A stretch of DNA of 56,609 bases from an uncultured Candidatus Saccharibacteria bacterium (GTDB lineage Bacteria > Patescibacteriota > Minisyncoccia > Phycocordibacterales > UBA2100), in assembly GCA_964356695.1 (NCBI GenBank), contig CAYHIZ010000001.1, forward strand, positions 1 to 56,609. The letters run 5' to 3'. How positions within the stretch are numbered: the stretch's first letter is position 1; the number at the start of each line of letters is the position of its first letter. The notes beneath the pieces are model-generated. The model saw nothing but the letters and a program-made list of their open reading frames with translations. It had not been told where the DNA came from and did not search any database. This document shows, piece after piece, positions 1-56,609 of the stretch. The translations under genes were made by a program, and so were the position numbers.

Positions 1-53
1 TATGGATGAAATCGCCGTCCGCCACTATCTACCACCGATATTGCGTATGATCC

Positions 54-1565
54 ATGTTTTCTAGCTCGATGCACAGGGTAGTGCTCGTGGCGATTCTATC
101 CATGTCGGTGTTGCTCGTAGCGAGTGTGGCATACGCAGCGTATACGGATACTACTCAAGCCCTATACGCGAAGTTTACTCAGCTTGAACAACAATTCAGA
201 TTACCGGTCGGATATCTTCCTGCACTCGCCAACGCGGAAAGCGGTATGAATGCGAAAGCAGGCTCACCCGCACATGCGTACGGCCTTTTTCAGTGGATGC
301 CGGATTCGTGGACCAAATTCACACGACAAATATACGGCAAGGCAAAAGACCCTGGCACGCGATCAAATCCGTATCTTTCCGCGGAGGTAACAGCGGCTCG
401 TGCCAAGGGCGCATGGGACACATTCAAAGGAACAATACAGCAAGCAAAATTAGAGCCGAAGCTCGGCATCTCGATGGAACACTTTCTAGGACCCGGTGAC
501 TTTCCGATATTTATGGCGAGCTATATGCAAAATCCGAATGGACGCGCCGCCGATGTCGTGTCAAAAGCCGCAAAATATAATCCACCACTCTTCAATAAGG
601 GTTCGGCGACATTCACCGACGTATTGAATAATCGAGCCAAGACGATGGATATAGCTGGTGTGATTCCGCTTACCGGTTACCGTCCCACGTTTACAGACGC
701 ATCACAACGTGAACGCATTCTCGACGAGCAAAGTATGGAAGATTTGGAACGTAATTATAAGGGGGGTCCCTTGTCACCCGACCCCATTCCGACTTCTCCC
801 ACAGATTATGGCATCCCGCCCAGAAACACTCAAACCCTAAACGACCAGAGACCAAAAAGCACCATCTGCGTGGAAACCGTCTACTGTTTTGGCACGGCTC
901 TTGTGGAGCAAAGTAGCTCATGCGCCGTACACGTCGTAGAGCAGTGTGAAGATGGTTGCGCAAACGGTCAGTGCTTACGACCCCAGCCGTGCCCACAGGA
1001 TACCGTTACATACAACGATCAGTGTTTGTGCCCCGCAGGATCTGCCATGCAAAGTGGCCAGTGTGTGCGTTTGTCGCCACAACAAGCACAACAGAATCAA
1101 CAGCTCTCATCCGATTTAAATTCTGGCGAACAACGGCAACCCGCATCCCAACAATCATCGGGCGGAGGAGCGTCCGGCGGTGGTCAGGCGCCTACGACCA
1201 AAATATCCCCTTTCAATTCCATCTCAAATATCTTGCGCCCAGAAAAAACGCAGTTGCCGAAGCCGAACGAAGGTGCCCCGGTATATACATCGATCCCCTC
1301 GATTTCCGACGCAAAGTTGTCGCGAACAATTCGAGATGCGAATGCATGGAGGCGCGGTGGCGTACAAGACATTTCTGTCGTAGCGCCACGTACTAATAAT
1401 AATGTGACAGGTGGCATCCCAACATTCACTTCCAAAGATTTGCGCAACTATCCAAACGTCGCCCGTCCGAATGAGCGCAACGATTCGCAAGGCATTTTCG
1501 CAGAAGCTCTCTCGAAACTGAAGAATCTACTGTTCGGCATCATCGCGTTCGTCACACCACGATGA
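54..1565 (+). CDS. Membrane-anchored/secreted lytic transglycosylase (SLT-like domain) with Cys-rich and Gln/Gly-rich C-terminal extension
   Basis: N-terminal hydrophobic signal/anchor (VVLVAILSMSVLLVASVAYA). SLT-type motif region ALANAESGMN...AYGLFQWMPDSW. Downstream Cys-rich block (CVETVYCFG..CEDGCANGQC..CLCPAG..GQCV), a Q/G-rich low-complexity tract and a hydrophobic C-terminus. Confidence 0.6.
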   Translation: MFSSSMHRVVLVAILSMSVLLVASVAYAAYTDTTQALYAKFTQLEQQFRLPVGYLPALANAESGMNAKAGSPAHAYGLFQWMPDSWTKFTRQIYGKAKDPGTRSNPYLSAEVTAARAKGAWDTFKGTIQQAKLEPKLGISMEHFLGPGDFPIFMASYMQNPNGRAADVVSKAAKYNPPLFNKGSATFTDVLNNRAKTMDIAGVIPLTGYRPTFTDASQRERILDEQSMEDLERNYKGGPLSPDPIPTSPTDYGIPPRNTQTLNDQRPKSTICVETVYCFGTALVEQSSSCAVHVVEQCEDGCANGQCLRPQPCPQDTVTYNDQCLCPAGSAMQSGQCVRLSPQQAQQNQQLSSDLNSGEQRQPASQQSSGGGASGGGQAPTTKISPFNSISNILRPEKTQLPKPNEGAPVYTSIPSISDAKLSRTIRDANAWRRGGVQDISVVAPRTNNNVTGGIPTFTSKDLRNYPNVARPNERNDSQGIFAEALSKLKNLLFGIIAFVTPR

Positions 1566-1651
1566 CGACCATCCGCAGAATGTTTCGGGACGACAGTATC
1601 TTCTTAATGGTCAAGCTTTATATTTGCGTCTAAATACAGTAAGGTGCTCCA

Positions 1652-3124
1652 ATGGCGAAGGAAGAAACAATCGTGCGTTTTGAAGACGCGTCTTTTGAAT
1701 ATAGTGCCGCCAAACCCATTCTTGAGAAGATAGATTTCAACATCCGACGCGGGTCCAAGATCACTATCATGGGCCAGAACGGTGCAGGCAAGAGCACGAT
1801 ATTCGGGCTCATCACCGGCACGCACAGCCTCGAAGAGGGCAAGATTCACATGCCGCACGGACTCACGATAGCGACATCACGCCAGGTAATCCCGCGTACG
1901 GAGATGGATCTAACGGTGCGCGAATTTTTCCAGAAATGCTTCGACAAGAAAATGTACGACATCGATCCGCGTATCGACGAAGCGCTTGAGGTGGTCAATC
2001 TAAAAGGTCATGTAAAAGTGCATGATCGCATCATCAAATCATTCTCCGGTGGTCAGCAGGCGCGGCTATTGCTCGCCTCCGCGCTCATCCAAAACCCTGA
2101 TCTGCTCTTGCTCGACGAACCAACCAACAATCTCGATCATGCGGGAATCAAACACCTAACCGAATATCTCACTGAATACGCCAAGACCGTCGTAGTGATT
2201 TCGCACGATGCGGATTTCTTGAATGCATTTTCCGACGGCGTGCTGTATCTGGATGTAAAAACGCGCAAGGTCGAGCAATACACGGGCAACTATTTCAACG
2301 TGGTCAAACAGATCACCGAGCGTATCGAACGCGAGAATCGCAAGAACGCGCTCCTCGCCAAAGATATTCAAGCCAACAAAGACAAAATCAACTACTTCGC
2401 GAACAAAGGCGGTAAGATGCGTCTCATCGCCAAGAAGATGCGCACGCAGATCGCGGAAATGGAAGAAGAAAAAGTCGATGTGCGCAAAGAAGACAAAACG
2501 ATCAAAACATTTTTAATCCCGGTGCAGGATATAAAAGGCGAGATATTACACATAAATTCATACAATACGATCCCCTCAACTGGGCTCGGAGCAGGCAAGG
2601 CTAAATTACATAAAGCCAACATCTCGCTCAAACGCGGTAAGCATCTATTATTGAAAGGTCCGAATGGAATCGGTAAGAGTACCCTGCTCGAATCCATCGC
2701 TAGGGGCACCGCGCAAGGGGCATCGATAGGGAAGGGGGTCAAAGTCGGATATTATCGTCAGGATTTTTCAACGCTCAATTTTGACGACACGGTATACAAA
2801 TCGCTCGAAGCGGCGATGCACAAACCCGACGAAGAAAAACTGCGCGCGATCTCGGCCGGATTCCTCATCACATCCGACATCATTCACACCAAAATTGGTC
2901 ATTTATCTGAAGGGCAGAAAGGTCTCGTCGCATTCGCGCGCCTCGTTTTGGAACGTCCGGGGCTCTTGATCCTCGATGAGCCGACCAACCACATCAACTT
3001 TCGCCATTTGCCAGTGATCGCAAAAGCACTCAGCGAATATGAAGGCGCGATGGTGCTCGTGAGCCACGCCCCCGAATTCGTCGCACAAATACGGATCGAT
3101 GATGTGTTGGATTTGGAGAAGTAG
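1652..3124 (+). CDS. ABC-F family ATPase (two tandem ABC domains, no TM domain)
   Basis: Two Walker A motifs (GQNGAGKST, GPNGIGKST), signature-like FSGGQQARLLLA and LSEGQKGLVAFA, and Walker B LLLLDEPTNNLD and LLILDEPTNHIN. A charged linker lies between the domains. Confidence 0.85.
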   Translation: MAKEETIVRFEDASFEYSAAKPILEKIDFNIRRGSKITIMGQNGAGKSTIFGLITGTHSLEEGKIHMPHGLTIATSRQVIPRTEMDLTVREFFQKCFDKKMYDIDPRIDEALEVVNLKGHVKVHDRIIKSFSGGQQARLLLASALIQNPDLLLLDEPTNNLDHAGIKHLTEYLTEYAKTVVVISHDADFLNAFSDGVLYLDVKTRKVEQYTGNYFNVVKQITERIERENRKNALLAKDIQANKDKINYFANKGGKMRLIAKKMRTQIAEMEEEKVDVRKEDKTIKTFLIPVQDIKGEILHINSYNTIPSTGLGAGKAKLHKANISLKRGKHLLLKGPNGIGKSTLLESIARGTAQGASIGKGVKVGYYRQDFSTLNFDDTVYKSLEAAMHKPDEEKLRAISAGFLITSDIIHTKIGHLSEGQKGLVAFARLVLERPGLLILDEPTNHINFRHLPVIAKALSEYEGAMVLVSHAPEFVAQIRIDDVLDLEK

Positions 3125-3187
3125 GGTGATTAGTTTTGGGAATCAGATCCTCTATTGTTTTAGTAAATAAACTGCTAAAATAATAAT

Positions 3188-4267
3188 ATGAAAAACTCAC
3201 AAAAAGGATTTGTCATGCCTTTGATCCTTGCACTCATTGCCATTCTGTTGGTCGGTGGTGGTGCATATGTGTATACACAAGATAAACAAGGCAATCAGAC
3301 GAATGTCGTAAGCCAAACTACTGATACGACATCAACTGAGCAGACTGCAGATTGGAAGACATATACGAATAGTGCTTTTGATTTTAGCATAAAACTGCCC
3401 ACCAATAATAATGTTTACACGTGCGAAGATTCTTCAACTCGTGCTCAATTGGCCAATGAAAAAAGTTACAGAGTATTTATACTGGAAAATCCATCAGATA
3501 TTGATTTGATGAAATCTTGTGATTACTCTGAACGTGCAAAATACAATAATCTGTATATAAACGCGTCTCGGTCAACTCCTGGCGCGTATTCTGACCTCGT
3601 CGCTAATTGGAAAAAAAATTACGGCGACGGGAAATATATCACCCTTGAAGAAACGACATTTGCTGGGCATGGAGCTACTGGACATGAAGCATTAATGAAA
3701 ACAAAGGTAGAAGGTCCAAACAACGATAACTTGTACAAAGAGGTTGTGATTAATGGTGGTATGTATTCTTACTATCTAAGTTTCGCTAAAAAGAGTGATT
3801 CTTTAGAAGAAACACTCGCCACATTTCAGGTTATGGAGACCAAGAGTACATTATCGGACTGGCAGACTTTAAAAAGTAACGATTTAGGGATTGAGATAAA
3901 ATTCCCAAATGATTATCGCTCAAACACAGTTAACTCCAAACTTGTCGTCGCGTCAGACCTCACTATTTTTCCAGTTCCACAGCCGATAGAATTTGGTCCT
4001 CGTCTGATTATTTCTAGAACATCGGATCATGTCACCGCGAACACAAATGTAGACACATGGGTGGACAATATTTTTCGCACTGACAATAGTAAATCTGTAA
4101 AAGGACGAGGATATACGACGACCAATGGTACGAAATGGGTCAAAGTAAAATACCTAGACGTGAGTGGCGTCGGACCGAATTTGACTTCGATGGGCAAGGT
4201 TTTGAAGTTATCGTCCAGTAATAATTTGAATCTCTCGACCCTTGGAATAACCCGTGCCGTTTTATAA
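3188..4267 (+). CDS. Hypothetical N-terminally anchored/secreted protein with internal two-module duplication
   Basis: N-terminal TM/signal (FVMPLILALIAILLVGGGAYVY). Two modules open alike: DWKTYTNSAFDFSIKLPTNN and DWQTLKSNDLGIEIKFPNDY. The gene is AT-rich relative to its neighbours by eye. Confidence 0.5.
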   Translation: MKNSQKGFVMPLILALIAILLVGGGAYVYTQDKQGNQTNVVSQTTDTTSTEQTADWKTYTNSAFDFSIKLPTNNNVYTCEDSSTRAQLANEKSYRVFILENPSDIDLMKSCDYSERAKYNNLYINASRSTPGAYSDLVANWKKNYGDGKYITLEETTFAGHGATGHEALMKTKVEGPNNDNLYKEVVINGGMYSYYLSFAKKSDSLEETLATFQVMETKSTLSDWQTLKSNDLGIEIKFPNDYRSNTVNSKLVVASDLTIFPVPQPIEFGPRLIISRTSDHVTANTNVDTWVDNIFRTDNSKSVKGRGYTTTNGTKWVKVKYLDVSGVGPNLTSMGKVLKLSSSNNLNLSTLGITRAVL

Positions 4268-4396
4268 TTTCTCCTAAGATGGTGGGGGTGTTGCGTGCGC
4301 TAGAAAGGGTTTTGGGCAAGCACATACAGATTTGCGCCCGCGTTGTAGATACTCAATCAATGGTGTGTCGAGAGTGAGGGGAGAAGCGCAACGCGA

Positions 4397-4753
4397 CTAC
4401 TCAGTGTCCTCAAAAGGCGGGTTGATGAGAAATCCGTCGGCCGCAAGGATCACGATGCGTCCTTTCAACTCCATTTCTCCATACTGCGCGAATAGCCGTG
4501 ACAACGCGCCGTTGATTATATCGGCGTTCGGCGGATGTATGCGGACGATAACGATTCCGGCGTATTTCTCCGGCGGGTATGCGAGCGCGTTGATGAAATC
4601 CTTATCGTGAGTAACGAGTATCCTATGCTCGACCTGCGCCATACGCACGACCAATGTGTCGGAAGCGCCGCGGGAAACGTATTTCACGCTCCCGAACGAA
4701 GCGAGGAAATCGCGCACTTCGCGCCGCACGTTTTCGTCAACGAGCAAGCGCAT
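4397..4753 (-). CDS. DUF5615-type PIN-like putative toxin
   Basis: From the internal ATG at 4753: MRLLVDENVRREVRDFL...ILVTHDKDFINAL...GIVIVRIHP, the pattern of DUF5615/Mut7-C-like PIN proteins. It overlaps the 3' end of the upstream DUF433 gene by 17 nt. The ORF track extends it to 4801. Confidence 0.55.
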   Translation of the reverse strand: MRLLVDENVRREVRDFLASFGSVKYVSRGASDTLVVRMAQVEHRILVTHDKDFINALAYPPEKYAGIVIVRIHPPNADIINGALSRLFAQYGEMELKGRIVILAADGFLINPPFEDTE

Positions 4754-4994
4754 GATCGAATCTGACGACCGAACCGCGCATCTCCGGAGCGCGGGAGGCA
4801 AAGCCGAATGCGGCGTTCACATGACGCTTCGTGAGCTTGGGATATGCGCGCAGGACATCCTCGACGCTCTCGCCGGCGGCGAGCATTTCAAGTACTAAGT
4901 ACACCATGACGCGCGTACCCTTGAACACTGGATTGCCGTGCGCCACACGCGGATCGGATGTGATGTATTTGGCGATGTCTTCCATGGAAAGCAT
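4737..4994 (-). CDS. DUF433-domain putative antitoxin
   Basis: ITSDPRVAHGNPVFKGTRVMVYLVLEMLAAGESVEDVLRAYPKLTKRHVNAAFGFA matches the characteristic DUF433 pattern (dP..GkP.i.GTR..V..). Confidence 0.65.
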   Translation of the reverse strand: MLSMEDIAKYITSDPRVAHGNPVFKGTRVMVYLVLEMLAAGESVEDVLRAYPKLTKRHVNAAFGFASRAPEMRGSVVRFDHALAR

Positions 4995-5072
4995 GATAAC
5001 ATGCCACGCCGTGTGGACAATTCTGTGGGCAATAGCTCTGTGACTATAGTTACAAAAGCGTACCCTACCACA

Positions 5073-6206
5073 CTAACGAATGACTTTTGCGACTGTTGTT
5101 GCTACTCTTTTGTCGAACATGTCGGGCACGATTTTGTCTGGCGTCGGAGTTTTCACCAGTCCCGCGATTGCGCGTGCCGTTTTTATTTTCATCGCGGTTG
5201 TAATTTTGCGTATATTGCGATCAAGCGCGCCGCGAAAAACGCCTGGAAACGCGAGTGAATTGTTGATCTGATTCGGAAAATCCGATCTTCCCGTACCGAC
5301 GATCAGTGCACCTCCTCGCTTTGCCTCATCGGGCATAATCTCCGGCATAGGATTCGCCATCGCGAACACGATTGCATTCTTTGCCATGAGCTTTATGTCT
5401 TCTGCTTTCACCAAATTCGGACCGGATACGCCGAGAAGAACATCTGCGCCCTTGAGTGCATCGCGAAGTCCACCTTTTATGCCGCGCTTGTTGAATTTTA
5501 CAAGCGACCGCTTGTGCGTTTCTGGTCGGCTGGAATCTATTATTCCTTTGCTGTCGAGTACGATTATATCTTTTGCTCCGGCAACGCAGAGTAAATCCGC
5601 GGATGCTTTTCCTGCGGCTCCAGCGCCAAGAATCACGATTCGTGCCAAATGTATTTTCTTCTTCACAACTTTGAGCGCGTTGATGAGCGCGGCAAGAACG
5701 ACTATCGCCGTGCCGTGCTGATCATCATGCATGACGGGAATATCTAACGCCTCGATAATCCTCCGCTCTATCTCGAAGCATTTCGGCGCGGCAATATCTT
5801 CGAGATTGATACCGCCAAAGGCCGGTGCGATGCGAACGATTGTGTCTACGATTTCGTCGGTATCCTGGGTATCAAGCACTATAGGAATCGCATCAACATC
5901 GGCGAACGTCTTAAAAATCGCGCACTTTCCTTCCATTACAGGAAGCGCGCCTAAAGGTCCTATATTTCCGAGACCGAGCACTGCCGATCCGTCGGAAATT
6001 ACAGCAACAGTGCGCTTTTTCATGGTGTACATGCGCGCAAGCTTCGGATTTTTTGCAATCACACTCGACACCTCTGCGACACCGGGCGTATACACAAGCG
6101 ACAGATCCGCTTTGTTTCGTATTGGTGTTGCGGGAATCACGCGGATTTTCCCGCCCAACTTTTTGTGGAGCAACAATGCTTGTCGTGAGATATTCATTCC
6201 CGCCAT
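5073..6206 (-). CDS. NAD(P)-dependent malic enzyme (short form)
   Basis: DLSLVYTPGVAEVS, GSAVLGLGNIGP..ALPVMEGK, GGINLEDI, HDDQHGTA and the Rossmann motif ILGAGAAG. Start chosen at the ATG at 6206 (MAGMNISRQ); the ORF track extends to 6245. Confidence 0.85.
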   Translation of the reverse strand: MAGMNISRQALLLHKKLGGKIRVIPATPIRNKADLSLVYTPGVAEVSSVIAKNPKLARMYTMKKRTVAVISDGSAVLGLGNIGPLGALPVMEGKCAIFKTFADVDAIPIVLDTQDTDEIVDTIVRIAPAFGGINLEDIAAPKCFEIERRIIEALDIPVMHDDQHGTAIVVLAALINALKVVKKKIHLARIVILGAGAAGKASADLLCVAGAKDIIVLDSKGIIDSSRPETHKRSLVKFNKRGIKGGLRDALKGADVLLGVSGPNLVKAEDIKLMAKNAIVFAMANPMPEIMPDEAKRGGALIVGTGRSDFPNQINNSLAFPGVFRGALDRNIRKITTAMKIKTARAIAGLVKTPTPDKIVPDMFDKRVATTVAKVIR

Positions 6207-6253
6207 TTCACAAGTGTATATCAACTCATGTAAGCAATGAAACACCCCTCACA

Positions 6254-7018
6254 TCACAAATGAATCGTTGCAGTGATGATCGCCAGCGCATAAGCGATGC
6301 GCAATACAATCTTCTGCAGTGCGCCGGAGAATTTCGAGAGATGTATTAGAAGTATGCCTCCGACGTATCCTCCTGCTAGTGATCCGACAGACCACGGCAA
6401 CCACACGGCAAACAATAAATTCCCACCATACCAGTGTGTGACAACGGCGACAGAGACAAGCATGAATTCTACAAACCGTGCCTGAATCTTGACTAGTGCG
6501 ATGTCGGTATCTGTTGGATGTTTCAATCGAAGCAGTGCGACAAGAATAATGCCAATGCCTGCGCCAAATGTTCCCGCGTAGAGCCCGCACAAAAATGCGG
6601 CAACATGAAACGTTCTACCGCTAATGAAAGCAGTGATCCGCGGTGCGCTTTCTGCAAACACAACCGCAAAAACAGTCGCGGGCAAAATCCATGCCTGACT
6701 CAAATGTGATATCAAAAATGCCCCAAGTATGGTGCCGAGAAAAGCAAACGTAGACACTTCTATGTTTCTCACATATTCAATGCTTCCGCGTGTTGTCCAC
6801 GTCGATCCGATACTGCGGAACAAAGAACCGACTTTTATATTGCCTACGATTGAGCCAAACGAAAGCGACGGAAACACCCACTGCATGAGCGGAACCGAGA
6901 AGAATAGTCCTCCTCCAAATACGACACTCAAAACGCCGACGACAAAACCGCCCGTAACAAGCATCACGTTGCCAGTATCTGCAATTGACAGCATGCTCGA
7001 GATCAAGAATGCCTCCAT
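6254..7018 (-). CDS. TauE/SafE (TSUP, DUF81) family membrane transporter
   Basis: Polytopic membrane protein of about 250 aa. Gly-rich first helix pair (GVLSVVFGGGLFFSVPLM) and a repeated half, typical of TSUP family proteins. Confidence 0.6.
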   Translation of the reverse strand: MEAFLISSMLSIADTGNVMLVTGGFVVGVLSVVFGGGLFFSVPLMQWVFPSLSFGSIVGNIKVGSLFRSIGSTWTTRGSIEYVRNIEVSTFAFLGTILGAFLISHLSQAWILPATVFAVVFAESAPRITAFISGRTFHVAAFLCGLYAGTFGAGIGIILVALLRLKHPTDTDIALVKIQARFVEFMLVSVAVVTHWYGGNLLFAVWLPWSVGSLAGGYVGGILLIHLSKFSGALQKIVLRIAYALAIITATIHL

Positions 7019-7033
7019 GTTTTAATTCATGAA

Positions 7034-8329
7034 TTATTTCAAAACGATGCCATCTTTCATCTTGATCACGCCGCGATAAATCGTATGCAGTGCTTTGCCG
7101 GTGAGCGTCTTGCCTGCGAATACAGAATTCCTGCCCTTACTGTAGAACTTCGACGGATCAACGACCCATTCTTTTGCAATATCAAAAATCGCGATGTCAG
7201 CGTCGGCACCGATATTAAGCGTTCCCCTTTCTTTGCGTATGATCGCGGCGGGTTTATATGTCATAAGCGCGAGACCGTCCATGAGTGAAACATGACCCGG
7301 TTTGATTAGGTACGTGTTTAGTACGGCAAAACTCGTCTCAAGTCCGACGGTGCCGCGTGCGGCATCGACGAACGGTTTTATTTTGTCGGGCTCGATGTGT
7401 GGCGCGTGGTCTGTTGTAATAGCATCAATTGTGCCGTCTTTGATTGCGGCGATAAGCGCGTCGACGTGATCTTCCGAACGCAGAGGCGGATACATTTTGG
7501 CGTCTGTGTTGTACCCGCGGCACGCTTCGTCGGTAAGCGCAAAGTTTTGTACCGAAACCTCGCCGGTTACATTTATCGCTCCGGTTCGTTTATATTCGCG
7601 CAAAGCTGCTACCGCCGCTTTGGTCGACAAGTGCGAAAGGTGGAGTCGCGCTCCTGAGCGCTGCGCAAGCATGATTGCTTTCGTCACCGCATGATCCTCG
7701 GCGACTTCTGGAATGCCAGGAAGTCCGAGATCAGTTGATACCCAGCCTTCGTGCATGACGCCGTGGTTGTCGAGGTCGGGCGTCTCACAGTGATTCATAA
7801 GAAGCATATCGTGAGTTTTCGAATATTCGAGTGCCCGAAGCAAAACACCTGTATTATCAATATCTACGCCATCGTCCGAAACAGCTACGGCGCCGGAATT
7901 TTTGAGTTCGCGTATTTCGGAGAGTATGGCGCCGTCTTCATTTTTGGTGATCGAACCGGCTGGAAAGATATCGATTAGATTGAGTTCTTTCGCGCGATTA
8001 ATGATGAATTCTATTCCAGTTTGGTTGTCGGCAATCGGCGCCGTGTTGGGCATTGTAACAACCGAGGTGATGCCGCCCGCAAGCGCCGCGCGCGAGCCCG
8101 TTTCGAGCGTCTCGATATCTTCACGACCCGGCTCGCGGAAATGCACATGGATGTCGACAAGTCCCGGCGAGACAACAAGTCCCGTCGCGTCGATTACCAT
8201 CTCCGCCGATGCGATGTCAGATTTGCCGACACTTTGTATTTTGCCATCTGCAATATATACATCGGCAATCTCATCTCGTTTCGAAATCGGATCAATGACA
8301 CGACCGTTTTTGATAAGAAGTGTGCTCAT
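7034..8329 (-). CDS. pyrC: Dihydroorotase
   Basis: MSTLLIKNGRVIDP..., metal-binding DIHVHFREPG, and later DHAPH. The start ATG at 8329 overlaps the pyrB stop (ATGA at 8329-8326, minus strand). The ORF track extends to 8380. Confidence 0.85.
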   Translation of the reverse strand: MSTLLIKNGRVIDPISKRDEIADVYIADGKIQSVGKSDIASAEMVIDATGLVVSPGLVDIHVHFREPGREDIETLETGSRAALAGGITSVVTMPNTAPIADNQTGIEFIINRAKELNLIDIFPAGSITKNEDGAILSEIRELKNSGAVAVSDDGVDIDNTGVLLRALEYSKTHDMLLMNHCETPDLDNHGVMHEGWVSTDLGLPGIPEVAEDHAVTKAIMLAQRSGARLHLSHLSTKAAVAALREYKRTGAINVTGEVSVQNFALTDEACRGYNTDAKMYPPLRSEDHVDALIAAIKDGTIDAITTDHAPHIEPDKIKPFVDAARGTVGLETSFAVLNTYLIKPGHVSLMDGLALMTYKPAAIIRKERGTLNIGADADIAIFDIAKEWVVDPSKFYSKGRNSVFAGKTLTGKALHTIYRGVIKMKDGIVLK

Positions 8330-9345
8330 AGGATTGAGTATGGTTTTATTTTGCCGTCGAATCGCTCTGCAAGTAGCCACAAGAGCGCTTTGCGCACGGC
8401 CGAACCATTTTCGACTTGCGTCAGGATGCGCGATTGAGCATGACGAGCAACTAAAACCGAATGTACATCAATGTCGCGCATGACAGGACCTGCGTGCATG
8501 ATGATGGCGTTTGGTTTTGCTAATTGCAATCGCTGCGGCGAGATTCCGAATGTCTTAGAGTATTCGCGCAGTGTCGGGATGTCGGTCATAGCATCACGCT
8601 CTTGCTGTACTCGCAGTGCGTAAATTACATCGGCACCAGCAAGTGCCTCGTCGACATTCCAAAATGTCTTCACGCCAAAATTCTCAACGAAATCCGGCAG
8701 GAATGTCTCGGGTGCGGCGACGCGAATCTCTGCTTTGAGCTTGCGCAAGATGCGCACGAGAGATCCGAACACGCGCGAGTGCCGCACATCGCCGACGATG
8801 GTGACGACTCGCCCGGCGAGATCCTTTGATTGAAATTCATCGAGTATGGTGAGCGCATCAAGAAGCCCTTGCGTGGGGTGCTCGTGCCAGCCGTCGCCCG
8901 CGTTGATGACCGAGGCGGATACATGACGCGCGGCAAATTCAGGTCCTCCAGCTTCCGAACACCTCAACACGATGGTGCGCACTTGATATGCGCCGAGTGT
9001 TTCGACAGTGTCGATAAAACTCTCACCCTTATTCGCAGACGAACCAACGAATCCTACGTTCGTCGTGTCCATCGAAAGTTGTTTCGCCGCAAGATCGAAA
9101 CTTGCGCTGGTGCGCGTTGATGGCTCGAAAAAGGCATTTACCTGCGAGTATCCTTTATTGAAAGAGAACTTGTATGTCTTGTAATCGCGGAATCGACGCG
9201 CAACATCGAGTATAAGCGCGAGATCGTCGGTAACAACCTGCTCTATAGAGATTAGATCAAAGAAAGAGAGATCGCGACCTTTGCGAATTGAAATAAGATC
9301 TGCTTCTGCTTCAGAGGGAAGTTTCTTATGTAAGATAACATCCAT
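8326..9345 (-). CDS. pyrB: Aspartate carbamoyltransferase catalytic subunit
   Basis: FEPSTRTSASF (STRT motif), HEHPTQGLLD (HPTQ) and the C-terminal HAGPV motif. Confidence 0.9.
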   Translation of the reverse strand: MDVILHKKLPSEAEADLISIRKGRDLSFFDLISIEQVVTDDLALILDVARRFRDYKTYKFSFNKGYSQVNAFFEPSTRTSASFDLAAKQLSMDTTNVGFVGSSANKGESFIDTVETLGAYQVRTIVLRCSEAGGPEFAARHVSASVINAGDGWHEHPTQGLLDALTILDEFQSKDLAGRVVTIVGDVRHSRVFGSLVRILRKLKAEIRVAAPETFLPDFVENFGVKTFWNVDEALAGADVIYALRVQQERDAMTDIPTLREYSKTFGISPQRLQLAKPNAIIMHAGPVMRDIDVHSVLVARHAQSRILTQVENGSAVRKALLWLLAERFDGKIKPYSIL

Positions 9346-9396
9346 TAAATTGGCAATATATCATAAATGCCCCAAGACGCAACGTGCGATCGCATA

Positions 9397-10845
9397 TTAC
9401 TTTCTCGGAAACAGCGTCTCCGGCATTGTATTAGTCAGGATTGCTTTCTGAATTTTCTCTGCAGTTTCCGGCATGATTGTGGACAGATGCGTTGCAATCA
9501 TTGATAAATGCCCGACGAGTCGCTCGATGATTTTAATACCTTCCTCTTTCTCCTCTGCTTTCGCAGATTTTACCAAAAAAAACGGTTTTTTCTCTTGAAT
9601 ATGCGCATCTGCTTTCGCTATGTGCTCAAAGATCAAATCTGTCGCCGCATTGTAGTTGTACGAATCAAGCAATGCGCAAAAAGACGGCTGCATTGTTTTT
9701 TGTTCTTCTGAAACTGCGACAGAGTCGGTAAGATTGTCCTCGGCTAACCGCATGATGCGCGCAACCTGATTGCCAAGACCGTTTGCGAGATCGGCGTTGT
9801 AGGCTTCCTTGAATCTCTCCATCGTAAAGTCGGAGTCGTCGAATGAATGAACGTGCCGCGCGAGGAAAAAGCGCAGTGCATCTGTACCATATTCATCTAC
9901 GATCGATACGGGATCGATTACATTGCCGAGCGACTTGGACATTTTTTGACCTCCGCTTGTGATGAATCCGTGATAGACGACCCGTTTTGTGGCGGGCAAT
10001 CCTGCAGACATAAGCATCGCCTGCCACATGATCGATTGGAACCGCACCTGGTCTTTCCCCGCAAGCTGCAGCGTTTCTCCATCTTCCCAAAACTTCTTGA
10101 ACAAGCCGTCCTTGTCTTCAGGCCACCCAAGAGTCGAGATGTAATTAGTAAGCGCATCAAACCAGACATACATAATCTGACTCTCATCGCCCGGCACCGG
10201 CACTCCCCATGGCATCTTTTCCTTGATGCGCGAAATACTGAAATCCTCAAGGCCGCGCTTCACAAACTGTATAACTTCTTGCCTGCGCCATTCCGGCACG
10301 ATAACGTCTTCGCGCGCTAGATACTCGAGCAATTTTTCTTGATATGCGCTTAAGCAAAAAAAGTAATTCTCCTCTTCTATGAGCATAGGCTCCATCGTCG
10401 GATGATTCGGACACTTACCCCCCTTAAGATCAGTTTCCTTAACAAATGCCTCGTCGCCCACGCAATACAGACCTTTATATTTTTTCTTGTAAATATCACC
10501 CGCCTTGTCGCATCTTCGCCATAATTCTTGCGCGGCCACTTTGTGATAAATATCGGTCGTGCGGACGAAATGGAGGTTGGGCGAGAGATTGAGCATAGTC
10601 TTCAAATCGCGGAATTTGGCCGCATATTCATCGACATACGCCTGCGTGTCCTTCTTCTCCTCCTGCGCCTTGCGGTATATCTTCAATCCATGCTCGTCGG
10701 TGCCGGTATTAAAAAATACATCATCACCAAGAAACGAATGGTAGCGCGCGAGTATGTCGGCATGCACAAGCTCAAGCGCAAAGCCGATATGAGGATCGGA
10801 GTTCACGTACGGCAGAGTCGTTGTTAGATAAAAATCTTTACTCAT
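9397..10845 (-). CDS. metG: Methionyl-tRNA synthetase
   Basis: TTTLPYVNSDPHIGFALE (HIGH-type), KMSKSLGN, and a class I MetRS layout with a Cys-containing insertion. Start taken at the ATG at 10845 (MSKDFYL); the ORF track extends to 10881. Confidence 0.9.
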   Translation of the reverse strand: MSKDFYLTTTLPYVNSDPHIGFALELVHADILARYHSFLGDDVFFNTGTDEHGLKIYRKAQEEKKDTQAYVDEYAAKFRDLKTMLNLSPNLHFVRTTDIYHKVAAQELWRRCDKAGDIYKKKYKGLYCVGDEAFVKETDLKGGKCPNHPTMEPMLIEEENYFFCLSAYQEKLLEYLAREDVIVPEWRRQEVIQFVKRGLEDFSISRIKEKMPWGVPVPGDESQIMYVWFDALTNYISTLGWPEDKDGLFKKFWEDGETLQLAGKDQVRFQSIMWQAMLMSAGLPATKRVVYHGFITSGGQKMSKSLGNVIDPVSIVDEYGTDALRFFLARHVHSFDDSDFTMERFKEAYNADLANGLGNQVARIMRLAEDNLTDSVAVSEEQKTMQPSFCALLDSYNYNAATDLIFEHIAKADAHIQEKKPFFLVKSAKAEEKEEGIKIIERLVGHLSMIATHLSTIMPETAEKIQKAILTNTMPETLFPRK

Positions 10846-11000
10846 CACGCTAGTGTACAACCAGTCGCCCGTTGTTTCCAACAGAATTCACCATAGTATT
10901 GCCAAACGCGCGGTCAGGAGTACAGTCTCAAGTGGGGGTGCTAACACAGGAGAACAGAGTGCAAAAGAACCTTGACACGCTTATTGAGGAGAATGGGGCT

Positions 11001-11690
11001 ATGCCCAAGCGCCTCCTCACCCGCTTTTCCGGACTTACGCATGTCTCTGTCGCACAGGCGATTCGCTACGGGAGGGAATACTACATGTTGTCCGAAGCGT
11101 TCGGCTTGGGCGCGGCAGGTTACATCGGAGTCGTTGCGAGTGAGGTGCGAACCGCGCAAGGACGGCGCCGGTCCATTCTGGAAGAACTGCTCCAACAGGC
11201 AACCTCTATCTTCGCCGACGACCTCGGACTATTACGTGGCGCGTACGGAGGCGGCGATAGGGGATTGATCCATTACCGCCTGTTCGAGCAACAGTGTCGA
11301 AAGATCGGACTCGTCGCCGGTTCCACGACGCACTTACCCGAAACCGTGCAGCTTCTGGCCGTGATTCGAGATCCCTTCGGCACGATGCCGGGTGGCATAT
11401 CGGTGTTCAAGGTCATCGAGACGATCGCCTATAAAGTCGTCGAACACCAAGTGCCTTTCTTCCTCGCCATCGAGGACGAGAACAAAGCGAAAGTGTACGC
11501 GCTGGAAGACCTGTCGTACACCAACATCCATCTCGAAATCGAGGGCGAACATGCAGCGGAATCAAACGATCTTGTCCAGCTTCTGCTCGAAATTGGAGTG
11601 AGCGAGGATGTACTAGCGGCGACCGTTGTCTATTTGAGTGCGCGCCTCGGCGCTTATTGGAACGCGCTTGAGCGACACGTGTTTGCGTGA
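11001..11690 (+). CDS. Hypothetical protein (possible heme-oxygenase-like/di-iron helical fold; weak)
   Basis: The ATG at 11001 is preceded by GAGGAG about 10 nt upstream. The protein looks helical, with E/H-containing motifs (HYRLFEQQ, HLEIEGEHAAE). No family was confidently recognised. The ORF track start at 10872 would overlap the divergent metG start. Confidence 0.4.
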   Translation: MPKRLLTRFSGLTHVSVAQAIRYGREYYMLSEAFGLGAAGYIGVVASEVRTAQGRRRSILEELLQQATSIFADDLGLLRGAYGGGDRGLIHYRLFEQQCRKIGLVAGSTTHLPETVQLLAVIRDPFGTMPGGISVFKVIETIAYKVVEHQVPFFLAIEDENKAKVYALEDLSYTNIHLEIEGEHAAESNDLVQLLLEIGVSEDVLAATVVYLSARLGAYWNALERHVFA

Positions 11691-11845
11691 ACTGAAACCG
11701 GCGGCGCGGCTCGTTGCAGTCGCGAAAGTAGCCTGAAAGAGTCAGAGGGAAATCCTCCGACTCTTTTTCTTTTTGGGAGTTGCCCCGCTGCCTTTCATTT
11801 CCCCCGCGAATTGCGTATGATTCGAACCATACTCCGCGCGTTTTT

Positions 11846-12901
11846 TTATTCGTTCCCGGAAAATACGCGCCGCGCTCGAATATCTTTAGTAAATTCCTGT
11901 ATCGTCGCCGCCATAGGCACTGAAAGAAGAATCCCGAGAAAGCCCACGAGTTTAGCCCCGATAATGAGCGCCAAAATAACGAGAAGAGGCGGAACGCCAA
12001 CGACACGCGTTACTACGAGCGGATAAATGAGATGATTTTCGAATTGTTGGGCGATGACGTAGAGAGCGGTCGTGAGCATGCCCAGAGTCACGCCCCCATC
12101 TACCAGTGCAATAGCGATGGCTGGCACTGCCGCAAACGTAGGACCAAATACGGGAATGATTTCAAACATGGCCGCAATAACGGCAAGCAGGAGCGCGTGA
12201 GGCACTCCCAAAATCGTGAGACCAAGGAAAAGCAAAACCCCCATGATTACAGCAAGAAGCAATTGACCTTGCATCCAGAGTCCGATCTTGCGTCGCGAAC
12301 GATCCCAAAGGTCCAAAATGTATTTCTTGTGTTTTGTAGGCGAGATAATTTCTAAAAAGTCATCCACACCGGTTTCGATGACGGCGAAATAGAATGAGAA
12401 TACGATAATGAGGACGAATGAAAAAACTCCGCCGAAAATACTCGCGATCGCACTAAGCGCGTTGCTAGCGACCCCCGCCGCCTCAGCTGCGCTTCTCACA
12501 CTGGCCATTAGATCAAGACCTGCGAGATGAGGAGGTGCAGTACCCATGATGCGCGCGAAGTCGTCGAATGCGCTTATACGATTCAGCTTATCGAGATAGA
12601 CGGGAAGAGAGTTAAGGAATGTTGCAAAATCTGCAAACAGCGTCGGAACAAAAAAATAAAATAGAAAGAAAAAAGCGGCGAAAAACAGGATGTATACGAG
12701 AAGTACAGAGAGTACGCGCGGCAACTTGTTGTGACGGAGTTTCAGAACGGCAGGTTCGACTGCCGACGCTATAACGACCGCCGTCAGAAGAACCAAGACC
12801 AAATCTCGCAGTGTCCAGAGAAGCCACGCTCCTGCGAATATAACAACTGCCACCACGATCGTGCCAGTCGATATCGAGATGGTTGTAGGACGCGCATCCA
12901 T
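11846..12901 (-). CDS. AI-2E family transporter (PerM/UPF0118-like permease)
   Basis: Polytopic membrane protein with the family-typical C-terminal block AVIAAMFEIIPVFGPTFAAVPAIAIAL...QQFENHLIYPLVV. Confidence 0.8.
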   Translation of the reverse strand: MDARPTTISISTGTIVVAVVIFAGAWLLWTLRDLVLVLLTAVVIASAVEPAVLKLRHNKLPRVLSVLLVYILFFAAFFFLFYFFVPTLFADFATFLNSLPVYLDKLNRISAFDDFARIMGTAPPHLAGLDLMASVRSAAEAAGVASNALSAIASIFGGVFSFVLIIVFSFYFAVIETGVDDFLEIISPTKHKKYILDLWDRSRRKIGLWMQGQLLLAVIMGVLLFLGLTILGVPHALLLAVIAAMFEIIPVFGPTFAAVPAIAIALVDGGVTLGMLTTALYVIAQQFENHLIYPLVVTRVVGVPPLLVILALIIGAKLVGFLGILLSVPMAATIQEFTKDIRARRVFSGNE

Positions 12902-12947
12902 AGGGGGATACTAGCATAAAGTTGTTTGATATTTGAGGCGTACACAA

Positions 12948-13075
12948 GTAACCACTCACCCGTTCCCAGCGCGCCGTCTTTGCGAGCGGAGCGAAGCAAT
13001 CTAGAGTCCCACCTCATGCTTCTGGATCGCTTCGCAAAGCTCGCGAAGACGAATACTGGGAATAGCTGACCTTAC
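12948..13075. repeat. Palindromic MITE-like intergenic repeat, copy 1 of 4
   Basis: GTAAC..CGTTCCCAG..CGTCTTTGCGAGC..GCGAAGCAATCTAGA..(loop)..TCTGGATCGCTTCGC..GCTCGCGAAGACG..CTGGGAA..CTTAC. The element is self-complementary end to end. It is closely similar to 48338-48467 and, in inverted orientation, to 50343-50565. Confidence 0.8.
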
Positions 13076-13148
13076 CAATCTTCTCTTTGGAAATACGCCC
13101 GCGCGGGAGTACATTACTATGGCGCTTAAACGTATGCGTGAGTCGCGC

Positions 13149-13219
13149 GCGCCCATAGCTCAATGGTAGAGCGACCGTCTTATACACGGTCTACCTAGGT
13201 TCGATTCCTAGTGGGCGTA
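13149..13219 (+). tRNA. tRNA with anticodon TAT (UAU; predicted tRNA-Ile decoding AUA)
   Basis: 71-nt cloverleaf folded by hand. Acceptor GCGCCCA/TGGGCGT (G1-U72 wobble); D arm GCTC-AATGGTA-GAGC; anticodon arm ACCGT-CTTATAC-ACGGT; 4-nt variable loop; T arm CTAGG-TTCGATT-CCTAG; discriminator A. CCA is not encoded. Confidence 0.8.
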
Positions 13220-13220
13220 C

Positions 13221-13310
13221 ATGATCGAAATTCGAATGAATCCTACTCTTTCCATTTTGGAAAAAATCGCTGGAGCGCTTGGAATTTCAAGCAGTGAACT
13301 TTTGAAATAA
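13221..13310 (+). pseudogene. 3' remnant of an XRE-family HTH regulator gene
   Basis: A 29-codon ORF, MIEIRMNPTLSILEKIAGALGISSSELLK*. It corresponds only to the last helices of an XRE HTH domain (..NPSLxTLxKIAxALGxSxxELx). It begins 1 nt after the tRNA 3' end. Confidence 0.4.
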
Positions 13311-13314
13311 AGTT

Positions 13315-14004
13315 ATGAAATTTGAATTAAAAAAATACAACAGAGTCACTCCAAAAGATTATCGAAATGTCACTGATGAAGAGCTGATCAATGATTTACG
13401 CCAAGTTGCTAATAAATTACAGAAGGATTCTGTAACCCACAATGAATATGATCAACAAGGTAAATTTAATAGCCATATTTTTGGTAGAAGATTTGGTGGT
13501 TGGCTAAACGCACTTGAAAAAGCTGGTCTCCAAAAGACGAGGAATTATAATATAACTGACGAGGAGGCATTTCAAAATTTAGAAAATATTTGGATAAAGT
13601 TAGGACGGCAACCTATACGCGAAGAATTGTATGCACCACTTTCAAAGTACAGCGGTGCGTTCTATGAATACCATTTTGGCACATGGCAAAAGGCATTAGA
13701 AAAATTTGTCGCTTATATCAACAATGAGGAAAATATCTCATCCGAGGAATCAATAAAAAATTTGGAAATTGAGCCAAATACTCAACATAAAACTACAAGA
13801 GGTGTAAATGAGCGGTTACGATTTATTGTTATGAGGCGAGATAATTTCAAATGCAAAGATTGCGGTCGGTCACCCGCAACTGACCCGAGTATCATTCTTC
13901 ATGTTGACCACTTTAAGGCGTGGGCAAAAGGTGGCGAAACAATTTTAGAAAATTTACAAACACTTTGCTCGGTATGTAATCGCGGCAAAAGCGATTTAGA
14001 ATAA
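13315..14004 (+). CDS. HNH endonuclease with two N-terminal homing-endonuclease-associated repeats
   Basis: Two repeats (ELINDLRQVANKL..THNEYDQQGKFNSHIFGRRFGGWLNALEKAG and FQNLENIWIKLGRQP..YSGAFYEYHFGTWQKALEKF). C-terminal HNH motif CKDCGRS...HVDHFKAWAKGGETILENLQTLCSVCNRGK. Confidence 0.8.
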   Translation: MKFELKKYNRVTPKDYRNVTDEELINDLRQVANKLQKDSVTHNEYDQQGKFNSHIFGRRFGGWLNALEKAGLQKTRNYNITDEEAFQNLENIWIKLGRQPIREELYAPLSKYSGAFYEYHFGTWQKALEKFVAYINNEENISSEESIKNLEIEPNTQHKTTRGVNERLRFIVMRRDNFKCKDCGRSPATDPSIILHVDHFKAWAKGGETILENLQTLCSVCNRGKSDLE

Positions 14005-14008
14005 AATT

Positions 14009-14557
14009 ATGGCAATCAATATTACTTATTTTGTACACGGAACGACTACAGATAACGAAAAAGAAATTTCGTCCAGCTGGAAAGATGTTGAACTTTCGGA
14101 ACTCGGCGTGAAGCAATCTGTAGAACTCAAAGAGCAGACCAAAGACAAGAAATTTGATGTCGTGTTCTGTTCCGACTTACAACGCGCTCACAATTCGGCA
14201 AAACTCGCGTGGAAGGGCGTGTATGAGATTATTCCCGACGCACGGCTTCGTGAGTGTAATTACGGCACTTTGAACGGCGCGTCTTCGGATATTGTTGAAC
14301 CGATGCAAGAGGATGAAGCAATTACGAAGCCGTTTCCTGATGGCGAAAGTTATGAGGATGTGAAAACCCGCGTAGTGGACTTTCTCGACTTCCTAAAGAA
14401 AAACTACGACGGCAAGCATATCGCAATCGTCGCGCATAAAGCGTCGCAACTTTCGCTCGATGTATTACTCAAAGACAAGACGTGGAAACAAGCCCTTGCC
14501 GAGGATTGGCGAAAAACAAAGGCATGGCGGCCTGGTTGGGAATACGAAGTTAAATAA
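14009..14557 (+). CDS. Histidine phosphatase (phosphoglycerate-mutase-like) family protein
   Basis: The N-terminal ITYFVHGTTTDNE corresponds to the RHG catalytic motif region. FCSDLQRAHNSA and IVAHKASQ (second catalytic His region) follow. The start lies 4 nt after the HNH stop. Confidence 0.7.
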   Translation: MAINITYFVHGTTTDNEKEISSSWKDVELSELGVKQSVELKEQTKDKKFDVVFCSDLQRAHNSAKLAWKGVYEIIPDARLRECNYGTLNGASSDIVEPMQEDEAITKPFPDGESYEDVKTRVVDFLDFLKKNYDGKHIAIVAHKASQLSLDVLLKDKTWKQALAEDWRKTKAWRPGWEYEVK

Positions 14558-14559
14558 AA

Positions 14560-15270
14560 ATGACAGGAATATTTTTTGCACATCCACATACACTTCTAGA
14601 TCAAGTTGGTAAGGTTTTAGAAAAAGTTGGCGCTGAAAAATTCTTTACAAGCCCGGATGAGGAAGTGAGGAAAGCCCGAGAGGGATTCGCGGCATATTTT
14701 TTTACTCTTACCTTGAAGCAATATCTACGGAGAGATTGGTGGTTGGCGCAGTACGACCAAGTCACTAGAGCTTACCCAGATTTTGATTTTATATCTTTTG
14801 CAGAAAATCCTAACGATATGAAGATGGAGTCTGTAGAGCTAGCCGGCATTTACCCCCATTTCAAATCTTTTGACGAAGCCCTAAAAGTTGTTGAGAAGAA
14901 ACAGAAACAGTATGGCGACAAGCCAGTAAAGTTTAGTTTGTTAGTCTTTGTAAATCACGAAAAAAGCGAGGAGTGGATTAATCTGCTTAGAAAGAGCGTG
15001 AGTAGTGAGCACCCATTCTTGAGCATATGGACAATACACTTGAGGTTTAAGAAGGGCGGAAAGGAAGTCGGGAAGGCGGTTGCCCAAAGGATTGTGCCTT
15101 TACCGGGTCTGAGAGTTGAAACCGACACCGATGATTCTGAAATACATAAACGACAGCCTCTCCCAAGTTATATGGAGCAACATCAGGAAGGTGAACGCAT
15201 TTATATTACATTCAAGGCCGAGTTTATTGATAAAATGCGGAAAAAAGTTGGAGCGTTACAGGCTCTCTAA
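14560..15270 (+). CDS. Hypothetical protein (236 aa), third gene of the HNH/phosphatase operon
   Basis: The start lies 2 nt after the phosphatase stop. No family recognised. The segment YPDFDFISF...MESVELAGIY...LLVFVNHEKS is weakly reminiscent of a PD-(D/E)xK-like strand pattern; this is speculative. Confidence 0.5.
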   Translation: MTGIFFAHPHTLLDQVGKVLEKVGAEKFFTSPDEEVRKAREGFAAYFFTLTLKQYLRRDWWLAQYDQVTRAYPDFDFISFAENPNDMKMESVELAGIYPHFKSFDEALKVVEKKQKQYGDKPVKFSLLVFVNHEKSEEWINLLRKSVSSEHPFLSIWTIHLRFKKGGKEVGKAVAQRIVPLPGLRVETDTDDSEIHKRQPLPSYMEQHQEGERIYITFKAEFIDKMRKKVGALQAL

Positions 15271-15327
15271 GGGAACCCCGCCCGCGATCCTTTCTGCCCT
15301 TCGCGGGCGGGATTGCACGCAAATGGG
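15271..15327 (+). repeat. 57-bp direct repeat A (hairpin-containing), immediately after a stop codon
   Basis: GGGAACCCCGCCCGCGATCCTTTCTGCCCTTCGCGGGCGGGATTGCACGCAAATGGG. It contains the inverted repeat CCCGCCCGCGA/TCGCGGGCGGG. An ungapped hand alignment to 17222-17278 gives 46/57 identical positions. Confidence 0.75.
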
Positions 15328-15343
15328 AGATCGGTGTGAGGGC

Positions 15344-15368
15344 AAAATAGGCATTTTATGCCTATTTT
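15344..15368. terminator. Perfect 11-3-11 palindrome, candidate bidirectional intrinsic terminator
   Basis: AAAATAGGCAT-TTT-ATGCCTATTTT. The A-run and T-run flank a GGCAT/ATGCC core. It lies between the 3-gene operon and the ATPase gene. Confidence 0.45.
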
Positions 15369-15468
15369 ACTCAATTATCCACAAACTATTGTGGAAATCA
15401 TTGCAATTTAATCTATTATCTGCTAGGATACGGTAGGTCGAGATAATAAGCGTAAAACCTATAAAAAT

Positions 15469-16677
15469 ATGATTCATTCAATTGCATGTAAAAACTTCTA
15501 TTCATTTGGGGAGGAGACGTCCCTTGATTTTGAGGTAAACGGCAATGCCCCAGAAAATAACGGCTATTTTGTAGCCAAGTCAGGCGTACGGCTCTCAAAG
15601 GTCGAAACGGTCGTAGGACCAAATGCGTCCGGTAAAACTAACTTGCTAAAAGTTTTGCCGTTTTTGAAGTGGCTGATCATTGATTCGTTCAACATGAAGC
15701 CCGAGAATCCGATTGTCGTTCAGCCGTTCGCATTTGGCGACGAAAAGAATGAGCCGACAGAGCTGTCAGTGGTTTTTGAGGTTGATGGAAAAGTGTATAC
15801 TTACGCATTTACCATCACTAAAGAGAAGGTTTTAAGCGAGGAATTAAAGCTCACCAGTTTTGCAAAGGAGAAGAAATCTACCAAGAAAATTTTCTCTCGA
15901 AGCTGGAATGTGAAAGAAAGTCGGTATGATTTTGAAGGAGATAATTTTGATCTGCCAAAAGGCTTTGAAAATCTCTTGCGTTCAAATGCAAGTGTTATTG
16001 GTACTGCCGCCCGACTTAATCACGCGGAAAGTCAGGCCATTGCGACATACTGGGGACAGATTGAAACAAATGTCATTGAGGCAGGGTGGATTGGTGATCA
16101 TTTGCTCCCCAATTCTATTGCCCAACTCGGAGGAGCCTTTGATTTCTTTAGTGAAAACAGTGCGCTTAAACAAGAGGCGGAGAAGTTGCTTAGCCGATTT
16201 GATTTGGGGCTAAGTGGGTTCGAAATAAAGAAAGAGAAAAAGGAAAATGGTTTTTCTCTCAATGTTCGAGCGTCACATCTGTTCAATGGGCAGACACAGT
16301 ATTTACCTGTTCAATATGAGTCGTCTGGAACAAAGCAATTGTTTGTGCTGTTGAAAAGCATTCTCGCCGCCCTTGAAAAAGGAAGTGTCGCTATTATCGA
16401 TGAGTTTGATGTAAACTTGCATCCTGAAATGGTGATGGCGTTGTTTGATTTGTTCATACAGCCGGAGACGAATCCAAAAAACGCACAGCTTCTTCTAAGC
16501 ACTCATAGCCATATGCTTTTGAGCAAGCTCGATAAGTACCAGATTGTATTGGTCGAGAAGAATGAAAATGGCATAAGCGAAGCGTGGCGCTTGGACGAAA
16601 TGCTCGATGTTCGCTCTGATGATAACTATTACTCAAAATATATCGCCGGAGCGTACGGGGCTGTTCCGAATATTTAA
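15469..16677 (+). CDS. AAA_21/ABC-like ATPase (AbiLi / RloA / PARIS AriA-like)
   Basis: Walker A GPNASGKTNLLKVL, signature-like YESSGTKQLFVLL, Walker B VAIIDEFDVNLHPEM and an H-loop region LLLSTHSHMLL. Confidence 0.8.
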   Translation: MIHSIACKNFYSFGEETSLDFEVNGNAPENNGYFVAKSGVRLSKVETVVGPNASGKTNLLKVLPFLKWLIIDSFNMKPENPIVVQPFAFGDEKNEPTELSVVFEVDGKVYTYAFTITKEKVLSEELKLTSFAKEKKSTKKIFSRSWNVKESRYDFEGDNFDLPKGFENLLRSNASVIGTAARLNHAESQAIATYWGQIETNVIEAGWIGDHLLPNSIAQLGGAFDFFSENSALKQEAEKLLSRFDLGLSGFEIKKEKKENGFSLNVRASHLFNGQTQYLPVQYESSGTKQLFVLLKSILAALEKGSVAIIDEFDVNLHPEMVMALFDLFIQPETNPKNAQLLLSTHSHMLLSKLDKYQIVLVEKNENGISEAWRLDEMLDVRSDDNYYSKYIAGAYGAVPNI

Positions 16678-16679
16678 CA

Positions 16680-17222
16680 TTGAAAATTATGTCGCGAACG
16701 AATCCATACAAGAAAAAACGTCGCAGTGCCAGCCGAACTTTACTGATGTATGGCGAGGGGCTTGGTGAGGAGATGTTCCTAAAACATTTGCGTGGACTGT
16801 ATTCCCGAGATAGCGGGGTCGCAGTAACAATACGTAATGGCAAAGGTGGCACGGCAACAAACATCATCACCAATGCCGTGAATGAGCCGGGCGCGTTTGA
16901 TCGGAGGGTTGTGATTTTGGATAATGATAAAAGCAAGCAGGAAATGAACCAAGCCCGAGCAGAAGCAAGACAGCGAGGAGTTGAACTGCTTGAAAATTCT
17001 CCCTGCCTGGAGGCTACACTGCTTGCGATTTTAAGACCCGGACAATCTTTTTCCGGTAGGACTTCGGCGTGGTGCAAAAGTGAGTTTGAGTCCAACTATC
17101 TGAATAAGAAAAAGCGCACTGAGCTCGGCGAATATACTAAGTTTTTTCCAAAGGCAACACTTGATGCACAGCGCGCCAATGTTACAGAATTGAATACTCT
17201 TATTTCTCTCATGCAGAGCTAG
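16680..17222 (+). CDS. RloB-like / Toprim-like protein (AbiLii / AriB-analogous partner)
   Basis: The start lies 2 nt after the ATPase stop (TTG at 16680, or ATG at 16689). TLLMYGEGLGEEMFLKHL resembles the RloB N-terminal EG..E Toprim motif, and VVILDNDKS is a DxD-like motif. Confidence 0.6.
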   Translation: MKIMSRTNPYKKKRRSASRTLLMYGEGLGEEMFLKHLRGLYSRDSGVAVTIRNGKGGTATNIITNAVNEPGAFDRRVVILDNDKSKQEMNQARAEARQRGVELLENSPCLEATLLAILRPGQSFSGRTSAWCKSEFESNYLNKKKRTELGEYTKFFPKATLDAQRANVTELNTLISLMQS

Positions 17223-17278
17223 GGAGTCACGCCCACGATTTCTTTTGCCCTTCGCGGGCGGGAGTGCACGCGAACGGG
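17222..17278 (+). repeat. 57-bp direct repeat B (partner of 15271-15327), immediately after a stop codon
   Basis: GGGAGTCACGCCCACGATTTCTTTTGCCCTTCGCGGGCGGGAGTGCACGCGAACGGG. Positions 26-50 are nearly identical to repeat A. The left hairpin arm is degenerate. Confidence 0.75.
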
Positions 17279-17357
17279 GGGTCTTCTGACTCTGAGAGTC
17301 ATCAGACTCGAATGAGGTGTTCGAAAAAGGTTCGAGCAAAGTGTATGATTACAGTAC

Positions 17358-17783
17358 ATGAGTTTGATGCTAAAAACCGAAAGTGCTGGGGGTATCGTCC
17401 GAAATGCGCGTGGCGAAATCGTGATTGTGCGAAACGGATGCGGTGATCCGTGGTGGGGATTTCCCAAGGGCCACATTGATGCTGGGGAAGATGCTTTAAC
17501 TGCGGCTAGGCGCGAAATCACCGAAGAAACAGGATTGCATGATCTCGTGCTTGTAAAAGAACTTGGTTCGTATGGGCGTTACAAAGGGAAACCGGGGGGA
17601 GGGGACGATACGAGTGAATATAAAACGATCACGATGTTTCTTTTTCTAACTCACGAAGAAAAGCTCGCGCCGACTGATCCGCACAATCCGGAAGCGCGTT
17701 GGATTTCTCCCGATATTTTAGTAGAAACACTTACGCATCCAAAAGACAGGGAATTTTTCATACAGGTACGCTGTTTGATATGA
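17358..17783 (+). CDS. NUDIX hydrolase
   Basis: Nudix box GFPKGHIDAGEDALTAARREITEETGL. Confidence 0.85.
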   Translation: MSLMLKTESAGGIVRNARGEIVIVRNGCGDPWWGFPKGHIDAGEDALTAARREITEETGLHDLVLVKELGSYGRYKGKPGGGDDTSEYKTITMFLFLTHEEKLAPTDPHNPEARWISPDILVETLTHPKDREFFIQVRCLI

Positions 17784-17843
17784 TTTTCACAATACTTGTG
17801 GATTCGTGGTTGCATGGTTTTCAGTACATGCGACAATGTACGT

Positions 17844-18977
17844 ATGAAAATCACTAATAGTAATACAATTGTGCTAGTAGGCTTGTCGTTTTTGACTGCA
17901 TGCGCCTTAGTGTTTGCCGTTCCTGCGTACGCGCAATCACAAACTTACGTATCACCTTCGACCGCCGATCAGCTTCGCGATCAGGCGCAGGCACTGCTCG
18001 CACGCGTACAGCAACTTCAAGGACAACTTGGAGAGGGCGATAGCGCTCCCGTCATAAAAGCCGGCACTGGATCCGACTCAAGCTCGTGCCCTCTTATCGG
18101 CAGAAGTCTCAAAAAAGGATCGTCCGGCGATGACGTAGGACGTCTCCAGCAATTTCTAGCTCGAGACTCCGAGATTTACCGCGAAAGACTTGTGACTGGC
18201 TATTATGGCGGGCTTACCGAAGCGGCGGTAAGGCGATGGCAGGTAAAATACAACATTGTTTCTTCAGGATCACCGGACAGCACTGGTTACGGCGTTGTTG
18301 GACCGCGTACAGCGGCCGCGATCGCGATTTTGTGTACGACGGGAAGTTATGGCGGAGTCCCCGGTCCAAATAGCGCACCCGCTCCGGTTGGCGGATTCAT
18401 CCAGATAACCCCGATTGCAGGGAACGCCCCACTGGATGTCGCAATTCAAGCAACGGTCAATACTGTCAATTCTTGCAGTGGCGCAACATACATACTCGAT
18501 TACGGTGACAGAACCCCGCCCACGTACATCGCGGTACCGGTCGGAGACTGCACACAGCTGGTGCAAGCGTTGGCACATCAATACCAAAACAGTGGCACAT
18601 ACCTTGTAACCCTTTCGGCTGGCAGACACAGGACATCCGCCACCGTCCAAGTGAATGGCGCAGGTCAACCCCCACCCGGCCCCGCCCCATCTCCTAACCC
18701 CACAACCTCTACGACATGGGCAATAGTATCCGTCACTCCGGCGGTAGGAGGCAATCCTTTTGCGGTTTCTTTGCAGATCGCGTATCCGAGATGCGTCACA
18801 CATTCCATTGATTGGGGAGATGGGAACATTCCGGCAAGCGTCTTACCGCAGGGCGACTGCTCGGTCAACGGCTCAAGCACGGCAAATCACATCTATTATG
18901 CCGGTGGGAATTACACGATATCTTTGCGTGACGAGAATGGTGCCGTCAAGGCTACGGCAGGAGTCACGATCATTTAA
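17844..18977 (+). CDS. Secreted protein with peptidoglycan-binding (PG_binding_1-like) domain and PKD-like C-terminal repeats
   Basis: Signal peptide (IVLVGLSFLTACALVFAVPAYAQ). LKKGSSGDDVGRLQQFLA...GYYGGLTEAAVRRWQ. Two beta-rich modules carry LDYGDRTPP and IDWGDGN. Start at the ATG at 17844; the ORF track starts at 17796. Confidence 0.6.
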   Translation: MKITNSNTIVLVGLSFLTACALVFAVPAYAQSQTYVSPSTADQLRDQAQALLARVQQLQGQLGEGDSAPVIKAGTGSDSSSCPLIGRSLKKGSSGDDVGRLQQFLARDSEIYRERLVTGYYGGLTEAAVRRWQVKYNIVSSGSPDSTGYGVVGPRTAAAIAILCTTGSYGGVPGPNSAPAPVGGFIQITPIAGNAPLDVAIQATVNTVNSCSGATYILDYGDRTPPTYIAVPVGDCTQLVQALAHQYQNSGTYLVTLSAGRHRTSATVQVNGAGQPPPGPAPSPNPTTSTTWAIVSVTPAVGGNPFAVSLQIAYPRCVTHSIDWGDGNIPASVLPQGDCSVNGSSTANHIYYAGGNYTISLRDENGAVKATAGVTII

Positions 18978-19001
18978 TCAATCGTAGAGCATGCGACACT
19001 C

Positions 19002-20441
19002 ATGAGTACCGCGTCTAGACTCCACTTATTTCCTTTGGTCATTATTTTCCTGTTTCCGATTATTGCTTCCGGGTTAACGGCCGAAGACATTAAGACTCAA
19101 ATACAGAATCTCCTATACCAGATTGAGGTTTTAAAAACAGGGACAGAAGATGACGTCGTTAACAGCACCGCCACGTCAACGCCACTATTGCCATACAAAT
19201 TACCCTGCCTTTCGTTAACACGCACTCTCTCCCTTGGTTCACGTGGTGAAGACGTGCAAAAGCTTCAAGAATTTCTGATTGTAGCCAAGCTACTCCCGAA
19301 CGGCGATGCCACAAGATACTTTGGTCCACTCTCTGAAGCGGCCGTGCGGCAGTTTCAGATCATTCATAATTTAGTTTCTTCCGGTTCTGCCAAAACTACC
19401 GGCTTTGGCGTAGTCGGACCAAAAACGCGCACGGCCATTCTTAAAAATTGCACTCTACACGCTGGGAAGCAAACACTCGACGCTTGCCCGAAGCCACCTC
19501 CGGCTCCGCTACCCGGCGAATGTGCGGGATCATGGAAAAAAGGACGCGACGCTAGTGGTTGTTTTACCGGATATCAATGTATTGATTCTGTGTTCTCGAA
19601 CAAAATCGCTAACAACACAAATCCGAGAGTCGCAGGAATTACGATAACAGAACCCGCTCTCGGTGGAATTTTTACAGTGGGCAACACGCTAAACATAAAG
19701 TGGAGAGGCGAATCTTCTACCCGCGCCTCTGTCTCATTATCACTTATCGATATTAACGGGCAAAAAATCGGGACAATTGCAAATAACCTCTCTTCTTCCG
19801 GCAAGTATGCGTGGATCGTGCCGAGTGGTGGAGGTGGCTGTTCTGGAAGAACGAGCTCGTTCGACTGCATAGCCAAATTCACATGCGAGGGAAGTTCGAG
19901 CCTTTGCTCTCTTTCTCCCGGGACGTATTCAATACTGGCTACACTTTCGAATGTTGGAAGCACTACGAGTGCGCCATTTCAGATCGCAGGCACCGCGATC
20001 ACGGATTTAGTGCGCACACTTGCTGGTGCGCCGATCGTGCCCATTCTGGATCAAGAGACCTCGGCAACAGGGACGAGACAACAGGCAGGGATGTGCACAC
20101 ATGAAGGAATTTCGTATCCGCTCGGCACGACGCTATCTGTCCCATGTATTGCCGGTAACTGCTTGGCCAGCGGAACGGGCTTCATTAATGGCGCATGCAG
20201 TGCCGGGCAAAAATGGTGCATACCGTACACATCGCACTGCTCTACGGTTTTGACCATGATCGATGTAAGTGCCTACGAAGGGGGAGGAGCCGCTCCAATT
20301 AGAAGCGGTGACACATCAAACTGTCCAAGAGAGGGTTGGCGCACATATTTTTCATGCCCCAGAAACAGCTGTACAAACGGTTATCATATTTGCCGAGGCG
20401 GAATATGGGTATTGGATCCGAACCAGAGGATCACTCTGTGA
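19002..20441 (+). CDS. Secreted Cys-rich protein with peptidoglycan-binding domain (N-terminal paralog of the preceding gene)
   Basis: Signal/anchor (LHLFPLVIIFLFPIIASG). LSLGSRGEDVQKLQEFL...YFGPLSEAAVRQFQ...TTGFGVVGPKTRTAI parallels STGYGVVGPRTAAAI in the upstream gene. The C-terminal half is Cys-rich. Confidence 0.6.
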   Translation: MSTASRLHLFPLVIIFLFPIIASGLTAEDIKTQIQNLLYQIEVLKTGTEDDVVNSTATSTPLLPYKLPCLSLTRTLSLGSRGEDVQKLQEFLIVAKLLPNGDATRYFGPLSEAAVRQFQIIHNLVSSGSAKTTGFGVVGPKTRTAILKNCTLHAGKQTLDACPKPPPAPLPGECAGSWKKGRDASGCFTGYQCIDSVFSNKIANNTNPRVAGITITEPALGGIFTVGNTLNIKWRGESSTRASVSLSLIDINGQKIGTIANNLSSSGKYAWIVPSGGGGCSGRTSSFDCIAKFTCEGSSSLCSLSPGTYSILATLSNVGSTTSAPFQIAGTAITDLVRTLAGAPIVPILDQETSATGTRQQAGMCTHEGISYPLGTTLSVPCIAGNCLASGTGFINGACSAGQKWCIPYTSHCSTVLTMIDVSAYEGGGAAPIRSGDTSNCPREGWRTYFSCPRNSCTNGYHICRGGIWVLDPNQRITL

Positions 20442-20448
20442 GTTTAGA

Positions 20449-22602
20449 CTATTCTCCATGTAATTCTTGTTTCGCATTCGCGGCACGGCTCGCAAGAATG
20501 GGGTATTTGAAGAGCTCTCGATCTTCGGCAATAAGCTTTTGCGCCTCGTCACGCGCCACATTGATTAGTTTGGGATTTTTCAACGCTTCCATCCCGATGT
20601 CGGAGATACCCCACTGACTATGCCCGAAAAGATCGCCGGACCCGCGTGCTTCGAGATCGGCCTCTGCCAGACTAAAGCCGTCCGAACTACTCTCTAGGGC
20701 ACGCAAGCGTCTCATCGCCACGTCCCCCTTGGTTTCGGGCAGTAGAAAACAATGTGGCGGATTCGCCGAGCGCATTATGCGTCCGCGCAACTGATGGATC
20801 TGAGAGAGTCCGAAACGTTCGGCGCCCTCAATCATCATCATCGTTGCGTTTGGCACGTTTATCCCAACCTCGACGACCGAAGTCGCAACGAGGATATCAA
20901 TTTCGTGAGCGGCAAATTTCCGCATCACTTCATCTTTTTCACCTGGGCTTACACTGCCATACAATAGACCGACGCGAAATTCGGGAAATACATCTTTTTG
21001 CAATCGCTTCGCCTCCACTTTTGCGCTCTTCGCCTGCAGAGCATTTACCTTTTTTGGGTCCGGCTCTTCAATACGCGGGCAAATTACAAATGCCTGCCGC
21101 CCTGCAATCAATTGTTCGCGGATTTTTTCATAGGCTGTCGCACGCTCATCGGGCTTTATGATTGTCGTAGTTATTTTCGCACGGCCGGGTGGCAATTCAT
21201 CTAAAACAGAAATATCCAAATCGCCGTACATTGTAAGAGCAAGCGTTCTTGGAATCGGAGTAGCTGTCATTGAAAGAAAATGCGGGACAATACCCTCCTT
21301 ACGCGCGAGCGCGCGACGCTGTCGCGTGCCGAATCTATGCTGTTCATCGACAATCGCGAATGCCAGATGCCGAAACTTTACCGATTTTTGAATGAGCGCA
21401 TGTGTTCCTACAAGCATTGCGATCTCGCCACTTTCGACCCATTTCAAGAGTTGTGAACGTGAAATATCGGTCGCCTCGCCCTCATTGACCTTGGAAGGAA
21501 ATTTCTTACAGCCACTGCCGGTAATCAGTGCAATTGAGATTGGCAAATGGTGAAAGTATTTTATGAACGATTGAAAATGTTGTCCCGCCAGAATCTCCGT
21601 CGGTGCCATGTAGGCTACCTGTAACGATCCAGACGCGCGGTTCTGAGGTCTCGCATGAACCACTGCGTATGCGGCGGCGGCGGCAACGAGCGTCTTACCG
21701 CTCCCCACGTCGCCCTCCAAAAGTCGCGCCATAGGATGATTGTTTTCGAAGTCGGCAAGAATTTCATCTATAGCGCGTCCCTGGGCATTGGTAGGCAAAA
21801 CGTCCACCGAGTCGAGAAATTTTTTCGCAAGCTCGCTACCATTATGGATAGGGAACGAAGATTGAGCGTCATTATCCGCCCGTTCACGCGCACGCGCGAC
21901 TTGTATAACCAGCATTTCCTCGAAAGCAAAACGCTTACGCGCCGCCTCTGCATGATCCAATTCGTCTGGCTTGTGAATGTATAAAAGTGCGTTTTTTATC
22001 TCCGGCAGATTGTAACGACGCACAATATCGGGTGGGATAGGATCGTCCAGTATGTCCAAAGCGTTCGCGGTGTACAGTTTTTCGAAAGCGTGGCGGAACC
22101 ATAATGACGTTACGCCGCGCGACTCCGGATACACGGCAAATAATGATGCGGACGCGAGGTGCACATCATTTTTCACGAATAATCCAACATCTGTCGGATC
22201 GGCGAGTTCGACGTGCGGATTTGCAAGATATGGTTTTCCCGTTTTTCCAGATACGATGCCCATTGCCTTCACGAACATTCCCTCGGAAAATTTCTTTACA
22301 AGATACGGTTGATGAAACCATGTTACTTTTATCGAACCGGACGCATCAGTTATGATCGCTTCGCCCACGGGGATTTTGCGCTTCCACGATTTTCTGGTCT
22401 CAAGCTTGCTGATTGTGCCAAAAATGGTTACCGACTCTCCCGCTACAAGTCCCGTTATCGCCGATTCACTACCACTCCTATCATAACGAATGGGAAAATG
22501 ATAAAGGAGATCGTGCACCGTAAAAATACCAAGCTTTTTAAGACCGTTTAGTTGCGGGATTGCGAGCCGGAAATGTTTGGTAATTTCGTCTTCGGACTTC
22601 AT
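20449..22602 (-). CDS. recG: ATP-dependent DNA helicase RecG
   Basis: N-terminal wedge/OB region, helicase motifs GDVGSGKT and DEQHRFG, later QLRGRIMRS, and a C-terminal TRG-like region. Confidence 0.9.
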   Translation of the reverse strand: MKSEDEITKHFRLAIPQLNGLKKLGIFTVHDLLYHFPIRYDRSGSESAITGLVAGESVTIFGTISKLETRKSWKRKIPVGEAIITDASGSIKVTWFHQPYLVKKFSEGMFVKAMGIVSGKTGKPYLANPHVELADPTDVGLFVKNDVHLASASLFAVYPESRGVTSLWFRHAFEKLYTANALDILDDPIPPDIVRRYNLPEIKNALLYIHKPDELDHAEAARKRFAFEEMLVIQVARARERADNDAQSSFPIHNGSELAKKFLDSVDVLPTNAQGRAIDEILADFENNHPMARLLEGDVGSGKTLVAAAAAYAVVHARPQNRASGSLQVAYMAPTEILAGQHFQSFIKYFHHLPISIALITGSGCKKFPSKVNEGEATDISRSQLLKWVESGEIAMLVGTHALIQKSVKFRHLAFAIVDEQHRFGTRQRRALARKEGIVPHFLSMTATPIPRTLALTMYGDLDISVLDELPPGRAKITTTIIKPDERATAYEKIREQLIAGRQAFVICPRIEEPDPKKVNALQAKSAKVEAKRLQKDVFPEFRVGLLYGSVSPGEKDEVMRKFAAHEIDILVATSVVEVGINVPNATMMMIEGAERFGLSQIHQLRGRIMRSANPPHCFLLPETKGDVAMRRLRALESSSDGFSLAEADLEARGSGDLFGHSQWGISDIGMEALKNPKLINVARDEAQKLIAEDRELFKYPILASRAANAKQELHGE

Positions 22603-22881
22603 ACATGGTTTTATTTCATCGAAAAGTTATTCACACTCGCGCTTCTTTTCGCTTGCACGCCAGTATGGCATTAGTAATATATTTGTGTTTACTCAATATA
22701 AGAAATATAACATTCACATACATATGTTCTATGGTGAAGAAAAGTCTGCGGGTGGCACTGATGGTGATCTGTTAGGAGCAGAAGCCGGCGACGTACTGGA
22801 ACAGGAAGACGAAGACGAGGCGGTTGGCGATGGTATAGAAAAAGAAGAAGAACCGTGGGAATAAAAAATGGAGCGATAATC

Positions 22882-23217
22882 ATGCATACAGTTATTAGAT
22901 ACTTAGGAACCGTTGTGGCGGTATATCTCACCGTGAGCTTAGTTCCCGGTATTACGGCCACAGGGGGATGGGTAACGCTTCTTCTCGTTGCCCTCGTTTG
23001 GTCCGTGATCGCGATGGTCATCAAACCTATCTTGAGCATTCTCACGCTTCCAATTACCATCCTGACTCTTGGACTCTTTTCATTCATTCTGAATGCATTT
23101 CTTTTCTATGCGATGACGTGGATTGTTCCCGGTTTTATCGTAACAGGATTCATACCAGCATTTTTGGGCTCTTTCGTTTTATCTGTCTTTTCGTGGTTCA
23201 TACATAGAATCCTGTAA
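22882..23217 (+). CDS. Small membrane protein, phage holin 4_2 (DUF360/YvlD-like) family
   Basis: About 110 aa with 3-4 TM helices. VIRYLGTVVAVYLTVSLVPGI...LVWSVIAMVIKPILSILTLPITILTLGLFSFILNAFLFY is typical of this family. Start at the ATG at 22882. Confidence 0.55.
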   Translation: MHTVIRYLGTVVAVYLTVSLVPGITATGGWVTLLLVALVWSVIAMVIKPILSILTLPITILTLGLFSFILNAFLFYAMTWIVPGFIVTGFIPAFLGSFVLSVFSWFIHRIL

Positions 23218-23309
23218 TCGAATCTTCGCTTGACTTGCGTGCGTATATGATTACTATGTGCACATAAGCCCCGCAAGGGGTTTTTGATTAGGAAGTAAAA
23301 TCAATATTT

Positions 23310-23579
23310 ATGAGCCTCATCCAATATTTGAAAGATACGCGAGGGGAACTGCGGCACGTTGCATGGCCAACGCATCTGCAAACAATCGTTTACACGATAC
23401 TTGTAATAGCACTATCTCTATTTGTCGCCGCATACCTTGGATTCTTTGATTATATTTTCACAAATGGTCTTAAGCAGGCTCTCCAGTTTTTACCGCAAAA
23501 GCCTTCCGCAAGCATAATTGAACCGATCTCGACATCAACGGACAAAATTATAATAAATACGGTAACCGATACGGAGTAA
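23310..23579 (+). CDS. secE: Preprotein translocase subunit SecE
   Basis: YLKDTRGELRHVAWPT followed by a single TM helix. It lies directly upstream of nusG. Confidence 0.75.
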   Translation: MSLIQYLKDTRGELRHVAWPTHLQTIVYTILVIALSLFVAAYLGFFDYIFTNGLKQALQFLPQKPSASIIEPISTSTDKIIINTVTDTE

Positions 23580-23586
23580 TCTCAAT

Positions 23587-24129
23587 ATGAAACAAACACA
23601 CGGACAAGCTAGACAATGGTACGCGATTCACACGTACTCCGGATATGAAGATGCGGTTGCGCGCAATTTGAAACAGCGCATCGAATCCTTTGGAATGAAA
23701 GATAAAATCTTCAACGTAGTTGTACCGACGGAAAAGAAAATAAAGATAAAAGGCGGTCGTAAGACGGAAATGAAAGAAAAGATTTTCCCCGGTTACGTAC
23801 TTGTAGATATGGTGGCGGACGACGATGCATGGGGTGTCGTTAGAAACACCCCACAGGTAACGGGATTTGTGGGAACGGCGAATCAGGCCGTGCCTATAGC
23901 TTCAGAAGAAGTGGAAAAGATACTAAAGAGAGTCTCGGGCGATCAGGTACGTCACGCCATCGATCTTGCAGTAGGCGACGCAGTTACCATTATCGACGGA
24001 CCTTTCAAAGATCTCGAAGGCAAAGTGGGGGAAGTAGACGAAGACCGTGGCAAGGTGAAAGTTCTCGTTCCAATGTTCGGTCGCGAGACCCCCGTCGAAC
24101 TCGAAGCCGATCAGGTGCAAAGGGTTTGA
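23587..24129 (+). CDS. nusG: Transcription termination/antitermination factor NusG
   Basis: WYAIHTYSGYEDAV (NGN domain), PGYVLV, and a C-terminal KOW (GDAVTIIDGPFKDLEGKVGEVD). Confidence 0.9.
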   Translation: MKQTHGQARQWYAIHTYSGYEDAVARNLKQRIESFGMKDKIFNVVVPTEKKIKIKGGRKTEMKEKIFPGYVLVDMVADDDAWGVVRNTPQVTGFVGTANQAVPIASEEVEKILKRVSGDQVRHAIDLAVGDAVTIIDGPFKDLEGKVGEVDEDRGKVKVLVPMFGRETPVELEADQVQRV

Positions 24130-24161
24130 GATATTTAATCTTTCCTATATAGTATCGCGAC

Positions 24162-24581
24162 ATGGCAAAAGAAATCACCAAAATCATCAAACTGCAGATT
24201 GAGGCGGGGAAGGCTACGCCAGCACCGCCCGTTGGAACAGCGCTAGGGCCTGCGGGCGTAAACATCGGAGAGTTCGTTAAGCAATTTAACGATCAGACAA
24301 AGACGATGATCGGCAACATCGTTCCCGTGCTTATGACGGTTTACAAAGACCGCACTTTTACTTTTATCGTCAAGAAACCGCCCGCCTCTCGCCTAATCCT
24401 GAAGAAGCTTAATATGGCTAAAGGGTCTGACAAACCGCAAAATAAAGTCGGCAAGCTCTCGAGCGCACAACTTACAGAAATTGCCGAAGAGAAAATGGAG
24501 GATATGAACGCCGGGAGCCTTGCCCAAGCAAGGAAACTAATTGCGGGAACGGCGAGATCAATGGGGATTGATGCGGAGTGA
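24162..24581 (+). CDS. rplK: 50S ribosomal protein L11
   Basis: [35 protein letters not shown]. Confidence 0.95.
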
Positions 24582-24664
24582 TAAAGCCGATTCGCGCCAC
24601 ATACGCCCTGCCTGAAAACGATGCGCTGATATTTATACTATTTTTAATTAATCTACCCCCATTT

Positions 24665-24778
24665 GTCTTTGCGAGCGAAGCCATGCCTGCCCTGCATGCG
24701 CAGGCATGGCAGGCAGGGAAGCAATCCAGAATATGCGCACGGACTCTGGATTGCTTCGGCCAAATGCCTCGCAAAGAC
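24665..24778. repeat. Palindromic repeat family, copy 2 (core only) carrying a nested imperfect palindrome
   Basis: GTCTTTGCGAGC-GAAGC-[CCATGCCTGCCCTGCATGCGCAGGCATGGCAGGCAGGG]-AAGCAATCCAGA..TCTGGATTGCTTC..CTCGCAAAGAC. The nested block (24681-24718) shares its right arm exactly with 50405-50423. Confidence 0.7.
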
Positions 24779-24814
24779 GGATGTCTATTATTGAATGGTT
24801 AATTGGTGATGGTA

Positions 24815-25105
24815 TTAGTTATGTTTTTCATCAGTTGCATTTAAAAGGATGTTCGCAATCTCGCGTCTCCATGAAACACTCTTGGGCGTATTTTCCAACT
24901 TTTCCGAGAGATTTACAATCGTATCCCATAAATCGCTTATTATCCCCTCGGGGGTTTTTCTCGGCATATACTCCTTCAATGCTTGCAAAAGTGTTGGTTG
25001 CGAGGAGGAATCACCTGACAATAATGCATTTATTATAGGCTCTATCGATTTTTCGTCACCAATACTTTCACATCCATTTTTATTAGATCTAATTGCTTCA
25101 TTCAT
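24815..25105 (-). CDS. Hypothetical small protein (96 aa)
   Basis: An intergenic-sized ORF in an AT-rich stretch between rplK and argS. No recognisable motif. Confidence 0.3.
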   Translation of the reverse strand: MNEAIRSNKNGCESIGDEKSIEPIINALLSGDSSSQPTLLQALKEYMPRKTPEGIISDLWDTIVNLSEKLENTPKSVSWRREIANILLNATDEKHN

Positions 25106-25159
25106 AGCATTTCTTTAGTATTTAAGATTATACTGAGCATTGTAACATTTAATATACAT

Positions 25160-26848
25160 ATGCAAATATTGCACTCGTTGATCGCGCGTATATCAGAAAT
25201 TCTTGTCGCACAAGACATTGTCGCAGTAAAACCATCTATAAGACTCGAACATCCGGCAGATTTACAAAACGGAGATTATTCTTCCGGCATCGCTCTTCAA
25301 TACGCGAAACAAGCCGGAATCGCTCCGCGAGCACTTGCGGAAAAGATCGCGAATCTTCTCAGGTCCTCGACTTCGCTCGGACCGACTTCAATACAAAGGA
25401 TTGAAGTCGCAGGAGCCGGATTCATCAATTTTTACCTAACTTCTGCCACACTCGCAGAGGCTATTGAGAAAGCTCGCAATGAGGATTCATGGGGTGGCGG
25501 AAAAGAGAACCAGGGCAAAAAGATCATGGTTGAATATACCGACCCGAATCCTTTCAAGGAATTCCACATTGGCCACCTGATGAGCAACGCGATAGGAGAA
25601 TCTATATCGCGCTTACTGCAATTCTCCGGTGCAGAAGTAAAACGAGCGAATTGGCAGGGAGATGTAGGGCCGCACGTTGCTAAAGCGATCTGGGGCAAGA
25701 CGCAAAAACCGGAACTTTCGTGGGGAGCCGCGTACGCGTATGGCGCGCAACGCTACGACGAGCACAAAGAGGGCATAGACGCGATCAATAAAAAAATATA
25801 CGAAAAAAGCGATCCGGAAATCAACGCTCTTTACGATACGGGCCGCAAAGAATCGCTCGCCCACTTCGAGGATTTGTACAAAATCCTTGGTACGACATTC
25901 GACCACTATTTCTTTGAAGGAACAGAGGGATTGGAAGGAACGGCTATCGTCAGAGACTTCTTGCAAAAAGGAGTGTTTGAGGAGAGTGATGGCGCTGTTG
26001 TGTTCAAGGGAGAGGTATACGGCCTGCACACACGGGTGTTTCTCACGGCTCGCGGATTGCCGACATACGAAGCGAAAGAGCTCGGTCTCAACAAAGCGAA
26101 ATTCGAAAAAGAACCAGATTTGGATCAGTCGATCATCGTCACGGCAAACGAACAGAGTGAATATTTCAAGGTTGTTTTGAAAGCGATGGAAATTATATTT
26201 CCTGATATCGCGAAAAAAACAATCCATATTTCGCATGGCATGATGCGTTTCGCAGATGGCAAGATGTCTTCGCGTACAGGCAACGTAATCACAGGAGAGT
26301 CGCTTCTTAATGAGCTTATCGAAGTCGCCAAAGTACGCGCCACAGAAAGTCGCCGGCCTGCGCAGGCAGGTGCGGATAACCCTACAAAACTTGCAGAGCA
26401 AATCGCCGTTGCCGCGATTAAGTATCAAATCCTCAGGCAAGGATCTGGTAAAGATATAGTCTTTGATCGCGAACGCGCGCTCTCTCTCGAAGGCGATTCA
26501 GGTCCATATCTGCAGTATGCGCACGCGAGAGCATGCGCCGTAGTCGAAAAAGCACGCGAGCAAAATGTTACCGCTAAGGCGGATGTAGACGCTCCCCCGA
26601 CTGAGCTCTCCCGTCTCCTATATCGTTTTCCCGAGGCGGTGGAATACGCCGCGCACGAACTGGAGCCGCACCTTCTCACTAATTATCTTTTGGAATTCGC
26701 CTCGGCATTCAATCGTTGGTACGCGAGCGAGCAGATTCTCGATGGTTCGACAAATTCGCCGCATAAAGTGGCACTAACCGAAGCGGTGCGCCGCACCCTC
26801 AAGAATGGCCTGTGGCTCCTCGGCATTCCCACGCCGGAGAGGATGTGA
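25160..26848 (+). CDS. argS: Arginyl-tRNA synthetase
   Basis: FHIGHLMSN (HIGH), MSSRTGN (KMSK-equivalent), and a C-terminal DALR anticodon-binding-like region. Confidence 0.9.
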   Translation: MQILHSLIARISEILVAQDIVAVKPSIRLEHPADLQNGDYSSGIALQYAKQAGIAPRALAEKIANLLRSSTSLGPTSIQRIEVAGAGFINFYLTSATLAEAIEKARNEDSWGGGKENQGKKIMVEYTDPNPFKEFHIGHLMSNAIGESISRLLQFSGAEVKRANWQGDVGPHVAKAIWGKTQKPELSWGAAYAYGAQRYDEHKEGIDAINKKIYEKSDPEINALYDTGRKESLAHFEDLYKILGTTFDHYFFEGTEGLEGTAIVRDFLQKGVFEESDGAVVFKGEVYGLHTRVFLTARGLPTYEAKELGLNKAKFEKEPDLDQSIIVTANEQSEYFKVVLKAMEIIFPDIAKKTIHISHGMMRFADGKMSSRTGNVITGESLLNELIEVAKVRATESRRPAQAGADNPTKLAEQIAVAAIKYQILRQGSGKDIVFDRERALSLEGDSGPYLQYAHARACAVVEKAREQNVTAKADVDAPPTELSRLLYRFPEAVEYAAHELEPHLLTNYLLEFASAFNRWYASEQILDGSTNSPHKVALTEAVRRTLKNGLWLLGIPTPERM

Positions 26849-26864
26849 AATAACTCGTCATTCC

Positions 26865-27698
26865 ATGAAAAAACTCGGCGCGCGACTTGGACAGCATTTT
26901 CTCACGGGACAGTGGGCGGCTACCAGACTTGCGCAATCGATATACGTGCGCGAAGACGAGACCATCCTCGAAATCGGACCGGGGAAGGGGGCACTCACGC
27001 GAGAACTACTCGCGACAGGGGCATCAGTCATCGCCGTAGAGAAAGATGAGGCGCTAGCAGAACATCTTCAGAATATATTTTCAGAAGAAATAGATTCGGG
27101 TAAACTCAAAATTATCACTGGAGATATACGCGACATCACTGCGAAAAAAATGGGATTGAAGAAATATGTCGTCGCCGCGAACATTCCATATTACATTACC
27201 GGTGAAATCATTCGGCAATTTCTAGCAACAAATGTACAACCCCGTGCGATGGTGCTTCTCATACAAAAAGAAGTGGCGGAGCGAATAATCGCGCGTGACG
27301 GCAAGGAAAGTATTTTGTCCCTATCGGTCAAAGCATACGGAATTCCGAAAATGATTGCAAAAGTATCACGCGGAAATTTTTTTCCGCCACCATCGGTGGA
27401 TTCAGCAATTCTCCTGATTGAGAATATTTCAAGAAAATCATTCTCCAATATCAGCGAAGACGTATTTTTCAAAGTCGTGCATGCAGGATTTGCCGCGAAG
27501 CGAAAATTTCTCTCCAGCAATCTCGCGGTGGTATTTGATAAGGAAAAAATAAGTGAAGCTTTTACTCAACTCGACATTAACGAGAAGATCCGAGCAGAAG
27601 ACATGCAGTGGGAGAAATGGGGGCGTTTAGCTACGAAACTACCTCCCAATCGAGGGCGTGCGCAAGCCCCAGTCGCTGGCGGTGTTGGTGTCTTTTGA
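26865..27698 (+). CDS. rsmA: 16S rRNA (adenine1518/1519-N6)-dimethyltransferase RsmA/KsgA
   Basis: LGQHFL, SAM motif ILEIGPGKGALT, and ANIPYYITGEI. Start at the ATG at 26865; the ORF track starts at 26805, inside the argS 3' end. The 3' end overlaps the convergent gene by about 60 nt. Confidence 0.85.
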   Translation: MKKLGARLGQHFLTGQWAATRLAQSIYVREDETILEIGPGKGALTRELLATGASVIAVEKDEALAEHLQNIFSEEIDSGKLKIITGDIRDITAKKMGLKKYVVAANIPYYITGEIIRQFLATNVQPRAMVLLIQKEVAERIIARDGKESILSLSVKAYGIPKMIAKVSRGNFFPPPSVDSAILLIENISRKSFSNISEDVFFKVVHAGFAAKRKFLSSNLAVVFDKEKISEAFTQLDINEKIRAEDMQWEKWGRLATKLPPNRGRAQAPVAGGVGVF

Positions 27699-28643
27699 AA
27701 GCGTAACTCGAAAAAGAGAATTGCCATACGATGCAACGGGCACACTCGGATTCATTGTCTTATCCGTACCCCATGAGACGGCGTCCACGACAGCGCCGGA
27801 GGCATTCCGCAAAACAACGCGATCTCCTCCGTTTGAAAGCCCATCTCCGATGGAACTGTCAAGCGAAACAAACTGAGTTTCGGGGGGAATATTCCAAAGA
27901 GAACGCGTTGTAGGCATGGCGGAAATTACCACGAAACGACCGGGCGCGATCATTGTGCCGTTTGGTATTACATCAGACGCAATGGCATCTTCTATTTTCC
28001 ACCCGCCGATATTTACAGTCGCCGTAGTGCCATTGAAAATCTCGATCCATTCATTCACCGGTTTAGTACCATGTGCCGTGTCTACCGCATAATAAACCTC
28101 ACTGATGATTAATTTAGCAAGGGTTCCGATAGGAGGAATTGGCGGAGGATTGGGGGGTGTAGGGTTTGAAACAGGAGGCGGAGAAGTGGTGGGAGATGGC
28201 GTTGTTGGGTTGGAAGCGGGGGACGGATTAGATATGGAGGAGCGTGCTGGGGGTGATTGAGATGGTTGGGACGGAATACGAGAAGGTGACGATGGGCCGG
28301 TTGTGGGTGGAGCAGCCGGTGCGCCCTGACCGCTTGATCCCATCATGGTTATTGCGATGCCAGTGTAAATAGTTAGCGGAGATATTTTATAAATACAGTA
28401 GTAGGGTGCGCCCGCTAACCCTAACAACCATTGCCCCGCGTTCGCGGGGGGACCGAATTGATACGTGCGCGTTGCGCTCGTCCAAATGTATTCACCTCCG
28501 ACAGGAGGACCCAAATTGACATAGATCGTCGAATTATAAGGACATTGGAGAACGGTGGAGGCACGCCCGCCAAAAGGAAATGCCTGCGCCACAAAGGGCA
28601 CCGCGAGAATGACTCCCAAAACCGCGACGTATCGAGTGTCCAT
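27639..28643 (-). CDS. Secreted protein with Pro/Ser/Thr-rich linker and C-terminal lamin-tail domain (LTD)
   Basis: Signal peptide MDTRYVAVLGVILAVPFVAQA. A PST-rich tract is followed by LIISEVYYAV...NEWIEIFNGT...GGWKIED...GDRVVLRNASGAVVDAVSWG, typical of LTD. The ORF track extends to 28676. Confidence 0.6.
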   Translation of the reverse strand: MDTRYVAVLGVILAVPFVAQAFPFGGRASTVLQCPYNSTIYVNLGPPVGGEYIWTSATRTYQFGPPANAGQWLLGLAGAPYYCIYKISPLTIYTGIAITMMGSSGQGAPAAPPTTGPSSPSRIPSQPSQSPPARSSISNPSPASNPTTPSPTTSPPPVSNPTPPNPPPIPPIGTLAKLIISEVYYAVDTAHGTKPVNEWIEIFNGTTATVNIGGWKIEDAIASDVIPNGTMIAPGRFVVISAMPTTRSLWNIPPETQFVSLDSSIGDGLSNGGDRVVLRNASGAVVDAVSWGTDKTMNPSVPVASYGNSLFRVTLSKDTNTASDWGLRTPSIGR

Positions 28644-28769
28644 CGGCACATAGTACCATTTAAAAACAGTCAACACTGTAGCTCACAAATAATGGTACCG
28701 ACACCCCATAGAATAGAGAACTCGTAATCAGTGGTATGTTTATAGGCACGAGAAAGTGCAGTAACACAT

Positions 28770-29507
28770 ATGCCAAATTCAATATCTTCTCACGAACGAA
28801 CTGATAATGATCAAAAGGTCGTTGATCACTTTAATCAAAGCGACGCGGGATGGGTGCAGGCATCTGAGATGGTTAAAGCACAAAAAGAACTTTCAGATGC
28901 CAAACTGGAAATGATTGAAGTTAGTTTTGAAAGGCTTTCCAGGGATAACGTCGATGAAGCAAAGAAAATGATGGACGAAGTATTTGCTTTGGAAAAAGGA
29001 TTGGCCGGGAGAGATCTTGAATCCCAAATATATCCCGATCGGCATACGGATATCGCGCACGGCACTGAGATAAATAAAAACTATTGGATCGTGAAAAATG
29101 AAGTCGGAGAAATGATTGGAATTACGGGTTTTTCGGGTTTTGAAGATGACAAAGCTGAACACTGTTGGATTGGCTGGTTTGGTTTGAAGCCGGGAATCCG
29201 TGGTGGCGATCTTGGGGCGCAATTGCTCGACAAGATTATGCAGGAGGCGATCACACAAGGAAAAACTGAAATGTACACGATAACTTCCGATCATCAGGAC
29301 ATGGCAGGCAATGCAAAGTTTTATCATCAAAATGGATTTCCAATCGTGACGGTTCTGGATCAACGAGGGGCGCATAGGGGCATGGGATCCGAAAAACTCT
29401 CTCAGCCCATGGTCCGGAAAATGCAGGAAGATTATGCAGGTTTCGTTGAGACTGGCGTTAATATATTTATTCGTCACAGAGAACTCAAGCAACAAAACGC
29501 GATCTGA
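28770..29507 (+). CDS. GNAT-family N-acetyltransferase (probable)
   Basis: IGITGFSGFEDDKAEHCWIGWFGLKPGIRGGDLGAQLLDKIMQEA (motif A-like R-G-x-x-G) and a C-terminal FYHQNGF. Confidence 0.55.
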   Translation: MPNSISSHERTDNDQKVVDHFNQSDAGWVQASEMVKAQKELSDAKLEMIEVSFERLSRDNVDEAKKMMDEVFALEKGLAGRDLESQIYPDRHTDIAHGTEINKNYWIVKNEVGEMIGITGFSGFEDDKAEHCWIGWFGLKPGIRGGDLGAQLLDKIMQEAITQGKTEMYTITSDHQDMAGNAKFYHQNGFPIVTVLDQRGAHRGMGSEKLSQPMVRKMQEDYAGFVETGVNIFIRHRELKQQNAI

Positions 29508-29532
29508 TACTGGATGCCGCACACAAAACCCA

Positions 29533-30681
29533 CTAGACTGTCTTACGATCGCGCAGAGACTCTTCCCAACCAGTACCCTTACTCGGAACGTGTTTCCACC
29601 TGTCCCGTTCTTCAACCCTGCCGTCACGCGAGATCATTTCTTCGGGGTTATTCGGAGTCGCTTTTTCGCGAGGTTTCGTCGTATCAATGGAAATCCACTT
29701 TTTGTCCGGATGCGCATCGAGCTGCATAAAGAATTTGTCGATCGCAGGATACTTGCGCCGCAATTCATCCTTTGTCGGAACGCTGTCCTTATTACCGTAT
29801 TCCAACTGCATGATCTCAAGATAAAATTTTTCATACGATTCGCGACTGATTGCTGTTTTGTCTTCATTTAAAACTCCGTTCCACTTCGGATCTGCTCTAT
29901 TGAGCATGCGGAAAGCCAAAGAATCGTAGGCTTGGATTTTTTGAGGGTCGTCCGACGCTGGTCGACAATACGCAACGTCCGGATCATTCACAATGATGCA
30001 ATCAACCGAGCGTTTCCAGAAATTTTGCCTGCCCTCGACTCTCCGCATTACATCTTCGGGCTTTTCGTCGGGGTAGACATTTCCCGCCAAGACACGCTTA
30101 TCTTCAAATTCGTATAACACATGGTCTTTGCCACGTGCGCGCATTTGCTCGTCGCTGATCTCCGCCGCCTTGGGATAGATCCCCTGATTTCGGTAGTCTG
30201 AATGTATCCCTGCGTATGGCGTATACATCGCATCGGGAACGTTTGGATTGATGCGAATAAGTTCAACGCCGATCTGCTTATCGCCGTCTTTCATGAGGTA
30301 GTAGCTGGCGAGCTCGGGAGTGAAGAAAAATCTGCAAAATGTCTGGTTGGTCTCTAGATCTGTAGGGTCGGTAAAACTATGCTTCATCATATCCATGGCG
30401 AGCCGAAAGTCTTGTTTGGTTTTGACTTCGGCTGAAGATAGGCCTTTTGGCTGTTCGCGCGGAGCCTCCGAACCGTGTGCTCGAGCCCCGATACCGAGCG
30501 CATCTTTCGTGTTCTGTATGCCCACTTCATTTGCTATATCTCTTTCCGATATCGCCATTGGGTTCAGTATGAGATCAGGCGTTACGGGTAAATGGAGAGG
30601 TTGCTGATCGGGTTTTCGCTCGGGGCTCTCGATACTCTTATCTGGCACGCTCTTGAACTTATCATCGGGTCTTTCAATCAT
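29533..30681 (-). CDS. Hypothetical protein with possible GNAT-like core
   Basis: YLMKDGDKQIGVELIRIN...YAGIHSDYRNQGIYPKAAEI resembles GNAT motif A. The remainder is unrecognised. Confidence 0.4.
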   Translation of the reverse strand: MIERPDDKFKSVPDKSIESPERKPDQQPLHLPVTPDLILNPMAISERDIANEVGIQNTKDALGIGARAHGSEAPREQPKGLSSAEVKTKQDFRLAMDMMKHSFTDPTDLETNQTFCRFFFTPELASYYLMKDGDKQIGVELIRINPNVPDAMYTPYAGIHSDYRNQGIYPKAAEISDEQMRARGKDHVLYEFEDKRVLAGNVYPDEKPEDVMRRVEGRQNFWKRSVDCIIVNDPDVAYCRPASDDPQKIQAYDSLAFRMLNRADPKWNGVLNEDKTAISRESYEKFYLEIMQLEYGNKDSVPTKDELRRKYPAIDKFFMQLDAHPDKKWISIDTTKPREKATPNNPEEMISRDGRVEERDRWKHVPSKGTGWEESLRDRKTV

Positions 30682-30764
30682 GGATGTATTATAACTCTTT
30701 TTTGTACCTGCTATACTTTCATTGTGTGCATAAGTACCGTCTTTTCAAAAGAAAATATCGAACG

Positions 30765-30935
30765 GTGCACGTGCTCTTTGTGTCAGTCGCCATCGTTATG
30801 TTCTGGAAAGGGGTGTAGTCGCTCCTCGACGCGTATCTTTTACCGGGCAATGTTCTCCTCAGTAATCTCATTTTGATACTTGTTGCCTTTTCCATCTTGT
30901 ATCTTGACGACTTTCACCTCAAGGAACTCGAATAA
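30765..30935 (+). pseudogene. Small two-helix membrane ORF interrupted by an in-frame TAG (pseudogene, or a TGG>TAG change)
   Basis: Hand translation: VHVLFVSVAIVMFWKGV*SLLDAYLLPGNVLLSNLILILVAFSILYLDDFHLKELE*. The TAG is at 30816-30818. Both halves are hydrophobic-helix-like and in the same frame. An in-frame ATG lies upstream at 30684. Confidence 0.3.
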
Positions 30936-30975
30936 GACGCTGTTCACTGCTCACTGTTCATTGTACACTTATCCC

Positions 30976-31869
30976 ATGCAGTGGATCCGTTCGCACATAT
31001 ATGTTGTCGCGCTAGCAGGAACATTTATATTAATCCTCGTTGGCGCGCTCATCGTTGGGAAAAAATCCGCAGTCGAACAAGGGCCCGCTTCTTCTCTGCG
31101 TGCGTGGGGTGGTGTCGGAGCAAATATTTCTGATCCAACCGCGCGTACGCCAGATCAGGATCTTACGTCAGAAAACAGCCTGTACACCGAAGTACGGAAT
31201 GGTCCACCATTTTACTACGCCCCACCCACGACACAGATTCCACAAACACAAACAGGAGAGACGACTGATTTTGACCTCCAAGAATTACTTGCAACTCTGG
31301 CCCATGCGCCCAAAAATCCGCCCACCAAGGTTGCCCCCCTCGCCTCAGACGCATATTCATTCATTCCTGCGGGTCTTTTGAGCATATCTCCCGATGTAGA
31401 TCAATCGGAACGAACGGAAGCACAGCAAAAACTCTATGATTACGGGAACGACGTTGCAGGAAGCATACGGTCTTATGAAGATTTATATCGCAATGCGCCC
31501 CACATAATGAAAAATCAGTTCGAGGACAGGCGAAACCCGGAGAAAAACGCGGTGCTTTTGAATCTTGCGAACAGCCTTGCGGAGGTGGGGAACGCATTGC
31601 TCGTCGTGGAAGAAGTTCCATCACAGATATCGACCGCACATCAAAAGCTTGCCAAAAGTTACAAAGAAATGGGTGAGAAACTATCGCGTATTCCGAAGGC
31701 AGGTAGCGATCAGGCGCTGCTTGACGCGATGACCACTTACAATGCCTCAGCAGAAACGTACACAAAAAATTATATTGCGTTCGCAACTCTTTTCTCCGCG
31801 CATGGAGTGAAATTCAAGTCAGGCGATCCGGGCAGTATATTTACGTTCACAAACGCGATCACGTTATAG
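30976..31869 (+). CDS. Hypothetical N-terminally anchored protein
   Basis: The ATG at 30976 gives MQWIRSHIYVVALAGTFILILVGALIV (TM) followed by a soluble helical domain. The C-terminal region distantly resembles the product of 36186-37031. Confidence 0.5.
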   Translation: MQWIRSHIYVVALAGTFILILVGALIVGKKSAVEQGPASSLRAWGGVGANISDPTARTPDQDLTSENSLYTEVRNGPPFYYAPPTTQIPQTQTGETTDFDLQELLATLAHAPKNPPTKVAPLASDAYSFIPAGLLSISPDVDQSERTEAQQKLYDYGNDVAGSIRSYEDLYRNAPHIMKNQFEDRRNPEKNAVLLNLANSLAEVGNALLVVEEVPSQISTAHQKLAKSYKEMGEKLSRIPKAGSDQALLDAMTTYNASAETYTKNYIAFATLFSAHGVKFKSGDPGSIFTFTNAITL

Positions 31870-31905
31870 AGATAGGATCTCCGGAACCAAGAAATTAGAC
31901 AATGA

Positions 31906-32706
31906 TCATTTCCTTTTGAACCAGAAGAGGAGAAAAATCGCGAGCATGATGAGCACGATTGTTCCTCCGGTCGATAGGTCAAAGTAGAAGGATGTGAAAA
32001 TACCAGCTACCACTGAAAAGAGCGAGATGGCCTCTGCATAGAAAATCGTTTGGGCAAAACTTTTTCGCAGTTGCAAAGCCGAGACAACAGGTATCACGAT
32101 AAGCGCGGCGATGAGAAGTATGCCGACGACCGGTATCGCAAGCGCAATCGTCATGGCCACAAGCACAATGAAGATGGTGTTAATCCGCGAGGTCGGTATG
32201 CCGCTTACTTTCGCCGACTCCTCGCTGAACGTTATATACACCAGCTCCTTGTAGAACATGGCGAGCACAAGTGCGACAATAACCGCAAGCGATGCAATCA
32301 TATAAACGTCCGCCTGTGTCACCGTCACGATGGAGCCAAAAAGATAATTGAAAAGATTACTATTGAAGCCTCGGCCGAGCGACAAGAGCACCGTCGCGAG
32401 CGCGAGACTTCCCGAAAGGAAGAGTGCGAGCGCGGATTCGCCATAGATACGTTGCGTCGAGCGCAACCTCTCGATGCCGAGAGAAGTCGCCACGGTCGTC
32501 CCAAGCGCGGTTAGCATGGGATTAATGCCCGTAAGAAATCCAAGCGCAACGCCAGCAAGAGACACATGCGCGAGGGTATCGGCGATAAGGGAATAGCGGC
32601 GCAATACGAGAAAGATACCGATTAAGGGCGCAATGAACGCGACGATAATACCGGCCTCAAGTCCGCGCTGAAAGAATCCGTACTGAAAAATATCGTAGAT
32701 GCTCAT
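31906..32706 (-). CDS. znuB: Metal (Zn/Mn) ABC transporter permease (ABC-3 family)
   Basis: Polytopic ABC-3 type permease (ADTLAHVSLAGVALG). It lies in an operon with an ATPase and a TroA-like SBP, downstream of a Fur-family gene. Confidence 0.8.
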   Translation of the reverse strand: MSIYDIFQYGFFQRGLEAGIIVAFIAPLIGIFLVLRRYSLIADTLAHVSLAGVALGFLTGINPMLTALGTTVATSLGIERLRSTQRIYGESALALFLSGSLALATVLLSLGRGFNSNLFNYLFGSIVTVTQADVYMIASLAVIVALVLAMFYKELVYITFSEESAKVSGIPTSRINTIFIVLVAMTIALAIPVVGILLIAALIVIPVVSALQLRKSFAQTIFYAEAISLFSVVAGIFTSFYFDLSTGGTIVLIMLAIFLLFWFKRK

Positions 32707-33440
32707 GGGTGTGGATGGATAACGTTATGCGTACCCTTGAAATATGTGTCGACTGAATCATGGAAGAAAATGGTGCGGTCGATGCAGGCGATGTGCATGG
32801 CTTCGTGAGCCATGCTCTCGATGTCGTGCGTTATGAGCACGATCGTCAATTCAAGCCCTTTGTTCAACTTGCGGAGCAGCGCATAAAATTCATCCTTGAT
32901 ACTCTGCTCAACGCCAACTGTCGGTTCGTCGAGGAACAACACCTCCGGCTCTCCGGCAAGCGCGCGAGCGATAAAGACGCGCTGTTGCTCTCCGCCCGAT
33001 AGATCGCCGATAAGCGTATTGCGATATCGGAGCATGTCCACTTGCCGTATCGCTTCAAACGCTTTCTCCCTGTCCTCCGTCGTTATCCGTCGAAACAATC
33101 CGCGATGGCCGTAGCGCCCCATCAACACCACTTCCTCTACTGTTGCCGGAAAGTTGGCGTCGAATGCGGTGGCCTTCTGCGGTACATACCCTACCCTCGA
33201 CCAATCCCTGAACGACCGGATATCCTGCCCAAAGAGTCGTATCGCACCGCTTTTAGGGATAAGAAGCCCAAGAATCAACCTGAGCAAAGTCGTCTTTCCA
33301 GCGCCGTTGCCGCCGACAAGCCCGAGGTAATCTCCCCGATGGATGTCGAGGTTGATGTCTTTGAACACTTCGTGTCCGTTGTAGAAGAATGAGACGTTTT
33401 TCGCCTCGACAATATTTTCACCATGATTTACTGCGTGCAT
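32703..33440 (-). CDS. znuC: Metal (Zn/Mn) ABC transporter ATP-binding protein
   Basis: GGNGAGKTTLLRLILG, LSGGEQQRVFIARAL, LFLDEPTVGVE. There is a 4-nt overlap with the permease gene. Confidence 0.85.
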   Translation of the reverse strand: MHAVNHGENIVEAKNVSFFYNGHEVFKDINLDIHRGDYLGLVGGNGAGKTTLLRLILGLLIPKSGAIRLFGQDIRSFRDWSRVGYVPQKATAFDANFPATVEEVVLMGRYGHRGLFRRITTEDREKAFEAIRQVDMLRYRNTLIGDLSGGEQQRVFIARALAGEPEVLFLDEPTVGVEQSIKDEFYALLRKLNKGLELTIVLITHDIESMAHEAMHIACIDRTIFFHDSVDTYFKGTHNVIHPHP

Positions 33441-34348
33441 TGTAAGGCAACCTTGAGACTCGCGAGGTTGCTACGCATCACTGTCATATAGTCCTGTCCG
33501 GCCGCAAGACCGTCATCCGCGATTCCCTCTATCGGGTCAAGCACCAGGGTCTGCGCTCCAATTTCGGTTGCGATCGTCTGCGAAAGTTTCGGCGACACAA
33601 GGATCTCGAAGAAGATATATTTCACGCCATTCTTTCTTGCGAAGTCCGCGACAGCCGCGAGGTCTTTTGCCGATGGTTCTTCTTCGGGAGAGAGGCCCGA
33701 GATCGGTACCTGGTTGAGTCCGTAGGTCGCGACGAGATAACCGAACGCGGCATGCGACGTGATAATGTCTTTCCTCTGACAGCTCGCGAGTCCTTGCTTG
33801 TATTCCGTGTCGAGTTGGCTGAGCTTCGCCTTAAGGTCTACTGCGTTCTTCGCATAGTAGTCGGCGTTCGCAGGATCAGCATTCGCATAGCCTTGCTCTA
33901 TCTTGTCCACCATCTGCTCCGCAAGAATGGGCGAGAGCCAGACATGCGGATCGACAATATCCTCGCCGTCATAAATGAAACGGCGAGTCATCAGTCCCTC
34001 ACCGGCAGTCACGAGAGTGGTTTTTTGAGAATCCATATTTTGTTTGACGCTTTCGCCCCACGCTTCAAGTCCTCCGCCGTTGAGAACGACCAGGTTCGCG
34101 CCTTCTATTTTCGCCATGTCCTGCGCCGTCGGTTCATAGTCGTGCGGTTCGCCACCGGCAGGGGTGACGTTAATCACATCAGCATTGTCGCCGCCTATCT
34201 GCGAGGCAAAGAAGTACATCGGATAGAAGCTGGCTACCACGGAGATTTTGCCCTCCGGAGCGTTCGACGGCTTCTGCCCGACAAAGAAATAGCCGAGCGC
34301 GCCGATGATGAGCACGCCCGCGATCACTGCTATATATTTCATGTTCAT
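33428..34348 (-). CDS. znuA: Metal ABC transporter substrate-binding protein (TroA/ZnuA-like)
   Basis: N-terminal anchor, then PAGGEPHDYEPT, DPHVWLSP, and a C-terminal lobe typical of cluster A-I SBPs. Confidence 0.8.
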   Translation of the reverse strand: MNMKYIAVIAGVLIIGALGYFFVGQKPSNAPEGKISVVASFYPMYFFASQIGGDNADVINVTPAGGEPHDYEPTAQDMAKIEGANLVVLNGGGLEAWGESVKQNMDSQKTTLVTAGEGLMTRRFIYDGEDIVDPHVWLSPILAEQMVDKIEQGYANADPANADYYAKNAVDLKAKLSQLDTEYKQGLASCQRKDIITSHAAFGYLVATYGLNQVPISGLSPEEEPSAKDLAAVADFARKNGVKYIFFEILVSPKLSQTIATEIGAQTLVLDPIEGIADDGLAAGQDYMTVMRSNLASLKVALQCTQ

Positions 34349-34370
34349 AAAATCTTATATTAATTACTAA

Positions 34371-34826
34371 TTACGCTACTTGTAATGTTTTGTTTTCTCG
34401 AACGCAGGAATTGCACAGACCGAAGAATTCCAGCGAATGACTGGTGATCCGAGGGAACCCTTTAGTTTGTTTCAATGCCTTGTTCGCAAGGCGTTCAGAT
34501 TCACACCCGATAAAGTCCTCGACACGGTCGCATCCCGTGCAGATGACATGGTGATGATCGTCCTTCTCGTCTTTCAGTTCGAAGTGGGCGTGGCCGTGTC
34601 GTAAGTCGATCTTTGTGACCACGTCTGCTTTTTGAAAGGCATCGAGAATTCGGTATGCAGTCACTTGGTCAATATTCTTCTCGCCCACGCCGTCTACGAT
34701 TTCTTTTATGCTTACCGGATACTTCGCCTTCTCGAGAAAAGCGTACACCGCTTTGCGCGTCTCGGTCGCGCGGAAACCGGCTTTTCTTATAACCGCCGCG
34801 AGGTCATCGTCGGATGCTTTTGGCAT
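34371..34826 (-). CDS. zur: Fur-family transcriptional regulator (probable Zur)
   Basis: Winged-helix N-terminal domain. HHHVICTGCDRVEDF...CNSC are the metal-site Cys/His motifs. It is the first gene of the znu operon. Confidence 0.8.
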   Translation of the reverse strand: MPKASDDDLAAVIRKAGFRATETRKAVYAFLEKAKYPVSIKEIVDGVGEKNIDQVTAYRILDAFQKADVVTKIDLRHGHAHFELKDEKDDHHHVICTGCDRVEDFIGCESERLANKALKQTKGFPRITSHSLEFFGLCNSCVRENKTLQVA

Positions 34827-34845
34827 GCAGGGGATAATAAACTAA

Positions 34846-34862
34846 TTGCAAAATATTTGCAA
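34846..34862. promoter_or_regulatory. Candidate Zur/Fur operator (perfect 7-3-7 inverted repeat) in the zur / yibE-F divergent region
   Basis: TTGCAAA-ATA-TTTGCAA, 20 nt upstream of the zur ATG and 54 nt upstream of the divergent YibE/F start. Confidence 0.45.
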
Positions 34863-34915
34863 GTGCTTGGCTATAAATCGAAGCATTCGAGACCCAAATT
34901 TGCTAACATCAGGTC

Positions 34916-36082
34916 ATGCAGAAATTGTCCTCAATTCTTGTACTACTGTCATTCCTTTTTATTGGAGGCCAATTTACATCGGGCATCGCCCACGCTCAAG
35001 AGCTTGTGCAGAACGAGATCGAGACCGTCAAAGCGCAGGTACTTGAGATTTTAAGTCAGGAAGTAAAAAATATTCCTGGCACCGAGACGAGTCACGACTA
35101 TCAAAAAATAAAAGTAAAAGTTCTAGAGGGCACACAGAAAGGGCAAGTGCTAACCGTAGACAATGATTATTTGAGTCTCAAAATTGATGAAGTCTTTTAC
35201 CTTAGGCATGAGACGGATGACCTCGACGGGAGAGAAATGTATGCCGTCTCGGAGCCATATCGTCTTCCGGCCATCTATGGGTTCATTGCCCTCTTAGTTC
35301 TCTGTGTTCTCGTATTCGGCGGTTGGCAGGGATTGCGCGGACTCATCGCCCTAGTCGCAAGTTTTCTCTTTATTTTCTACCTGCTCTTCCCCGGCATTCT
35401 GCACGGCTACTCGCCGATCTTAGTGAGTGTCGGGGTTGCCTCGCTCATCATAGTGCTCGGGTCATACATAACGCACGGATTCAACAAGACAACCACCTCA
35501 GCCGTGATCGGCATGATTGTTACCATTCTCTTTACAGGTGGACTTGCATATTACGCGGTTGACGTGACACGTTTGAGCGGCTTCGCTTCCGAGGAATCCG
35601 TGTATCTAAATTTTGACACGAACGGCACGATTGATTTCGTCGGCCTTCTTCTCGGTAGCATTCTTATCGGTTTGCTCGGTGTGCTCTACGACGCGGCGAT
35701 CAGCCAGGCTATTGCGGTTGAGGAATTGCATCGCATTGGACCGCATTTGCCTCGAAGTTTTATTTTCAAGCGTGCACTTCGTATCGGGAGAGAGCATATT
35801 GGCGCACTCGTGAACACGCTGGCAATCGCGTATGTTGGTGCGTCGCTCCCGCTCCTTTTGCTTTTTTATTCGACCACCGATTCTAGCTTTTCACTTAACC
35901 TTAACCGAGAATTATTTGCTACTGAAGTCATCCGGACCATGATCGGCTCGATCGGCCTCGTGCTGGCTGTGCCGATTACCTCACTCGTTACAGTAATGAT
36001 GCTTATGAAAAAGAAAACCGCCGACCAGAAGGTACTTGAGAAAGAGGAGAGGGCGGTCGAGCATGTAGACCATTTTCACTAA
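34916..36082 (+). CDS. YibE/F-like family membrane protein
   Basis: N-terminal signal plus a soluble domain, followed by about 7 TM helices (..GWQGLRGLIALVASFLFIFYLLFPGILHGY.., YDAAISQAIAVEEL), typical of YibE/F. Confidence 0.7.
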   Translation: MQKLSSILVLLSFLFIGGQFTSGIAHAQELVQNEIETVKAQVLEILSQEVKNIPGTETSHDYQKIKVKVLEGTQKGQVLTVDNDYLSLKIDEVFYLRHETDDLDGREMYAVSEPYRLPAIYGFIALLVLCVLVFGGWQGLRGLIALVASFLFIFYLLFPGILHGYSPILVSVGVASLIIVLGSYITHGFNKTTTSAVIGMIVTILFTGGLAYYAVDVTRLSGFASEESVYLNFDTNGTIDFVGLLLGSILIGLLGVLYDAAISQAIAVEELHRIGPHLPRSFIFKRALRIGREHIGALVNTLAIAYVGASLPLLLLFYSTTDSSFSLNLNRELFATEVIRTMIGSIGLVLAVPITSLVTVMMLMKKKTADQKVLEKEERAVEHVDHFH

Positions 36083-36185
36083 CTCTGCAGTGGTATAGTA
36101 AAAGTCCATAGCGAGTGGACACAAAAGCTTGATGTCCACCTTTCATCCGCAAATTATCCGCAGTTGGCGGTTATAATTCGAGCAT

Positions 36186-37031
36186 ATGGCAGAACGCGCA
36201 GAAGCAAGCGTGGATTTTTTTCGCATGGCAACATTCGCCTCTATTTCAGTACTCGCACTTGTGATAGTGGGCGTTTGGCAAATGCATCAGTTTTTTTTAA
36301 GAGGAAATACGGTAAGCGCAAAAAATACCAAACATTCGTCTCTTAGCGAACGGACTTCGACCCCATACGGGAATATCGATTGGCAAGCCCCTATCCATAA
36401 TTCATCAAACGAATTGGATTCATCTTCATCCGCAAACGCTTCGGAGGACAAAGATGGAATCTCGAACATAGAAGGAAATGTCGCTCGAGTACTTATAGAC
36501 TCTTATACGGCACTGAACGAAGCGGGTATATACACAAAAAAGGATGGCGAGAAGATCGCGAAAGATATTGCAATTTCCCTGCGGGCAAACATTTCGTACA
36601 AAATTTACTCTATCAGCGACATAAAAACCGACCCAAACGCCTCATACGATCGCATGCTCGCGTATCGCGGTGATTTACGCAAAGCTCTTGAGCCTCTACT
36701 TGGAAATCCGGGATATGAACTAAAGCTTTTCGCCAATTACATAGGATCGAATGATCCGATATATACGGAAAAACTTGCAGTAACGTCCAAAAATTATCAA
36801 AAAGCGGTCGCGCAAGCTGCCAACATAACCGTTCCGGAAGACGCAGTACAAGAACATCTTGGAATTCTGAATGCGCTCTCGGAATTCGGAACTATAGTGG
36901 AAAAAATGGCGATCCATGCAGATGATGCGTTCGCCGCGGCCGCACTCCTGCAAACATACAACACGGGAGAAGCCAACCTGTTGACTTCATTCAATTCTCT
37001 GGCTACATATTATCGCTCAAAAAAGATATGA
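36186..37031 (+). CDS. Hypothetical N-terminally anchored protein (first gene of the T4SS-like operon)
   Basis: Single TM (FASISVLALVIVGVW) plus a helical soluble domain. The stop overlaps the next start (ATGA at 37028-37031). Confidence 0.5.
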   Translation: MAERAEASVDFFRMATFASISVLALVIVGVWQMHQFFLRGNTVSAKNTKHSSLSERTSTPYGNIDWQAPIHNSSNELDSSSSANASEDKDGISNIEGNVARVLIDSYTALNEAGIYTKKDGEKIAKDIAISLRANISYKIYSISDIKTDPNASYDRMLAYRGDLRKALEPLLGNPGYELKLFANYIGSNDPIYTEKLAVTSKNYQKAVAQAANITVPEDAVQEHLGILNALSEFGTIVEKMAIHADDAFAAAALLQTYNTGEANLLTSFNSLATYYRSKKI

Positions 37032-38668
37032 AATTGAGATCAACTTCAATTTGGCGGATGGCGGTAACCGGATTTGCATTACTGGCATGCATGCCTATTT
37101 TTGCGAGCGCCGCCCACATAGCTGGACACACAGTAACCCCGACAGCCCCTCCGGATGACTCGACCACGGAACAATACGAATTCAGTCAAGAGGGCATATT
37201 CGGTTGCAATCAGACCGCCGGTGCAGGTGCCAGCGCCGGAACACTAGCCGCAATAGGTGGTACATATGTACCGGTTAACGACGCGGCTGTCACTTTGAAC
37301 ACCGGCATCCTAGTTTACAAAGAATGCGTACTGCGACCATTGCAAGATCGGCTTCGAGAAAGCGCAACCTCTGCACTTTTAAAGAAACAATACATCGGCA
37401 TAGAAACGGGGCGCGAGGGCAATAAACGCTACGTGGTTAATATTCCCGACGATTTGGAGCCCATAGAAGACCGGGCCGCGCTTACATATTTGCAAAGCCC
37501 TTTCAAAACCGTACACCCGCTATATCGAGATAAAATCCCGCGCGCACTTGCCATAAACTACAGGGCCGAGACAAGGGGCTCCGAAGAGCAAGAGTGCGGA
37601 TACAAAGGCGATCTTGCTATGGCGACACAGAATCCGACAGAAAATGAATTCAGTTTTGAAAATTTCGCAGAATTGAGAGATCCGGCTTGTAATTTATTCT
37701 TCGCATACATGGAGAAAAAAGATGCAATGGATGCCGTGAGAGCCGAGGCAATAGCCAACCAAAAAACTATTTGGGATTGGGGCAGAGGATTCTATGCTGT
37801 AACCGACAACGATCAAGACCCGTTTAAAGAAAAGATCCTGACACCGTCATCCGTTGTCCAGGAATCATTCCAGCAAATTCTGGGAAGCCCCGTGCGACAA
37901 CTCGAAAGCGCAAACGATATAGGACAAATGATAGGCGCTCTGTTTGCAAGCGTTACCACACAGGCGCTTACAGATAGCCAAGGGCTCGCCGGACTTGGAC
38001 GAAGCATAGGGGGAGGGACGCCATATATCGATCAAGTTTCTAGAGACTCTTCGCAAGGAGTAATAGACGCCGCCGTGAATGCGGCCATAACCATTTTGAA
38101 TGCGGCCAAACAAGTGGAGGGAAGATTCTTGGCTGTGATGAATTCGATCGCAGAAAATCTAACACAAACGATCAACGCTATTCGTGGCATAGAACGCCAA
38201 TGCTGGGCACTTGTCGTTCCAAAGGTGAAGGAGTATGCCGGTCAAAACGGCATCACGCTCGACCCCGCAAAAATCAGCAGATCTACAAGTACCCTTGCAT
38301 TCTCGCAACAAGTTATTGATTCCCAAATCACACCTCTCGCAGAGGCGGCGCTCGAAAACGTAGAGTCCGCGCAAAAAGCTGTCAGCCTAATCGATAGACT
38401 CATCGCAGGCGTGACGAATACCAACTCGGTTGCGGCACAGCGTCTGGCGCTTCAACAACTCGATACGCTCGTCGCAGGGGGGTCGCTCCACTCGCAATAC
38501 GACGTGGCGAACGCCACGACACAAGTCGAAGACATACGCTCCGCCATGGATACACTACGCACAGACACAGCGGAAGCATGGGGCGACTCGCCCGATCCGA
38601 GCATAGGCTGGTGCAACATCCAAAATCCTACAGTAATCCGGCTCTGGGCAGAGCGGTGGAAGAGATAG
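37028..38668 (+). CDS. Hypothetical secreted protein (546 aa) of the T4SS-like operon
   Basis: Signal peptide (MAVTGFALLACMPIFASAAH). No recognised domain. Confidence 0.5.
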   Translation: MKLRSTSIWRMAVTGFALLACMPIFASAAHIAGHTVTPTAPPDDSTTEQYEFSQEGIFGCNQTAGAGASAGTLAAIGGTYVPVNDAAVTLNTGILVYKECVLRPLQDRLRESATSALLKKQYIGIETGREGNKRYVVNIPDDLEPIEDRAALTYLQSPFKTVHPLYRDKIPRALAINYRAETRGSEEQECGYKGDLAMATQNPTENEFSFENFAELRDPACNLFFAYMEKKDAMDAVRAEAIANQKTIWDWGRGFYAVTDNDQDPFKEKILTPSSVVQESFQQILGSPVRQLESANDIGQMIGALFASVTTQALTDSQGLAGLGRSIGGGTPYIDQVSRDSSQGVIDAAVNAAITILNAAKQVEGRFLAVMNSIAENLTQTINAIRGIERQCWALVVPKVKEYAGQNGITLDPAKISRSTSTLAFSQQVIDSQITPLAEAALENVESAQKAVSLIDRLIAGVTNTNSVAAQRLALQQLDTLVAGGSLHSQYDVANATTQVEDIRSAMDTLRTDTAEAWGDSPDPSIGWCNIQNPTVIRLWAERWKR

Positions 38669-38674
38669 ATTTAT

Positions 38675-41164
38675 ATGGAAAAAACAAATCTTAGGCGTCA
38701 AGTTTCTCATATCGCACTGACACTGATGCTAGTCACGGCGGGCGCTGTTCTTGTCCCAGAAGTATCTCTAGCGCAGAACAATACGGGTCCTACAGCTGGA
38801 TCGGGAATTGGATTTGGAGAACAAAAATGTCCTGCCGGCTCGACTCCGAGAAAACAGAACTATACTGTCGTTTATGAATGCATTGATGATAAAAGCGGAG
38901 AAATAATAGGCACGATCAATGTTTTAGGATACGAACCGGCGAACATGTCGTGTGGCGGTACATGGAACAGCCTGACAGCCCCTATGAGGTGTTGGACGCG
39001 CGCGATATTCGCCGGAGTGGGAAGGTTCCTTATATGGCTCGGCGTCGAGTTTGCAACGATTGCGGGAATGATATTTGAAACCGTGCTGACATACACTATC
39101 GTAGAGTTTGGAAAGTATCTTGGTCTAATTAAAGATGGGATAGACACGGGATGGACCGCCCTGCGCGATATAGCCAATATCTTAATCATCGGCATGTTCG
39201 TCTTCATTGCCATCAGCATCATTCTGGGTGTCAAAGAGTTTGGCGACCAGAAAAAAGTTGCGCACGTGTTGATAGTTGCAGTCCTCATCAACTTCAGCCT
39301 GCTCTTCACCAAGATAATAGTAGACGCCTCCAATTTTACCGCATATCAATTTTATAATCAGATGGTAAAAGGAATAAGAGAGAATGCAAATCAAACGGCG
39401 ACAACAGTCGAAGACACGGAATCTGCAACACCGGCAACGCCTAAAGTTAGTGGTATTGCGGGGAAGTTCATGAAGCTTCTCGGTGCTGAAGGTTTTATCG
39501 GAAACGACTACGCCAAACTGCGCAAAATCGCAGAAGCTAACAACGATGCATCTACTGCGCTCGGGTATGGACTGATTTCTTTCATATTTCTCATCGCCGT
39601 CAGTCTTGTGCTTCTGTACGGAACTTTTCTCATTCTCTCCCGCGCCGTAATGATAGTATTCCTAATGCTCACATCCGCCGTCGCATTTGCAACTTGGCTC
39701 ATTCCTTCCCAACACGTCCAACCCATGTTTTCACAATGGTGGGAATCGCTCCTCAAGACCGCCTTTTTTGCACCCATACTTATGGCACTATTGTGGATTA
39801 CTATCGTAGTCGCAGAGTCCCTGGGCGAAGCACTGAAAAAGCTAGCACCCGACGGACAGATTGGCGTACTCGGCGCCCTCGCTACCGACCCGTCAAACAA
39901 AATACACATTCTTGCGCTTCTCAACTTTGTACTTGTTCTCGGCCTACTATACGCCGCGTTTGCGGTATCCAGCGCATTTTCAAAAATCATTCCAGGATTC
40001 CGATCTGCACAAACAGGTTTGCGGACTGGCGTTGGCGTAGCGGCACTTACGGCACTCGCGGGTCCGTCCCGCCTTCTGGGACTAGCCGGGAGAACGTGGA
40101 TCGGTGGCAACGCATCTGCATATAGAGAGGGTCTTGCAAACAAACTAACAAAAGAGGGTAGAATGCCAACCCTATTGGAACGCGCAGGGCTGAGGGCTGC
40201 CACAAGTCTCGGTAACTCTTCCTTTGATGCATTAAGTACAAAACCCGCGCAAACGGCCACCAAGGCGATTCTTGGCTCGACCCTCGGTGGCATGTATGGC
40301 GGTAACGTAGGGCAAGGTGGCTATAACGCAAGCATGAAGCGAATCGCGGAAGAGTCGCTCAAGAACGCGCGTGCATCAGGCTTCAAAAGCGAAGGGGAGG
40401 TCAAGGAGATACACGGAGAAAAAGCCGACGCAGACCAAAAGCCGAAACGAGATGCCCTTAAGTCTGATGAAGAAGTTCACAAGAAAAACCTTGTCGAGGC
40501 CGAGCATGCAAGGAAGCCTGCGGAAACTGAGAAAAAGATTGCGCTTGACAAGGTTCGAGCGGAAGCAGGGGAGGCGCCGTTTGCCAAGATGGAAAATGAT
40601 CTTAAAGCCGCCGGTATGAGTAAAGCTACCGCTGAAGCCGAGCGGAACACTCAAAGACAACGCATCGCCATGGCGGCTTCGATAAGCGACGCGGAGCAAA
40701 GAGCGCAAGTTGAGCGGGACGCAAGAGAGCAAGAGGCCAGATCCATCGAACAAATAGCTCGCCTTGATAAAGAGATCGAGGGAATAACAGGAGGTCTCGA
40801 CAGATTCAACAAAGAAATCAAAGAGGCTGGAGACACGGCGGTTGAAGGGAGAAAACAAGTCGCGAACGCGATGCTTAAACAAATCGGTGATGAACACAGA
40901 AGGCTTGATGAAGAAAAAAGAGATCAGGTACAATCTGCGGCTAATTCCGTAAGCGATAAAGCTGTTGCGCGCACATCAGCCCACACGCGGCTTGGAACGC
41001 TGTATGGAATTCTCGGTTCCGTTGATAATGATCCTGCATCCAAGAGAATCGGCGGTGCCGCAAAAGAGCTTGACGGTCGACAACTGGCGAACTGGCTCAG
41101 GGACGGTGCGAAAGGTGCTGGTGTAAACTTCGAATCCCCGCCATCGGGCGGAACTAAAAAATAG
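38675..41164 (+). CDS. Polytopic membrane protein, VirB6/TrbL-like candidate, with long charged coiled-coil C-terminus
   Basis: Signal plus a Cys-containing ectodomain. At least 7 predicted TM helices lie between about aa 110 and 430. The K/E/A-rich C-terminal tail is about 300 aa. Its position is upstream of the PrgI/VirB4 genes. Confidence 0.5.
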   Translation: MEKTNLRRQVSHIALTLMLVTAGAVLVPEVSLAQNNTGPTAGSGIGFGEQKCPAGSTPRKQNYTVVYECIDDKSGEIIGTINVLGYEPANMSCGGTWNSLTAPMRCWTRAIFAGVGRFLIWLGVEFATIAGMIFETVLTYTIVEFGKYLGLIKDGIDTGWTALRDIANILIIGMFVFIAISIILGVKEFGDQKKVAHVLIVAVLINFSLLFTKIIVDASNFTAYQFYNQMVKGIRENANQTATTVEDTESATPATPKVSGIAGKFMKLLGAEGFIGNDYAKLRKIAEANNDASTALGYGLISFIFLIAVSLVLLYGTFLILSRAVMIVFLMLTSAVAFATWLIPSQHVQPMFSQWWESLLKTAFFAPILMALLWITIVVAESLGEALKKLAPDGQIGVLGALATDPSNKIHILALLNFVLVLGLLYAAFAVSSAFSKIIPGFRSAQTGLRTGVGVAALTALAGPSRLLGLAGRTWIGGNASAYREGLANKLTKEGRMPTLLERAGLRAATSLGNSSFDALSTKPAQTATKAILGSTLGGMYGGNVGQGGYNASMKRIAEESLKNARASGFKSEGEVKEIHGEKADADQKPKRDALKSDEEVHKKNLVEAEHARKPAETEKKIALDKVRAEAGEAPFAKMENDLKAAGMSKATAEAERNTQRQRIAMAASISDAEQRAQVERDAREQEARSIEQIARLDKEIEGITGGLDRFNKEIKEAGDTAVEGRKQVANAMLKQIGDEHRRLDEEKRDQVQSAANSVSDKAVARTSAHTRLGTLYGILGSVDNDPASKRIGGAAKELDGRQLANWLRDGAKGAGVNFESPPSGGTKK

Positions 41165-41167
41165 AGT

Positions 41168-41743
41168 ATGGACGACACACTAAAAAAAGACATTCTAACG
41201 CGCCTAGGCCAGCTTCCTAAGGTGGTACAAGAAGCGATTACTTCTGCAGACATCGAGAAACGCTTGCAAGAACTGGCGAATACAAATAAGCTTTATCTTG
41301 ATCAGTGGGAGAAACTTGAAAAAGAAGTGATGCTTACTCTGCTTGGATTCAAAAGTCCGGCTGATTTGGAGGAGGGCATAAAAAAAGAGGTGGGGGTAGA
41401 TGCTCAAGCGGCCGCAGTACTCACGGATGAAATTTCGCGTATCGTATTTGAGCCGATCCGGCAGGAATTAGAGCGCGAGCTTGAACATCCAGAGGCGAAA
41501 GCAAAAGAGATGAGCGGAGTGGAAACAGCGCGCGAACAAACGCTGAGTAGTGGTGTAGAGAACACGGACAACAGCGACCAGAAAACAATAGAAGTTAGTA
41601 CAATTACACCGGCAACTCCGTCCCAATCTGCGCCGACAGAAAAGGCGATTCGCATGCCCACATCCGGCGCATATGTGCCCGGAGAAACATCCATCGCACG
41701 CAAAGACGTTCACGATGATCCGTACAGAGAACCCCCTGCCTGA
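41168..41743 (+). CDS. Hypothetical acidic protein of the T4SS-like operon
   Basis: 191 aa, acidic, helical N-terminal half and a disordered-looking C-terminal half. No motif recognised. Confidence 0.45.
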   Translation: MDDTLKKDILTRLGQLPKVVQEAITSADIEKRLQELANTNKLYLDQWEKLEKEVMLTLLGFKSPADLEEGIKKEVGVDAQAAAVLTDEISRIVFEPIRQELERELEHPEAKAKEMSGVETAREQTLSSGVENTDNSDQKTIEVSTITPATPSQSAPTEKAIRMPTSGAYVPGETSIARKDVHDDPYREPPA

Positions 41744-41785
41744 ATAATGCGACGATTCAGCGAGAAATACTGATATAATTCAGCC

Positions 41786-42268
41786 ATGCAATTCCAGGTG
41801 CCTCAATTTATAGAAGTGGAGGACAAAATTTTCGGACCACTTACATTCAAACAATTCATATACATAACCGGAGGCGCGGGGGCGTCGTATCTCATATATC
41901 GCGTATTGCCGATTTATCTTTCAGGACCACTGATCCTGGGAATTGGCGGCCTCGCCGCGGCGCTTGCGTTTATACAGTGGAACGGCCGTCCATTTATCCT
42001 TGGGATGGAAAATGCTTTTTATTTTCTAATACGCTCCAAGCTATATCTTTGGAACAACGCAAGCAAGAAGCCGATACAGAAAACCGCAAGCTCGGACATG
42101 AAGGCTGTTTCGGAAGTATATATCCCGAAGTTATCGGATAGTAAATTGCATGAACTAGCGTGGAGCCTGGACATCAAAGAGAGAATCGCGGCGGGAGTTG
42201 CCGGCGAGCGAGAGCGTGGTGGCGGAATAATACGATCAGTGCGAACCGCACGCGAAGCAAGAATCTAA
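41786..42268 (+). CDS. PrgI-family (VirB3-like) membrane protein
   Basis: MQFQVPQFIEVEDKIFGPLTFKQFIYITGG followed by two TM helices. This is the characteristic PrgI-family N-terminus, and the gene is positioned upstream of VirB4. Confidence 0.7.
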   Translation: MQFQVPQFIEVEDKIFGPLTFKQFIYITGGAGASYLIYRVLPIYLSGPLILGIGGLAAALAFIQWNGRPFILGMENAFYFLIRSKLYLWNNASKKPIQKTASSDMKAVSEVYIPKLSDSKLHELAWSLDIKERIAAGVAGERERGGGIIRSVRTAREARI

Positions 42269-42274
42269 CGTACC

Positions 42275-42958
42275 ATGCCCAACAAACAAACAACAATACG
42301 ATCCGGAACGAAATCGACGCAAGAATTCGTGCCCGTATCAGAGGTGCGCGATGGCGTCATTGTTCTCAAGGGTGGCGGACTGCGTGCCGTTCTTCTCGCA
42401 TCCTCGCTTAACTTCGCGCTAAAATCCGAAGATGAGCAAACTGCATTCATCGTACAATTTCAAAACTTCCTCAATTCACTCGATTTCAGCGTGCAAATAT
42501 TCGTACAATCGCGCATGCTGGATATTCGACCATACATTGCAACCCTTGAAGTAGCTTACAAAGAACAACTCGACGATCTTATGCGCATCCAAATACGAGA
42601 GTACATAGAATTCATCAAAAGTTTTACAGAGGCCGCCAACATCATGACAAAAAACTTTTTTGTAGCTGTTCCGTATTCGCCAACCATCGCTCCGATTGCA
42701 GGGGGAAGCTCCACGTCTATGCTTCCGTGGAAACGCGCGAAGAAAAATTCCGCGGAAGCCAACCGCACCTTCGAAGAGCAAGTGTCCCAACTTGAGCAAC
42801 GCATATCAATCGTACAGCAAGGATTGATACGCACGGGCGTACGAACGGTTCAGCTCGGCACGGAAGAGGCCGTTGAACTTTTATACAAGATGTTTAACCC
42901 TGGAGAGGAAGGAAAACCGATTCCCGCTTCCGCCATAGGAGGACAGTCGTCAAGATAA
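42275..42958 (+). CDS. Hypothetical protein resembling a stand-alone VirB4 N-terminal domain
   Basis: FVPVSEVRDGVIVLKGGGLRAVLLASSLNFALKSEDEQTAFIVQFQNFLNSLDFSVQIFVQS follows the pattern seen at the N-terminus of Gram-positive VirB4/TraE-like ATPases. It has no Walker motifs. Confidence 0.4.
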   Translation: MPNKQTTIRSGTKSTQEFVPVSEVRDGVIVLKGGGLRAVLLASSLNFALKSEDEQTAFIVQFQNFLNSLDFSVQIFVQSRMLDIRPYIATLEVAYKEQLDDLMRIQIREYIEFIKSFTEAANIMTKNFFVAVPYSPTIAPIAGGSSTSMLPWKRAKKNSAEANRTFEEQVSQLEQRISIVQQGLIRTGVRTVQLGTEEAVELLYKMFNPGEEGKPIPASAIGGQSSR

Positions 42959-42961
42959 AAT

Positions 42962-44917
42962 ATGAACATCAAAGATTTTTTTTCACTGGGAAAGAAGCAG
43001 TCCGCGACGCATGTACTGCCTGTACTGCCCGAAGAGATTTACCAGACGGGAGTTTTGAATCTTCAAGACGTAATCGCGCCACACGCACTCAAGGTCAATT
43101 CCCGAGAGCTTGATCTCGGAGAGAGAATAGCGCGAACCTTTTTTGTAATCTCATACCCTCGTTTTCTTACTACGGGCTGGTTTGCTCCCATCATCAACAT
43201 GGACAAAGTGATCGACATATCCATCTTCGTACATCCCATGGATACCAACGAGATGTTGCGCAAATTCCAAAAAAAAGTTGCGGAAGTGCAAAGCCAGATA
43301 TCGACACGCGAAGAGAAGGGAATGGTCCGCGATCCGATACTCGATACTGCATATCAAGATCTTGAAAAATTGAGAGACTCGCTCCAACAGGCGCAGGAGA
43401 GAATATTCGAAGTCGGCCTGTATCTCACAATTTACGGAAACACGCGAGAAGAAATCGACAAAACCGAAAGCGAGGTTCGTTCCATTTTGGAATCGCGACT
43501 TGTGTATATTCGACCCGCGCTTTTTCAGCAAGAACAGGGATTCCGTTCGGTTTTACCGCTTGCAACAGACGAGCTTGACGTACACACCAAGCTCAACTCA
43601 GCACCGCTCTCTTCCATATTTCCTTTTATTTCTTTCGACCTCACGTCGGATCGGGGGATTCTTTATGGCATCAACCGTCATAACTCCTCTTTGATTTTGT
43701 TCGATAGATTTTCTTTGGAAAATTACAACTCGGTTACTTTCGCAAAATCGGGCGCGGGCAAATCATACTTGACCAAATTGGAAATATTGCGCTCGCTGAT
43801 GTTCAGCACAGAAGTGATCGTCATCGACCCCGAGCGCGAGTATGAGTATTTGGCGGAAACGGTCGGTGGCCGCTATTTCAATATCTCGCTTTCCTCAGAA
43901 CACCACATAAATCCTTTTGATCTTCCGATCCCGCGCGAAGATGAAAATCCTTCCGACGTATTGCGCAGTAACATCATTACTCTTGTCGGTCTTTTTCGCA
44001 TCATGCTCGGGGGACTCACGCCGGAGGAAGACGCCATTATAGACAAGGCGATTACCGAGACATACGCCCTGAAAGACATTTCGGCCGATGCGAATTTCGC
44101 CGCCATCGAACCTCCGCTTCTATCCGATTTCGAACTCGTGCTTTCCGGCATGGAAGGCTCAGACTCGCTTATTACGCGACTTTCCAAGTACACGAAAGGC
44201 ACGTGGTCGGGATTCATGAACCGCCCTACGAACGTCGACATGAATAAAAAACTCGTGGTCTTTTCCGTGCGCGACATGGAAGACGACCTGAAGCCGGCCG
44301 CGATGTACATCATTACGCATCACATTTGGAATACTGTGAGAAAAGAGCTACGCAGACGACTCCTTGTCATAGACGAGGCGTGGTGGATGATGCGTAGTGA
44401 AGACACAGCATCGTTCCTCTTTGGCATTGCGAAACGTGGCCGCAAATACTTCCTCGGCATTTCAACCATAACGCAAGACGTCTCCGACTTCTTGAACTCT
44501 CCGTACGGAATCCCCATGATTACCAACTCTTCCATACAGCTTCTTCTGCGTCAATCGCCGACATCCGTCGATCTTGTACAGCAAACTTTCAAATTATCGG
44601 ATGAAGAAAAGTATCTTCTGCTCGAATCCGATGTGGGGGAGGGGATATTCTTTGCGGGCTTGAAACACGTGGCCATTAAAGTGATCGCCTCTTATACTGA
44701 AGACCAAATAATAACTTCCGACCCCTCGCAGATTCTCGCAATCCGAAAGGCGAAGCAGGATCTCTCAAGCGCATCCATGCCTGCAGGACAATTACCCGGA
44801 GACACGCCTGCAGGTATTCCGCAAGCGCCCACACCGTCTCCGTCCAATAGCGCGGCGCTTCGACTGAAAGATGCCCTCTCGCGAGATGAGGCGCAAGGAT
44901 CGAAAATATCCGTATGA
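42962..44917 (+). CDS. virB4: VirB4/TraE-like type IV secretion ATPase
   Basis: N-terminal IAPHALKV..LDLGERIARTFFVISYPRFLTTGWFAPII, Walker A FAKSGAGKSYLTK, Walker B LLVIDEAWWMM, and TITQDVSDF. Confidence 0.85.
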   Translation: MNIKDFFSLGKKQSATHVLPVLPEEIYQTGVLNLQDVIAPHALKVNSRELDLGERIARTFFVISYPRFLTTGWFAPIINMDKVIDISIFVHPMDTNEMLRKFQKKVAEVQSQISTREEKGMVRDPILDTAYQDLEKLRDSLQQAQERIFEVGLYLTIYGNTREEIDKTESEVRSILESRLVYIRPALFQQEQGFRSVLPLATDELDVHTKLNSAPLSSIFPFISFDLTSDRGILYGINRHNSSLILFDRFSLENYNSVTFAKSGAGKSYLTKLEILRSLMFSTEVIVIDPEREYEYLAETVGGRYFNISLSSEHHINPFDLPIPREDENPSDVLRSNIITLVGLFRIMLGGLTPEEDAIIDKAITETYALKDISADANFAAIEPPLLSDFELVLSGMEGSDSLITRLSKYTKGTWSGFMNRPTNVDMNKKLVVFSVRDMEDDLKPAAMYIITHHIWNTVRKELRRRLLVIDEAWWMMRSEDTASFLFGIAKRGRKYFLGISTITQDVSDFLNSPYGIPMITNSSIQLLLRQSPTSVDLVQQTFKLSDEEKYLLLESDVGEGIFFAGLKHVAIKVIASYTEDQIITSDPSQILAIRKAKQDLSSASMPAGQLPGDTPAGIPQAPTPSPSNSAALRLKDALSRDEAQGSKISV

Positions 44918-45990
44918 ACCGGCCGACAAACAAGATATTTTTTTTCATTGCCATTTGCGCGGTAACTGTCTCTGCAATCCCGACATACTTACCTCACTTG
45001 GTTTCGGCGCAAACTGGCGCACTATTCGGAAGATTCGATAACGATTTGAGGCTTGAGATGTCACCCCTTCACCCGCGTCCAGGGGAAAGCGTGCGCATCA
45101 GCGCACACTCAGCTAGTATAGATCTCCCCCTAACGTCCCTAGAATGGATCGAGAACGGCAAGAAGATCGGCGGGGGAGTGAGCGTCGCCGATATAGAAAT
45201 AAAAGCCGGAGTATTAGGCACTGAAACAACCGTAACTGTGATTATGTTCGAGAACGGCATCGAGCGCGTAAGGAAGAGCGTGCGCATAAACCCAACAGAA
45301 CTTGACCTTCTCTGGGAATCCGACTCATATGTGCCACCGTTTTTCCGCGGCCGAGCCCTTCCATCGGCGGGGACCAATCTTTATCTCCAAGCAATTCCGC
45401 GATTCAAACGCACCAACGGATCTTTAGTTCCCGTGAGCGATATAGTTTTCACATGGCGCAGGAACGACTATGTTCTGCAAAAAATATCCGGTCGCGGGGC
45501 GGGGAGAGCGGTTTTAGGAGGCCCGTCATTTTTAGGTACCGATACGATAAGTGTCCATGCACGCTCGTTGGATGGTCTATTCGAGACCGAAGAGATTGTC
45601 CGCATACCATCGGTCGAGCCGCGCCTTGTTCTTTACGAGAACCATCCACTAGCCGGAGTCATGTACCATAATGCAATCCTCTCGCAAAACCTGCAAAACT
45701 ACCGAGGAGAAGTAGAAATGTCTCTAGTTGCCATACCGTATTTTGCCGAAGCGCAAATGGATGACGACAACTCTTTAATCTATAAATGGAAGGTGAACGG
45801 CAATGCAATCACGAACAATCCTGAACGGCCAAATTCCATAACCATCAATGCGAGCGGGTCGAGCGGATTGGCTTTCGTTGAACTGGCACTATCGCATGCA
45901 ACCAATCTATTTCTAAATTCTTTCGGTTCGTGGAGCATGACGCTTTCTTCAGAAAGACTCGTAAACGACCCGTTCACAAATACACAATGA
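44914..45990 (+). CDS. Hypothetical N-terminally anchored protein of the T4SS-like operon
   Basis: The start overlaps the VirB4 stop (ATGA). It has a TM/signal (IFFFIAICAVTVSAI) and a beta-rich ectodomain. Confidence 0.5.
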   Translation: MNRPTNKIFFFIAICAVTVSAIPTYLPHLVSAQTGALFGRFDNDLRLEMSPLHPRPGESVRISAHSASIDLPLTSLEWIENGKKIGGGVSVADIEIKAGVLGTETTVTVIMFENGIERVRKSVRINPTELDLLWESDSYVPPFFRGRALPSAGTNLYLQAIPRFKRTNGSLVPVSDIVFTWRRNDYVLQKISGRGAGRAVLGGPSFLGTDTISVHARSLDGLFETEEIVRIPSVEPRLVLYENHPLAGVMYHNAILSQNLQNYRGEVEMSLVAIPYFAEAQMDDDNSLIYKWKVNGNAITNNPERPNSITINASGSSGLAFVELALSHATNLFLNSFGSWSMTLSSERLVNDPFTNTQ

Positions 45991-47252
45991 CAAGTATGAA
46001 AACTTCTTCCGCGTTTCGTTATACACTCCTTGTAATCATCGCGCTTATTTTAATCGCGCTCGGTTTTTGGTATTTCTTTATACAGGCCAGGCAAGAAAAA
46101 ATTGCTAAAGAAGATGCTGGTCGCGGACTGGGAAGCGAACCGCCGTCTTTCGGAAGCACTGTAGGTAATACATACGAAAATATAGTATCAAGTTTATCGA
46201 CTCCGGTCGGCGGGAAAAGCGAGCGTTCGGATGGAGCGCTACCGCGACTCGCTCAAGTGGGGAAAACGCCGACGGCCGGTTTAGGTTTTATCGGTAACGC
46301 GCTCTCTACACAAAAAAGCAGTTCGACCTCGACCATGCTCCGTTTTATGGAGCGCTCGACCGGATATATTTTTGACGTTGACCTCAAAACAGGGGTAGTT
46401 GAACGCCTCACCAACACGCTTATTCCTTACGTCTATGAGGCGATAGCCAGCAAGAGGGGAATAATCGTGCGAAGTGTTAGTGAAACAGGCGCCATAATTA
46501 CCGCAGTGGGAACAATCTCCGCAAGCTCCACGTCTGATGTAAAGGAACGCACACTCATACAAAACCCCCTGCCAAGCGGGATACGCGCCATTTTCAGAAG
46601 CCTAGCGGGCGATGATCTGCTTTACATCAAGCGCGAAAAAGGCGAGGCCGTCGGGTTCCGTGCGGCATGGGACGGAACAAAACCGCAAAAACTTTTTTCT
46701 TCCAACGTATCGGACTGGCAAATGCACTTGGCGTCAAACGGTCGCGTAATCATAGTGCAAAGATCGTCTGACGGCATTGCGGGAAGTGCGTATATTGTGG
46801 GAAATGGCGATACGCTAATCCCCCTAATCAGAAATGTCCCTGGACTAACACTACTGCCACACCCTTCATCTTCTGCGTTTCTGTACGGAAGCTCAAGCGG
46901 GGGCCTGGCACTATTCGCGCAGGTCGACGAAAAATCGACAAGCGTCGCCCTACCAATCAAAACCATTGCGGATAAATGCGTGTGGAGTCGCAATGAGAAA
47001 ACGATTGCTTACTGCGCGGTACCGGAAGGGAAGCCCTCCGTTAACTTTCTAGACAGGTGGCATCGCGGGGAAGAGCACACCTCAGACGCATGGTGGCGCG
47101 TAGACGCGAAAGATGCCTCTGCGGAGATATTATCCCCGCCGGGCAACGTCCCATTTGATGTCGAGAACCCTATAATTGACGATGGAGGTAATTACATCGC
47201 GTTTACTAACGCACGCGACAAGGCACTTTGGCTTTTGCGTATAAAAGAATAA
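45987..47252 (+). CDS. Hypothetical N-terminally anchored protein (beta-rich, possibly propeller-like) of the T4SS-like operon
   Basis: The ATG at 45987 overlaps the upstream stop (ATGA). It has a TM (YTLLVIIALILIALGFWYFF). The ORF track starts at 45930. Confidence 0.5.
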   Translation: MTSMKTSSAFRYTLLVIIALILIALGFWYFFIQARQEKIAKEDAGRGLGSEPPSFGSTVGNTYENIVSSLSTPVGGKSERSDGALPRLAQVGKTPTAGLGFIGNALSTQKSSSTSTMLRFMERSTGYIFDVDLKTGVVERLTNTLIPYVYEAIASKRGIIVRSVSETGAIITAVGTISASSTSDVKERTLIQNPLPSGIRAIFRSLAGDDLLYIKREKGEAVGFRAAWDGTKPQKLFSSNVSDWQMHLASNGRVIIVQRSSDGIAGSAYIVGNGDTLIPLIRNVPGLTLLPHPSSSAFLYGSSSGGLALFAQVDEKSTSVALPIKTIADKCVWSRNEKTIAYCAVPEGKPSVNFLDRWHRGEEHTSDAWWRVDAKDASAEILSPPGNVPFDVENPIIDDGGNYIAFTNARDKALWLLRIKE

Positions 47253-47254
47253 AT

Positions 47255-47761
47255 ATGCCGTTTCTACTTAAAAAAAGACGAGTCTTTCTGCTAACGATTA
47301 TCGTGACACTCGGTTTTTCAGGAATCTTCCTCACAAGCACGCGTGTTGCATTTGCCCAATGCGCAAGTGCCGATGGAAAATTCATCGCGCTAGAATGTTT
47401 CAAGGACTCTACAAAACTTAGAGACGCCTATAACACCCCGCCGGGGGAACTGGGACCGTTCCTCAATAAGATATTCGTTGGCGCAATATCAATAGGCGCG
47501 ATCCTCGCCGTTCTGCGTCTCGCATGGGCTGGTTTCCAGTATGTGGCGAGTGATTTATGGAGTACAAAAGAACATGCAAAAGAAATTATACGGGAAACTT
47601 TGCTTGGTCTCTTTCTACTTATCGCAGTTTATCTAATCCTAAGACAAATAAACCCGCAAATACTGGAACTTAAAGTGACCGCGGAGAGGGGATCGACCGA
47701 ACAGACAACGGCGCCCGCCACAGACACCAAATCCGTATTTGAACGAATGCGACGCCTATGA
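47255..47761 (+). CDS. T4SS pilin-like protein (TrbC/VirB2-like topology)
   Basis: Signal peptide ending AFAQ, a Cys pair, then two hydrophobic helices separated by a short charged loop (FVGAISIGAILAVLRLAWAGFQYVAS..KEHAKEIIRETLLGLFLLIAVYLIL). It is the last gene of the operon. Confidence 0.5.
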   Translation: MPFLLKKRRVFLLTIIVTLGFSGIFLTSTRVAFAQCASADGKFIALECFKDSTKLRDAYNTPPGELGPFLNKIFVGAISIGAILAVLRLAWAGFQYVASDLWSTKEHAKEIIRETLLGLFLLIAVYLILRQINPQILELKVTAERGSTEQTTAPATDTKSVFERMRRL

Positions 47762-47787
47762 TGAACCATTCTTCCCAGCGGTAAGCC

Positions 47788-48309
47788 CTACTGCACACTG
47801 CGATCAATCTCACTCGCGTATTGAATTACAACCCGACGGTTGCGCCCCTCCCCCTCTGATACCGTTTTCACATTCAGAGCACCCTGAAGAGCTGTATGTA
47901 TAATAAGACGCTCGTAAGAACTCATCGGAGAGAGCTCCACGTTGTACTGGAGCGAACGTGCTCGCTCCGCCATCATTAGTGCTTTGTTTTGCAGATCTTT
48001 GATTTGCTTGACGCGGTAGTCGTTCACGTCCACGAGAAACCGAGGAATGCGTAAATCCGTACCAACCTCGCCCACATTGAGCGGGACAGGGGACATGCGT
48101 TTCTCTATGACTTTCTTCACAAGATAATCAAGTGCCTGAACCGTATCCCCATTCATGCCTATAAGAGAGGGGTCTTCGGTTTGAATCGAAAAAATCATTT
48201 GCCCTGCCGTTTCGCTTTGAACGATGCCTCCATACGCAATATGAGCCGCATCAAGAAACTCTTTCAGAGTTGTTTCAACCGATTTTTCCATTGGCGCACT
48301 ATACTCCAC
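47788..48309 (-). CDS. khpB: Jag/KhpB RNA-binding protein (KH + R3H domains)
   Basis: Jag_N-like N-terminus and a C-terminal R3H region (ERLIIHTAL..VKTVSEGEGRNRRVVI). It has a conserved position in the rpmH-rnpA-yidC-jag cluster. The true start may be the internal ATG at 48291. Confidence 0.8.
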   Translation of the reverse strand: MEYSAPMEKSVETTLKEFLDAAHIAYGGIVQSETAGQMIFSIQTEDPSLIGMNGDTVQALDYLVKKVIEKRMSPVPLNVGEVGTDLRIPRFLVDVNDYRVKQIKDLQNKALMMAERARSLQYNVELSPMSSYERLIIHTALQGALNVKTVSEGEGRNRRVVIQYASEIDRSVQ

Positions 48310-48316
48310 AAAGTCC

Positions 48317-48337
48317 CCGACTTCCAGCTGCCGGAAA
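48317..48337 (+). repeat. 21-bp direct repeat, left copy, flanking the repeat+TA insertion
   Basis: CCGACTTCCAGCTGCCGGAAA; 20/21 identical to 49052-49072. Confidence 0.8.
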
Positions 48338-48467
48338 GTAACTATTCAGCCGTTCCCAGTCCGCCGTCCTTGCGAGCGCAAGCGAAGCAATCCAGAATCC
48401 CACCACATACATCTGGATCGCTTCGCAAGGCTCGCGAAGACGAATATCGGAAATCGCCGAACCTTAC
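48338..48467. repeat. Palindromic MITE-like intergenic repeat, copy 3 of 4
   Basis: GTAACTATTCAGCCGTTCCCAG..CGTCCTTGCGAGC..GCGAAGCAATCCAGA..TCTGGATCGCTTCGC..GCTCGCGAAGACGAATATCGGAAATCGCCGAACCTTAC. Same orientation as copy 1. Confidence 0.8.
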
Positions 48468-48513
48468 AGCCACGCGACTTGCATTTTTCCGTATTTCCGT
48501 AATACTGCATTGC

Positions 48514-48783
48514 ATGACCATCGCCACAGTCAGGATGCAAGCGCGCGGGGTACTGACTCTCCCGAAGAAGATACGGACCCGCATGGGAATCGCCACTGGC
48601 GACATCGTCGAGCTCGCGGAGCGCGACGGCAAGATATTTTTCGCGCCCGTCTCGCGCATCGACGCGCAGTTGCGTGAGGATGTCCGCAAAGCGCTCGAGG
48701 ATATCCGGCTCGGTCGGACGATTGGCCCATTTGCGAGCATGGCGGATTTCCAGCGGTATAGGAAGTTGAGAAGCAAACGATAA
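48514..48783 (+). CDS. AbrB/MazE/SpoVT-family antitoxin
   Basis: MTIATVRMQARGVLTLPKKIRTRMGIATGDIVELAERDGKIFFAP is a SpoVT-AbrB swapped-hairpin motif. The ORF track embeds it in a longer spurious ORF (48181-48783). Confidence 0.75.
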   Translation: MTIATVRMQARGVLTLPKKIRTRMGIATGDIVELAERDGKIFFAPVSRIDAQLREDVRKALEDIRLGRTIGPFASMADFQRYRKLRSKR

Positions 48784-48795
48784 ACGCTCCACGGT

Positions 48796-49041
48796 ATGCG
48801 CTTCGAGTTCTCAGTGCAGGCGTATGGTTGCTACGAATTATTGCCAACGGAATTGAGACGCGCGACGGATAAGCAGATCCGTTTTCTCGTGAACGACATC
48901 CGCCATCCCTCTCTTCACGCCAAGAAGTACGATGAATCCATAGGATTGTGGCAGGCGCGCATCAACCGCTCATGGCGGTTCTATTTTCTCATCGCGCACG
49001 ACGCGTACTACATCGTGAGCATCCGCAAACATCCGAAGTGA
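48796..49041 (+). CDS. RelE/ParE-superfamily toxin
   Basis: 81 aa. ...HPSLHAKKYDESIGLWQARINRSWRFYFLIAHDAYYIVSIRKHPK follows the RelE/ParE pattern (K..g....w.aRi....R..f.i......il.i..H). It starts 12 nt after the antitoxin stop. Confidence 0.65.
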   Translation: MRFEFSVQAYGCYELLPTELRRATDKQIRFLVNDIRHPSLHAKKYDESIGLWQARINRSWRFYFLIAHDAYYIVSIRKHPK

Positions 49042-49051
49042 GCGCGTGTTA

Positions 49052-49072
49052 CCGACTTCCAGCTGCCAGAAA
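49052..49072 (+). repeat. 21-bp direct repeat, right copy
   Basis: CCGACTTCCAGCTGCCAGAAA. Confidence 0.8.
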
Positions 49073-49083
49073 AATACAGAGCG

Positions 49084-49806
49084 CTAAAATCTCCTGCCAG
49101 AGTAAAATTCTTGACCAACCATGAATATATTACTCGTTATCAAATAAAGCATGGCGGCATTCGGAATAAAATAAGAAAGCACAATAAATGTGGCGGGGAG
49201 CATGTAACGAGCCTGTAGATCAAAACTGCGCGCGAGATCGGCAGAAAATGATGTCCCTCGCGCGGCGGGTAAGGATGGAATGCGCTTGCCCATCGAAAGC
49301 CGCGTATATGCAAACTGCGCTACCGCCGCAAGAACCCCCAAAACTAGCGAGTGTCCGGCCATATCTATAAAGCCTAAAAACGCCATGTTGACTACGGACG
49401 GTGTTGGCGTAAAAGAATACAGGAGGTTCTGATAAATTTCAGGCAAGCCTCCGACGGCAAATATCCAGTAAAGCGCGAATATAACAGGCAATTGTGCGAT
49501 AAGAAGACCTACGCTGGCGAATGGATGCACACCGCGCTCTCGATAAAGCGCAAATATGGCACGTCCCTGTTCTTCTCGATTATCTTTGTGTGTCTCTTTC
49601 AGTCGCTCAATCTCTGGTGCGACTTTTTTCATCGCCGCCTGAGTCTCGATGGCGCGACGTGAAAGAGGGAAAAGAATCGTTCGTACCGCAATCGTGAGTA
49701 ATATAACGGCAAACCCCACGTCGTGGGAGGGGATGATCTCAATCAAAAAAATAAGCCCATTATAAAGGGGGTCATAGACAGCGATGTGGAATAGCGTAGA
49801 AATCAT
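49084..49806 (-). CDS. yidC: Membrane protein insertase YidC (short form)
   Basis: YDPLYNGLIFLIE, AVILLTIAVRTILFPLS, KMKKVAPEIERLKE-type helix-hairpin, and position after rnpA. Confidence 0.85.
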   Translation of the reverse strand: MISTLFHIAVYDPLYNGLIFLIEIIPSHDVGFAVILLTIAVRTILFPLSRRAIETQAAMKKVAPEIERLKETHKDNREEQGRAIFALYRERGVHPFASVGLLIAQLPVIFALYWIFAVGGLPEIYQNLLYSFTPTPSVVNMAFLGFIDMAGHSLVLGVLAAVAQFAYTRLSMGKRIPSLPAARGTSFSADLARSFDLQARYMLPATFIVLSYFIPNAAMLYLITSNIFMVGQEFYSGRRF

Positions 49807-50162
49807 TGAGAGGCATTGTAGCGCGTATTGGACATTTTATCGATGAGACCACCGATATCATTAAAAACATCCGCGAATGCTGTCCCCGACACGCCGACTT
49901 TCGCACGAAATACAAAAACCAATGGCGGGGCATTGATACCTTTTTGTATATGTACTCGGACAACCTCTCGAAAGTGCCGCTTTATTCGATTTCTTTGAAC
50001 GGCCTTCGATGCCACTTTTTTTGAAACCACACACGCAAACAGCGGGTGTCTACCCAAAGGAAGGGGAGTAACCGACAGCGAGAAAAACCTGCCATGGCAA
50101 CGCGCTATCGCATCCCGACCCATTGCAAAATCCGAGCGACTCAAACGATATAGCTTCGGCAT
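49803..50162 (-). CDS. rnpA: Ribonuclease P protein component
   Basis: VSKKVASKAVQRNRIKRHFREV (RNR motif). The start overlaps the rpmH stop (TAATG). Confidence 0.85.
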   Translation of the reverse strand: MPKLYRLSRSDFAMGRDAIARCHGRFFSLSVTPLPLGRHPLFACVVSKKVASKAVQRNRIKRHFREVVRVHIQKGINAPPLVFVFRAKVGVSGTAFADVFNDIGGLIDKMSNTRYNASQ

Positions 50163-50296
50163 TACACTGAAAGCCGTGCACGTCCCTTACGACGACGGCG
50201 CACAAGTATATTTTTCCCAGTGGCACTGTTCGTCCTCTTGCGAAACCCGTGAGCCCTCGCTCGCTTGCGCTTTTTCGGCTGATACACTCGTTTCAT
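50162..50296 (-). CDS. rpmH: 50S ribosomal protein L34
   Basis: [44 protein letters not shown] from the ATG at 50296. The ORF track extends to 50350. Confidence 0.95.
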
Positions 50297-50342
50297 AAAA
50301 AGAGGGTACACTGTTTTTTGATTTTCTACAAGTAGCGGGAAG

Positions 50343-50565
50343 GTAAGCATTCAGCGATTTCCGATATTCGTCTTCGCGAGCCTTGCCCTGCCTGCCATGC
50401 CTGCGCAGGCATGGCAGGCAGGGAAGCGATCCAGATGTATGTGGTAGGATTCTGGATGGCTTCGCTCCGAACGTGACCAAATTTTCAACATGGTAATCCA
50501 TGTTAGAAAAATGGAAATGCCCTTGTGGTGCAAAGACGGCAGACTGGGAACGGCTGAGTAGTTAC
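50343..50565. repeat. Palindromic MITE-like repeat, copy 4 (inverted orientation) with two internal insertions including a perfect 38-bp palindrome
   Basis: The ends match the reverse complement of copy 3 (GTAAGCATTCAGCGATTTCCGATATTCGTCTTCGCGAGC ... CAAAGACGGCAGACTGGGAACGGCTGAGTAGTTAC). The nested CCCTGCCTGCCATGCCTGCGCAGGCATGGCAGGCAGGG at 50386-50423 is a perfect palindrome, verified by hand. Confidence 0.8.
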
Positions 50566-50589
50566 GCGGGAAGCGGATACGTAGCGAGC

Positions 50590-50609
50590 ATATCCACAGA
50601 TTATCCACA
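50590..50609 (+). promoter_or_regulatory. Two tandem DnaA boxes upstream of dnaA
   Basis: ATATCCACA (50590-50598, 1 mismatch) and TTATCCACA (50601-50609, perfect), spaced 2 nt apart. Confidence 0.7.
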
Positions 50610-50710
50610 TCATGTGAACACAATTTTAGAATTCTATTGACTTTGCTTCTCTAAAAATGCGCGTATTATGATGTTCGTGCCAAATTTATACGCGCTCCCA
50701 AAAAGAAAGT

Positions 50711-52063
50711 ATGACTAACCACGAACTCTGGCAAAATGCACTTGTTCAAATCGAGCTGGGCACCTCGGAGGCAAGTTTTCGCACGTGGTTTAAAAACACC
50801 GACGTAGCAGGGCGCAATGGGGAAACAGTCCAAGTCGCAGTACCTTCCAAAATAGTTAAAGAGTGGCTTTTGGAAAAACATCACAAACTAATAATGAGCG
50901 CACTCCGGAGTATGGATCCGGCGGTTCGCGCCATCGAATTTGTGGTGCACCGAGTAATATCTTCTCCAATCGAAATCAGAAAATCCGGGCGGACACAGTC
51001 AGTCGACAATGTTTCAATGGACCTCGACAATCTCTACATAGACAGGCGAGACAATTTAAACCCTCGTTACACGTTTGAAACATTCGTGGTCGGTCCCTTC
51101 AACCAGCTCGCCCATGCCGCCTCCAAGGCCGTAATTGATAAGCCGGGACTTGCTTATAATCCGCTTTTCATCTACGGCGCAACAGGACGCGGTAAAACAC
51201 ACCTCATACAGGCGATTGGCAATCACTTCAAGAAAACACATGCGAACAAAAGAGTATTGTATGTTACCTCAGAACGTTTCGCGGTTGATTACATCAACGC
51301 AGTCCGAGCCGGTCGCGCCAATGGCTTCAAGGATCAATACCGCGCGAACGATGTGCTAATCATGGACGACGTGCAATTCATCGCCAACACCGAAAAAACA
51401 CAGGAGGAGTTATTCCATTTATTCAACGCACTGCACGATAGCAATAAGCAAATAGTTTTTTCCTCCGATAAGCACCCACTATTGCTCGGGGGCTTCGAGG
51501 ACAGAATCAAGGGTCGTTTCTCCGCAGGAATGATTGCAGAAATTCCCGAGCCGGATATTGAATCCAGGGTGGCAATCATAAGAGCCAAACTGGAAAGCCA
51601 CGGCTTTTCGGTTCCCGACGACATCATCCAACACATTGCCGAAAGCGTTCATGGCAACATACGCGAAATCGAGGGAATACTCAATATGATTGTTTGTAAG
51701 TCCCAACTCAAAGGAAAAGGTGTTTCCCTGTCAGACGTACGAACACTCATAAAACACAACATCAAGCCGAATAAAGGCATATCTCCTGATGAGGTTGTGC
51801 GCCGTATAGCCGGATACTATGAAATCCCCGAGAAAAGCATCTACGAAAAAACCCGAAAGAGGGAAGTGGTAAAACCAAGGCAAATAATTATGTATATTCT
51901 TCGTGAAGAATTTAACGCCTCATATCCATTAATCGGAGAGAAGCTTGGTGGTCGCGATCACACAACAGTAATTCACTCTTGCGAGAAGATAAAGGAAGAG
52001 ATGAAATCCAGCCCTTCACTGGAGCAAGAGATCGACCACATACGCATGCTAATTCACGCATAA
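50711..52063 (+). CDS. dnaA: Chromosomal replication initiator protein DnaA
   Basis: LNPRYTFETFVVG, Walker A GATGRGKTHL, VLIMDDVQF, and C-terminal DNA-binding domain ..LGGRDHTTVIHSCEKI. Confidence 0.95.
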   Translation: MTNHELWQNALVQIELGTSEASFRTWFKNTDVAGRNGETVQVAVPSKIVKEWLLEKHHKLIMSALRSMDPAVRAIEFVVHRVISSPIEIRKSGRTQSVDNVSMDLDNLYIDRRDNLNPRYTFETFVVGPFNQLAHAASKAVIDKPGLAYNPLFIYGATGRGKTHLIQAIGNHFKKTHANKRVLYVTSERFAVDYINAVRAGRANGFKDQYRANDVLIMDDVQFIANTEKTQEELFHLFNALHDSNKQIVFSSDKHPLLLGGFEDRIKGRFSAGMIAEIPEPDIESRVAIIRAKLESHGFSVPDDIIQHIAESVHGNIREIEGILNMIVCKSQLKGKGVSLSDVRTLIKHNIKPNKGISPDEVVRRIAGYYEIPEKSIYEKTRKREVVKPRQIIMYILREEFNASYPLIGEKLGGRDHTTVIHSCEKIKEEMKSSPSLEQEIDHIRMLIHA

Positions 52064-52295
52064 TCTTTGTATAACACTGTGGATAATGTATGTGTAGTAT
52101 ATGAAAATAACCTTAACTGCTTTTTAGAAAAAAATAAAAAAACTTATCAACACCGATATACCCATAAGTATTACAACTTTTCCACATAATCACATCCTAA
52201 AAATATCGCGACATCACTCACTTCCAAACACTTCTCCACATCATGCACACCATTATTAATAATAGTAGTTTTAATATCTAATTCTTTCTTAATAT
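52064..52295. other. Candidate oriC (dnaA-dnaN intergenic region)
   Basis: Perfect DnaA box TGTGGATAA at 52078-52086 (reverse orientation). One-mismatch boxes TTTTCCACA (52178-52186) and TTCTCCACA (52232-52240). Very AT-rich tracts at about 52100-52145 and 52250-52295 are candidate DUEs. Confidence 0.6.
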
Positions 52296-53393
52296 ATGAA
52301 TATAAAATTATCAATGTCCCAAGAAAAGATTCTAAATCCAATTCTTATGGCGGAAAGAATTGTTGGGAAAAAAGAATCATTACCAGTTCTATCTTGTATC
52401 CTTATCGATGTTGGTGCGAGTGTATTTTTGAGGGCAACTAACCTAGAGGCTGCAATTGAAATCAAAATACATTGCAATATGGAGGGGGAGGGTAAAATCG
52501 CAGTGCCATCCGGTGTTTTGTCTCAAACGATAAGATCAATAGGGGTGGGGAAAGTGGTATTGAGCGTGGATGACGGTAATTTGGTAGTCGAGTCCAAGGG
52601 AAATAAAACTATTATCAAATCTGTACCGTATGATGAATTCCCGACACTGCCCACTACCAACGGCACCGGTGGAATTCGTGTGTCTAGGGGGCGTCTAATT
52701 AGCGGTATTCAATCGGTTTTGTATTCGGCGTCCCCGTCTATGATACGACCCGAGCTTGGAAGCGTATATATTGCGCTTGGGGGTAAAAAACTTACCTGTG
52801 TCGCCACGGATTCCTTCCGTCTCGCAGAAAAGATAATCGTGGGCGATAGTGGGGAATCAGAGACCCTAATACCATTAAAGCACGCCCTAGAGCTTGTGCA
52901 TGTACTTGAAAAAATCAACCACGACGAAATAACCATTGTTATTGAGGAATCACAACTTACTATTATGGCGGACGATATAAGGTTTATTTCTCGCGTGGTG
53001 GATGGAAATTTTCCTAATTATAAAGAAATAATACCCAAAACATTCTCAACGGAGGCTACGATTCTTAAGGGTGATTTTTCAGAAATGCTAAAAAAGGCCC
53101 GCATATTTTCCGGTAATGATCAACATGTGGGATTACATGTTTATCCTGAGCGTAAAATTTTTAGTGCAACAGCCCGCTCGCAAGATGTGGGAGAAATGTC
53201 CGATTCGATAGATGCGGCGCTTTCCGGGGAGGATCTTGATATAAACTTTCACATAGGGTATTTGGCGGACTGTTTGCCTGTAATTGAGTCGGACTCCATA
53301 CTGCTTAAGTTTGCTGGCGCGGGCAAGCCACTTGTCATCCGTGGCGTATCGGATTCCTCATTTACATATCTTGTGATGCCATTGAATCGATAG
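52296..53393 (+). CDS. dnaN: DNA polymerase III beta sliding clamp
   Basis: 365 aa with three-domain clamp length and pattern (..ILSCILIDV.., ATDSFRLAEK, ..YLVMPLNR C-terminus), located directly after dnaA. Confidence 0.9.
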   Translation: MNIKLSMSQEKILNPILMAERIVGKKESLPVLSCILIDVGASVFLRATNLEAAIEIKIHCNMEGEGKIAVPSGVLSQTIRSIGVGKVVLSVDDGNLVVESKGNKTIIKSVPYDEFPTLPTTNGTGGIRVSRGRLISGIQSVLYSASPSMIRPELGSVYIALGGKKLTCVATDSFRLAEKIIVGDSGESETLIPLKHALELVHVLEKINHDEITIVIEESQLTIMADDIRFISRVVDGNFPNYKEIIPKTFSTEATILKGDFSEMLKKARIFSGNDQHVGLHVYPERKIFSATARSQDVGEMSDSIDAALSGEDLDINFHIGYLADCLPVIESDSILLKFAGAGKPLVIRGVSDSSFTYLVMPLNR

Positions 53394-53409
53394 CCGAACC
53401 ACAAAGTAA

Positions 53410-55812
53410 TTATTGTATCGTGAAGACGATTGAGTTTTCCTCTTTTCCCGCTGTGGTATCGGCAACTGCCTTTAATTGCGTTACACCGCCTGACTGTGGG
53501 ATAAAAGGCACTGAATAGGGAAATTGACCGGAAACCCCCGCGTATTCCCCATTTACATAATAAGTAACGCGTGAAATTGCGTCTGGACGCGGATGGAATG
53601 CGGAGAATGTTATTGGACCAAGGAGTGGAAGGGCTGTGTTAGATGTGGGGGAGGTGATGTGAAAACGATCTCCTGTTAAAGATTGTGGTGTCGTGGTGCC
53701 ATGTTCTCCCTGTCCGGGTGTGAATATCCGCCCTGCCCAAAGCGAGACCGGGTACTCCCATAGAGCGAATTGCGCATCATTGGTATTTCCCCCCAGTCCT
53801 CCGCGCGGATTGTTTTTATTGATCCAATAAAGAATTTCATGGACACCTTGTTCCGCATTCGTATTCCATGAACCGCGTAAAACAGCGGGTAATGTGTCTG
53901 GGTTCTCCGGTGCGGGCGGTGTGAATGTTTCCGATGGATATTTTTGCAATGCGTACTCCATGATCTCGTGCCACATTGGGGCAATTATGAAAGCCGCTAT
54001 TTTCTTTTCCATGGGAGAGTTGTCGTTATTGCCAGCCCATGCACCGATACTTATTCCCGGCGTATAGCCGACGATCCATACATCGCGATAGTCGTTAGTT
54101 GTTCCCGTCTTATCCGCGACGGGAGTTTCGGGGAAGTGGAGGGGTGAATTCGCGCCGAATTCCGGCGTGCGTGCGGTATTGTCTGAAAGTATATCGCTGA
54201 TTTGTCGAGCTATTTGCGCGTCTAATACGCGGTCATCTTGCTGTTTGTATTCTTCAAGCACATTTCCAGCCTTGTCTTCTACGCGCAAGATTCCAGTTGG
54301 CGGATTTTTCACACCGTCGTTCGCGAAAACGGCGTATGCTCCGGTAAGATCAAGGAGTGTTACTTCTCCACCACCGAGAACTAGGGTGAGCCCGTAGCGG
54401 TCTTTCTTTGCGAGTGTCGTTATGCCGAGATCTCGAGCGGTCTGTATAGATTCCGTTATTCCCGCGAGGTACAGGGTTTTAACCGCAGGGATGTTTACTG
54501 ATTGCGCCAAGGCGTTTCGGAGAGTAATGGGGCCCTTGAAGGTTTCGTCAAAGTTGTTGGGCGAATAACACGGATCCTCGCTGCTGAGATCACTCGGCGC
54601 ACAGCGTGTCGAGAATTGCGTCTTCAGATCGAACACTATCGTTTCCGGCGTGTATCCTTTTTTGAAGGCGGTTGCGTAAACGAAGGGTTTGAAAGAGGAT
54701 CCCGGTTGCCGATGCGCAACCGCTATGTTCACTTTCCCGTCTATTGTCTCGTCGAAATATCCGCGTGAGCCGACCATTGCGAGTATTTGTCCGGACTTCG
54801 GATCCACGGCAACGACGCCCTCATTGGATGCGTTGAAATTTTTCAACATTCCTGGCACATACTTTGCAACAATCTCTTCCGCCTTTTCTTGAAGTTCCCA
54901 ATCGAGTGTAGTAATCACTCGAAGTCCGCCCTGTGCCACGGCATCTGCCCCGTATTTTTCTTCGAGGTATTCGCGGATGAAGAAGGAGAAGTGCGGGGCT
55001 TTGATGCCCGCGGTCGCCTTGCTCCTGAATTCGACGGGCTCCTTTAGGGCGCGTTCATATTCCTCTTTGGTAATTAGTCTTTCTTCCAATGCTCTCTTGA
55101 GGACGAGTTTTTGGCGTGCATCGAGAAGGTCGCGGTGATTTCCGCTCGGCGAGTATCTTGTCGGGGCCTGCGGAAGCGCGGCGAGGTATGCCGCCTGTGC
55201 GAGGTCGACGTCTTTTGCGTCGACACCGAAGAAAAATTGACTTGCTTCCTGTACGCCATAAATAGTGCCACCGTACGGTGTTTCGTTTAGGTACGTCGTG
55301 AGTATTTGGTCTTTTGAATACGCACGCTCAAGCCGAAGGGCGAGAATGATCTCTTCAATTTTGCGTGCCACGGTCTTTCTTTGCGTTAAAAGCGCGTTCT
55401 TGACGACTTGTTGTGTAATAGTGGAGCCTCCCTGGCTGAAGCTTCCAGTAGAAATGTTAACAAATATTGCTCGCGCGAAAGAAAGGGGACGGAATCCCTT
55501 GTGGGTGTAAAATTCCGCATCCTCTATCGCCACGGTCGTTTTTTGTATGTATGAAGAAATCTCTTCAAGGGGTACGACGGTACGGCGTATTTGCCCGTAG
55601 ACATCGAATAGCACGATATTTCCCGTACGGTCGAAGATTTTTGTAGATTCTGCAACCTTGCGATTTTCAAAATTGTTTATGGCGGGAAGCGGTGCGATTA
55701 TCGCCCAAATAATTCCTCCGCCGAGAACAATAAAGCCGATGGCAAGGCAGGCCAATATTCCAAATTCCATCCACGATGGAAGCTTTTTCCAAAGCCGACG
55801 CAATTTCCTCAT
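53410..55812 (-). CDS. Class A penicillin-binding protein (PBP1A-type glycosyltransferase/transpeptidase) with C-terminal extension
   Basis: N-terminal TM. GT51 motifs EDAEFYTHKGF, GGSTITQQ and RKIEE. Transpeptidase motifs SSFKP and KTGTT. Confidence 0.9.
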   Translation of the reverse strand: MRKLRRLWKKLPSWMEFGILACLAIGFIVLGGGIIWAIIAPLPAINNFENRKVAESTKIFDRTGNIVLFDVYGQIRRTVVPLEEISSYIQKTTVAIEDAEFYTHKGFRPLSFARAIFVNISTGSFSQGGSTITQQVVKNALLTQRKTVARKIEEIILALRLERAYSKDQILTTYLNETPYGGTIYGVQEASQFFFGVDAKDVDLAQAAYLAALPQAPTRYSPSGNHRDLLDARQKLVLKRALEERLITKEEYERALKEPVEFRSKATAGIKAPHFSFFIREYLEEKYGADAVAQGGLRVITTLDWELQEKAEEIVAKYVPGMLKNFNASNEGVVAVDPKSGQILAMVGSRGYFDETIDGKVNIAVAHRQPGSSFKPFVYATAFKKGYTPETIVFDLKTQFSTRCAPSDLSSEDPCYSPNNFDETFKGPITLRNALAQSVNIPAVKTLYLAGITESIQTARDLGITTLAKKDRYGLTLVLGGGEVTLLDLTGAYAVFANDGVKNPPTGILRVEDKAGNVLEEYKQQDDRVLDAQIARQISDILSDNTARTPEFGANSPLHFPETPVADKTGTTNDYRDVWIVGYTPGISIGAWAGNNDNSPMEKKIAAFIIAPMWHEIMEYALQKYPSETFTPPAPENPDTLPAVLRGSWNTNAEQGVHEILYWINKNNPRGGLGGNTNDAQFALWEYPVSLWAGRIFTPGQGEHGTTTPQSLTGDRFHITSPTSNTALPLLGPITFSAFHPRPDAISRVTYYVNGEYAGVSGQFPYSVPFIPQSGGVTQLKAVADTTAGKEENSIVFTIQ

Positions 55813-55822
55813 TTGTGGTCCA

Positions 55823-56317
55823 TTATATACCCAATGAGCTCCCCTGCTCCCTGTGGCGGGCGAGATGCGTTATGCCGATGGCAATGGCGTCATACTCGTC
55901 ATCGTATTTTATTTCTTTTTCTATTTTTAGAAGTGCGTGTAGCATTTTAATAACCGCCTTCTTGTCGGCGCGTCCGTTGCCTGCCGCCGCCGACTTCACT
56001 TCTCCCGGAGTGTATTCGAAGATTGGCAATCCTGCTCTTGCTGTCGCGCCGATGAGTGCGCCGCGCACCTCGGCTACGTGCATCGCGGTTTTCTGATTTT
56101 TTGTGATATAGAGAGTTTCGATTGCGATCGAATCTGGTTTGTACTGTTTCATCAAACGTTCGCACTCGCTCACAATACGCGCGAGTCGTTCAGGGAAGTC
56201 CATCTTGGCGGATGTTTCGATGCATGCGGAGTAAATAAGAATTTCTTTTCCGCCATCTTTATCAACGATCGCCACACCGCAACGGCCGTATCCCGGATCA
56301 ATAGCAAGAACTCGCAT
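55823..56317 (-). CDS. ruvC: Crossover junction endodeoxyribonuclease RuvC
   Basis: MRVLAIDPGYGRCGVAIV, IETLYITKNQKTA and DDEYDAIAIGITH (catalytic acidic residues). Confidence 0.9.
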   Translation of the reverse strand: MRVLAIDPGYGRCGVAIVDKDGGKEILIYSACIETSAKMDFPERLARIVSECERLMKQYKPDSIAIETLYITKNQKTAMHVAEVRGALIGATARAGLPIFEYTPGEVKSAAAGNGRADKKAVIKMLHALLKIEKEIKYDDEYDAIAIGITHLARHREQGSSLGI

Positions 56318-56511
56318 GTACAGATGATACCGTACTGTTGTATATGGGGGACTTTTCTGGCTTGCCGGTCTCCATTGTTACCATGTGATGATGTGTTTAA
56401 TGTACAAGGTATTATTTACTGAAATCGAAAAATGCGTTGTTGCCCGGACTACTCACAAACTTGTCCACACGGTTCGTTATTGCCACACTCATCGTATCGT
56501 ACAATGCCTCT

Positions 56512-56609
56512 ATGATGAAAAAACTTTTTTTAATGCCGTTTCTTTTTATTATTTTATTCGTTGTAAGCCCTAATATTCTTATCGCCCAAAGTGGGGGCTG
56601 GGGAACTCT
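56512..56609 (+). CDS. 5' fragment of an ORF encoding a signal-peptide-bearing protein (runs off the window)
   Basis: The ATG at 56512 gives MMKKLFLMPFLFIILFVVSPNILIAQSGGWGT.., signal-peptide-like. Only 32 codons are visible. Confidence 0.25.
   Translation, partial: MMKKLFLMPFLFIILFVVSPNILIAQSGGWGT

What the first reader, a model, noticed from the sequence alone, without database searches (positions are those of the whole stretch)
13315..15270. Tightly coupled HNH nuclease / histidine phosphatase / unknown 236-aa protein operon: candidate undescribed defence-type module
Seen: three ORFs on one strand are separated by only 4 nt and 2 nt. They sit directly after a tRNA and an XRE remnant, and directly before an AbiL/PARIS-like ATPase-Toprim pair. 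Gene 1 is an HNH endonuclease with two homing-endonuclease-associated repeats. Gene 2 has PGAM-like histidine phosphatase motifs. Gene 3 matches nothing I recognise, though it has a weak PD-(D/E)xK-like strand pattern (PDFDFISF..ESVELAG). Inference: a nuclease, a phosphatase and an orphan protein co-transcribed inside a defence-island context is not a combination I can assign to any named system. The phosphatase could act on a nucleotide or phospho-signal, or on nucleic acid ends. The operon could equally be a selfish HNH plus unrelated cargo.
Basis: partly seen in the sequence, partly recalled or inferred. Interest (0 to 1): 0.7.

Follow-up and report, generated by a model that had tools for sequence, protein, structure and literature searches.

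The report
Shuffled gene cassettes beside a tRNA
The three tightly packed genes (an HNH nuclease, an unusual histidine phosphatase and an unknown protein that may be a nuclease) are real, but they are not one machine: each is a separately travelling, strongly conserved cassette, and the three have been stitched together in a decayed mobile island next to a tRNA gene of a groundwater Patescibacteria genome.

Summary
The ORFs lie at 13315-14004 (HNH with two HNH_repeats), 14009-14557 (His_Phos_1) and 14560-15270 (no family hit), with gaps of 4 and 2 nt. They follow tRNA-Ile and a 29-aa XRE remnant and precede an AbiLi/AbiLii pair.

In 57 non-identical loci carrying the 236-aa gene (g3), the trio occurs only in the window's own population.

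About two-thirds of g3 loci place it last in a restriction-modification operon. The usual form is an EcoRI-like methylase plus a DUF262-HNH enzyme.

The phosphatase (g2) sits in six unrelated gene contexts. The HNH gene (g1) belongs to a separate XRE-HNH module that integrates at tRNA-Ser.

At DNA level the window is three abutting homology blocks. Their breakpoints fall at start and stop codons and share a stereotyped TAA-AATT-ATG junction.

Both g2 and g3 are under strong purifying selection. g3 is a rare family of unknown fold; a PD-(D/E)xK-like nuclease is only tentative. g2 has V-H-G in place of the canonical R-H-G.

Related full-length elements are XRE-headed, bounded by roughly 135-nt inverted repeats and inserted beside tRNA genes. 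A conserved 3' non-coding element follows g3 and recurs after AbiLii.

Interest is moderate.

The parts
13149..13220 (+). tRNA-Ile (anticodon TAT). It forms the left boundary of the island.
   Evidence: ARAGORN and Rfam tRNA at 71 bits. In at least 11 related loci a same-strand tRNA of varying identity lies directly upstream of the operon that carries g3.
13221..13310 (+). Remnant of an XRE-family HTH gene: only the last 29 codons, starting 1 nt after the tRNA. It is the decayed head of the cargo operon.
   Evidence: Sequence read. It aligns to the C-terminal part of the 65-71-aa XRE proteins that head the operons in L086, L029, L094, L044 and L064. The same TAA-4 nt-ATG junction to g1 is seen in L086.
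13315..14004 (+). g1: an HNH nuclease with two HNH_repeat DNA-binding modules. The CxxC...CxxC motifs and the D-H...N HNH motif are intact.
   Evidence: Pfam. About 3000 homologues were found, the best 120 at 49-90% identity, most at 64% or more. An 80%-identical relative sits in an XRE-g1-263aa module flanked by direct repeats at tRNA-Ser. DNA homology block 13303-14012 matches L090.
14009..14557 (+). g2: a 182-aa branch-1 histidine phosphatase of a highly conserved Patescibacteria subfamily. It has V-H-G in place of R-H-G.
   Evidence: Pfam E 6e-30. Top 120 homologues are 81-90% identical. V9-H10-G11, R59, E82 and H143 are invariant. Six unrelated gene contexts were seen. dN/dS is 0.06 in the one pair with measurable dS. 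DNA block 14002-14559 matches L029.
14560..15270 (+). g3: a 236-aa member of a rare, strongly conserved family of unknown fold (tentatively PD-(D/E)xK-like). Elsewhere it is usually the last gene of restriction-modification operons.
   Evidence: No family hit. AF2 pLDDT 89 with alpha-beta-beta-beta-alpha-beta order. D74 and a helix-2 Lys are invariant across the wide family, and E93 and N132 nearly so. 57 loci were analysed. dN/dS 0.04-0.14.
15271..15332 (+). Conserved 3' non-coding element, copy a. It contains a GC-rich hairpin (15274-15287 / 15301-15314) and starts right after the g3 stop codon.
   Evidence: 63-nt direct repeat D1 and inverted repeat I9. There are only two copies in the window. 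The same element follows g3, or the last cargo gene, in many other loci. No Rfam match.
15469..17222 (+). AbiLi (15469-16677) and AbiLii (16680-17222). This is a separate two-gene defence module inserted after the 3' element.
   Evidence: PADLOC AbiLi 6e-76 and AbiLii 2.5e-11. The pair is bracketed by the 63-nt direct repeat. A promoter-like site lies at 15392-15419.
17221..17283 (+). Conserved 3' element, copy b. It is 79% identical to copy a and its left hairpin arm is degraded. It forms the right boundary of the island, before the NUDIX gene at 17367-17783.
   Evidence: It matches the L044 element at DNA level.

Best explanation
The region is the decayed remains of a small mobile cargo element that lies beside tRNA-Ile. 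It is not a dedicated three-component system.

Complete relatives of this element have a fixed frame. Next to a tRNA gene comes a terminal inverted repeat or an att-like direct repeat, then a short XRE regulator gene, then a run of cargo genes joined by a stereotyped TAA-(A/T)4-ATG junction. A conserved 3' non-coding element follows, and then the second repeat.

In the window the left repeat and the first two-thirds of the XRE gene are gone. Three cargo cassettes of different origin remain.

- g1 is the HNH nuclease that normally forms a pair with the XRE gene.
- g2 is a Patescibacteria-wide histidine phosphatase with a V-H-G active-site variant. It turns up in many unrelated operons.
- g3 is a rare protein of unknown fold, tentatively a PD-(D/E)xK-like nuclease. 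Its usual home is the 3' end of Type II or IIG restriction-modification operons.

The AbiL pair was added later, at the 3' element.

Inferred, not shown:
- The three genes are co-transcribed, probably by read-through from the tRNA promoter now that the XRE promoter region is lost.
- They are translationally coupled, but each protein acts on its own.
- g1 and g3 act as DNA nucleases, with g3 as an auxiliary or stand-alone restriction-type nuclease.
- g2 acts as a phosphatase on an unknown small-molecule or phospho-end substrate.
For: **No recurrence of the trio.** Among 57 non-identical g3 loci, g1+g2 lie upstream only in the window's own Hainich H41 population.

**g3 has other, recurrent partners.**
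- 25 loci have a DUF262-HNH gene, or its remnant, directly upstream. It matches PADLOC REase_II PDLC03418 at 2e-86.
- All 14 loci with an intact copy and enough upstream DNA also carry an EcoRI-like methylase (MTase_II, 2e-103).
- 3 loci have the methylase directly upstream of g3, 5 have an 817-856-aa NPPY enzyme, 1 has a TaqI_C methylase and 3 have a PDC-S53 helicase.
- g3 stays intact where the upstream nuclease is reduced to its last codons (L013, L014).

**g2 contexts all differ**:
- Peptidase_S66 - g2 - APH-like
- ABC-F - g2 - HicAB
- XRE - 220aa - g2 - DUF4440 - DUF2806
- XRE - RibD_C - g2 - 468aa
- g3 - g2 - HicAB

**g1 belongs to another module.** An 80%-identical g1 lies in XRE-4nt-g1-4nt-263aa, flanked by 33-60-nt direct repeats that begin at the 3' end of tRNA-Ser. 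That module sits in several different flanks.

**Three homology blocks.** blastn splits the window into 13303-14012 (L090), 14002-14559 (L029) and 14560-15321 (L044). The breaks fall at the start and stop codons. 11 of 20 junctions in these elements are TAA + 4 A/T-rich nt + ATG.

**The frame is seen intact elsewhere.**
- L044 reads: tRNA-Arg, 135-nt TIR, XRE, methylase, two ORFs, DUF262-HNH, g3, 3' element, TIR.
- Inverted repeats also flank the g2 elements L029/L030 and L094.

**Supporting points.**
- AbiL is bracketed by a 63-nt direct repeat.
- Selection on g2 and g3 is old and strong: dS is saturated and dN/dS is 0.04-0.14. Each is therefore a functional gene in its own right.
- Tight gene spacing is common across this genome.
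Against: - g2 and g3 are adjacent in one other, independent locus (L062/L063: DUF262-HNH, g3, 164 nt, g2-like at 72% identity). This is more than a genome-wide random expectation, although they are in the opposite order.
- Almost half of g3 loci, and the window, have an HNH nuclease within two genes upstream. An HNH-g3 functional link is therefore not excluded.
- Three of the six g2 contexts share the layout XRE - variable gene - g2 - variable gene. This could mean g2 is the core of a modular system.
- Only six independent g2 contexts and one g1 context (a single relative, found in several flanks) were sampled.
- No empty site, transcript data or biochemical data exist.
- No inverted repeat of the L044, L029 or L094 type is present in the window. 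Its descent from such an element is inferred from the XRE remnant, the junctions and the 3' element.
Confidence: 0.7

Rival explanations
1. HNH nuclease, phosphatase and the 236-aa protein form one dedicated, undescribed three-component defence system, with the phosphatase acting on a nucleotide signal or on nucleic-acid ends.
For: Gaps of 4 and 2 nt on one strand. The genes lie in a low-GC island next to AbiL. g2 and g3 are neighbours again in L063, which also has an HNH enzyme upstream.
Against: - The trio was not found in any other of the 57 g3 loci, the six g2 contexts or the g1 contexts.
- The three genes are three separate homology blocks.
- Each gene occurs far more often without the other two.
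- Neighbours of g2 are not recognised defence proteins.
- Tight spacing is genome-wide.
Confidence: 0.06
2. g3 is a functional partner of HNH nucleases: a second-strand nuclease, a regulator or an immunity protein. On this view the window's g1...g3 is a variant of the common DUF262-HNH + g3 pair, with g2 inserted between them.
For: 25 of 57 g3 loci have DUF262-HNH directly upstream. The HNH domain of g1 is detectably similar to that of these enzymes (E 1e-5 to 1e-8). g3 is always downstream and tightly coupled.
Against: - g3 also follows enzymes with no HNH domain: methylase alone, an NPPY type IIG-like enzyme, the PDC-S53 helicase, a ProB/PUA gene and a membrane protein.
- It is kept intact after the HNH gene has been deleted (L013, L014).
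- g3 is 80-94% identical across loci whose HNH partners are only 35-75% identical. This argues against co-evolution.
Confidence: 0.12
3. g2 is the conserved core of a polymorphic, XRE-headed modular system with the layout XRE - variable A - g2 - variable B. The window would be one allele, with A = HNH and B = g3.
For: The same layout occurs in L029 (220aa, g2, DUF4440+DUF2806), L094 (RibD_C, g2, 468aa) and the window. g2 is extremely conserved, at 85% mean column identity, with a family-specific V-H-G active-site variant.
Against: - Other g2 contexts lack XRE and the layout: Peptidase_S66-g2-APH-like, ABC-F-g2-HicAB and g3-g2-HicAB.
- The partners have no common theme and give no PADLOC hits.
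- Only six contexts were sampled.
Confidence: 0.1
4. g2 and g3 are housekeeping neighbours of the host lineage and only the HNH gene is foreign.
For: Very strong purifying selection on both genes.
Against: - There is no conserved synteny on either side of g2 or g3 in any locus.
- g3 is rare: 65 representative clusters among 1.84 billion proteins.
- The island has low GC.
- Both genes are found inside repeat-bounded elements.
Confidence: 0.02

Closest known systems
tRNA-adjacent genomic or defence islands, and mosaic phage 'moron'-type cargo
   Same: The region lies directly 3' of a tRNA gene. It has lower GC than its flanks, carries defence and accessory cargo (AbiL, nucleases), shows att-like direct repeats in relatives, and shows modular exchange with breakpoints at gene boundaries.
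   Different: The window has no integrase, and the complete relatives have none inside the repeats. Several relatives are bounded by 125-141-nt inverted rather than direct repeats. They are headed by an XRE gene, and their cargo is joined by a stereotyped TAA-AATT-ATG junction.
Type II restriction-modification operons with a controller (C) protein and a third accessory gene, for example dcm-vsr
   Same: This is the usual home of g3: XRE(C-like) - EcoRI-like methylase - DUF262-HNH enzyme - g3. g3 is tightly coupled at the 3' end and more conserved than the R and M genes, as Vsr is relative to its partners.
   Different: The window has no methylase (tblastn). The methylases are of the EcoRI (amino-methylase) type, for which no deamination-repair rationale is known. 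g3 shows no detectable similarity to Vsr.
PD-(D/E)xK restriction-endonuclease-like superfamily
   Same: g3 models have the alpha-beta-beta-beta-alpha-beta order. P-D lies at the start of strand 2 and E lies in strand 3. A Lys and an acidic residue on the helices are conserved. Weak Foldseek and Pfam hits include EcoO109I, PaqCI, HinP1I, SwaI, MspJI, UL24, DUF2726, Mrr-like, DUF1780 and MutH.
   Different: No hit is significant: best E 0.02 and TM 0.2-0.3. The model of a distant relative matches the acetyl-CoA carboxylase central domain better (E 3e-3). The canonical (D/E)-x-K lysine is replaced by Thr, Val or Ala.
Free-standing HNH homing-type endonucleases with HNH_repeat (PF18780), and McrA-like enzymes
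   Same: g1 has two HNH_repeats plus an HNH domain with Zn-binding cysteines. It belongs to a large, widely dispersed family.
   Different: In relatives g1 is paired with an upstream XRE gene and lies in a repeat-flanked module at a tRNA gene, not inside a phage gene or an intron.
Histidine phosphatase superfamily branch 1 (PhoE, CobC, dPGM, PspA)
   Same: g2 matches PF00300 well above its cut-off. The nucleophilic His10, Arg59, Glu82 and His143 are conserved.
   Different: The Arg of the R-H-G signature is invariantly Val. No NCBIfam equivalog reaches its cut-off. The protein is only 182 aa long and behaves as a mobile cassette.
Integron gene cassettes
   Same: Promoterless single-gene units from a shared pool are strung head-to-tail, and a structured element lies at the array end and again after an inserted module.
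   Different: There is no IntI, no attI and no attC consensus (R''/R' boxes). Cassettes are separated by only 1-4 nt, so there is no recombination site per cassette.

Membership tests
HNH endonuclease (PF01844) with HNH_repeat (PF18780): g1 | Profile match above the curated cut-off for both domains | tested here: met
   HNH 42.1 bits against a cut-off of 21.4. HNH_repeat 96 bits against 26, in two stretches.
HNH endonuclease (PF01844) with HNH_repeat (PF18780): g1 | Catalytic D-H...N motif and Zn-binding CxxC pairs present | tested here: met
   Read from the translation: FKCKDCG ... HVDHFKAW ... ENLQTLCSVCNRGK.
Histidine phosphatase superfamily, branch 1: g2 | Profile match above the cut-off | tested here: met
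   PF00300, 104.7 bits against a cut-off of 21.7.
Histidine phosphatase superfamily, branch 1: g2 | R-H-G signature (Arg next to the nucleophilic His) | tested here: not met
   V9-H10-G11 is invariant in 11 family members. It aligns to R-H-G of PDB 1fzt and 9mmh. His10, R59, E82 and H143 are conserved.
Named phosphatases (CobC, PspA, GpmB and others): g2 | NCBIfam equivalog score above the curated cut-off | tested here: not met
   The best is ribazole_cobC at 78 bits against a cut-off of 162.9.
PD-(D/E)xK nuclease superfamily: g3 | Core alpha-beta-beta-beta-alpha-beta fold recognisably similar to a solved member | tested here: inconclusive
   The secondary-structure order fits in two models (pLDDT 89 and 91). 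Foldseek finds no match with E below 0.001. Restriction enzymes are enriched among the weak hits of model 1 but not of model 2.
PD-(D/E)xK nuclease superfamily: g3 | Motif D ... (D/E)-x-K on strands 2 and 3 | tested here: not met
   P73-D74 is present and invariant and E93 is nearly invariant. Position +2 is Thr, Ala or Val, never Lys. A Lys on helix 2 is invariant instead.
Conserved multi-gene defence system (the trio g1-g2-g3) | The component families co-occur, in conserved order, in independent genomes | tested here: not met
   0 of 56 other g3 loci carry g1+g2. One locus (L062/L063) has g3 followed by g2. There are six different g2 contexts.
Known defence systems in PADLOC: g2, g3 | Match to any PADLOC model | tested here: not met
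   No hits for g2 or g3 at E up to 0.1.
Type II restriction-modification (the usual context of g3) | A cognate methyltransferase encoded nearby | tested here: not met
   tblastn of EcoRI-like methylases and of the type IIG-like enzyme against the whole 56.6-kb window: best E 0.09. The feature is met in L001, L004, L016, L018, L025, L035, L044 and others.
AbiL (downstream pair) | Adjacent AbiLi ATPase and AbiLii partner | tested here: met
   PADLOC AbiLi 6.2e-76 and AbiLii 2.5e-11, 2 nt apart.
Integron | IntI integrase and attC sites after each cassette | tested here: not met
   Cassettes are 2-4 nt apart. The 3' element has no attC boxes. No integrase lies in the island.
Rfam RNA families (3' element) | Covariance-model match | tested here: not met
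   No match at E up to 1 in the window island or in seven related loci.

The most novel reading that the evidence does not exclude
The trio is the cargo of a so far undescribed class of small elements in Patescibacteria. These elements carry no transposase or integrase of their own. They are headed by an XRE gene, bounded by long inverted repeats (or att-like direct repeats), end in a conserved 3' non-coding element, and insert beside tRNA genes. They shuffle a shared pool of strongly conserved single-gene cassettes through a stereotyped TAA-AATT-ATG junction. The pool includes the V-H-G phosphatase and g3, which would itself be a new family of accessory nuclease of restriction-modification systems. 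In effect this would be an integron-like cassette economy without integron machinery.
Probability: 0.3. Interest if true: 0.7.

Novelty: new variant of a known kind. Interest (0 to 1): 0.4.

Why it matters
For the finding as written, the result is deflationary. Tight spacing in a compact Patescibacteria genome does not define a system, and this trio should not be listed as a candidate defence system.

Three things remain worth recording.

1. g3 is a rare family: 65 clusters at 50% identity among 1.84 billion proteins. It has no annotation and a confidently predicted fold without a solved neighbour. It is under very strong purifying selection. In about two-thirds of loci it is the last gene of Type II or IIG restriction-modification operons. 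It is therefore a concrete candidate for a new accessory function of such systems.

2. The 182-aa V-H-G histidine phosphatase is one of the most conserved mobile genes seen here. It lacks a residue considered essential in its superfamily.

3. The XRE-headed, repeat-bounded, tRNA-adjacent elements offer a testable model of how ultra-small symbiotic bacteria exchange accessory genes.

Tried and rejected
- **Sequence searches for g3.** Pfam, NCBIfam, PADLOC, PHROGs and PDB (single sequence and two profiles) gave nothing.
- **Foldseek.** Two AF2 models against PDB and one against BFVD gave no significant neighbour.
- **Pfam scan of 31 diverse family members at E up to 10.** Only scattered weak hits: DUF1780 0.021, restriction-endonuclease SH3 0.035, MutH 0.13.
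- **g3 as the restriction enzyme of the adjacent methylase: rejected.** A full-length PADLOC REase_II (DUF262-HNH) is already present in those operons. In addition, the window and many other loci have no methylase.
- **Vsr-like repair role: considered but not supported.** The methylases are of the EcoRI amino type and there is no similarity to Vsr.
- **Recent horizontal spread as the reason for high identity: rejected.** Synonymous sites are saturated.
- **Phage origin.** Neither g2 nor g3 is found in IMG/VR contigs.
- **Integron: rejected.** No attC and no IntI.
- **3' element as a known RNA.** No Rfam match. Single-sequence folding z-scores are weak because the sequence is GC-rich, so I did not build a covariance model.
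- **Search for an empty site or strain variant of the island via the NUDIX neighbour.** One look-up was wasted on a wrong start codon. The correct one returned only the same island from the same aquifer well.
- **Inverted repeats of the L044, L029 and L094 type.** Searched for in the window and not found.
- **Literature.** Four searches found no description of these families or elements. One paper gives general background on genomic islands and R-M systems in groundwater Patescibacteria (PMC12455944).
Full report
**1. The observation**

All are on the + strand, with gaps of 4 and 2 nt.

- g1 carries two HNH_repeat stretches (E 1.6e-27) and an HNH domain (E 1e-10).
- g2 is a branch-1 histidine phosphatase (E 6e-30).
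- g3 matches nothing in Pfam, NCBIfam, PADLOC, PHROGs or PDB sequences.

A tRNA-Ile(TAT) lies at 13149-13220. One base later a 29-codon ORF begins (13221-13310). It is the C-terminal end of an XRE-type HTH protein, and it stops 4 nt before the g1 ATG.

Downstream lie AbiLi (PADLOC 6e-76) and AbiLii (2.5e-11). GC content is 0.40-0.45 over 13-17 kb, against about 0.50 around it.

The window comes from a Hainich (well H41) groundwater metagenome. Identical copies of the island occur on three other contigs of the same site. Homologues are annotated as Parcubacteria, Paceibacterota and Patescibacteria.

**2. Is tight spacing meaningful?**

Not by itself. With a simple longest-ORF gene call, 11 of 36 same-strand neighbour pairs in the window are 5 nt or less apart, and the median gap is 13.5 nt.

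**3. Where g3 lives elsewhere**

g3 has 141 cluster representatives with E ≤ 0.001 in the 5.8-billion-cluster collection; the best 120 are 62-89% identical to it. It has only 65 representatives at 50% identity among 1.84 billion proteins, so the family is rare.

I collected 57 non-identical loci and classified the gene directly upstream.

| Gene directly upstream of g3 | Loci | Notes |
|---|---|---|
| DUF262(GmrSD_N)-HNH protein or its remnant | 25 | Matches PADLOC Type II REase model PDLC03418 over its full length (2e-86) |
| EcoRI-like methylase | 3 | Methylase abuts g3 directly |
| 817-856-aa protein | 5 | Has an NPPY methylase motif and an N-terminal D...E-x-K motif; I read it as type IIG-like |
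| TaqI_C-type methylase | 1 | |
| PADLOC candidate helicase PDC-S53 | 3 | Directly upstream of g3 in L061; in L021 a 235-aa ORF lies between them, and in L022 only that 235-aa ORF is seen |
| g1 + g2 | 1 | The window's own population only |
| Other | rest | Unknown proteins, a membrane protein, or a ProB/PUA gene |

All 14 loci with an intact DUF262-HNH gene and enough upstream DNA also carry an EcoRI-like methylase (PADLOC MTase_II, 2e-103).

So about two-thirds of informative loci place g3 as the last gene of a restriction-modification operon.

g3 is 80-94% identical between loci whose DUF262-HNH partners are only 35-75% identical and whose methylases are 40-59% identical. It also remains intact where the upstream nuclease has been reduced to its last codons (L013, L014).

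Its high identity is not due to recent spread. Synonymous sites are saturated in most comparisons, and dN/dS is 0.04-0.14 where it can be measured.

**4. What g3 is**

An AlphaFold model built with 30 homologues is confident: pLDDT 89, pTM 0.86. Its order of elements is helix 34-56, strands 61-64, 75-79 and 88-97, helix 104-118, strand 126-131, helix 136-146, followed by a beta-rich C-terminal part. A model of a distant relative (P0169, 21% identical) shows the same order (pLDDT 91).

This is the alpha-beta-beta-beta-alpha-beta order of PD-(D/E)xK nucleases.

Across a 31-member alignment with 32% mean identity:
- The Asp of a P-D motif at the start of strand 2 (D74 in the window protein) is invariant.
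- A Lys on helix 2 is invariant.
- A Glu in strand 3 (E93, in 'V-E-L-T/V') and an Asn after strand 4 ('LLIFxN') are nearly invariant.
- A helix-1 Glu (E41) is usually present.

The canonical Lys two residues after E93 is never present.

Foldseek gives no significant neighbour:
- For the second model, the best hits are the central domain of acetyl-CoA carboxylase (E 3e-3, TM about 0.3), and restriction enzymes appear only around rank 45-50.

Weak single-member Pfam hits include DUF1780 'putative endonuclease', a restriction-endonuclease SH3 domain and MutH.

I therefore treat 'metal-dependent nuclease of a divergent PD-(D/E)xK type' as the best guess, at roughly even odds. It is not a result.

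**5. Where g2 lives elsewhere**

g2 belongs to a large Patescibacteria subfamily. The 120 best hits are all 81-90% identical and nearly all exactly 182 aa long. They are annotated from Nomurabacteria, Magasanikbacteria, Wildermuthbacteria, Minisyncoccota and others.

Its catalytic His10, Arg59, Glu82 and His143 are invariant. The Arg of the R-H-G signature is invariantly Val. dS is saturated in three of the four pairs; dN/dS is 0.06 in the pair where it can be measured.

The six independent contexts I could read are all different:

| Context |
|---|
| Peptidase_S66 - g2 - APH-like - 360aa |
| ABC-F - g2 - HicB/HicA |
| XRE - 220aa - g2 - DUF4440 - DUF2806 |
| XRE - RibD_C - g2 - 468aa |
| DUF262-HNH - g3 - (164 nt) - g2 - HicB/HicA |
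| The window |

These neighbours have essentially no PADLOC matches; the only hit is a marginal one to PbeC (E 3.6e-4, 49 residues) for the 468-aa protein.

The one extra g3-g2 adjacency (L062/L063) is in the opposite order and has a long spacer. I attribute it to both genes being drawn from the same cargo pool, but I cannot exclude more.

**6. Where g1 lives elsewhere**

g1 has about 3000 homologues; most of the best 120 are 64-90% identical (a few longer ones 49-62%). They occur in Patescibacteria and also in Omnitrophica, Nitrospinae and CPR2.

An 80%-identical relative (P0315) lies on at least 24 contigs in the arrangement XRE(71 aa) - 4 nt - g1 - 4 nt - 263-aa protein. This module follows tRNA-Ser(GGA). 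It is flanked by direct repeats of 33-60 nt that start at the 3' end of the tRNA (L090 119-151 and 2156-2188, 97% identical). A Xer-like tyrosine recombinase gene lies next to it. The flanking genes differ between contigs.

The XRE remnant in the window is therefore the head of an XRE-g1 pair.

**7. The window is three homology blocks**

blastn of representative loci against the window gives three blocks:

| Window coordinates | Best match | Identity |
|---|---|---|
| 13303-14012 | g1 of L090 | 78% |
| 14002-14559 | g2 of L029 | 77% |
| 14560-15321 | g3 plus the following non-coding element of L044 | 83% |

The blocks abut at the start and stop codons.

The junctions are stereotyped. 11 of 20 junctions in these elements are TAA, four A/T-rich bases (AATT, ATTT, AAAT...), then ATG, usually preceded by an AAA or GAA codon. 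This could serve termination-reinitiation, act as microhomology for cassette exchange, or both. That is inference.

**8. The vehicle**

L044 shows a complete relative:

| Feature | Coordinates in L044 |
|---|---|
| tRNA-Arg | 885-957 |
| Left inverted repeat | 986-1120 |
| XRE | 1195-1389 |
| EcoRI-like methylase | 1394-2497 |
| Two ORFs | between methylase and nuclease |
| DUF262-HNH | 3812-4981 |
| g3 | 5001-5699 |
| Conserved 3' element | follows g3 |
| Right inverted repeat (135 nt, 95% complementary) | 5966-6100 |

Inverted repeats also flank other elements:
- L064, a g3 element
- L029 and L030, g2 elements (125 nt, 99% complementary in L030)
- L094, a g2 element (141 nt, 100%). Its left arm ends at the contig start and equals the assembler's k-mer length, so its true length is unknown.

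The L029-L032 element has at least three different right flanks.

A same-strand tRNA of varying identity (Ile, Gln, Ala/Ser, Ser, Arg, Glu) lies directly upstream of the g3 operon in at least 11 loci. None of these elements encodes a recognisable transposase or integrase between its repeats.

The window has no such inverted repeat. It is a decayed, composite derivative.

**9. The 3' element and AbiL**

Directly after the g3 stop codon lies a 63-nt sequence with a GC-rich hairpin (15274-15287 / 15301-15314). It recurs, 79% identical, directly after the AbiLii stop codon (17221-17283). These are its only two copies in 56.6 kb.

The same element follows g3 in many loci whatever lies upstream. It also closes the g2 operon of L029-L032, which has no g3. 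Its parts, in order, are:
- TAGGGAG(C/T)C
- an optional hairpin found in at least four sequence versions
- the palindrome TGTGCGCGCAC(A)
- GGGnGGGtGGGG
- a second hairpin

It has no Rfam match. In several loci it continues into a conserved non-coding stretch of 300-400 nt that ends in the right inverted repeat.

The bracketing of AbiLi/AbiLii by two copies indicates that the AbiL pair was inserted at this element as a separate event. AbiL also has its own promoter-like site at 15392-15419.

**10. How the region most likely works**

Shown:
- Three intact, selected genes of separate origin lie in one co-directional array.
- The regulator gene that normally heads the array is truncated at the tRNA.

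Inferred:
- Transcription now enters from the tRNA promoter. No sigma-70-like site was found upstream of g1 on the + strand, although promoters in this phylum may differ.
- The 2-4-nt junctions give translational coupling.
- g1 cuts DNA as an HNH nuclease targeted by its two repeat modules.
- g3 acts as an auxiliary or stand-alone restriction-type nuclease. I estimate about 0.4 for this specific role. The alternatives are a non-catalytic DNA-binding or regulatory role, and a repair or self-protection role beside R-M systems.
- g2 dephosphorylates an unknown substrate.

Nothing indicates that the three proteins depend on one another.

**11. Comparison with what is known, and novelty**

The region is a tRNA-adjacent accessory island, which is a known kind of object, with a mosaic cargo operon.

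What is not in the libraries or the papers I could search:
- the g3 family
- the V-H-G phosphatase subfamily as a mobile cassette
- the 3' element
- the XRE-headed, repeat-bounded vehicle

I rate the finding as a new variant of a known kind, with moderate interest (0.4). The proposed three-gene system is not there, but g3 and the vehicle deserve follow-up.

Noticed in passing
window 15270-15332 and 17221-17283: A 63-nt direct repeat (79% identical) brackets the AbiLi/AbiLii pair. Copy a holds an 11-14-bp GC-rich hairpin and copy b has a degraded left arm. These are the only two copies in the window. The pattern looks like the footprint of a separate insertion of the AbiL module.
   Followed up: partly
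L044 5700-5810, L029 4296-4400, L035, L036, L040, L046, L048, L059, L064, L025, L057 5185-5300, L060 4155-4231: A conserved non-coding element lies at the 3' end of these cargo operons: TAGGGAGYC, a variable hairpin, TGTGCGCGCACA, GGGnGGGtGGGG, then a second hairpin. It has no Rfam match. In some loci it continues into 300-400 nt of conserved non-coding DNA. Whether it acts as RNA, as an operator or as a recombination site is unknown.
   Followed up: partly
L044 986-1120 / 5966-6100; L030 1-125 / 3459-3583; L029 1049-1114 / 4534-4599; L094 1-141 / 3081-3221; L064 1-30 / 3762-3791: Long, near-perfect inverted repeats bound XRE-headed cargo operons that carry no transposase or integrase. In L044 the left arm starts 28 nt after a tRNA-Arg. 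This may be an undescribed kind of non-autonomous or invertible element in Patescibacteria.
   Followed up: partly
window 13308-13317, 14002-14011, 14555-14562, and junctions in L026, L029, L044, L064, L086: There is a stereotyped gene junction: (A/G)AA TAA + 4 A/T-rich nt + ATG. It is shared by cassettes of different origin, and the DNA homology blocks break exactly there.
   Followed up: partly
window 14033-14041 (g2 residues 9-11): The histidine phosphatase subfamily has an invariant V-H-G where the superfamily signature is R-H-G. The other catalytic residues are kept.
   Followed up: partly
window 13149-13220: The tRNA-Ile has anticodon TAT (UAU). To my knowledge this is uncommon in bacteria, which usually read AUA with a lysidine-modified CAU tRNA. 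This statement is from memory and was not checked.
   Followed up: no
L024 48-120 (- strand); L072 2662-2751: ARAGORN calls a tRNA with anticodon CTA (labelled Pyl, an amber-suppressor type) and a tRNA-Ser with anticodon ACT next to g3 loci. These are unusual anticodons.
   Followed up: no
L028 57-1086; L063 3198-4254: g2 is followed by a HicB/HicA toxin-antitoxin pair in two independent loci.
   Followed up: no
L021 3253-3960; L022 5276-5995: A 235-239-aa protein with no family hit lies directly upstream of g3; in L021 it sits between the PDC-S53-type helicase and g3. Its 'FVGMNPS' motif reminded me of uracil-DNA-glycosylase-like proteins. This was not tested.
   Followed up: no
window 3001-4000 and 52001-53000: Two further 1-kb stretches have GC near 0.40, as low as the island studied here. 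They may be other acquired segments.
   Followed up: no
L013 5678-6000; window 13220-13221: In two independent loci a tRNA gene abuts a truncated gene of the element: the XRE remnant in the window and the last codons of the DUF262-HNH gene in L013. This suggests recurrent deletion or replacement events anchored at tRNA 3' ends.
   Followed up: no

Follow-up and report, generated by a model that had tools for sequence, protein, structure and literature searches.

A junction element at the joints of a variable island with a predicted AbiL-type gene pair next to tRNA-Ile in a Patescibacteria genome

The segment from 13221 to about 17790 of the window (the whole stretch of DNA analysed, 56,609 nucleotides) is, to judge from its sequence, a variable accessory island adjoining a tRNA-Ile gene of a tiny groundwater-type bacterium. 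The direct repeats A and B, which bracket an AbiL-type gene pair in this island, correspond to the first ~60 nt of a longer junction element, and a further copy elsewhere brings the number in this genome to three; they are neither insertion scars of the AbiL pair nor a target duplication. The explanation preferred here, to which a probability of roughly 60% is given, is that the island consists of separately acquired gene blocks, each ending in a portable copy of the junction element, and that the element insulates the blocks and enables the exchange of cassettes. The junction element, not AbiL, is the interesting part, and the mechanism proposed for it is a candidate only, still unproven. The features are collected in Table 1.

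Table 1. Island features, with positions in the window and the basis of each assignment
Feature	Positions	Strand	Basis or remark
tRNA-Ile, anticodon UAU, left island anchor	13149..13220	+	ARAGORN, Rfam
XRE-type HTH gene, 3' remnant immediately behind the tRNA	13236..13310	+	Read from sequence
HNH endonuclease	13315-14004	+	Pfam
Histidine phosphatase	14009-14557	+	Pfam
236-aa protein, no family match (Pfam)	14560-15270	+	Block 13315..15270 ends in repeat A
Repeat A, 5' module of the junction element	15271..15332	+	GGGAA; hairpin 15277-15287/15301-15311; degenerate second helix
AbiL cassette left end: AT-rich hairpin, palindromic operator-like site 15374-15398, promoter-like region	15344..15468	+	
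AbiLi ATPase, ABC/SMC-type, 402 aa	15469..16677	+	PADLOC AbiLi 6.2e-76; Pfam AAA_21 8e-31
AbiLii, small Toprim/OLD-like (RloB-like) protein	16689..17222	+	PADLOC AbiLii 2.5e-11
Repeat B, also a copy of this 5' module	17222..17283	+	Opens with the G that ends the AbiLii stop
Remainder of the 'mini' element: hairpin 17283-17311 and 3' promoter-like module 17318-17351	17283..17351	+	
NUDIX hydrolase, last island gene	17358..17783	+	Pfam

The gene pair is assigned by profile matches to the AbiL-type systems of an ATPase and a Toprim protein, in accordance with the preliminary description. The first protein scored 108.7 bits against Pfam AAA_21 (cut-off 27) and matched the PADLOC AbiLi model PDLC02335; its Walker A (GPNASGKT) and Walker B (IIDEFD) motifs are recognisable by eye. 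The second protein matched the PADLOC AbiLii model PDLC02338 and, below the 31.5-bit cut-off, Pfam RloB (3.9e-5, 24.3 bits); of the profiles suggested earlier, DUF4435 gave no match. It has 360 homologues, several of them annotated with PF13707; this precomputed annotation is found in many homologues at 66-87% identity, one of which is named 'RloB domain-containing protein'. The residues E23, D78 and D80, the Toprim acidic residues, are invariant across 33 homologues. A search of the PDB with the AbiLii sequence gave nothing meaningful. The best PDB structures for the AlphaFold model (pLDDT 91.9) were the C-terminal regions of OLD nucleases 6NJV, 6NJW and 6NK8, the similarity being weak (E ~6e-3, probability 0.96, TM 0.39). 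The first of these, 6NJV, was the best structural match and is the same structure on which lactococcal AbiLii was superimposed in a 2026 review, which describes the AbiL mechanism as still unresolved (PMC13064643).

The genes are adjacent and co-directional, a ~400-aa ATPase being followed after an 11-nt gap by a ~180-aa protein. The homologues of AbiLii are 177-178 aa long and likewise follow the ATPase gene after 11 nt, and for this reason the ATG at 16689 is most likely the start rather than the TTG at 16680; the adjacency of the two genes stands, probably with 11 nt after the ATPase stop in place of the 2 nt given before. The same operon plan of an ABC/SMC-type ATPase and a small Toprim/OLD-like protein is found in AbiL of Lactococcus lactis, in RloAB and in PARIS (AriA/AriB). 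The second possibility of the preliminary description, PARIS, had to be dropped, since neither the PADLOC AriB models nor DUF4435 matched the second protein; the ATPase matched the PADLOC model of AriA at 3.4e-33, far more weakly than that of AbiLi. Compared with the system of L. lactis, the present one has a host among the Patescibacteria and a sub-threshold RloB score. By analogy with PARIS, the AbiLi ABC ATPase may serve as a sensor that restrains the AbiLii Toprim nuclease until phage infection, the two proteins presumably acting together as an abortive-infection system of the AbiL type. The pair is an ordinary further member of a known defence family, with a predicted anti-phage function.

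The island begins at the 3' end of the tRNA, has a lower G+C content than its flanks (0.34-0.50 against 0.50-0.59) and is missing from close relatives, and in these respects it resembles the genomic islands integrated at tRNA genes. In two genomes of the same genus (G020:C1 and G023:C47) the homologue of the ORF at 17796-18977 comes directly after the tRNA-Ile, within 0.4-1.6 kb. The first of them has a different, unrelated 1-kb gene in place of the island, and the second is also without it but has an assembly gap at that site. With this limit, the comparison of presence and absence called for earlier finds the AbiL segment in neither of them. Unlike tRNA-integrated islands, the present one lacks an integrase, the 3' end of the tRNA is not repeated at its far border, and its internal joints carry the junction element. 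No fragment of tRNA-Ile of at least 11 nt occurs elsewhere in 13000-19000 and no tmRNA is reported by ARAGORN, on which grounds a tRNA or tmRNA fragment was rejected as att site. No integrase was found in the island, and the earlier remark that the window holds no recombinase was confirmed; the whole genome contains one tyrosine recombinase (contig C18, outside the window) and zero serine recombinases.

The contents of the island have counterparts in different surroundings. Contig C14 of G179, which belongs to another family, matches the 236-aa gene together with repeat A at 91% identity over 784 nt and has no AbiL behind them. Homologues of the NUDIX gene in relatives of the same genus sit elsewhere, after a tRNA with a group I intron; a tmRNA-like sequence upstream of them proved to be this tRNA. 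Intact XRE genes occupy the same post-tRNA place in G114 and are located after the element in G110 and in contig C77 of the genome under study. The latter contig and G179 share both flanks of one slot, namely the 3' end of the HNH gene (91.6% identity) and the element (85.7%), with unrelated ORFs between them, for DUF5677 in one and for a 233-aa protein in the other. The 236-aa protein has no homology to the DUF5677 protein of the same slot (E = 0.93).

A recount of the repeats 15271-15327 and 17222-17278 gave the same 46 identical bases of 57 in an ungapped alignment as before, and when they are extended to 15332 and 17283 the figure is 49 of 62. As the two are 81% identical and their longest perfect run is ~18 nt, they would be a poor substrate for homologous recombination today. 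With copy A as the BLAST query against the whole 1.03-Mb assembly, copy B was retrieved at E = 8.8e-10 and no other full-length match was found; a profile search revealed the third, more diverged copy at C77:993-1051. The intact hairpin described for copy A was verified: its arms CCCGCCCGCGA/TCGCGGGCGGG pair perfectly in an 11-bp GC stem with a 13-nt loop, and the stem of copy B has two mismatches. Each repeat had been described as starting directly after a stop codon. This is correct for copy A, which follows the TAA at 15268-15270; the TAG before copy B lies at 17220-17222, not at 17219-17221, and supplies the first G of the repeat, so that the stop of AbiLii and repeat B overlap by one base.

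The sequence at 17283-17351, just upstream of the NUDIX start, is similar by BLAST and motif comparison to the 3' end of the element in G285 and G114, with a promoter-like match in the promoter scan at 17321-17349. Repeat B with this segment would make up a minimal whole element of hairpins and promoter, trailing the AbiL operon as repeat A would trail the block of HNH, phosphatase and 236-aa genes. The reading of the repeats as intrinsic terminators was rejected: the scanner calls none, there being no T-tract after the hairpins, and the genome has 3 copies only. A generic terminator behind many unrelated genes, which had been named as the finding that would speak against a cassette, is therefore not what the repeat represents in this genome; in a modified sense the description does apply across genomes.

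The layout of the AbiL segment is cassette-like, as had been suggested, and this is supported by comparison with other loci. The DNA homology with four other AbiL loci (L164/L330, L328, L332) begins every time at 15344, in the left end with its conserved palindrome and a promoter-like match at 15392-15419, and always extends to 17215-17226. The block 15344-17221 has identical ends in three further contexts, which makes four independent contexts in all, and the upstream neighbours of the other loci differ (methyltransferase, GmrSD/HNH, HsdS). In L330 and L332 the AbiLii stop again reads TAG/GGAG and is followed by the element. A copy upstream of AbiL is absent at L328, L330 and L332, and L328 has no copy at all, from which it follows that the element is not required for the movement of AbiL.

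The enclosure of exactly one functional module by direct repeats, whose inner edges lie ~12 nt or less from the ends of the AbiL block, is what would be expected if the repeats were attL/attR-type scars, or a long target duplication, left by the site-specific integration of an AbiL-carrying element at a 57-bp site; the large serine recombinase gene just beyond the element trailing AbiLii in L332 could be taken in the same sense. Such an origin is nevertheless very unlikely. The repeats differ at 19% of their positions, copy A is part of the 236-aa block and is accompanied by that block in G179 where AbiL is lacking, other AbiL loci do without the upstream copy, the window has no integrase, and the genome has no serine recombinase and a single tyrosine recombinase, on another contig. 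Moreover, dozens of unrelated genes precede the same module. Of the earlier proposal that AbiL was inserted or exchanged at the repeat, the absence of the island from same-genus genomes supports the first part, whereas the repeats do not form a site peculiar to the insertion. That AbiL was placed here by recombination at the element is a reasonable but unproven supposition.

The junction element was found to be a mosaic, non-coding sequence of up to ~800 nt with a sharp 5' edge, (Y)TA/GGGAG, where the stroke marks the boundary; this edge usually coincides with the stop codon of an upstream gene or lies a few bases from it. It occurs in many families of one order of the Patescibacteria/Parcubacteria, with 1-3 copies per genome. 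Among 401 genomes of the order, 125 contain pieces of it. Of the 400 sampled genomes other than the one under study, 12 have the exact 5' motif, with 1-2 copies each and 16 sites in all, against 0 sites for the reversed control; the copies of the genome under study deviate from the exact motif. Metagenome contigs with the element number at least 120. In 82 of 110 metagenome copies an ORF running in the same direction and 60 aa or longer ends no more than 60 nt upstream; in 27 a TAG stop overlaps the first G of the element, and in 12 more the gap is 0 to +1. The genes upstream of the element include AbiL, Shedu, Lamassu LmuB, HsdR, type III Res, GmrSD, ThsB-TIR and KAP NTPase, together with many that belong to no known family. 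Assembly breaks gather on the downstream side: among the metagenome contigs listed, a contig end lies within 900 nt of the 5' module on the downstream side in 66 of 120 and on the upstream side in 25 of 120. The 3' part of the element was observed in addition in inverted copies that flank 3-7-kb segments in several genomes. No copy of the 5' module was found in IMG/VR, an absence that rules against a phage origin.

The structure of the element would also suit a large structured non-coding RNA, encoded by the long element and serving a purpose of its own in the cell or in defence, in which case repeats A and B would be decayed 5' fragments left by rearrangements of the island. Full copies are predicted to fold strongly (z = -5.5 for that of G285), compensatory changes occur in hairpin 1 and in the second helix, although these represent few independent events, an optional hairpin of variable sequence is inserted at one site, and a long conserved ORF is absent. 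Rfam covariance models gave no match at E <= 1 or at gathering thresholds when compared with the repeats and full-length copies, and no hit for the element came from the window or from 13 related loci; a known RNA family was accordingly discarded, and the RNA would have to be an undescribed one. Against this origin, which we consider highly improbable, is the mosaic nature of the element, whose parts occur separately, inverted, duplicated and truncated. Most genomes of the order do not have the element, nor does any of the same-genus genomes searched except one, and the genome under study has only fragments of it. Furthermore, the perfect internal inverted repeat of 22-24 bp and a 190-bp inverted copy with 99.5% identity in G114 look more like repeats formed at the DNA level.

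A sharp 5' edge preceded by CTA or TTA in 52 of 120 cases, with a hairpin 7 nt inside it, suggests a further alternative, that of selfish, non-autonomous DNA of the MITE or PATE type, transposed in single- or double-stranded form and inserting after YTA. Such insertions would often fall within TAA or TAG stops, the TAG being rebuilt with the element's own G; repeats A and B would then be independent insertions or remnants flanking AbiL incidentally. The sporadic occurrence of 1-3 copies per genome with 80-90% identity across families, the truncated or interrupted copies in G179, G110 and contig C77, and the presence of IS200/IS605-type Y1 domains at 3 sites here and in each of the four further genomes with the element that were checked first are in line with this view. 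On the other hand, the Y1 transposase domain Y1_Tnp is common in the order (228 of 401 genomes), so that its presence in 10 of the 12 other genomes carrying the exact motif amounts to no meaningful enrichment, and none of its genes adjoins an element; a link to Y1 transposases was set aside as uninformative, the domain being too common in the order. The TnpB/Cas12f-type domain was absent in the genomes checked. Neither a matching right end nor a target duplication is defined, for a MITE there are very few copies per genome, and a role in expression would account equally well for the outward promoter-like end and for the shared direction of element and upstream gene, seen in at least 75% of cases. 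An origin of this kind is therefore regarded as unlikely.

The preferred explanation, that of gene blocks separated by a portable element, can be compared with several known repeat and cassette systems. REP/BIME, BOX and ERIC sequences and the IS200/IS605 PATEs with RAYT or TnpA share with the junction element the GC-rich hairpins downstream of, and co-directional with, genes; BOX is likewise modular in build, and Y1 transposase genes are present in the genomes here as well. The junction element differs from them in its very low copy number, in being tied to variable and defence genes and not distributed genome-wide, and in having no significant association with Y1 transposases. The identification as REP/BIME with RAYT or as PATE was rejected, in view of 3 copies here and 1-2 in the 12 other genomes and of Y1_Tnp never being adjacent. 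The high sequence identity across families points to a horizontal spread of the junction element.

A parallel in arrangement is offered by the PeSL (promoter-early stem-loop) cassettes, which T4-type phages carry in their hyperplastic regions (Arbiol et al. 2010, PMC2839356). These are short repeated intergenic units of stem-loop and promoter between non-essential genes, found at the joints where sequence has been inserted, deleted or replaced, and recombination between copies has been proposed to shuffle the modules. Hairpins, a promoter-like module and variable joints are present here too, with no T-tract after the hairpins. The junction element differs in that it is bacterial and chromosomal, much longer (up to ~800 nt) and mosaic, of few copies per genome, and begins with the hairpins and ends with the promoter, its 5' edge being fixed at or in the stop codon; its terminator and promoter are putative.

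The integron cassettes and the integrase-less attC clusters have in common with the present arrangement a hairpin repeat at or near the stop of each gene unit and the stacking of units of unrelated function in one direction. Here, in contrast, there is no IntI, the hairpin has neither the attC R''/R' core (RYYYAAC/GTTRRRY) nor extrahelical bases, the arrays comprise just 1-2 units, and a long structured body and a promoter-like end are added. An integron cassette array was dismissed because the arms are perfect and without the core motif and the single tyrosine recombinase is on another contig. A bolder idea is that the TA/GGGAG element is a dedicated docking device of Patescibacteria, a structured DNA or RNA site at which some enzyme captures or releases single gene units exactly at their stop codons; we hold this to be doubtful. 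Were it true, defence genes would be stacked in the manner of an integron with neither an integron integrase nor attC, and this in bacteria of which most have no CRISPR.

According to the preferred explanation, the element, with its 5' edge usually at or in the stop codon of the upstream gene and its putative outward promoter at the 3' end, would insulate neighbouring cassettes transcriptionally, the hairpins serving as the 3' end of the upstream gene and the promoter serving the downstream one. Being common to many cassettes, it could also supply the homology or the recognition site for their gain, loss or swap between genomes.

The genomes of the Patescibacteria (CPR) are tiny, with little CRISPR and few mobile elements that can be recognised, and to our knowledge not much is known of the routes by which anti-phage genes enter them and are rearranged. 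In many families a sharply bounded hairpin element recurs where defence and other accessory cassettes have their 3' joint, and there are clear cases of block-wise exchange, such as the AbiL block in its four contexts and the replacement of one ORF by another between conserved flanks. If the element is a vehicle or a site of recombination, it could be used as a sequence tag for new defence genes, since many genes that precede it fall into no known family, and it would explain the assembly of defence islands in this large uncultured radiation.

The 57-bp direct repeats on either side of the AbiL gene pair were found as described earlier, with 46 of 57 ungapped positions identical (49/62 when extended). 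The genome-wide search for further copies gave, by BLAST against the whole 1.03-Mb, 140-contig assembly, copy B (E 8.8e-10 to copy A) and no other full-length match, and by profile search one further copy, the third, which lies on contig C77 of the same assembly and is more diverged. The hairpin of repeat A is indeed intact, and the equivalent stem of copy B contains 2 mismatches. The preliminary description let repeat B begin after a stop codon at 17219-17221; the AbiLii stop lies one base further on, and its G doubles as the first base of the repeat. In genomes of other families of the order the repeat has its counterpart, at 80-89% identity, in the start of a much longer conserved non-coding stretch, the junction element. 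The final ~35 nt of this element form a promoter-like motif that also occurs directly before the NUDIX start, so that repeat B together with 17283-17351 constitutes a whole element in miniature.

Positions of the features in the window and, where a contig or locus is named, elsewhere
Feature	Position	Remark
tRNA-Ile(UAU)	13149-13220	left neighbour of island
Variable island	13221-~17790	genes in the order below
XRE 3'-end remnant		75 nt
HNH gene		
Histidine phosphatase gene		
236-aa orphan gene		
Repeat A	15271-15327	
Hairpin stem, repeat A	15277-15287 with 15301-15311	11-bp GC stem, 13-nt loop
Palindrome TTATCCACAAAcTATTGTGGAA	15374-15398	upstream of AbiLi
AbiLi	15469-16677	
AbiLii	16689-17222	stop TAG 17220-17222
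Repeat B	17222-17278	
Promoter-like motif	17318-17351	
NUDIX gene	17358-17783	
ORF after island	17796-18977	
Palindromic repeats	12946-13069 and 48336-48460; 24661-24730 and 50366-50435	86-87% identity
Third repeat copy	C77:993-1051	own genome
Y1_Tnp hits	C20:10607-10867; C23:9479-9751; C126:264-497	own genome
Full element, G285	L030:5509-6303	
tRNA-end fragment, G285:C4	L030:6419-6449	
Inverted repeat, G114:C11	L029:437-626, 6487-6676	190 nt, 99.5% identity
HicA gene and partner, G179	L032:5903-6504	77 aa, 122 aa

The gene pair had been described as an AbiL/PARIS-like ATPase with an RloB/Toprim partner. The profile searches proposed for both proteins gave Pfam AAA_21 (8e-31) and PADLOC AbiLi (6.2e-76) for the first, the latter far above any other defence ATPase model (AriA 3.4e-33), and PADLOC AbiLii (2.5e-11) for the second, together with a Pfam RloB match under the family cut-off. 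Membership in AbiL, an already known defence type, is supported; PARIS was rejected because an AriB/DUF4435 match was absent from the pair. The second gene does not seem to start 2 nt after the ATPase gene, as first read: its start codon is most likely the ATG at 16689, since the homologues have 177-178 aa and begin 11 nt after the ATPase gene. The AbiLii homologues (n=360) belong in their majority to Patescibacteria (Taylorbacteria, Moranbacteria, Harrisonbacteria, Pacebacteria, Minisyncoccia); several have PF13707 assigned to them, and one bears the name of an RloB-domain protein. Toprim proteins are expected to show a Glu and a DxD motif, which E23, D78 and D80, invariant in an alignment of 33 homologues, fit. 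The AlphaFold model of AbiLii (pLDDT 91.9) found its best PDB matches in the C-terminal Toprim regions of OLD nucleases (6NJV, 6NJW, 6NK8), with weak scores (E ~6e-3, probability 0.96, TM 0.39). In a 2026 review the lactococcal AbiLii was superimposed on 6NJV, and AbiL, PARIS and RloAB were classed together as ABC-ATPase + Toprim/OLD systems, the mechanism of AbiL being still unsolved (PMC13064643). Of the other AbiL loci, L328 and L332 have kept the palindrome that precedes AbiLi and L330 has kept part of it, which fits a candidate operator moving together with the AbiL cassette; no regulator gene was found within the cassette.

Comparison with other genomes indicates that repeats A and B belong to two blocks that travel separately. 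The 236-aa gene with repeat A matches G179, a genome of another family, at 91% identity over 784 nt; there the block has an HNH gene before it and a longer, interrupted element copy behind it, and AbiL is absent. Only 6 of the 400 other genomes in the order have AbiLi, none of them from this family, with up to 84% amino-acid identity. The AbiL DNA homology to L330 (genome G051), L328 and L332 starts every time at 15344, with an AT-rich hairpin and then a conserved palindromic operator-like site, and ends every time at 17215-17226, that is, at the stop codon, while the upstream neighbours are all different (methyltransferase, GmrSD/HNH, HsdS). Downstream of AbiL, L330 and L332 show TAG followed by GGAG and then the element again, both without hairpin 1; no element was found at L328. 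On the metagenome contig of L332 (4538-7054) a type I R-M operon, the AbiL cassette, an element of ~830 nt and a large serine recombinase (518 aa; Resolvase, Recombinase and Zn_ribbon_recom) follow one another. Contigs C77:1-1881 (L191) and G179:C14 (L032:7128-8077) have common flanks (HNH end 91.6%, element 85.7%), enclosing a 271-aa DUF5677 protein in the former and a 233-aa homologue of the 236-aa protein in the latter, between which no homology was found (E = 0.93); one break point coincides with the stop codon, the other lies ~20 nt or less from the start codon. Behind the element C77 carries an XRE-HTH and a SocA/Panacea antitoxin-type gene, then a 131-aa ORF.

The favoured reading, with a probability of about 0.6, is a tRNA-Ile hot spot in which two cassettes are stacked, each ending in its own junction element, repeat A in one and repeat B in the other. 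The cassette-like layout noted at first is supported in this modified form, each repeat trailing a block of its own. That an AbiL insertion left them as genuine att scars is considered very improbable; searches of island and genome found no integrase, repeated tRNA end or serine recombinase, and the one tyrosine recombinase of the genome lies on contig C18.

The G+C content of the island is 0.34-0.50 against 0.50-0.59 in its flanks. The presence/absence comparison was made with two same-genus genomes (G020:C1, G023:C47), which carry the homologue of the ORF after the island 0.4-1.6 kb past the same tRNA, separated from it by one unrelated 1-kb gene in G020 and by an assembly gap in G023. Same-genus NUDIX homologues lie elsewhere, behind a tRNA with a group I intron. 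The segment after tRNA-Ile is thus a variable island. At the NUDIX loci L157, L158 and L159 the intron matches Rfam Intron_gpI at 68-72 bits; here the gene stands within the island, behind the miniature element. A second palindromic intergenic repeat family, unrelated to the junction element, has one copy directly upstream of tRNA-Ile.

The element-bearing relatives belong to a Parcubacteria-type order (G033 is a Candidatus Zambryskibacteria MAG). The best-defined copies have ~800 nt (G285 and G114, 81% identity over 826 nt), show no conserved ORF or Rfam match and are predicted to fold strongly (z = -5.5). Hairpin 1 occurs in two forms, CCCGCCCGCGA/TCGCGGGCGGG and CCCGCTCGCA/TGCGAGCGGG, with paired changes at 2 positions, the second helix as TGCGC/GCGCA, TGTGC/GCACA and GCACAC/GTGTGC, and 4 copies have an additional perfect hairpin of unrelated sequence at one common site. 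This favours a fold conserved as RNA or single-stranded DNA, although few events lie behind the changes and much of the conservation is at sequence level. It seems highly doubtful that the repeats are pieces of a fragmented gene for a large RNA. The element is mosaic, with pieces in 125/401 sampled genomes of the order, frequently near contig ends. Its 3' part also forms inverted pairs around 3-7 kb; the pair in G114, next to tRNA-Glu, encloses an XRE gene, a 294-aa gene, type III Mod/Res and the 5' two thirds of the element. Comparable pairs, 3-7 kb apart, were seen in G325, G039, G249 and the same-genus G182. In G285, ~120 nt past the full element, a fragment resembles the 3' end of a G110 tRNA (87.5% over 32 nt), possibly an att-type remnant; downstream of copy B the window has no equivalent fragment.

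Sixteen sites in 12 of 400 other sampled genomes carry the exact 5' motif GGGAGYCCCGCYCGC (reversed control 0), from which the source genome's own copies depart. A stricter hairpin pattern retrieved at least 120 metagenome contigs and no contig in IMG/VR. In 20 genome copies of this TA|GGGAG family the 5' edge is constant and mostly preceded by TA. Among the 110 of 120 listed metagenome copies with at least 300 nt upstream, 82 have, in the 60 nt before them, the end of an ORF of at least 60 aa that runs in the same direction, 27 overlap a TAG stop by their first G and another 12 have a stop-to-element gap of 0 to +1; in 15 an open frame continues into the module, which may reflect chance frames of GC-rich sequence. 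In 52/120 the three bases before the edge are CTA or TTA. A non-autonomous transposon seeking stop codons is a rather unlikely explanation of the repeats. Y1 transposase domains exist but are too common for diagnosis: 228/401 genomes of the order have Y1_Tnp, generally within open frames of ~225-245 aa. The source genome has three such hits (IS200/IS605 TnpA/RAYT-like).

The genes immediately upstream of the module include AbiLii, the 236-aa protein and the DUF5677 protein in the source genome, Shedu SduA in the same-genus G020, and Lamassu LmuB, HsdR, type III Res (with a Cas2-like gene), histidine phosphatase, an ATP-grasp enzyme and others across the order. The listed metagenome set has SduA (n=5), AAA_21/AriA-like ATPases (n=3), DUF4254 (n=6), DUF2130 (n=3), HsdR, GmrSD, KAP NTPase, ThsB-TIR, Schlafen-like, RT-protease and candidate defence families, and a few housekeeping genes. 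Measured from the module start, the contig ends no more than 900 nt away on the downstream side in 66/120 listed copies but on the upstream side in only 25/120, which suggests that the DNA beyond the module is repeated or variable within populations. In G179 a HicA toxin gene and its partner, convergent to the element, separate it from a conserved Mur ligase gene; in G285 and G114, too, the element has this gene as a neighbour.

Among described systems the PeSL cassette of T4-type phages (PMC2839356) comes closest to the element. Integron cassettes and REP/BOX-type repeats have single features in common with it and failed the defining tests. The junction element is regarded as a novel form of known intergenic or cassette repeat kinds. 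As a portable intergenic unit it would place hairpins behind one gene and a promoter ahead of the next, and its shared sequence or structure would promote the gain, loss and replacement of cassettes.

Follow-up and report, generated by a model that had tools for sequence, protein, structure and literature searches.

What kind of machine is encoded by a block of closely spaced genes at positions 36186–47761 of a 56,609-nucleotide stretch of DNA (hereafter the window), and does it belong to a mobile element or to the chromosome of the organism that carries it, a Kaiserbacteria-like ultrasmall bacterium? A preliminary description had proposed a chromosomal, non-conjugative apparatus resembling a type IV secretion system (T4SS), with most of its components undescribed. 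Our analysis leads us to conclude, with high confidence, that the locus represents, in a Kaiserbacteria-like member of Paceibacteria, the T4SS that Patescibacteria as a whole carry on the chromosome close to the origin and that derives from monoderm conjugation machinery of the MPF-FATA class.

Organisation of the locus

The block comprises ten long ORFs on the + strand (Table 1). Eleven had been counted previously, but every gap is too short to hide another gene, which rules out an eleventh, and annotation of a second contig with an identical VirB4, made independently, gives the same lengths for g04–g10. The ATGA overlaps reported at 37028, 44914 and 45987 are exact, and the remaining junctions measure 6, 3, 42, 6, 3 and 2 nt, in agreement with the range of 2–42 nt given earlier. 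In the database gene call g02 begins at Met11, giving 536 aa instead of 546, and with this start the overlap at 37028 turns into a short gap. Since close spacing also occurs elsewhere in the window, where same-strand genes outside the block are likewise 2–4 nt apart (e.g. 13315–15270), we only infer translational coupling of the block genes from this arrangement.

Table 1 Genes of the T4SS-like block, with positions given for the whole window.
Gene	Position	Strand	Length (aa)	Product
g01	36186..37031	+	281	TM-anchored, helical bundle; no family
g02	37028..38668	+	546	Secreted, all-alpha, Cys-rich; no family
g03	38675..41164	+	829	VirB6/TrbL-like, polytopic
g04	41168..41743	+	191	Soluble, DPYRE tail; no family
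g05	41786..42268	+	160	PrgI-family (VirB3-like)
g06	42275..42958	+	227	TrsD-like, predicted detached VirB4 N-terminal domain
g07	42962..44917	+	651	VirB4-family ATPase
g08	44914..45990	+	358	Ig-like repeats; no T4SS family
g09	45987..47252	+	421	TolB/PD40-like beta-propeller; no T4SS family
g10	47255..47761	+	168	VirB2-like T4SS pilin

The encoded set consists of a VirB6/TrbL-like protein, a PrgI/VirB3-like protein, a split VirB4, a VirB2-like pilin and five lineage-specific proteins. Seven signal- or TM-anchored orphans had been listed before; this number falls to five, four of them anchored or secreted, because the product of g06 is assigned below to TrsD and because g04 and g06 both encode soluble proteins, for which neither a signal peptide nor a TM segment is predicted.

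A split VirB4 ATPase

The identification of g07 as a VirB4 ATPase is borne out by its score of 360.5 bits against the NCBIfam model conju_CD1110 (cut-off 325), of which it spans positions 185–733 of 752. The Walker A (GAGKS, residue 264) and Walker B (VIDEAWW, residue 469) motifs are present as described. The protein also matches Pfam P-loop_TraG (3.2e-23). In the PDB it retrieves 4ag5 at 9.6e-41, whose chain is annotated as ‘type IV secretory pathway VirB4 components-like protein’, as well as TrwK (5e-9). From these matches we assign g07 to the middle and C-terminal P-loop domains of a VirB4 of the monoderm CD1110 type.

NCBIfam searches with g06 gave matches to VirB4_plasma (positions 91–233, E 4e-10), TrsD/TraD (E 1e-5) and CD1110 (positions 4–115), and its precomputed Pfam assignment is PF26593 (TraC-like). 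When a profile of g06 orthologues was aligned by hhalign to an unsplit 797-aa CD1110 VirB4, residues 21–199 were matched with a probability of 91.9% (E 6.8e-7). Together, g06 and g07 tile the full-length CD1110 model, and profile similarity thus identifies g06 as TrsD, the N-terminal domain of VirB4 carried as a separate protein.

Membrane components and pilin

The assignment of g05 to the PrgI family was confirmed by a match to PF12666 (E 1.1e-9; 39.1 bits, cut-off 27), and the protein has a TM region at residues 40–65. The pilin assignment likewise survives profile searching, as g10 matches PF18895 (T4SS_pilin) with E 3.8e-7 and 30.5 bits (cut-off 26.6). Besides a signal peptide, it has two hydrophobic helices and a segment that contains Cys; hydrophobic stretches span residues 8–33, 66–94 and 110–137.

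The VirB6/TrbL call for g03 is sustained at the level of its orthologues and not by the window protein itself, whose sole family match (CD3337/EF1877, E 8e-4) is sub-threshold. PF04610 (TrbL) is matched by 9/45 syntenic orthologues (best E 6.5e-7), and in one of these (L055) the alignment covers positions 3–190 of the 215 in the TrbL profile, at 18.2 bits. A search of g03 against the PDB did not match TrwI, and hhalign against a single CD1112 protein found nothing. The predicted topology is a signal-like N-terminus, approximately six TM segments and, at the C-terminus, a ~290-aa tail in which 36% of the residues are charged, in agreement with the ~300-aa charged tail noted earlier. We therefore consider g03 a probable VirB6/TrbL-like polytopic protein, an assignment that holds only through its orthologues.

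Five proteins without a T4SS family

The product of g01 is anchored by an N-terminal TM segment (residues 9–38), which a linker rich in Ser joins to a helical bundle outside the cytoplasm. Its AF2 model has a mean pLDDT of 86.6, exceeding 95 over residues 90–281, and a Foldseek search of the PDB returned solely four-helix-bundle sensor domains (target TM-score 0.6–0.68, E >= 0.27). A VirB8/NTF2-like identity was considered and rejected, as the fold of the AF2 model in the Foldseek search is not NTF2. No Pfam, NCBIfam or PDB profile was matched by g01; its sequence similarity can be detected in the closest relatives only, and tblastn found it in 21/80 of the related loci compared below.

The g02 protein starts with a hydrophobic signal-like segment and is modelled (AF2 pLDDT 80.2) as elongated and all-alpha, its longest helices reaching up to 74 residues. 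Fold searches of the PDB and BFVD gave nothing at E < 0.05, and a profile search of the PDB also found nothing. Of its at least 379 homologues, one is annotated as a fibronectin type III domain protein and all others are unnamed or ‘hypothetical’; an extra fn3 domain is present in some. Five Cys residues are invariant (C60, C100, C190, C392 and C529) and C221 is nearly so.

The presumably cytoplasmic g04 protein, detected in 43/80 loci, has a conserved helical N-domain and a disordered Pro-rich linker, followed by a C-terminal DPYRE motif in which conservation across 39 aligned orthologues reaches 90% or more at D184, P185, Y186 and E188; neither Pfam nor the PDB gave a match.

The two remaining proteins are found in most of the loci, g08 in 78/80 and g09 in 71/80. 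The former, anchored or secreted by an N-terminal hydrophobic segment, has as its consensus three tandem Ig-like beta-sandwich repeats with a W-x2-NG motif, W78, W181 and W292 being invariant. Its PDB profile match is the Hoc Ig-like domain (E 4.8e-4), and its orthologues give matches, all weak, to BiPBP_C (13/58), Ig_3 (6/58) and PKD-like families. The g09 protein is extracytoplasmic beyond a TM segment at residues 5–35, and C331 and C343 are invariant. A profile of its orthologues matches twelve PDB TolB chains (best E 1.8e-4) and 3/57 orthologues match PD40, which suggests a TolB/PD40-like beta-propeller at the level of fold only. None of the block proteins was identified as VirB8-like or VirB1-like.

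Genomic context and conservation

The block is flanked upstream by genes for YibE/F, Fur and ZnuA, and downstream by jag, yidC, rnpA, rpmH, dnaA, dnaN, a PBP gene and ruvC. It lies ~4 kb from the DnaA-box cluster of dnaA/dnaN (boxes at 50590–50609 and 52078–52240), and the cumulative GC-skew minimum falls at ~52 kb. The block thus adjoins the replication origin, in the core genome.

The composition had been likened to that of the core genome, and indeed the GC content of the block (0.47–0.51) is inside the window range. Among ~50 ORFs scanned with Pfam, which include nearly every long non-nested ORF of the window as well as some short ones, none was a relaxase, coupling protein (T4CP), VirB11 or integrase, in line with the preliminary description. 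The claim that a T4CP is lacking applies to these 56.6 kb only; a survey reports VirD4-like genes in 2,918/3,035 Patescibacteria genomes, mostly distant from virB4 (PMC12102498).

We compared the locus with its counterparts in 80 Patescibacteria (Paceibacteria-type) species genomes, in which VirB4 is 74–92% identical. Order and origin-proximal position are shared across this set of at least 80 species, with jag/yidC and dnaA/dnaN following g03–g10; the same genes stand in the same order beside jag-yidC and dnaA-dnaN in ~60/80, which indicates vertical inheritance rather than mobility. Within these loci VirB4 has a median identity of 77%, TrsD of 61%, DnaA of 54% and DnaN of 40%, so that VirB4 is more conserved than DnaA. 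TrsD is found in 78/80 loci, PrgI in 77/80 (median identity 50%) and a pilin homologue in 59/80; in the more divergent of these its place is between g08 and g09.

These data bear on whether the block could be the transfer module of an ordinary ICE or a degraded plasmid insertion, with relaxase, T4CP and integrase just beyond the window. Its VirB4 family is one more usually found in conjugative elements from Firmicutes and Actinobacteria, and conjugative T4CP and relaxase genes can sit far from virB4, our own search being that of the window. However, the block is bordered by housekeeping genes over no less than 36 kb on its upstream side and 9 kb on its downstream side, with none of these three genes among them, and to this are added the unremarkable GC content, the recurrent gene order and the strong conservation of VirB4. 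Relaxases are also nearly absent from the phylum, the survey of 3,035 genomes having found only 109, of which 15 are close to virB4 (PMC12102498). An ICE or plasmid remnant is therefore highly improbable. In short, the central earlier proposal, that a CPR cell carries a T4SS-like apparatus on its chromosome and no relaxase or coupling protein gene nearby, is supported by the core-genome flanks, the recurrent locus and the lack of anything conjugation-specific within 56.6 kb.

Comparison with known systems

The locus is a typical member of a described system and not a discovery, as the same relaxase-less T4SS has already been reported across Patescibacteria, in Saccharimonadia by Wang et al. 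2023 (Cell; PMC10633639) and phylum-wide by Quinonero-Coronel et al. 2025 (Microb Genom; PMC12102498). The machine can thus no longer be called undescribed: its composition, pilins, TrsD, lack of relaxase and origin proximity are all published in these two papers. The Patescibacteria VirB4 clade is nested in MPF-FATA, TrsD, PrgI, VirB6 and VirB2-like pilins are encoded near virB4, and in Paceibacteria the T4SS lies close to dnaA, dnaN, rnpA, ksgA and rpmH (PMC12102498). Our block shares with these systems, including SEML1_0004-0019 of S. epibionticum (PMC10633639), an MPF-FATA-type VirB4 after a separate TrsD, a cluster that also encodes PrgI/VirB3, a polytopic protein resembling VirB6 and a VirB2-like pilin, the absence of a nearby relaxase or T4CP, and a chromosomal site by dnaA/dnaN/rnpA/rpmH, with ksgA at most ~20 genes off. 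The core order VirB6, PrgI, TrsD, VirB4 is identical to SEML1_0011 to 0008. S. epibionticum differs in having a six-pilin array rather than a single pilin gene, and a lysozyme/peptidase (VirB1-like) downstream of virB4 where we see the Ig-repeat and beta-propeller proteins. Counterparts of g01, g02 and g04 were not found among those S. epibionticum annotations that were compared.

Monoderm conjugative MPF-FATA systems, such as the CTn2/CD1110 type (C. botulinum pCDC3875), pGO1 Trs and pCF10 Prg/Pcf, form a second group for comparison. Although g07 scores above the CD1110-family cut-off, it is at most 37% identical to plasmid VirB4s. The order VirB6/TrbL-like, PrgI, (x), VirB4 in the conjugative cluster of pCDC3875 recurs here, g03 having the same placement ahead of PrgI and VirB4; TrsD is a separate gene in pGO1, as here; and outer-membrane core components are absent in both cases. 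In contrast, pCDC3875 has a VirD4-like gene and an SLT hydrolase next to its cluster and is typed as a carrier of a MOBP relaxase; the block has none of the three. The block does have a VirB2-like pilin, unlike Gram-positive systems as described in the literature, and has a fixed place on the chromosome, at the origin, where the conjugative systems reside on mobile elements.

Bordetella Ptl, Brucella VirB, Helicobacter ComB and archaeal Ced are likewise non-conjugative T4SS cores without T4CP or relaxase alongside. The first three belong to diderms and are of the MPF-T type, equipped with VirB7/9/10. The archaeal Ced system has CedA/A1/A2, and its sequence relationship to the block is limited to the VirB4 P-loop. 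A dedicated DNA-uptake (competence) T4SS resembling ComB or Ced, importing environmental or host DNA for nucleotides, would agree with the lack of a nearby relaxase or T4CP, as for ComB, with the absence of nucleotide biosynthesis in Patescibacteria, and with a weak NCBIfam similarity of g07 to the DNA importer CedB (E 5.6e-10). However, the CedB score of 38.5 bits compares with a cut-off of 700 and is explained by the shared P-loop. Moreover, competence in S. epibionticum depends on comEC and is credited by a FEMS review to type IV pili; deletion of comEC ends competence and leaves the cells viable, whereas the T4SS is essential (PMC12857230). These observations weaken the DNA-uptake half of the earlier suggestion that the apparatus may serve DNA uptake or host-cell interaction, and we consider such a role unlikely.

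Proposed mechanism and role

Established T4SS knowledge suggests that TrsD and VirB4 would form a hexameric motor, docked on PrgI and VirB6 within a single membrane. This motor would pull the pilin, processed by signal peptidase, from the membrane, so that a tube or pilus could be polymerised. The Ig-repeat, beta-propeller and two helical exported proteins may make up the wall-spanning and distal part or be attached to it, with g01, g02, g08 and g09 acting as substitutes for missing VirB8/VirB1 functions or as adhesins; these accessory roles are proposed solely from topology, fold class and synteny.

Such a VirB2-like tube might instead be an import conduit that penetrates the host envelope to take up host cytoplasmic macromolecules, e.g. 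RNA. A 2026 preprint on a cultivated Minisyncoccota parasite describes tubes that reach out from the parasite toward the envelope of its host, apparently penetrating it, and its authors state that these may be T4SS pili; host RNA uptake and a monophyletic VirB4 are also reported. The pilin and four exported accessory proteins of the block would suit such a conduit. The preprint nevertheless leaves the mechanism open, a link between T4SS genes and RNA import would be hypothetical, and the sequence carries no sign of direction or substrate; we hold this reading only tentatively, as the less probable one.

Tn-seq has shown that one Saccharimonadia species, S. epibionticum, cannot grow as an epibiont without its homologue of this cluster (PMC10633639). 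From such work on relatives we infer that the apparatus may serve contact-dependent exchange with a host bacterium rather than conjugation, either by effector export or by import of host macromolecules.

Organisation of a ten-gene T4SS-like operon

[quoted passage not shown] Eleven genes had been counted in the preliminary description, and a search for an extra ORF came up empty; on another contig, which encodes an identical VirB4, genes called independently reproduced the lengths of g04-g10. The ATGA overlaps described at 37028, 44914 and 45987 are exact, with the proviso that the database gene call for g02 begins at Met11, which would abolish the first of them. The reported spacing is likewise exact, and the remaining gaps measure 6, 3, 42, 6, 3 and 2 nt. 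Because such tight spacing is the norm in the window, as among a further group of genes separated by 2-4 nt, translational coupling within the block is plausible rather than specifically demonstrated. A scan for promoters and terminators found no more than shuffled sequence would be expected to give, and paralogues of the ten genes were not found elsewhere in the window. The YibE/F gene was considered as an operon member and rejected, since it lies 103 nt upstream and is unlinked to the block in 80/80 relatives.

Features of the window discussed in the text
Feature	Position (strand)	Length	Assignment	Basis
Operon, g01-g10	36186-47761 (+)	11.6 kb	T4SS-like block
g01		281 aa	TM anchor + helical bundle, no family	AF2 pLDDT 86.6; not NTF2
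g02		546 aa	Secreted, Cys-rich, elongated all-alpha, no family	AF2 pLDDT 80.2
g03		829 aa	VirB6/TrbL-like	Via orthologues, 9/45 match TrbL
g04	41168-41743 (+)	191 aa	Soluble, DPYRE tail, no family
g05		160 aa	PrgI/VirB3	PF12666, 39.1 bits (cut-off 27)
g06		227 aa	TrsD = VirB4 N-domain	hhalign probability 91.9%
g07		651 aa	VirB4 ATPase	CD1110, 360.5 bits (cut-off 325)
g08		358 aa	Three Ig-like repeats	Profile-based
g09		421 aa	TM-anchored TolB/PD40-like beta-propeller	Profile-based
g10		168 aa	VirB2-like pilin	PF18895, 30.5 bits (cut-off 26.6)
VirB4 (g07), as compared with DnaA	42962-44917
YibE/F gene	34916-36082
KsgA gene	26805-27698
SLT lytic transglycosylase-domain protein	54-1565	503 aa	VirB1-like candidate
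Low-GC islet	13149-17222
Closely packed genes	13315-15270
Predicted surface proteins	27639-28676 (-), 17796-20441 (+)
MazE/AbrB-like ORF and neighbour	48514-49041	89 aa, 81 aa
DnaA	50711-52063
DnaA-box cluster upstream of dnaA	50590, 50601
DnaA-box cluster in dnaA-dnaN spacer	52078-52240
Putative oriC	50590-52240

Core components and a split VirB4

Three of the four assignments made earlier, those of PrgI, the pilin and VirB4, score above curated thresholds. The pilin candidate g10 has a signal peptide and two hydrophobic helices, and in g07 the Walker A motif GAGKS and the Walker B motif VIDEAWW were located at residues 264 and 469, respectively. The g07 match spans only positions 185-733 of the 752 in the model conju_CD1110, a profile from monoderm conjugative T4SS of the MPF-FATA class. 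The neighbouring g06 matches three VirB4 models in their N-terminal regions and also the TrsD/TraD model of NCBIfam, and its orthologue profile aligns with an unsplit 797-aa CD1110-type VirB4 (residues 21-199). As the g07 match is missing the model N-terminus and g06 aligns to that very region, VirB4 is here, by profile comparison, split in two, into TrsD (g06) and a C-terminal part (g07). The protein g06 had been counted among the orphans, and a profile search of the PDB with it gave nothing usable; NCBIfam and hhalign identify it as TrsD.

The VirB6 call for g03 is weaker and leans on its orthologues, its topology and its position, the protein itself staying below threshold. It has about six TM segments followed by a 290-aa tail in which 36% of residues are charged, and it lies directly upstream of PrgI and VirB4, the position seen in a conjugative CD1110-type cluster. 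Pfam TrbL/VirB6 was matched by nine of its 45 syntenic orthologues (best E 6.5e-7), with one match covering profile positions 3-190 of 215. For g03 itself, we found a sub-threshold match to CD3337/EF1877 (E 8e-4), no match to Pfam TrbL, and no TrwI match in a profile search of the PDB. Comparison of the g03 family by hhalign with one CD1112 VirB6-like protein also gave no match, the single-sequence template affording low power.

From general knowledge of T4SS, TrsD and VirB4 would form a membrane-docked ATPase seated on PrgI and VirB6, and this motor would power the steps by which the VirB2-like pilin is extracted and polymerised.

Relation to described secretion systems

The preliminary description noted no relaxase, VirD4-type coupling protein, VirB11 or integrase, and this was confirmed within the 56.6-kb window by Pfam scans of about 50 ORFs, which took in almost all the long non-nested ones and matched none of the relaxase, T4CP, VirB11 and integrase families. 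The block thereby differs from monoderm conjugative T4SS and integrative and conjugative elements (ICEs), which carry a relaxase, a VirD4/TcpA coupling protein and an integrase. No cell-wall hydrolase domain was found within the block, and the sole VirB1-like candidate in the window, an SLT lytic transglycosylase-domain protein, is 35 kb away. The DNA importers Ced and ComB are also unlike it: g07 scores 38.5 bits against the CedB model, for which the cut-off is 700, and no CedA or ComB partner family in Pfam or NCBIfam was matched among the block proteins.

The closest likeness is to the T4SS of the Patescibacteria clade. VirB4 was reported in 2,417 of 3,035 Patescibacteria genomes, as a monophyletic group nested in MPF-FATA (Quinonero-Coronel et al. 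2025, PMC12102498). The same study found TrsD to be the most frequent virB4 partner, with PrgI/VirB3, VirB6 and VirB2-like pilins also nearby, VirB8 and VirB1 rarely detectable, just 109 relaxases across the 3,035 genomes, and VirD4-like genes in most genomes, mostly distant from virB4 (PMC12102498). An MPF-FATA-type VirB4, a separate adjacent TrsD, PrgI/VirB3 and a VirB2-like pilin are all matched here. So is the pattern of the Paceibacteria, in which the cluster has no relaxase near virB4 and lies near dnaA, dnaN, rnpA, rpmH and ksgA (PMC12102498).

In Saccharibacterial S. epibionticum (Saccharimonadia), transposon sequencing showed the homologous cluster SEML1_0006-0019 to be essential for epibiotic growth, and pilins and the absence of a relaxase and T4CP were noted for the cluster (Wang et al. 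2023, PMC10633639). In the tables of that study, the order VirB6-like (0011), PrgI (0010), TrsD-sized (0009) and VirB4 (0008) is the core order seen here, and the cluster adjoins dnaA/dnaN/recF (PMC10633639). The operon is a Kaiserbacteria-like example of the described Patescibacteria T4SS and nothing categorically new. The main proposal of the preliminary description, a chromosomal, non-conjugative T4SS-like apparatus, is thus right as a prediction from sequence; the system itself is not undescribed, accounts of it having already been published (PMC12102498, PMC10633639).

Conservation of the block among Patescibacteria

A VirB4 search of species-representative genomes returned >556 loci, and the best 80 were analysed (L001-L080). 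All are from Patescibacteria MAGs, with 74-92% identity, under labels that include Kaiserbacteria, Nomurabacteria, Parcubacteria and Paceibacterota; many are labelled 'Saccharibacteria' in the database. A synteny survey showed that the order g03-g10, then jag/yidC and dnaA/dnaN, is kept in these best 80 loci, with TrsD and g08 each present in 78/80, PrgI in 77/80, g09 in 71/80 and a downstream dnaA in 60/80. The fast-diverging g01 and g02 were detected in only 21-28 of them. The fixed, origin-proximal position of the block across species makes it very unlikely to be an ICE remnant; the variable presence and element boundaries expected of an ICE were not seen, order and position being fixed across the 80 species.

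Median identities over the same 60-80 loci are 77% for VirB4, 61% for TrsD, 54% for DnaA, 43% for YidC and 40% for DnaN, with some ascertainment bias in the comparison of VirB4/TrsD with DnaA, as the loci were chosen by VirB4 similarity. That VirB4 and TrsD exceed DnaA and DnaN in the same loci indicates that the motor is under strong purifying selection. Among 3,003 plasmid records, VirB4s reach at most 37% identity to g07, and the best are all from Gram-positive (monoderm) genera (Streptomyces, Embleya, Pontibacillus, Clostridium and Bacillus). With identity as a proxy for a tree, the g07 sequence would group with Patescibacteria and not with plasmid or ICE VirB4s.

The pilin gene varies in place. 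In L022, L025, L027 and many of the more distant loci, the gene that best matches the pilin sits between those for the Ig-repeat and beta-propeller proteins and not after the propeller. The ORFs occupying the pilin position are frequently far longer, up to about 490 aa, a length that automated start choice may over-extend. These observations suggest rearrangement or fusion of the pilin gene within the Paceibacteria.

Genomic context and the putative origin

The block was described as having core-genome composition, and its GC content (0.47-0.51) is indeed not deviant in the window. Upstream lie genes for MetRS, ArgRS, NusG, L11, KsgA, RecG, a ZnuABC-type transporter, Fur and YibE/F, and on the downstream side come jag, a small MazE-like pair, yidC, rnpA, rpmH, dnaA, dnaN, a class A PBP and ruvC. 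The window as a whole belongs to the core genome. DnaA-box clusters on both sides of dnaA, together with a cumulative GC-skew minimum at ~52 kb, place a putative oriC such that the operon likely ends ~4 kb from it.

As a + strand operon left of this putative oriC, whose position is inferred, the block appears to be transcribed toward the origin and would thus meet the leftward replication fork head-on; rpmH-rnpA-yidC-jag, which lie in between, run in the same direction as that fork. This operon and origin layout is repeated in about 60 relatives, and S. epibionticum SEML1_0004-0013 are likewise oriented toward dnaA.

Other loci were observed in passing. Directly after tRNA-Ile(TAT) lies a low-GC islet (0.41-0.44) encoding an HNH endonuclease that has homing-endonuclease repeats, a histidine phosphatase, an unassigned 236-aa ORF, and an AAA_21 ATPase and RloB-like pair resembling an abortive-infection or OLD-type defence pair. 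The MazE/AbrB-like ORF and its adjacent neighbour interrupt an otherwise canonical origin-region gene set between jag and yidC, and may constitute a toxin-antitoxin pair. Of the predicted surface proteins, one has a Lamin-tail domain and two combine PG_binding_1 with PKD or Kre9-like Ig domains; these may have an envelope or host-interaction role.

Five proteins without a T4SS family

Seven orphans had been proposed, of which five are true orphans: g01, g02, g04, g08 and g09 gave no T4SS family match in Pfam, NCBIfam or PDB profiles. Nor are all of the proposed orphans signal- or TM-anchored, as g04 and g06 carry no signal peptide and no TM segment. Profile searches of the PDB with g01, g02 and g04 yielded nothing usable.

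The AF2 model of g01, a confidently predicted helical bundle, has no significant structural neighbour in the PDB by Foldseek, its similarity to four-helix-bundle sensor domains being non-significant. As a VirB8 analogue g01 was rejected: its bitopic topology fits, but the predicted fold is all-alpha and not NTF2. Several cysteines of g02 are invariant or nearly so, and its AF2 model, likewise all-alpha and not NTF2, has no significant structural neighbour in the PDB or BFVD by Foldseek. Recurrent matches of g02 to the tripartite alpha-pore-forming toxins AhlC and SmhB were non-significant (E about 1) and were given no weight. At the C-terminus of g04, residues 184-188 (DPYRE) are near-invariant across 39 orthologues and are preceded by a disordered Pro-rich linker; judged from its sequence, this tail looks like a short docking peptide. 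From profiles, g08 looks Ig-like and g09 looks like a beta-propeller. In keeping with general T4SS knowledge, the exported g01, g02, g08 and g09 would be wall-spanning or distal parts, possibly with a function in adhesion.

Possible roles of the apparatus

By inference from relatives, the machine would serve epibiotic interaction and not conjugation. The rival reading of the block as a competence T4SS for DNA uptake is weakened: according to a 2025 review, deletion of comEC in S. epibionticum abolishes competence and leaves viability unaffected (PMC12857230), and as this loss is harmless, DNA uptake is disfavoured as the essential role. A third reading, that the block is a conduit for importing host macromolecules, is speculative. 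A 2026 preprint on a cultivated Minisyncoccota parasite, which describes tubes toward the host envelope, reports that host RNA is taken up. In its most specific form, g01, g02, g04, g08 and g09 would be an uncharacterised extracellular and docking module that turns a monoderm conjugation core and VirB2 tube into a host-penetrating conduit importing, for example, host RNA, and hence the feeding organelle of these parasites; we consider this quite improbable.

Epibiotic interaction remains our preferred role for the operon. The Patescibacteria T4SS is regarded as one of the T4SS superfamily's most intriguing newcomers; in it a core of Gram-positive type is joined to VirB2-like pilins, and it is the first T4SS shown to be essential to its bearer (PMC12857230). 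The window adds a clean Kaiserbacteria-like case in an unambiguous origin-proximal context. Its remaining value lies in the fold-level account of the Paceibacteria-specific accessory proteins, in the tiling of a full-length VirB4 by TrsD and VirB4, and in the apparent transcription toward the origin. The fold-level descriptions of the five orphans, and likewise the conservation of VirB4 and TrsD above that of DnaA, could guide complex prediction or the interpretation of cryo-ET data.
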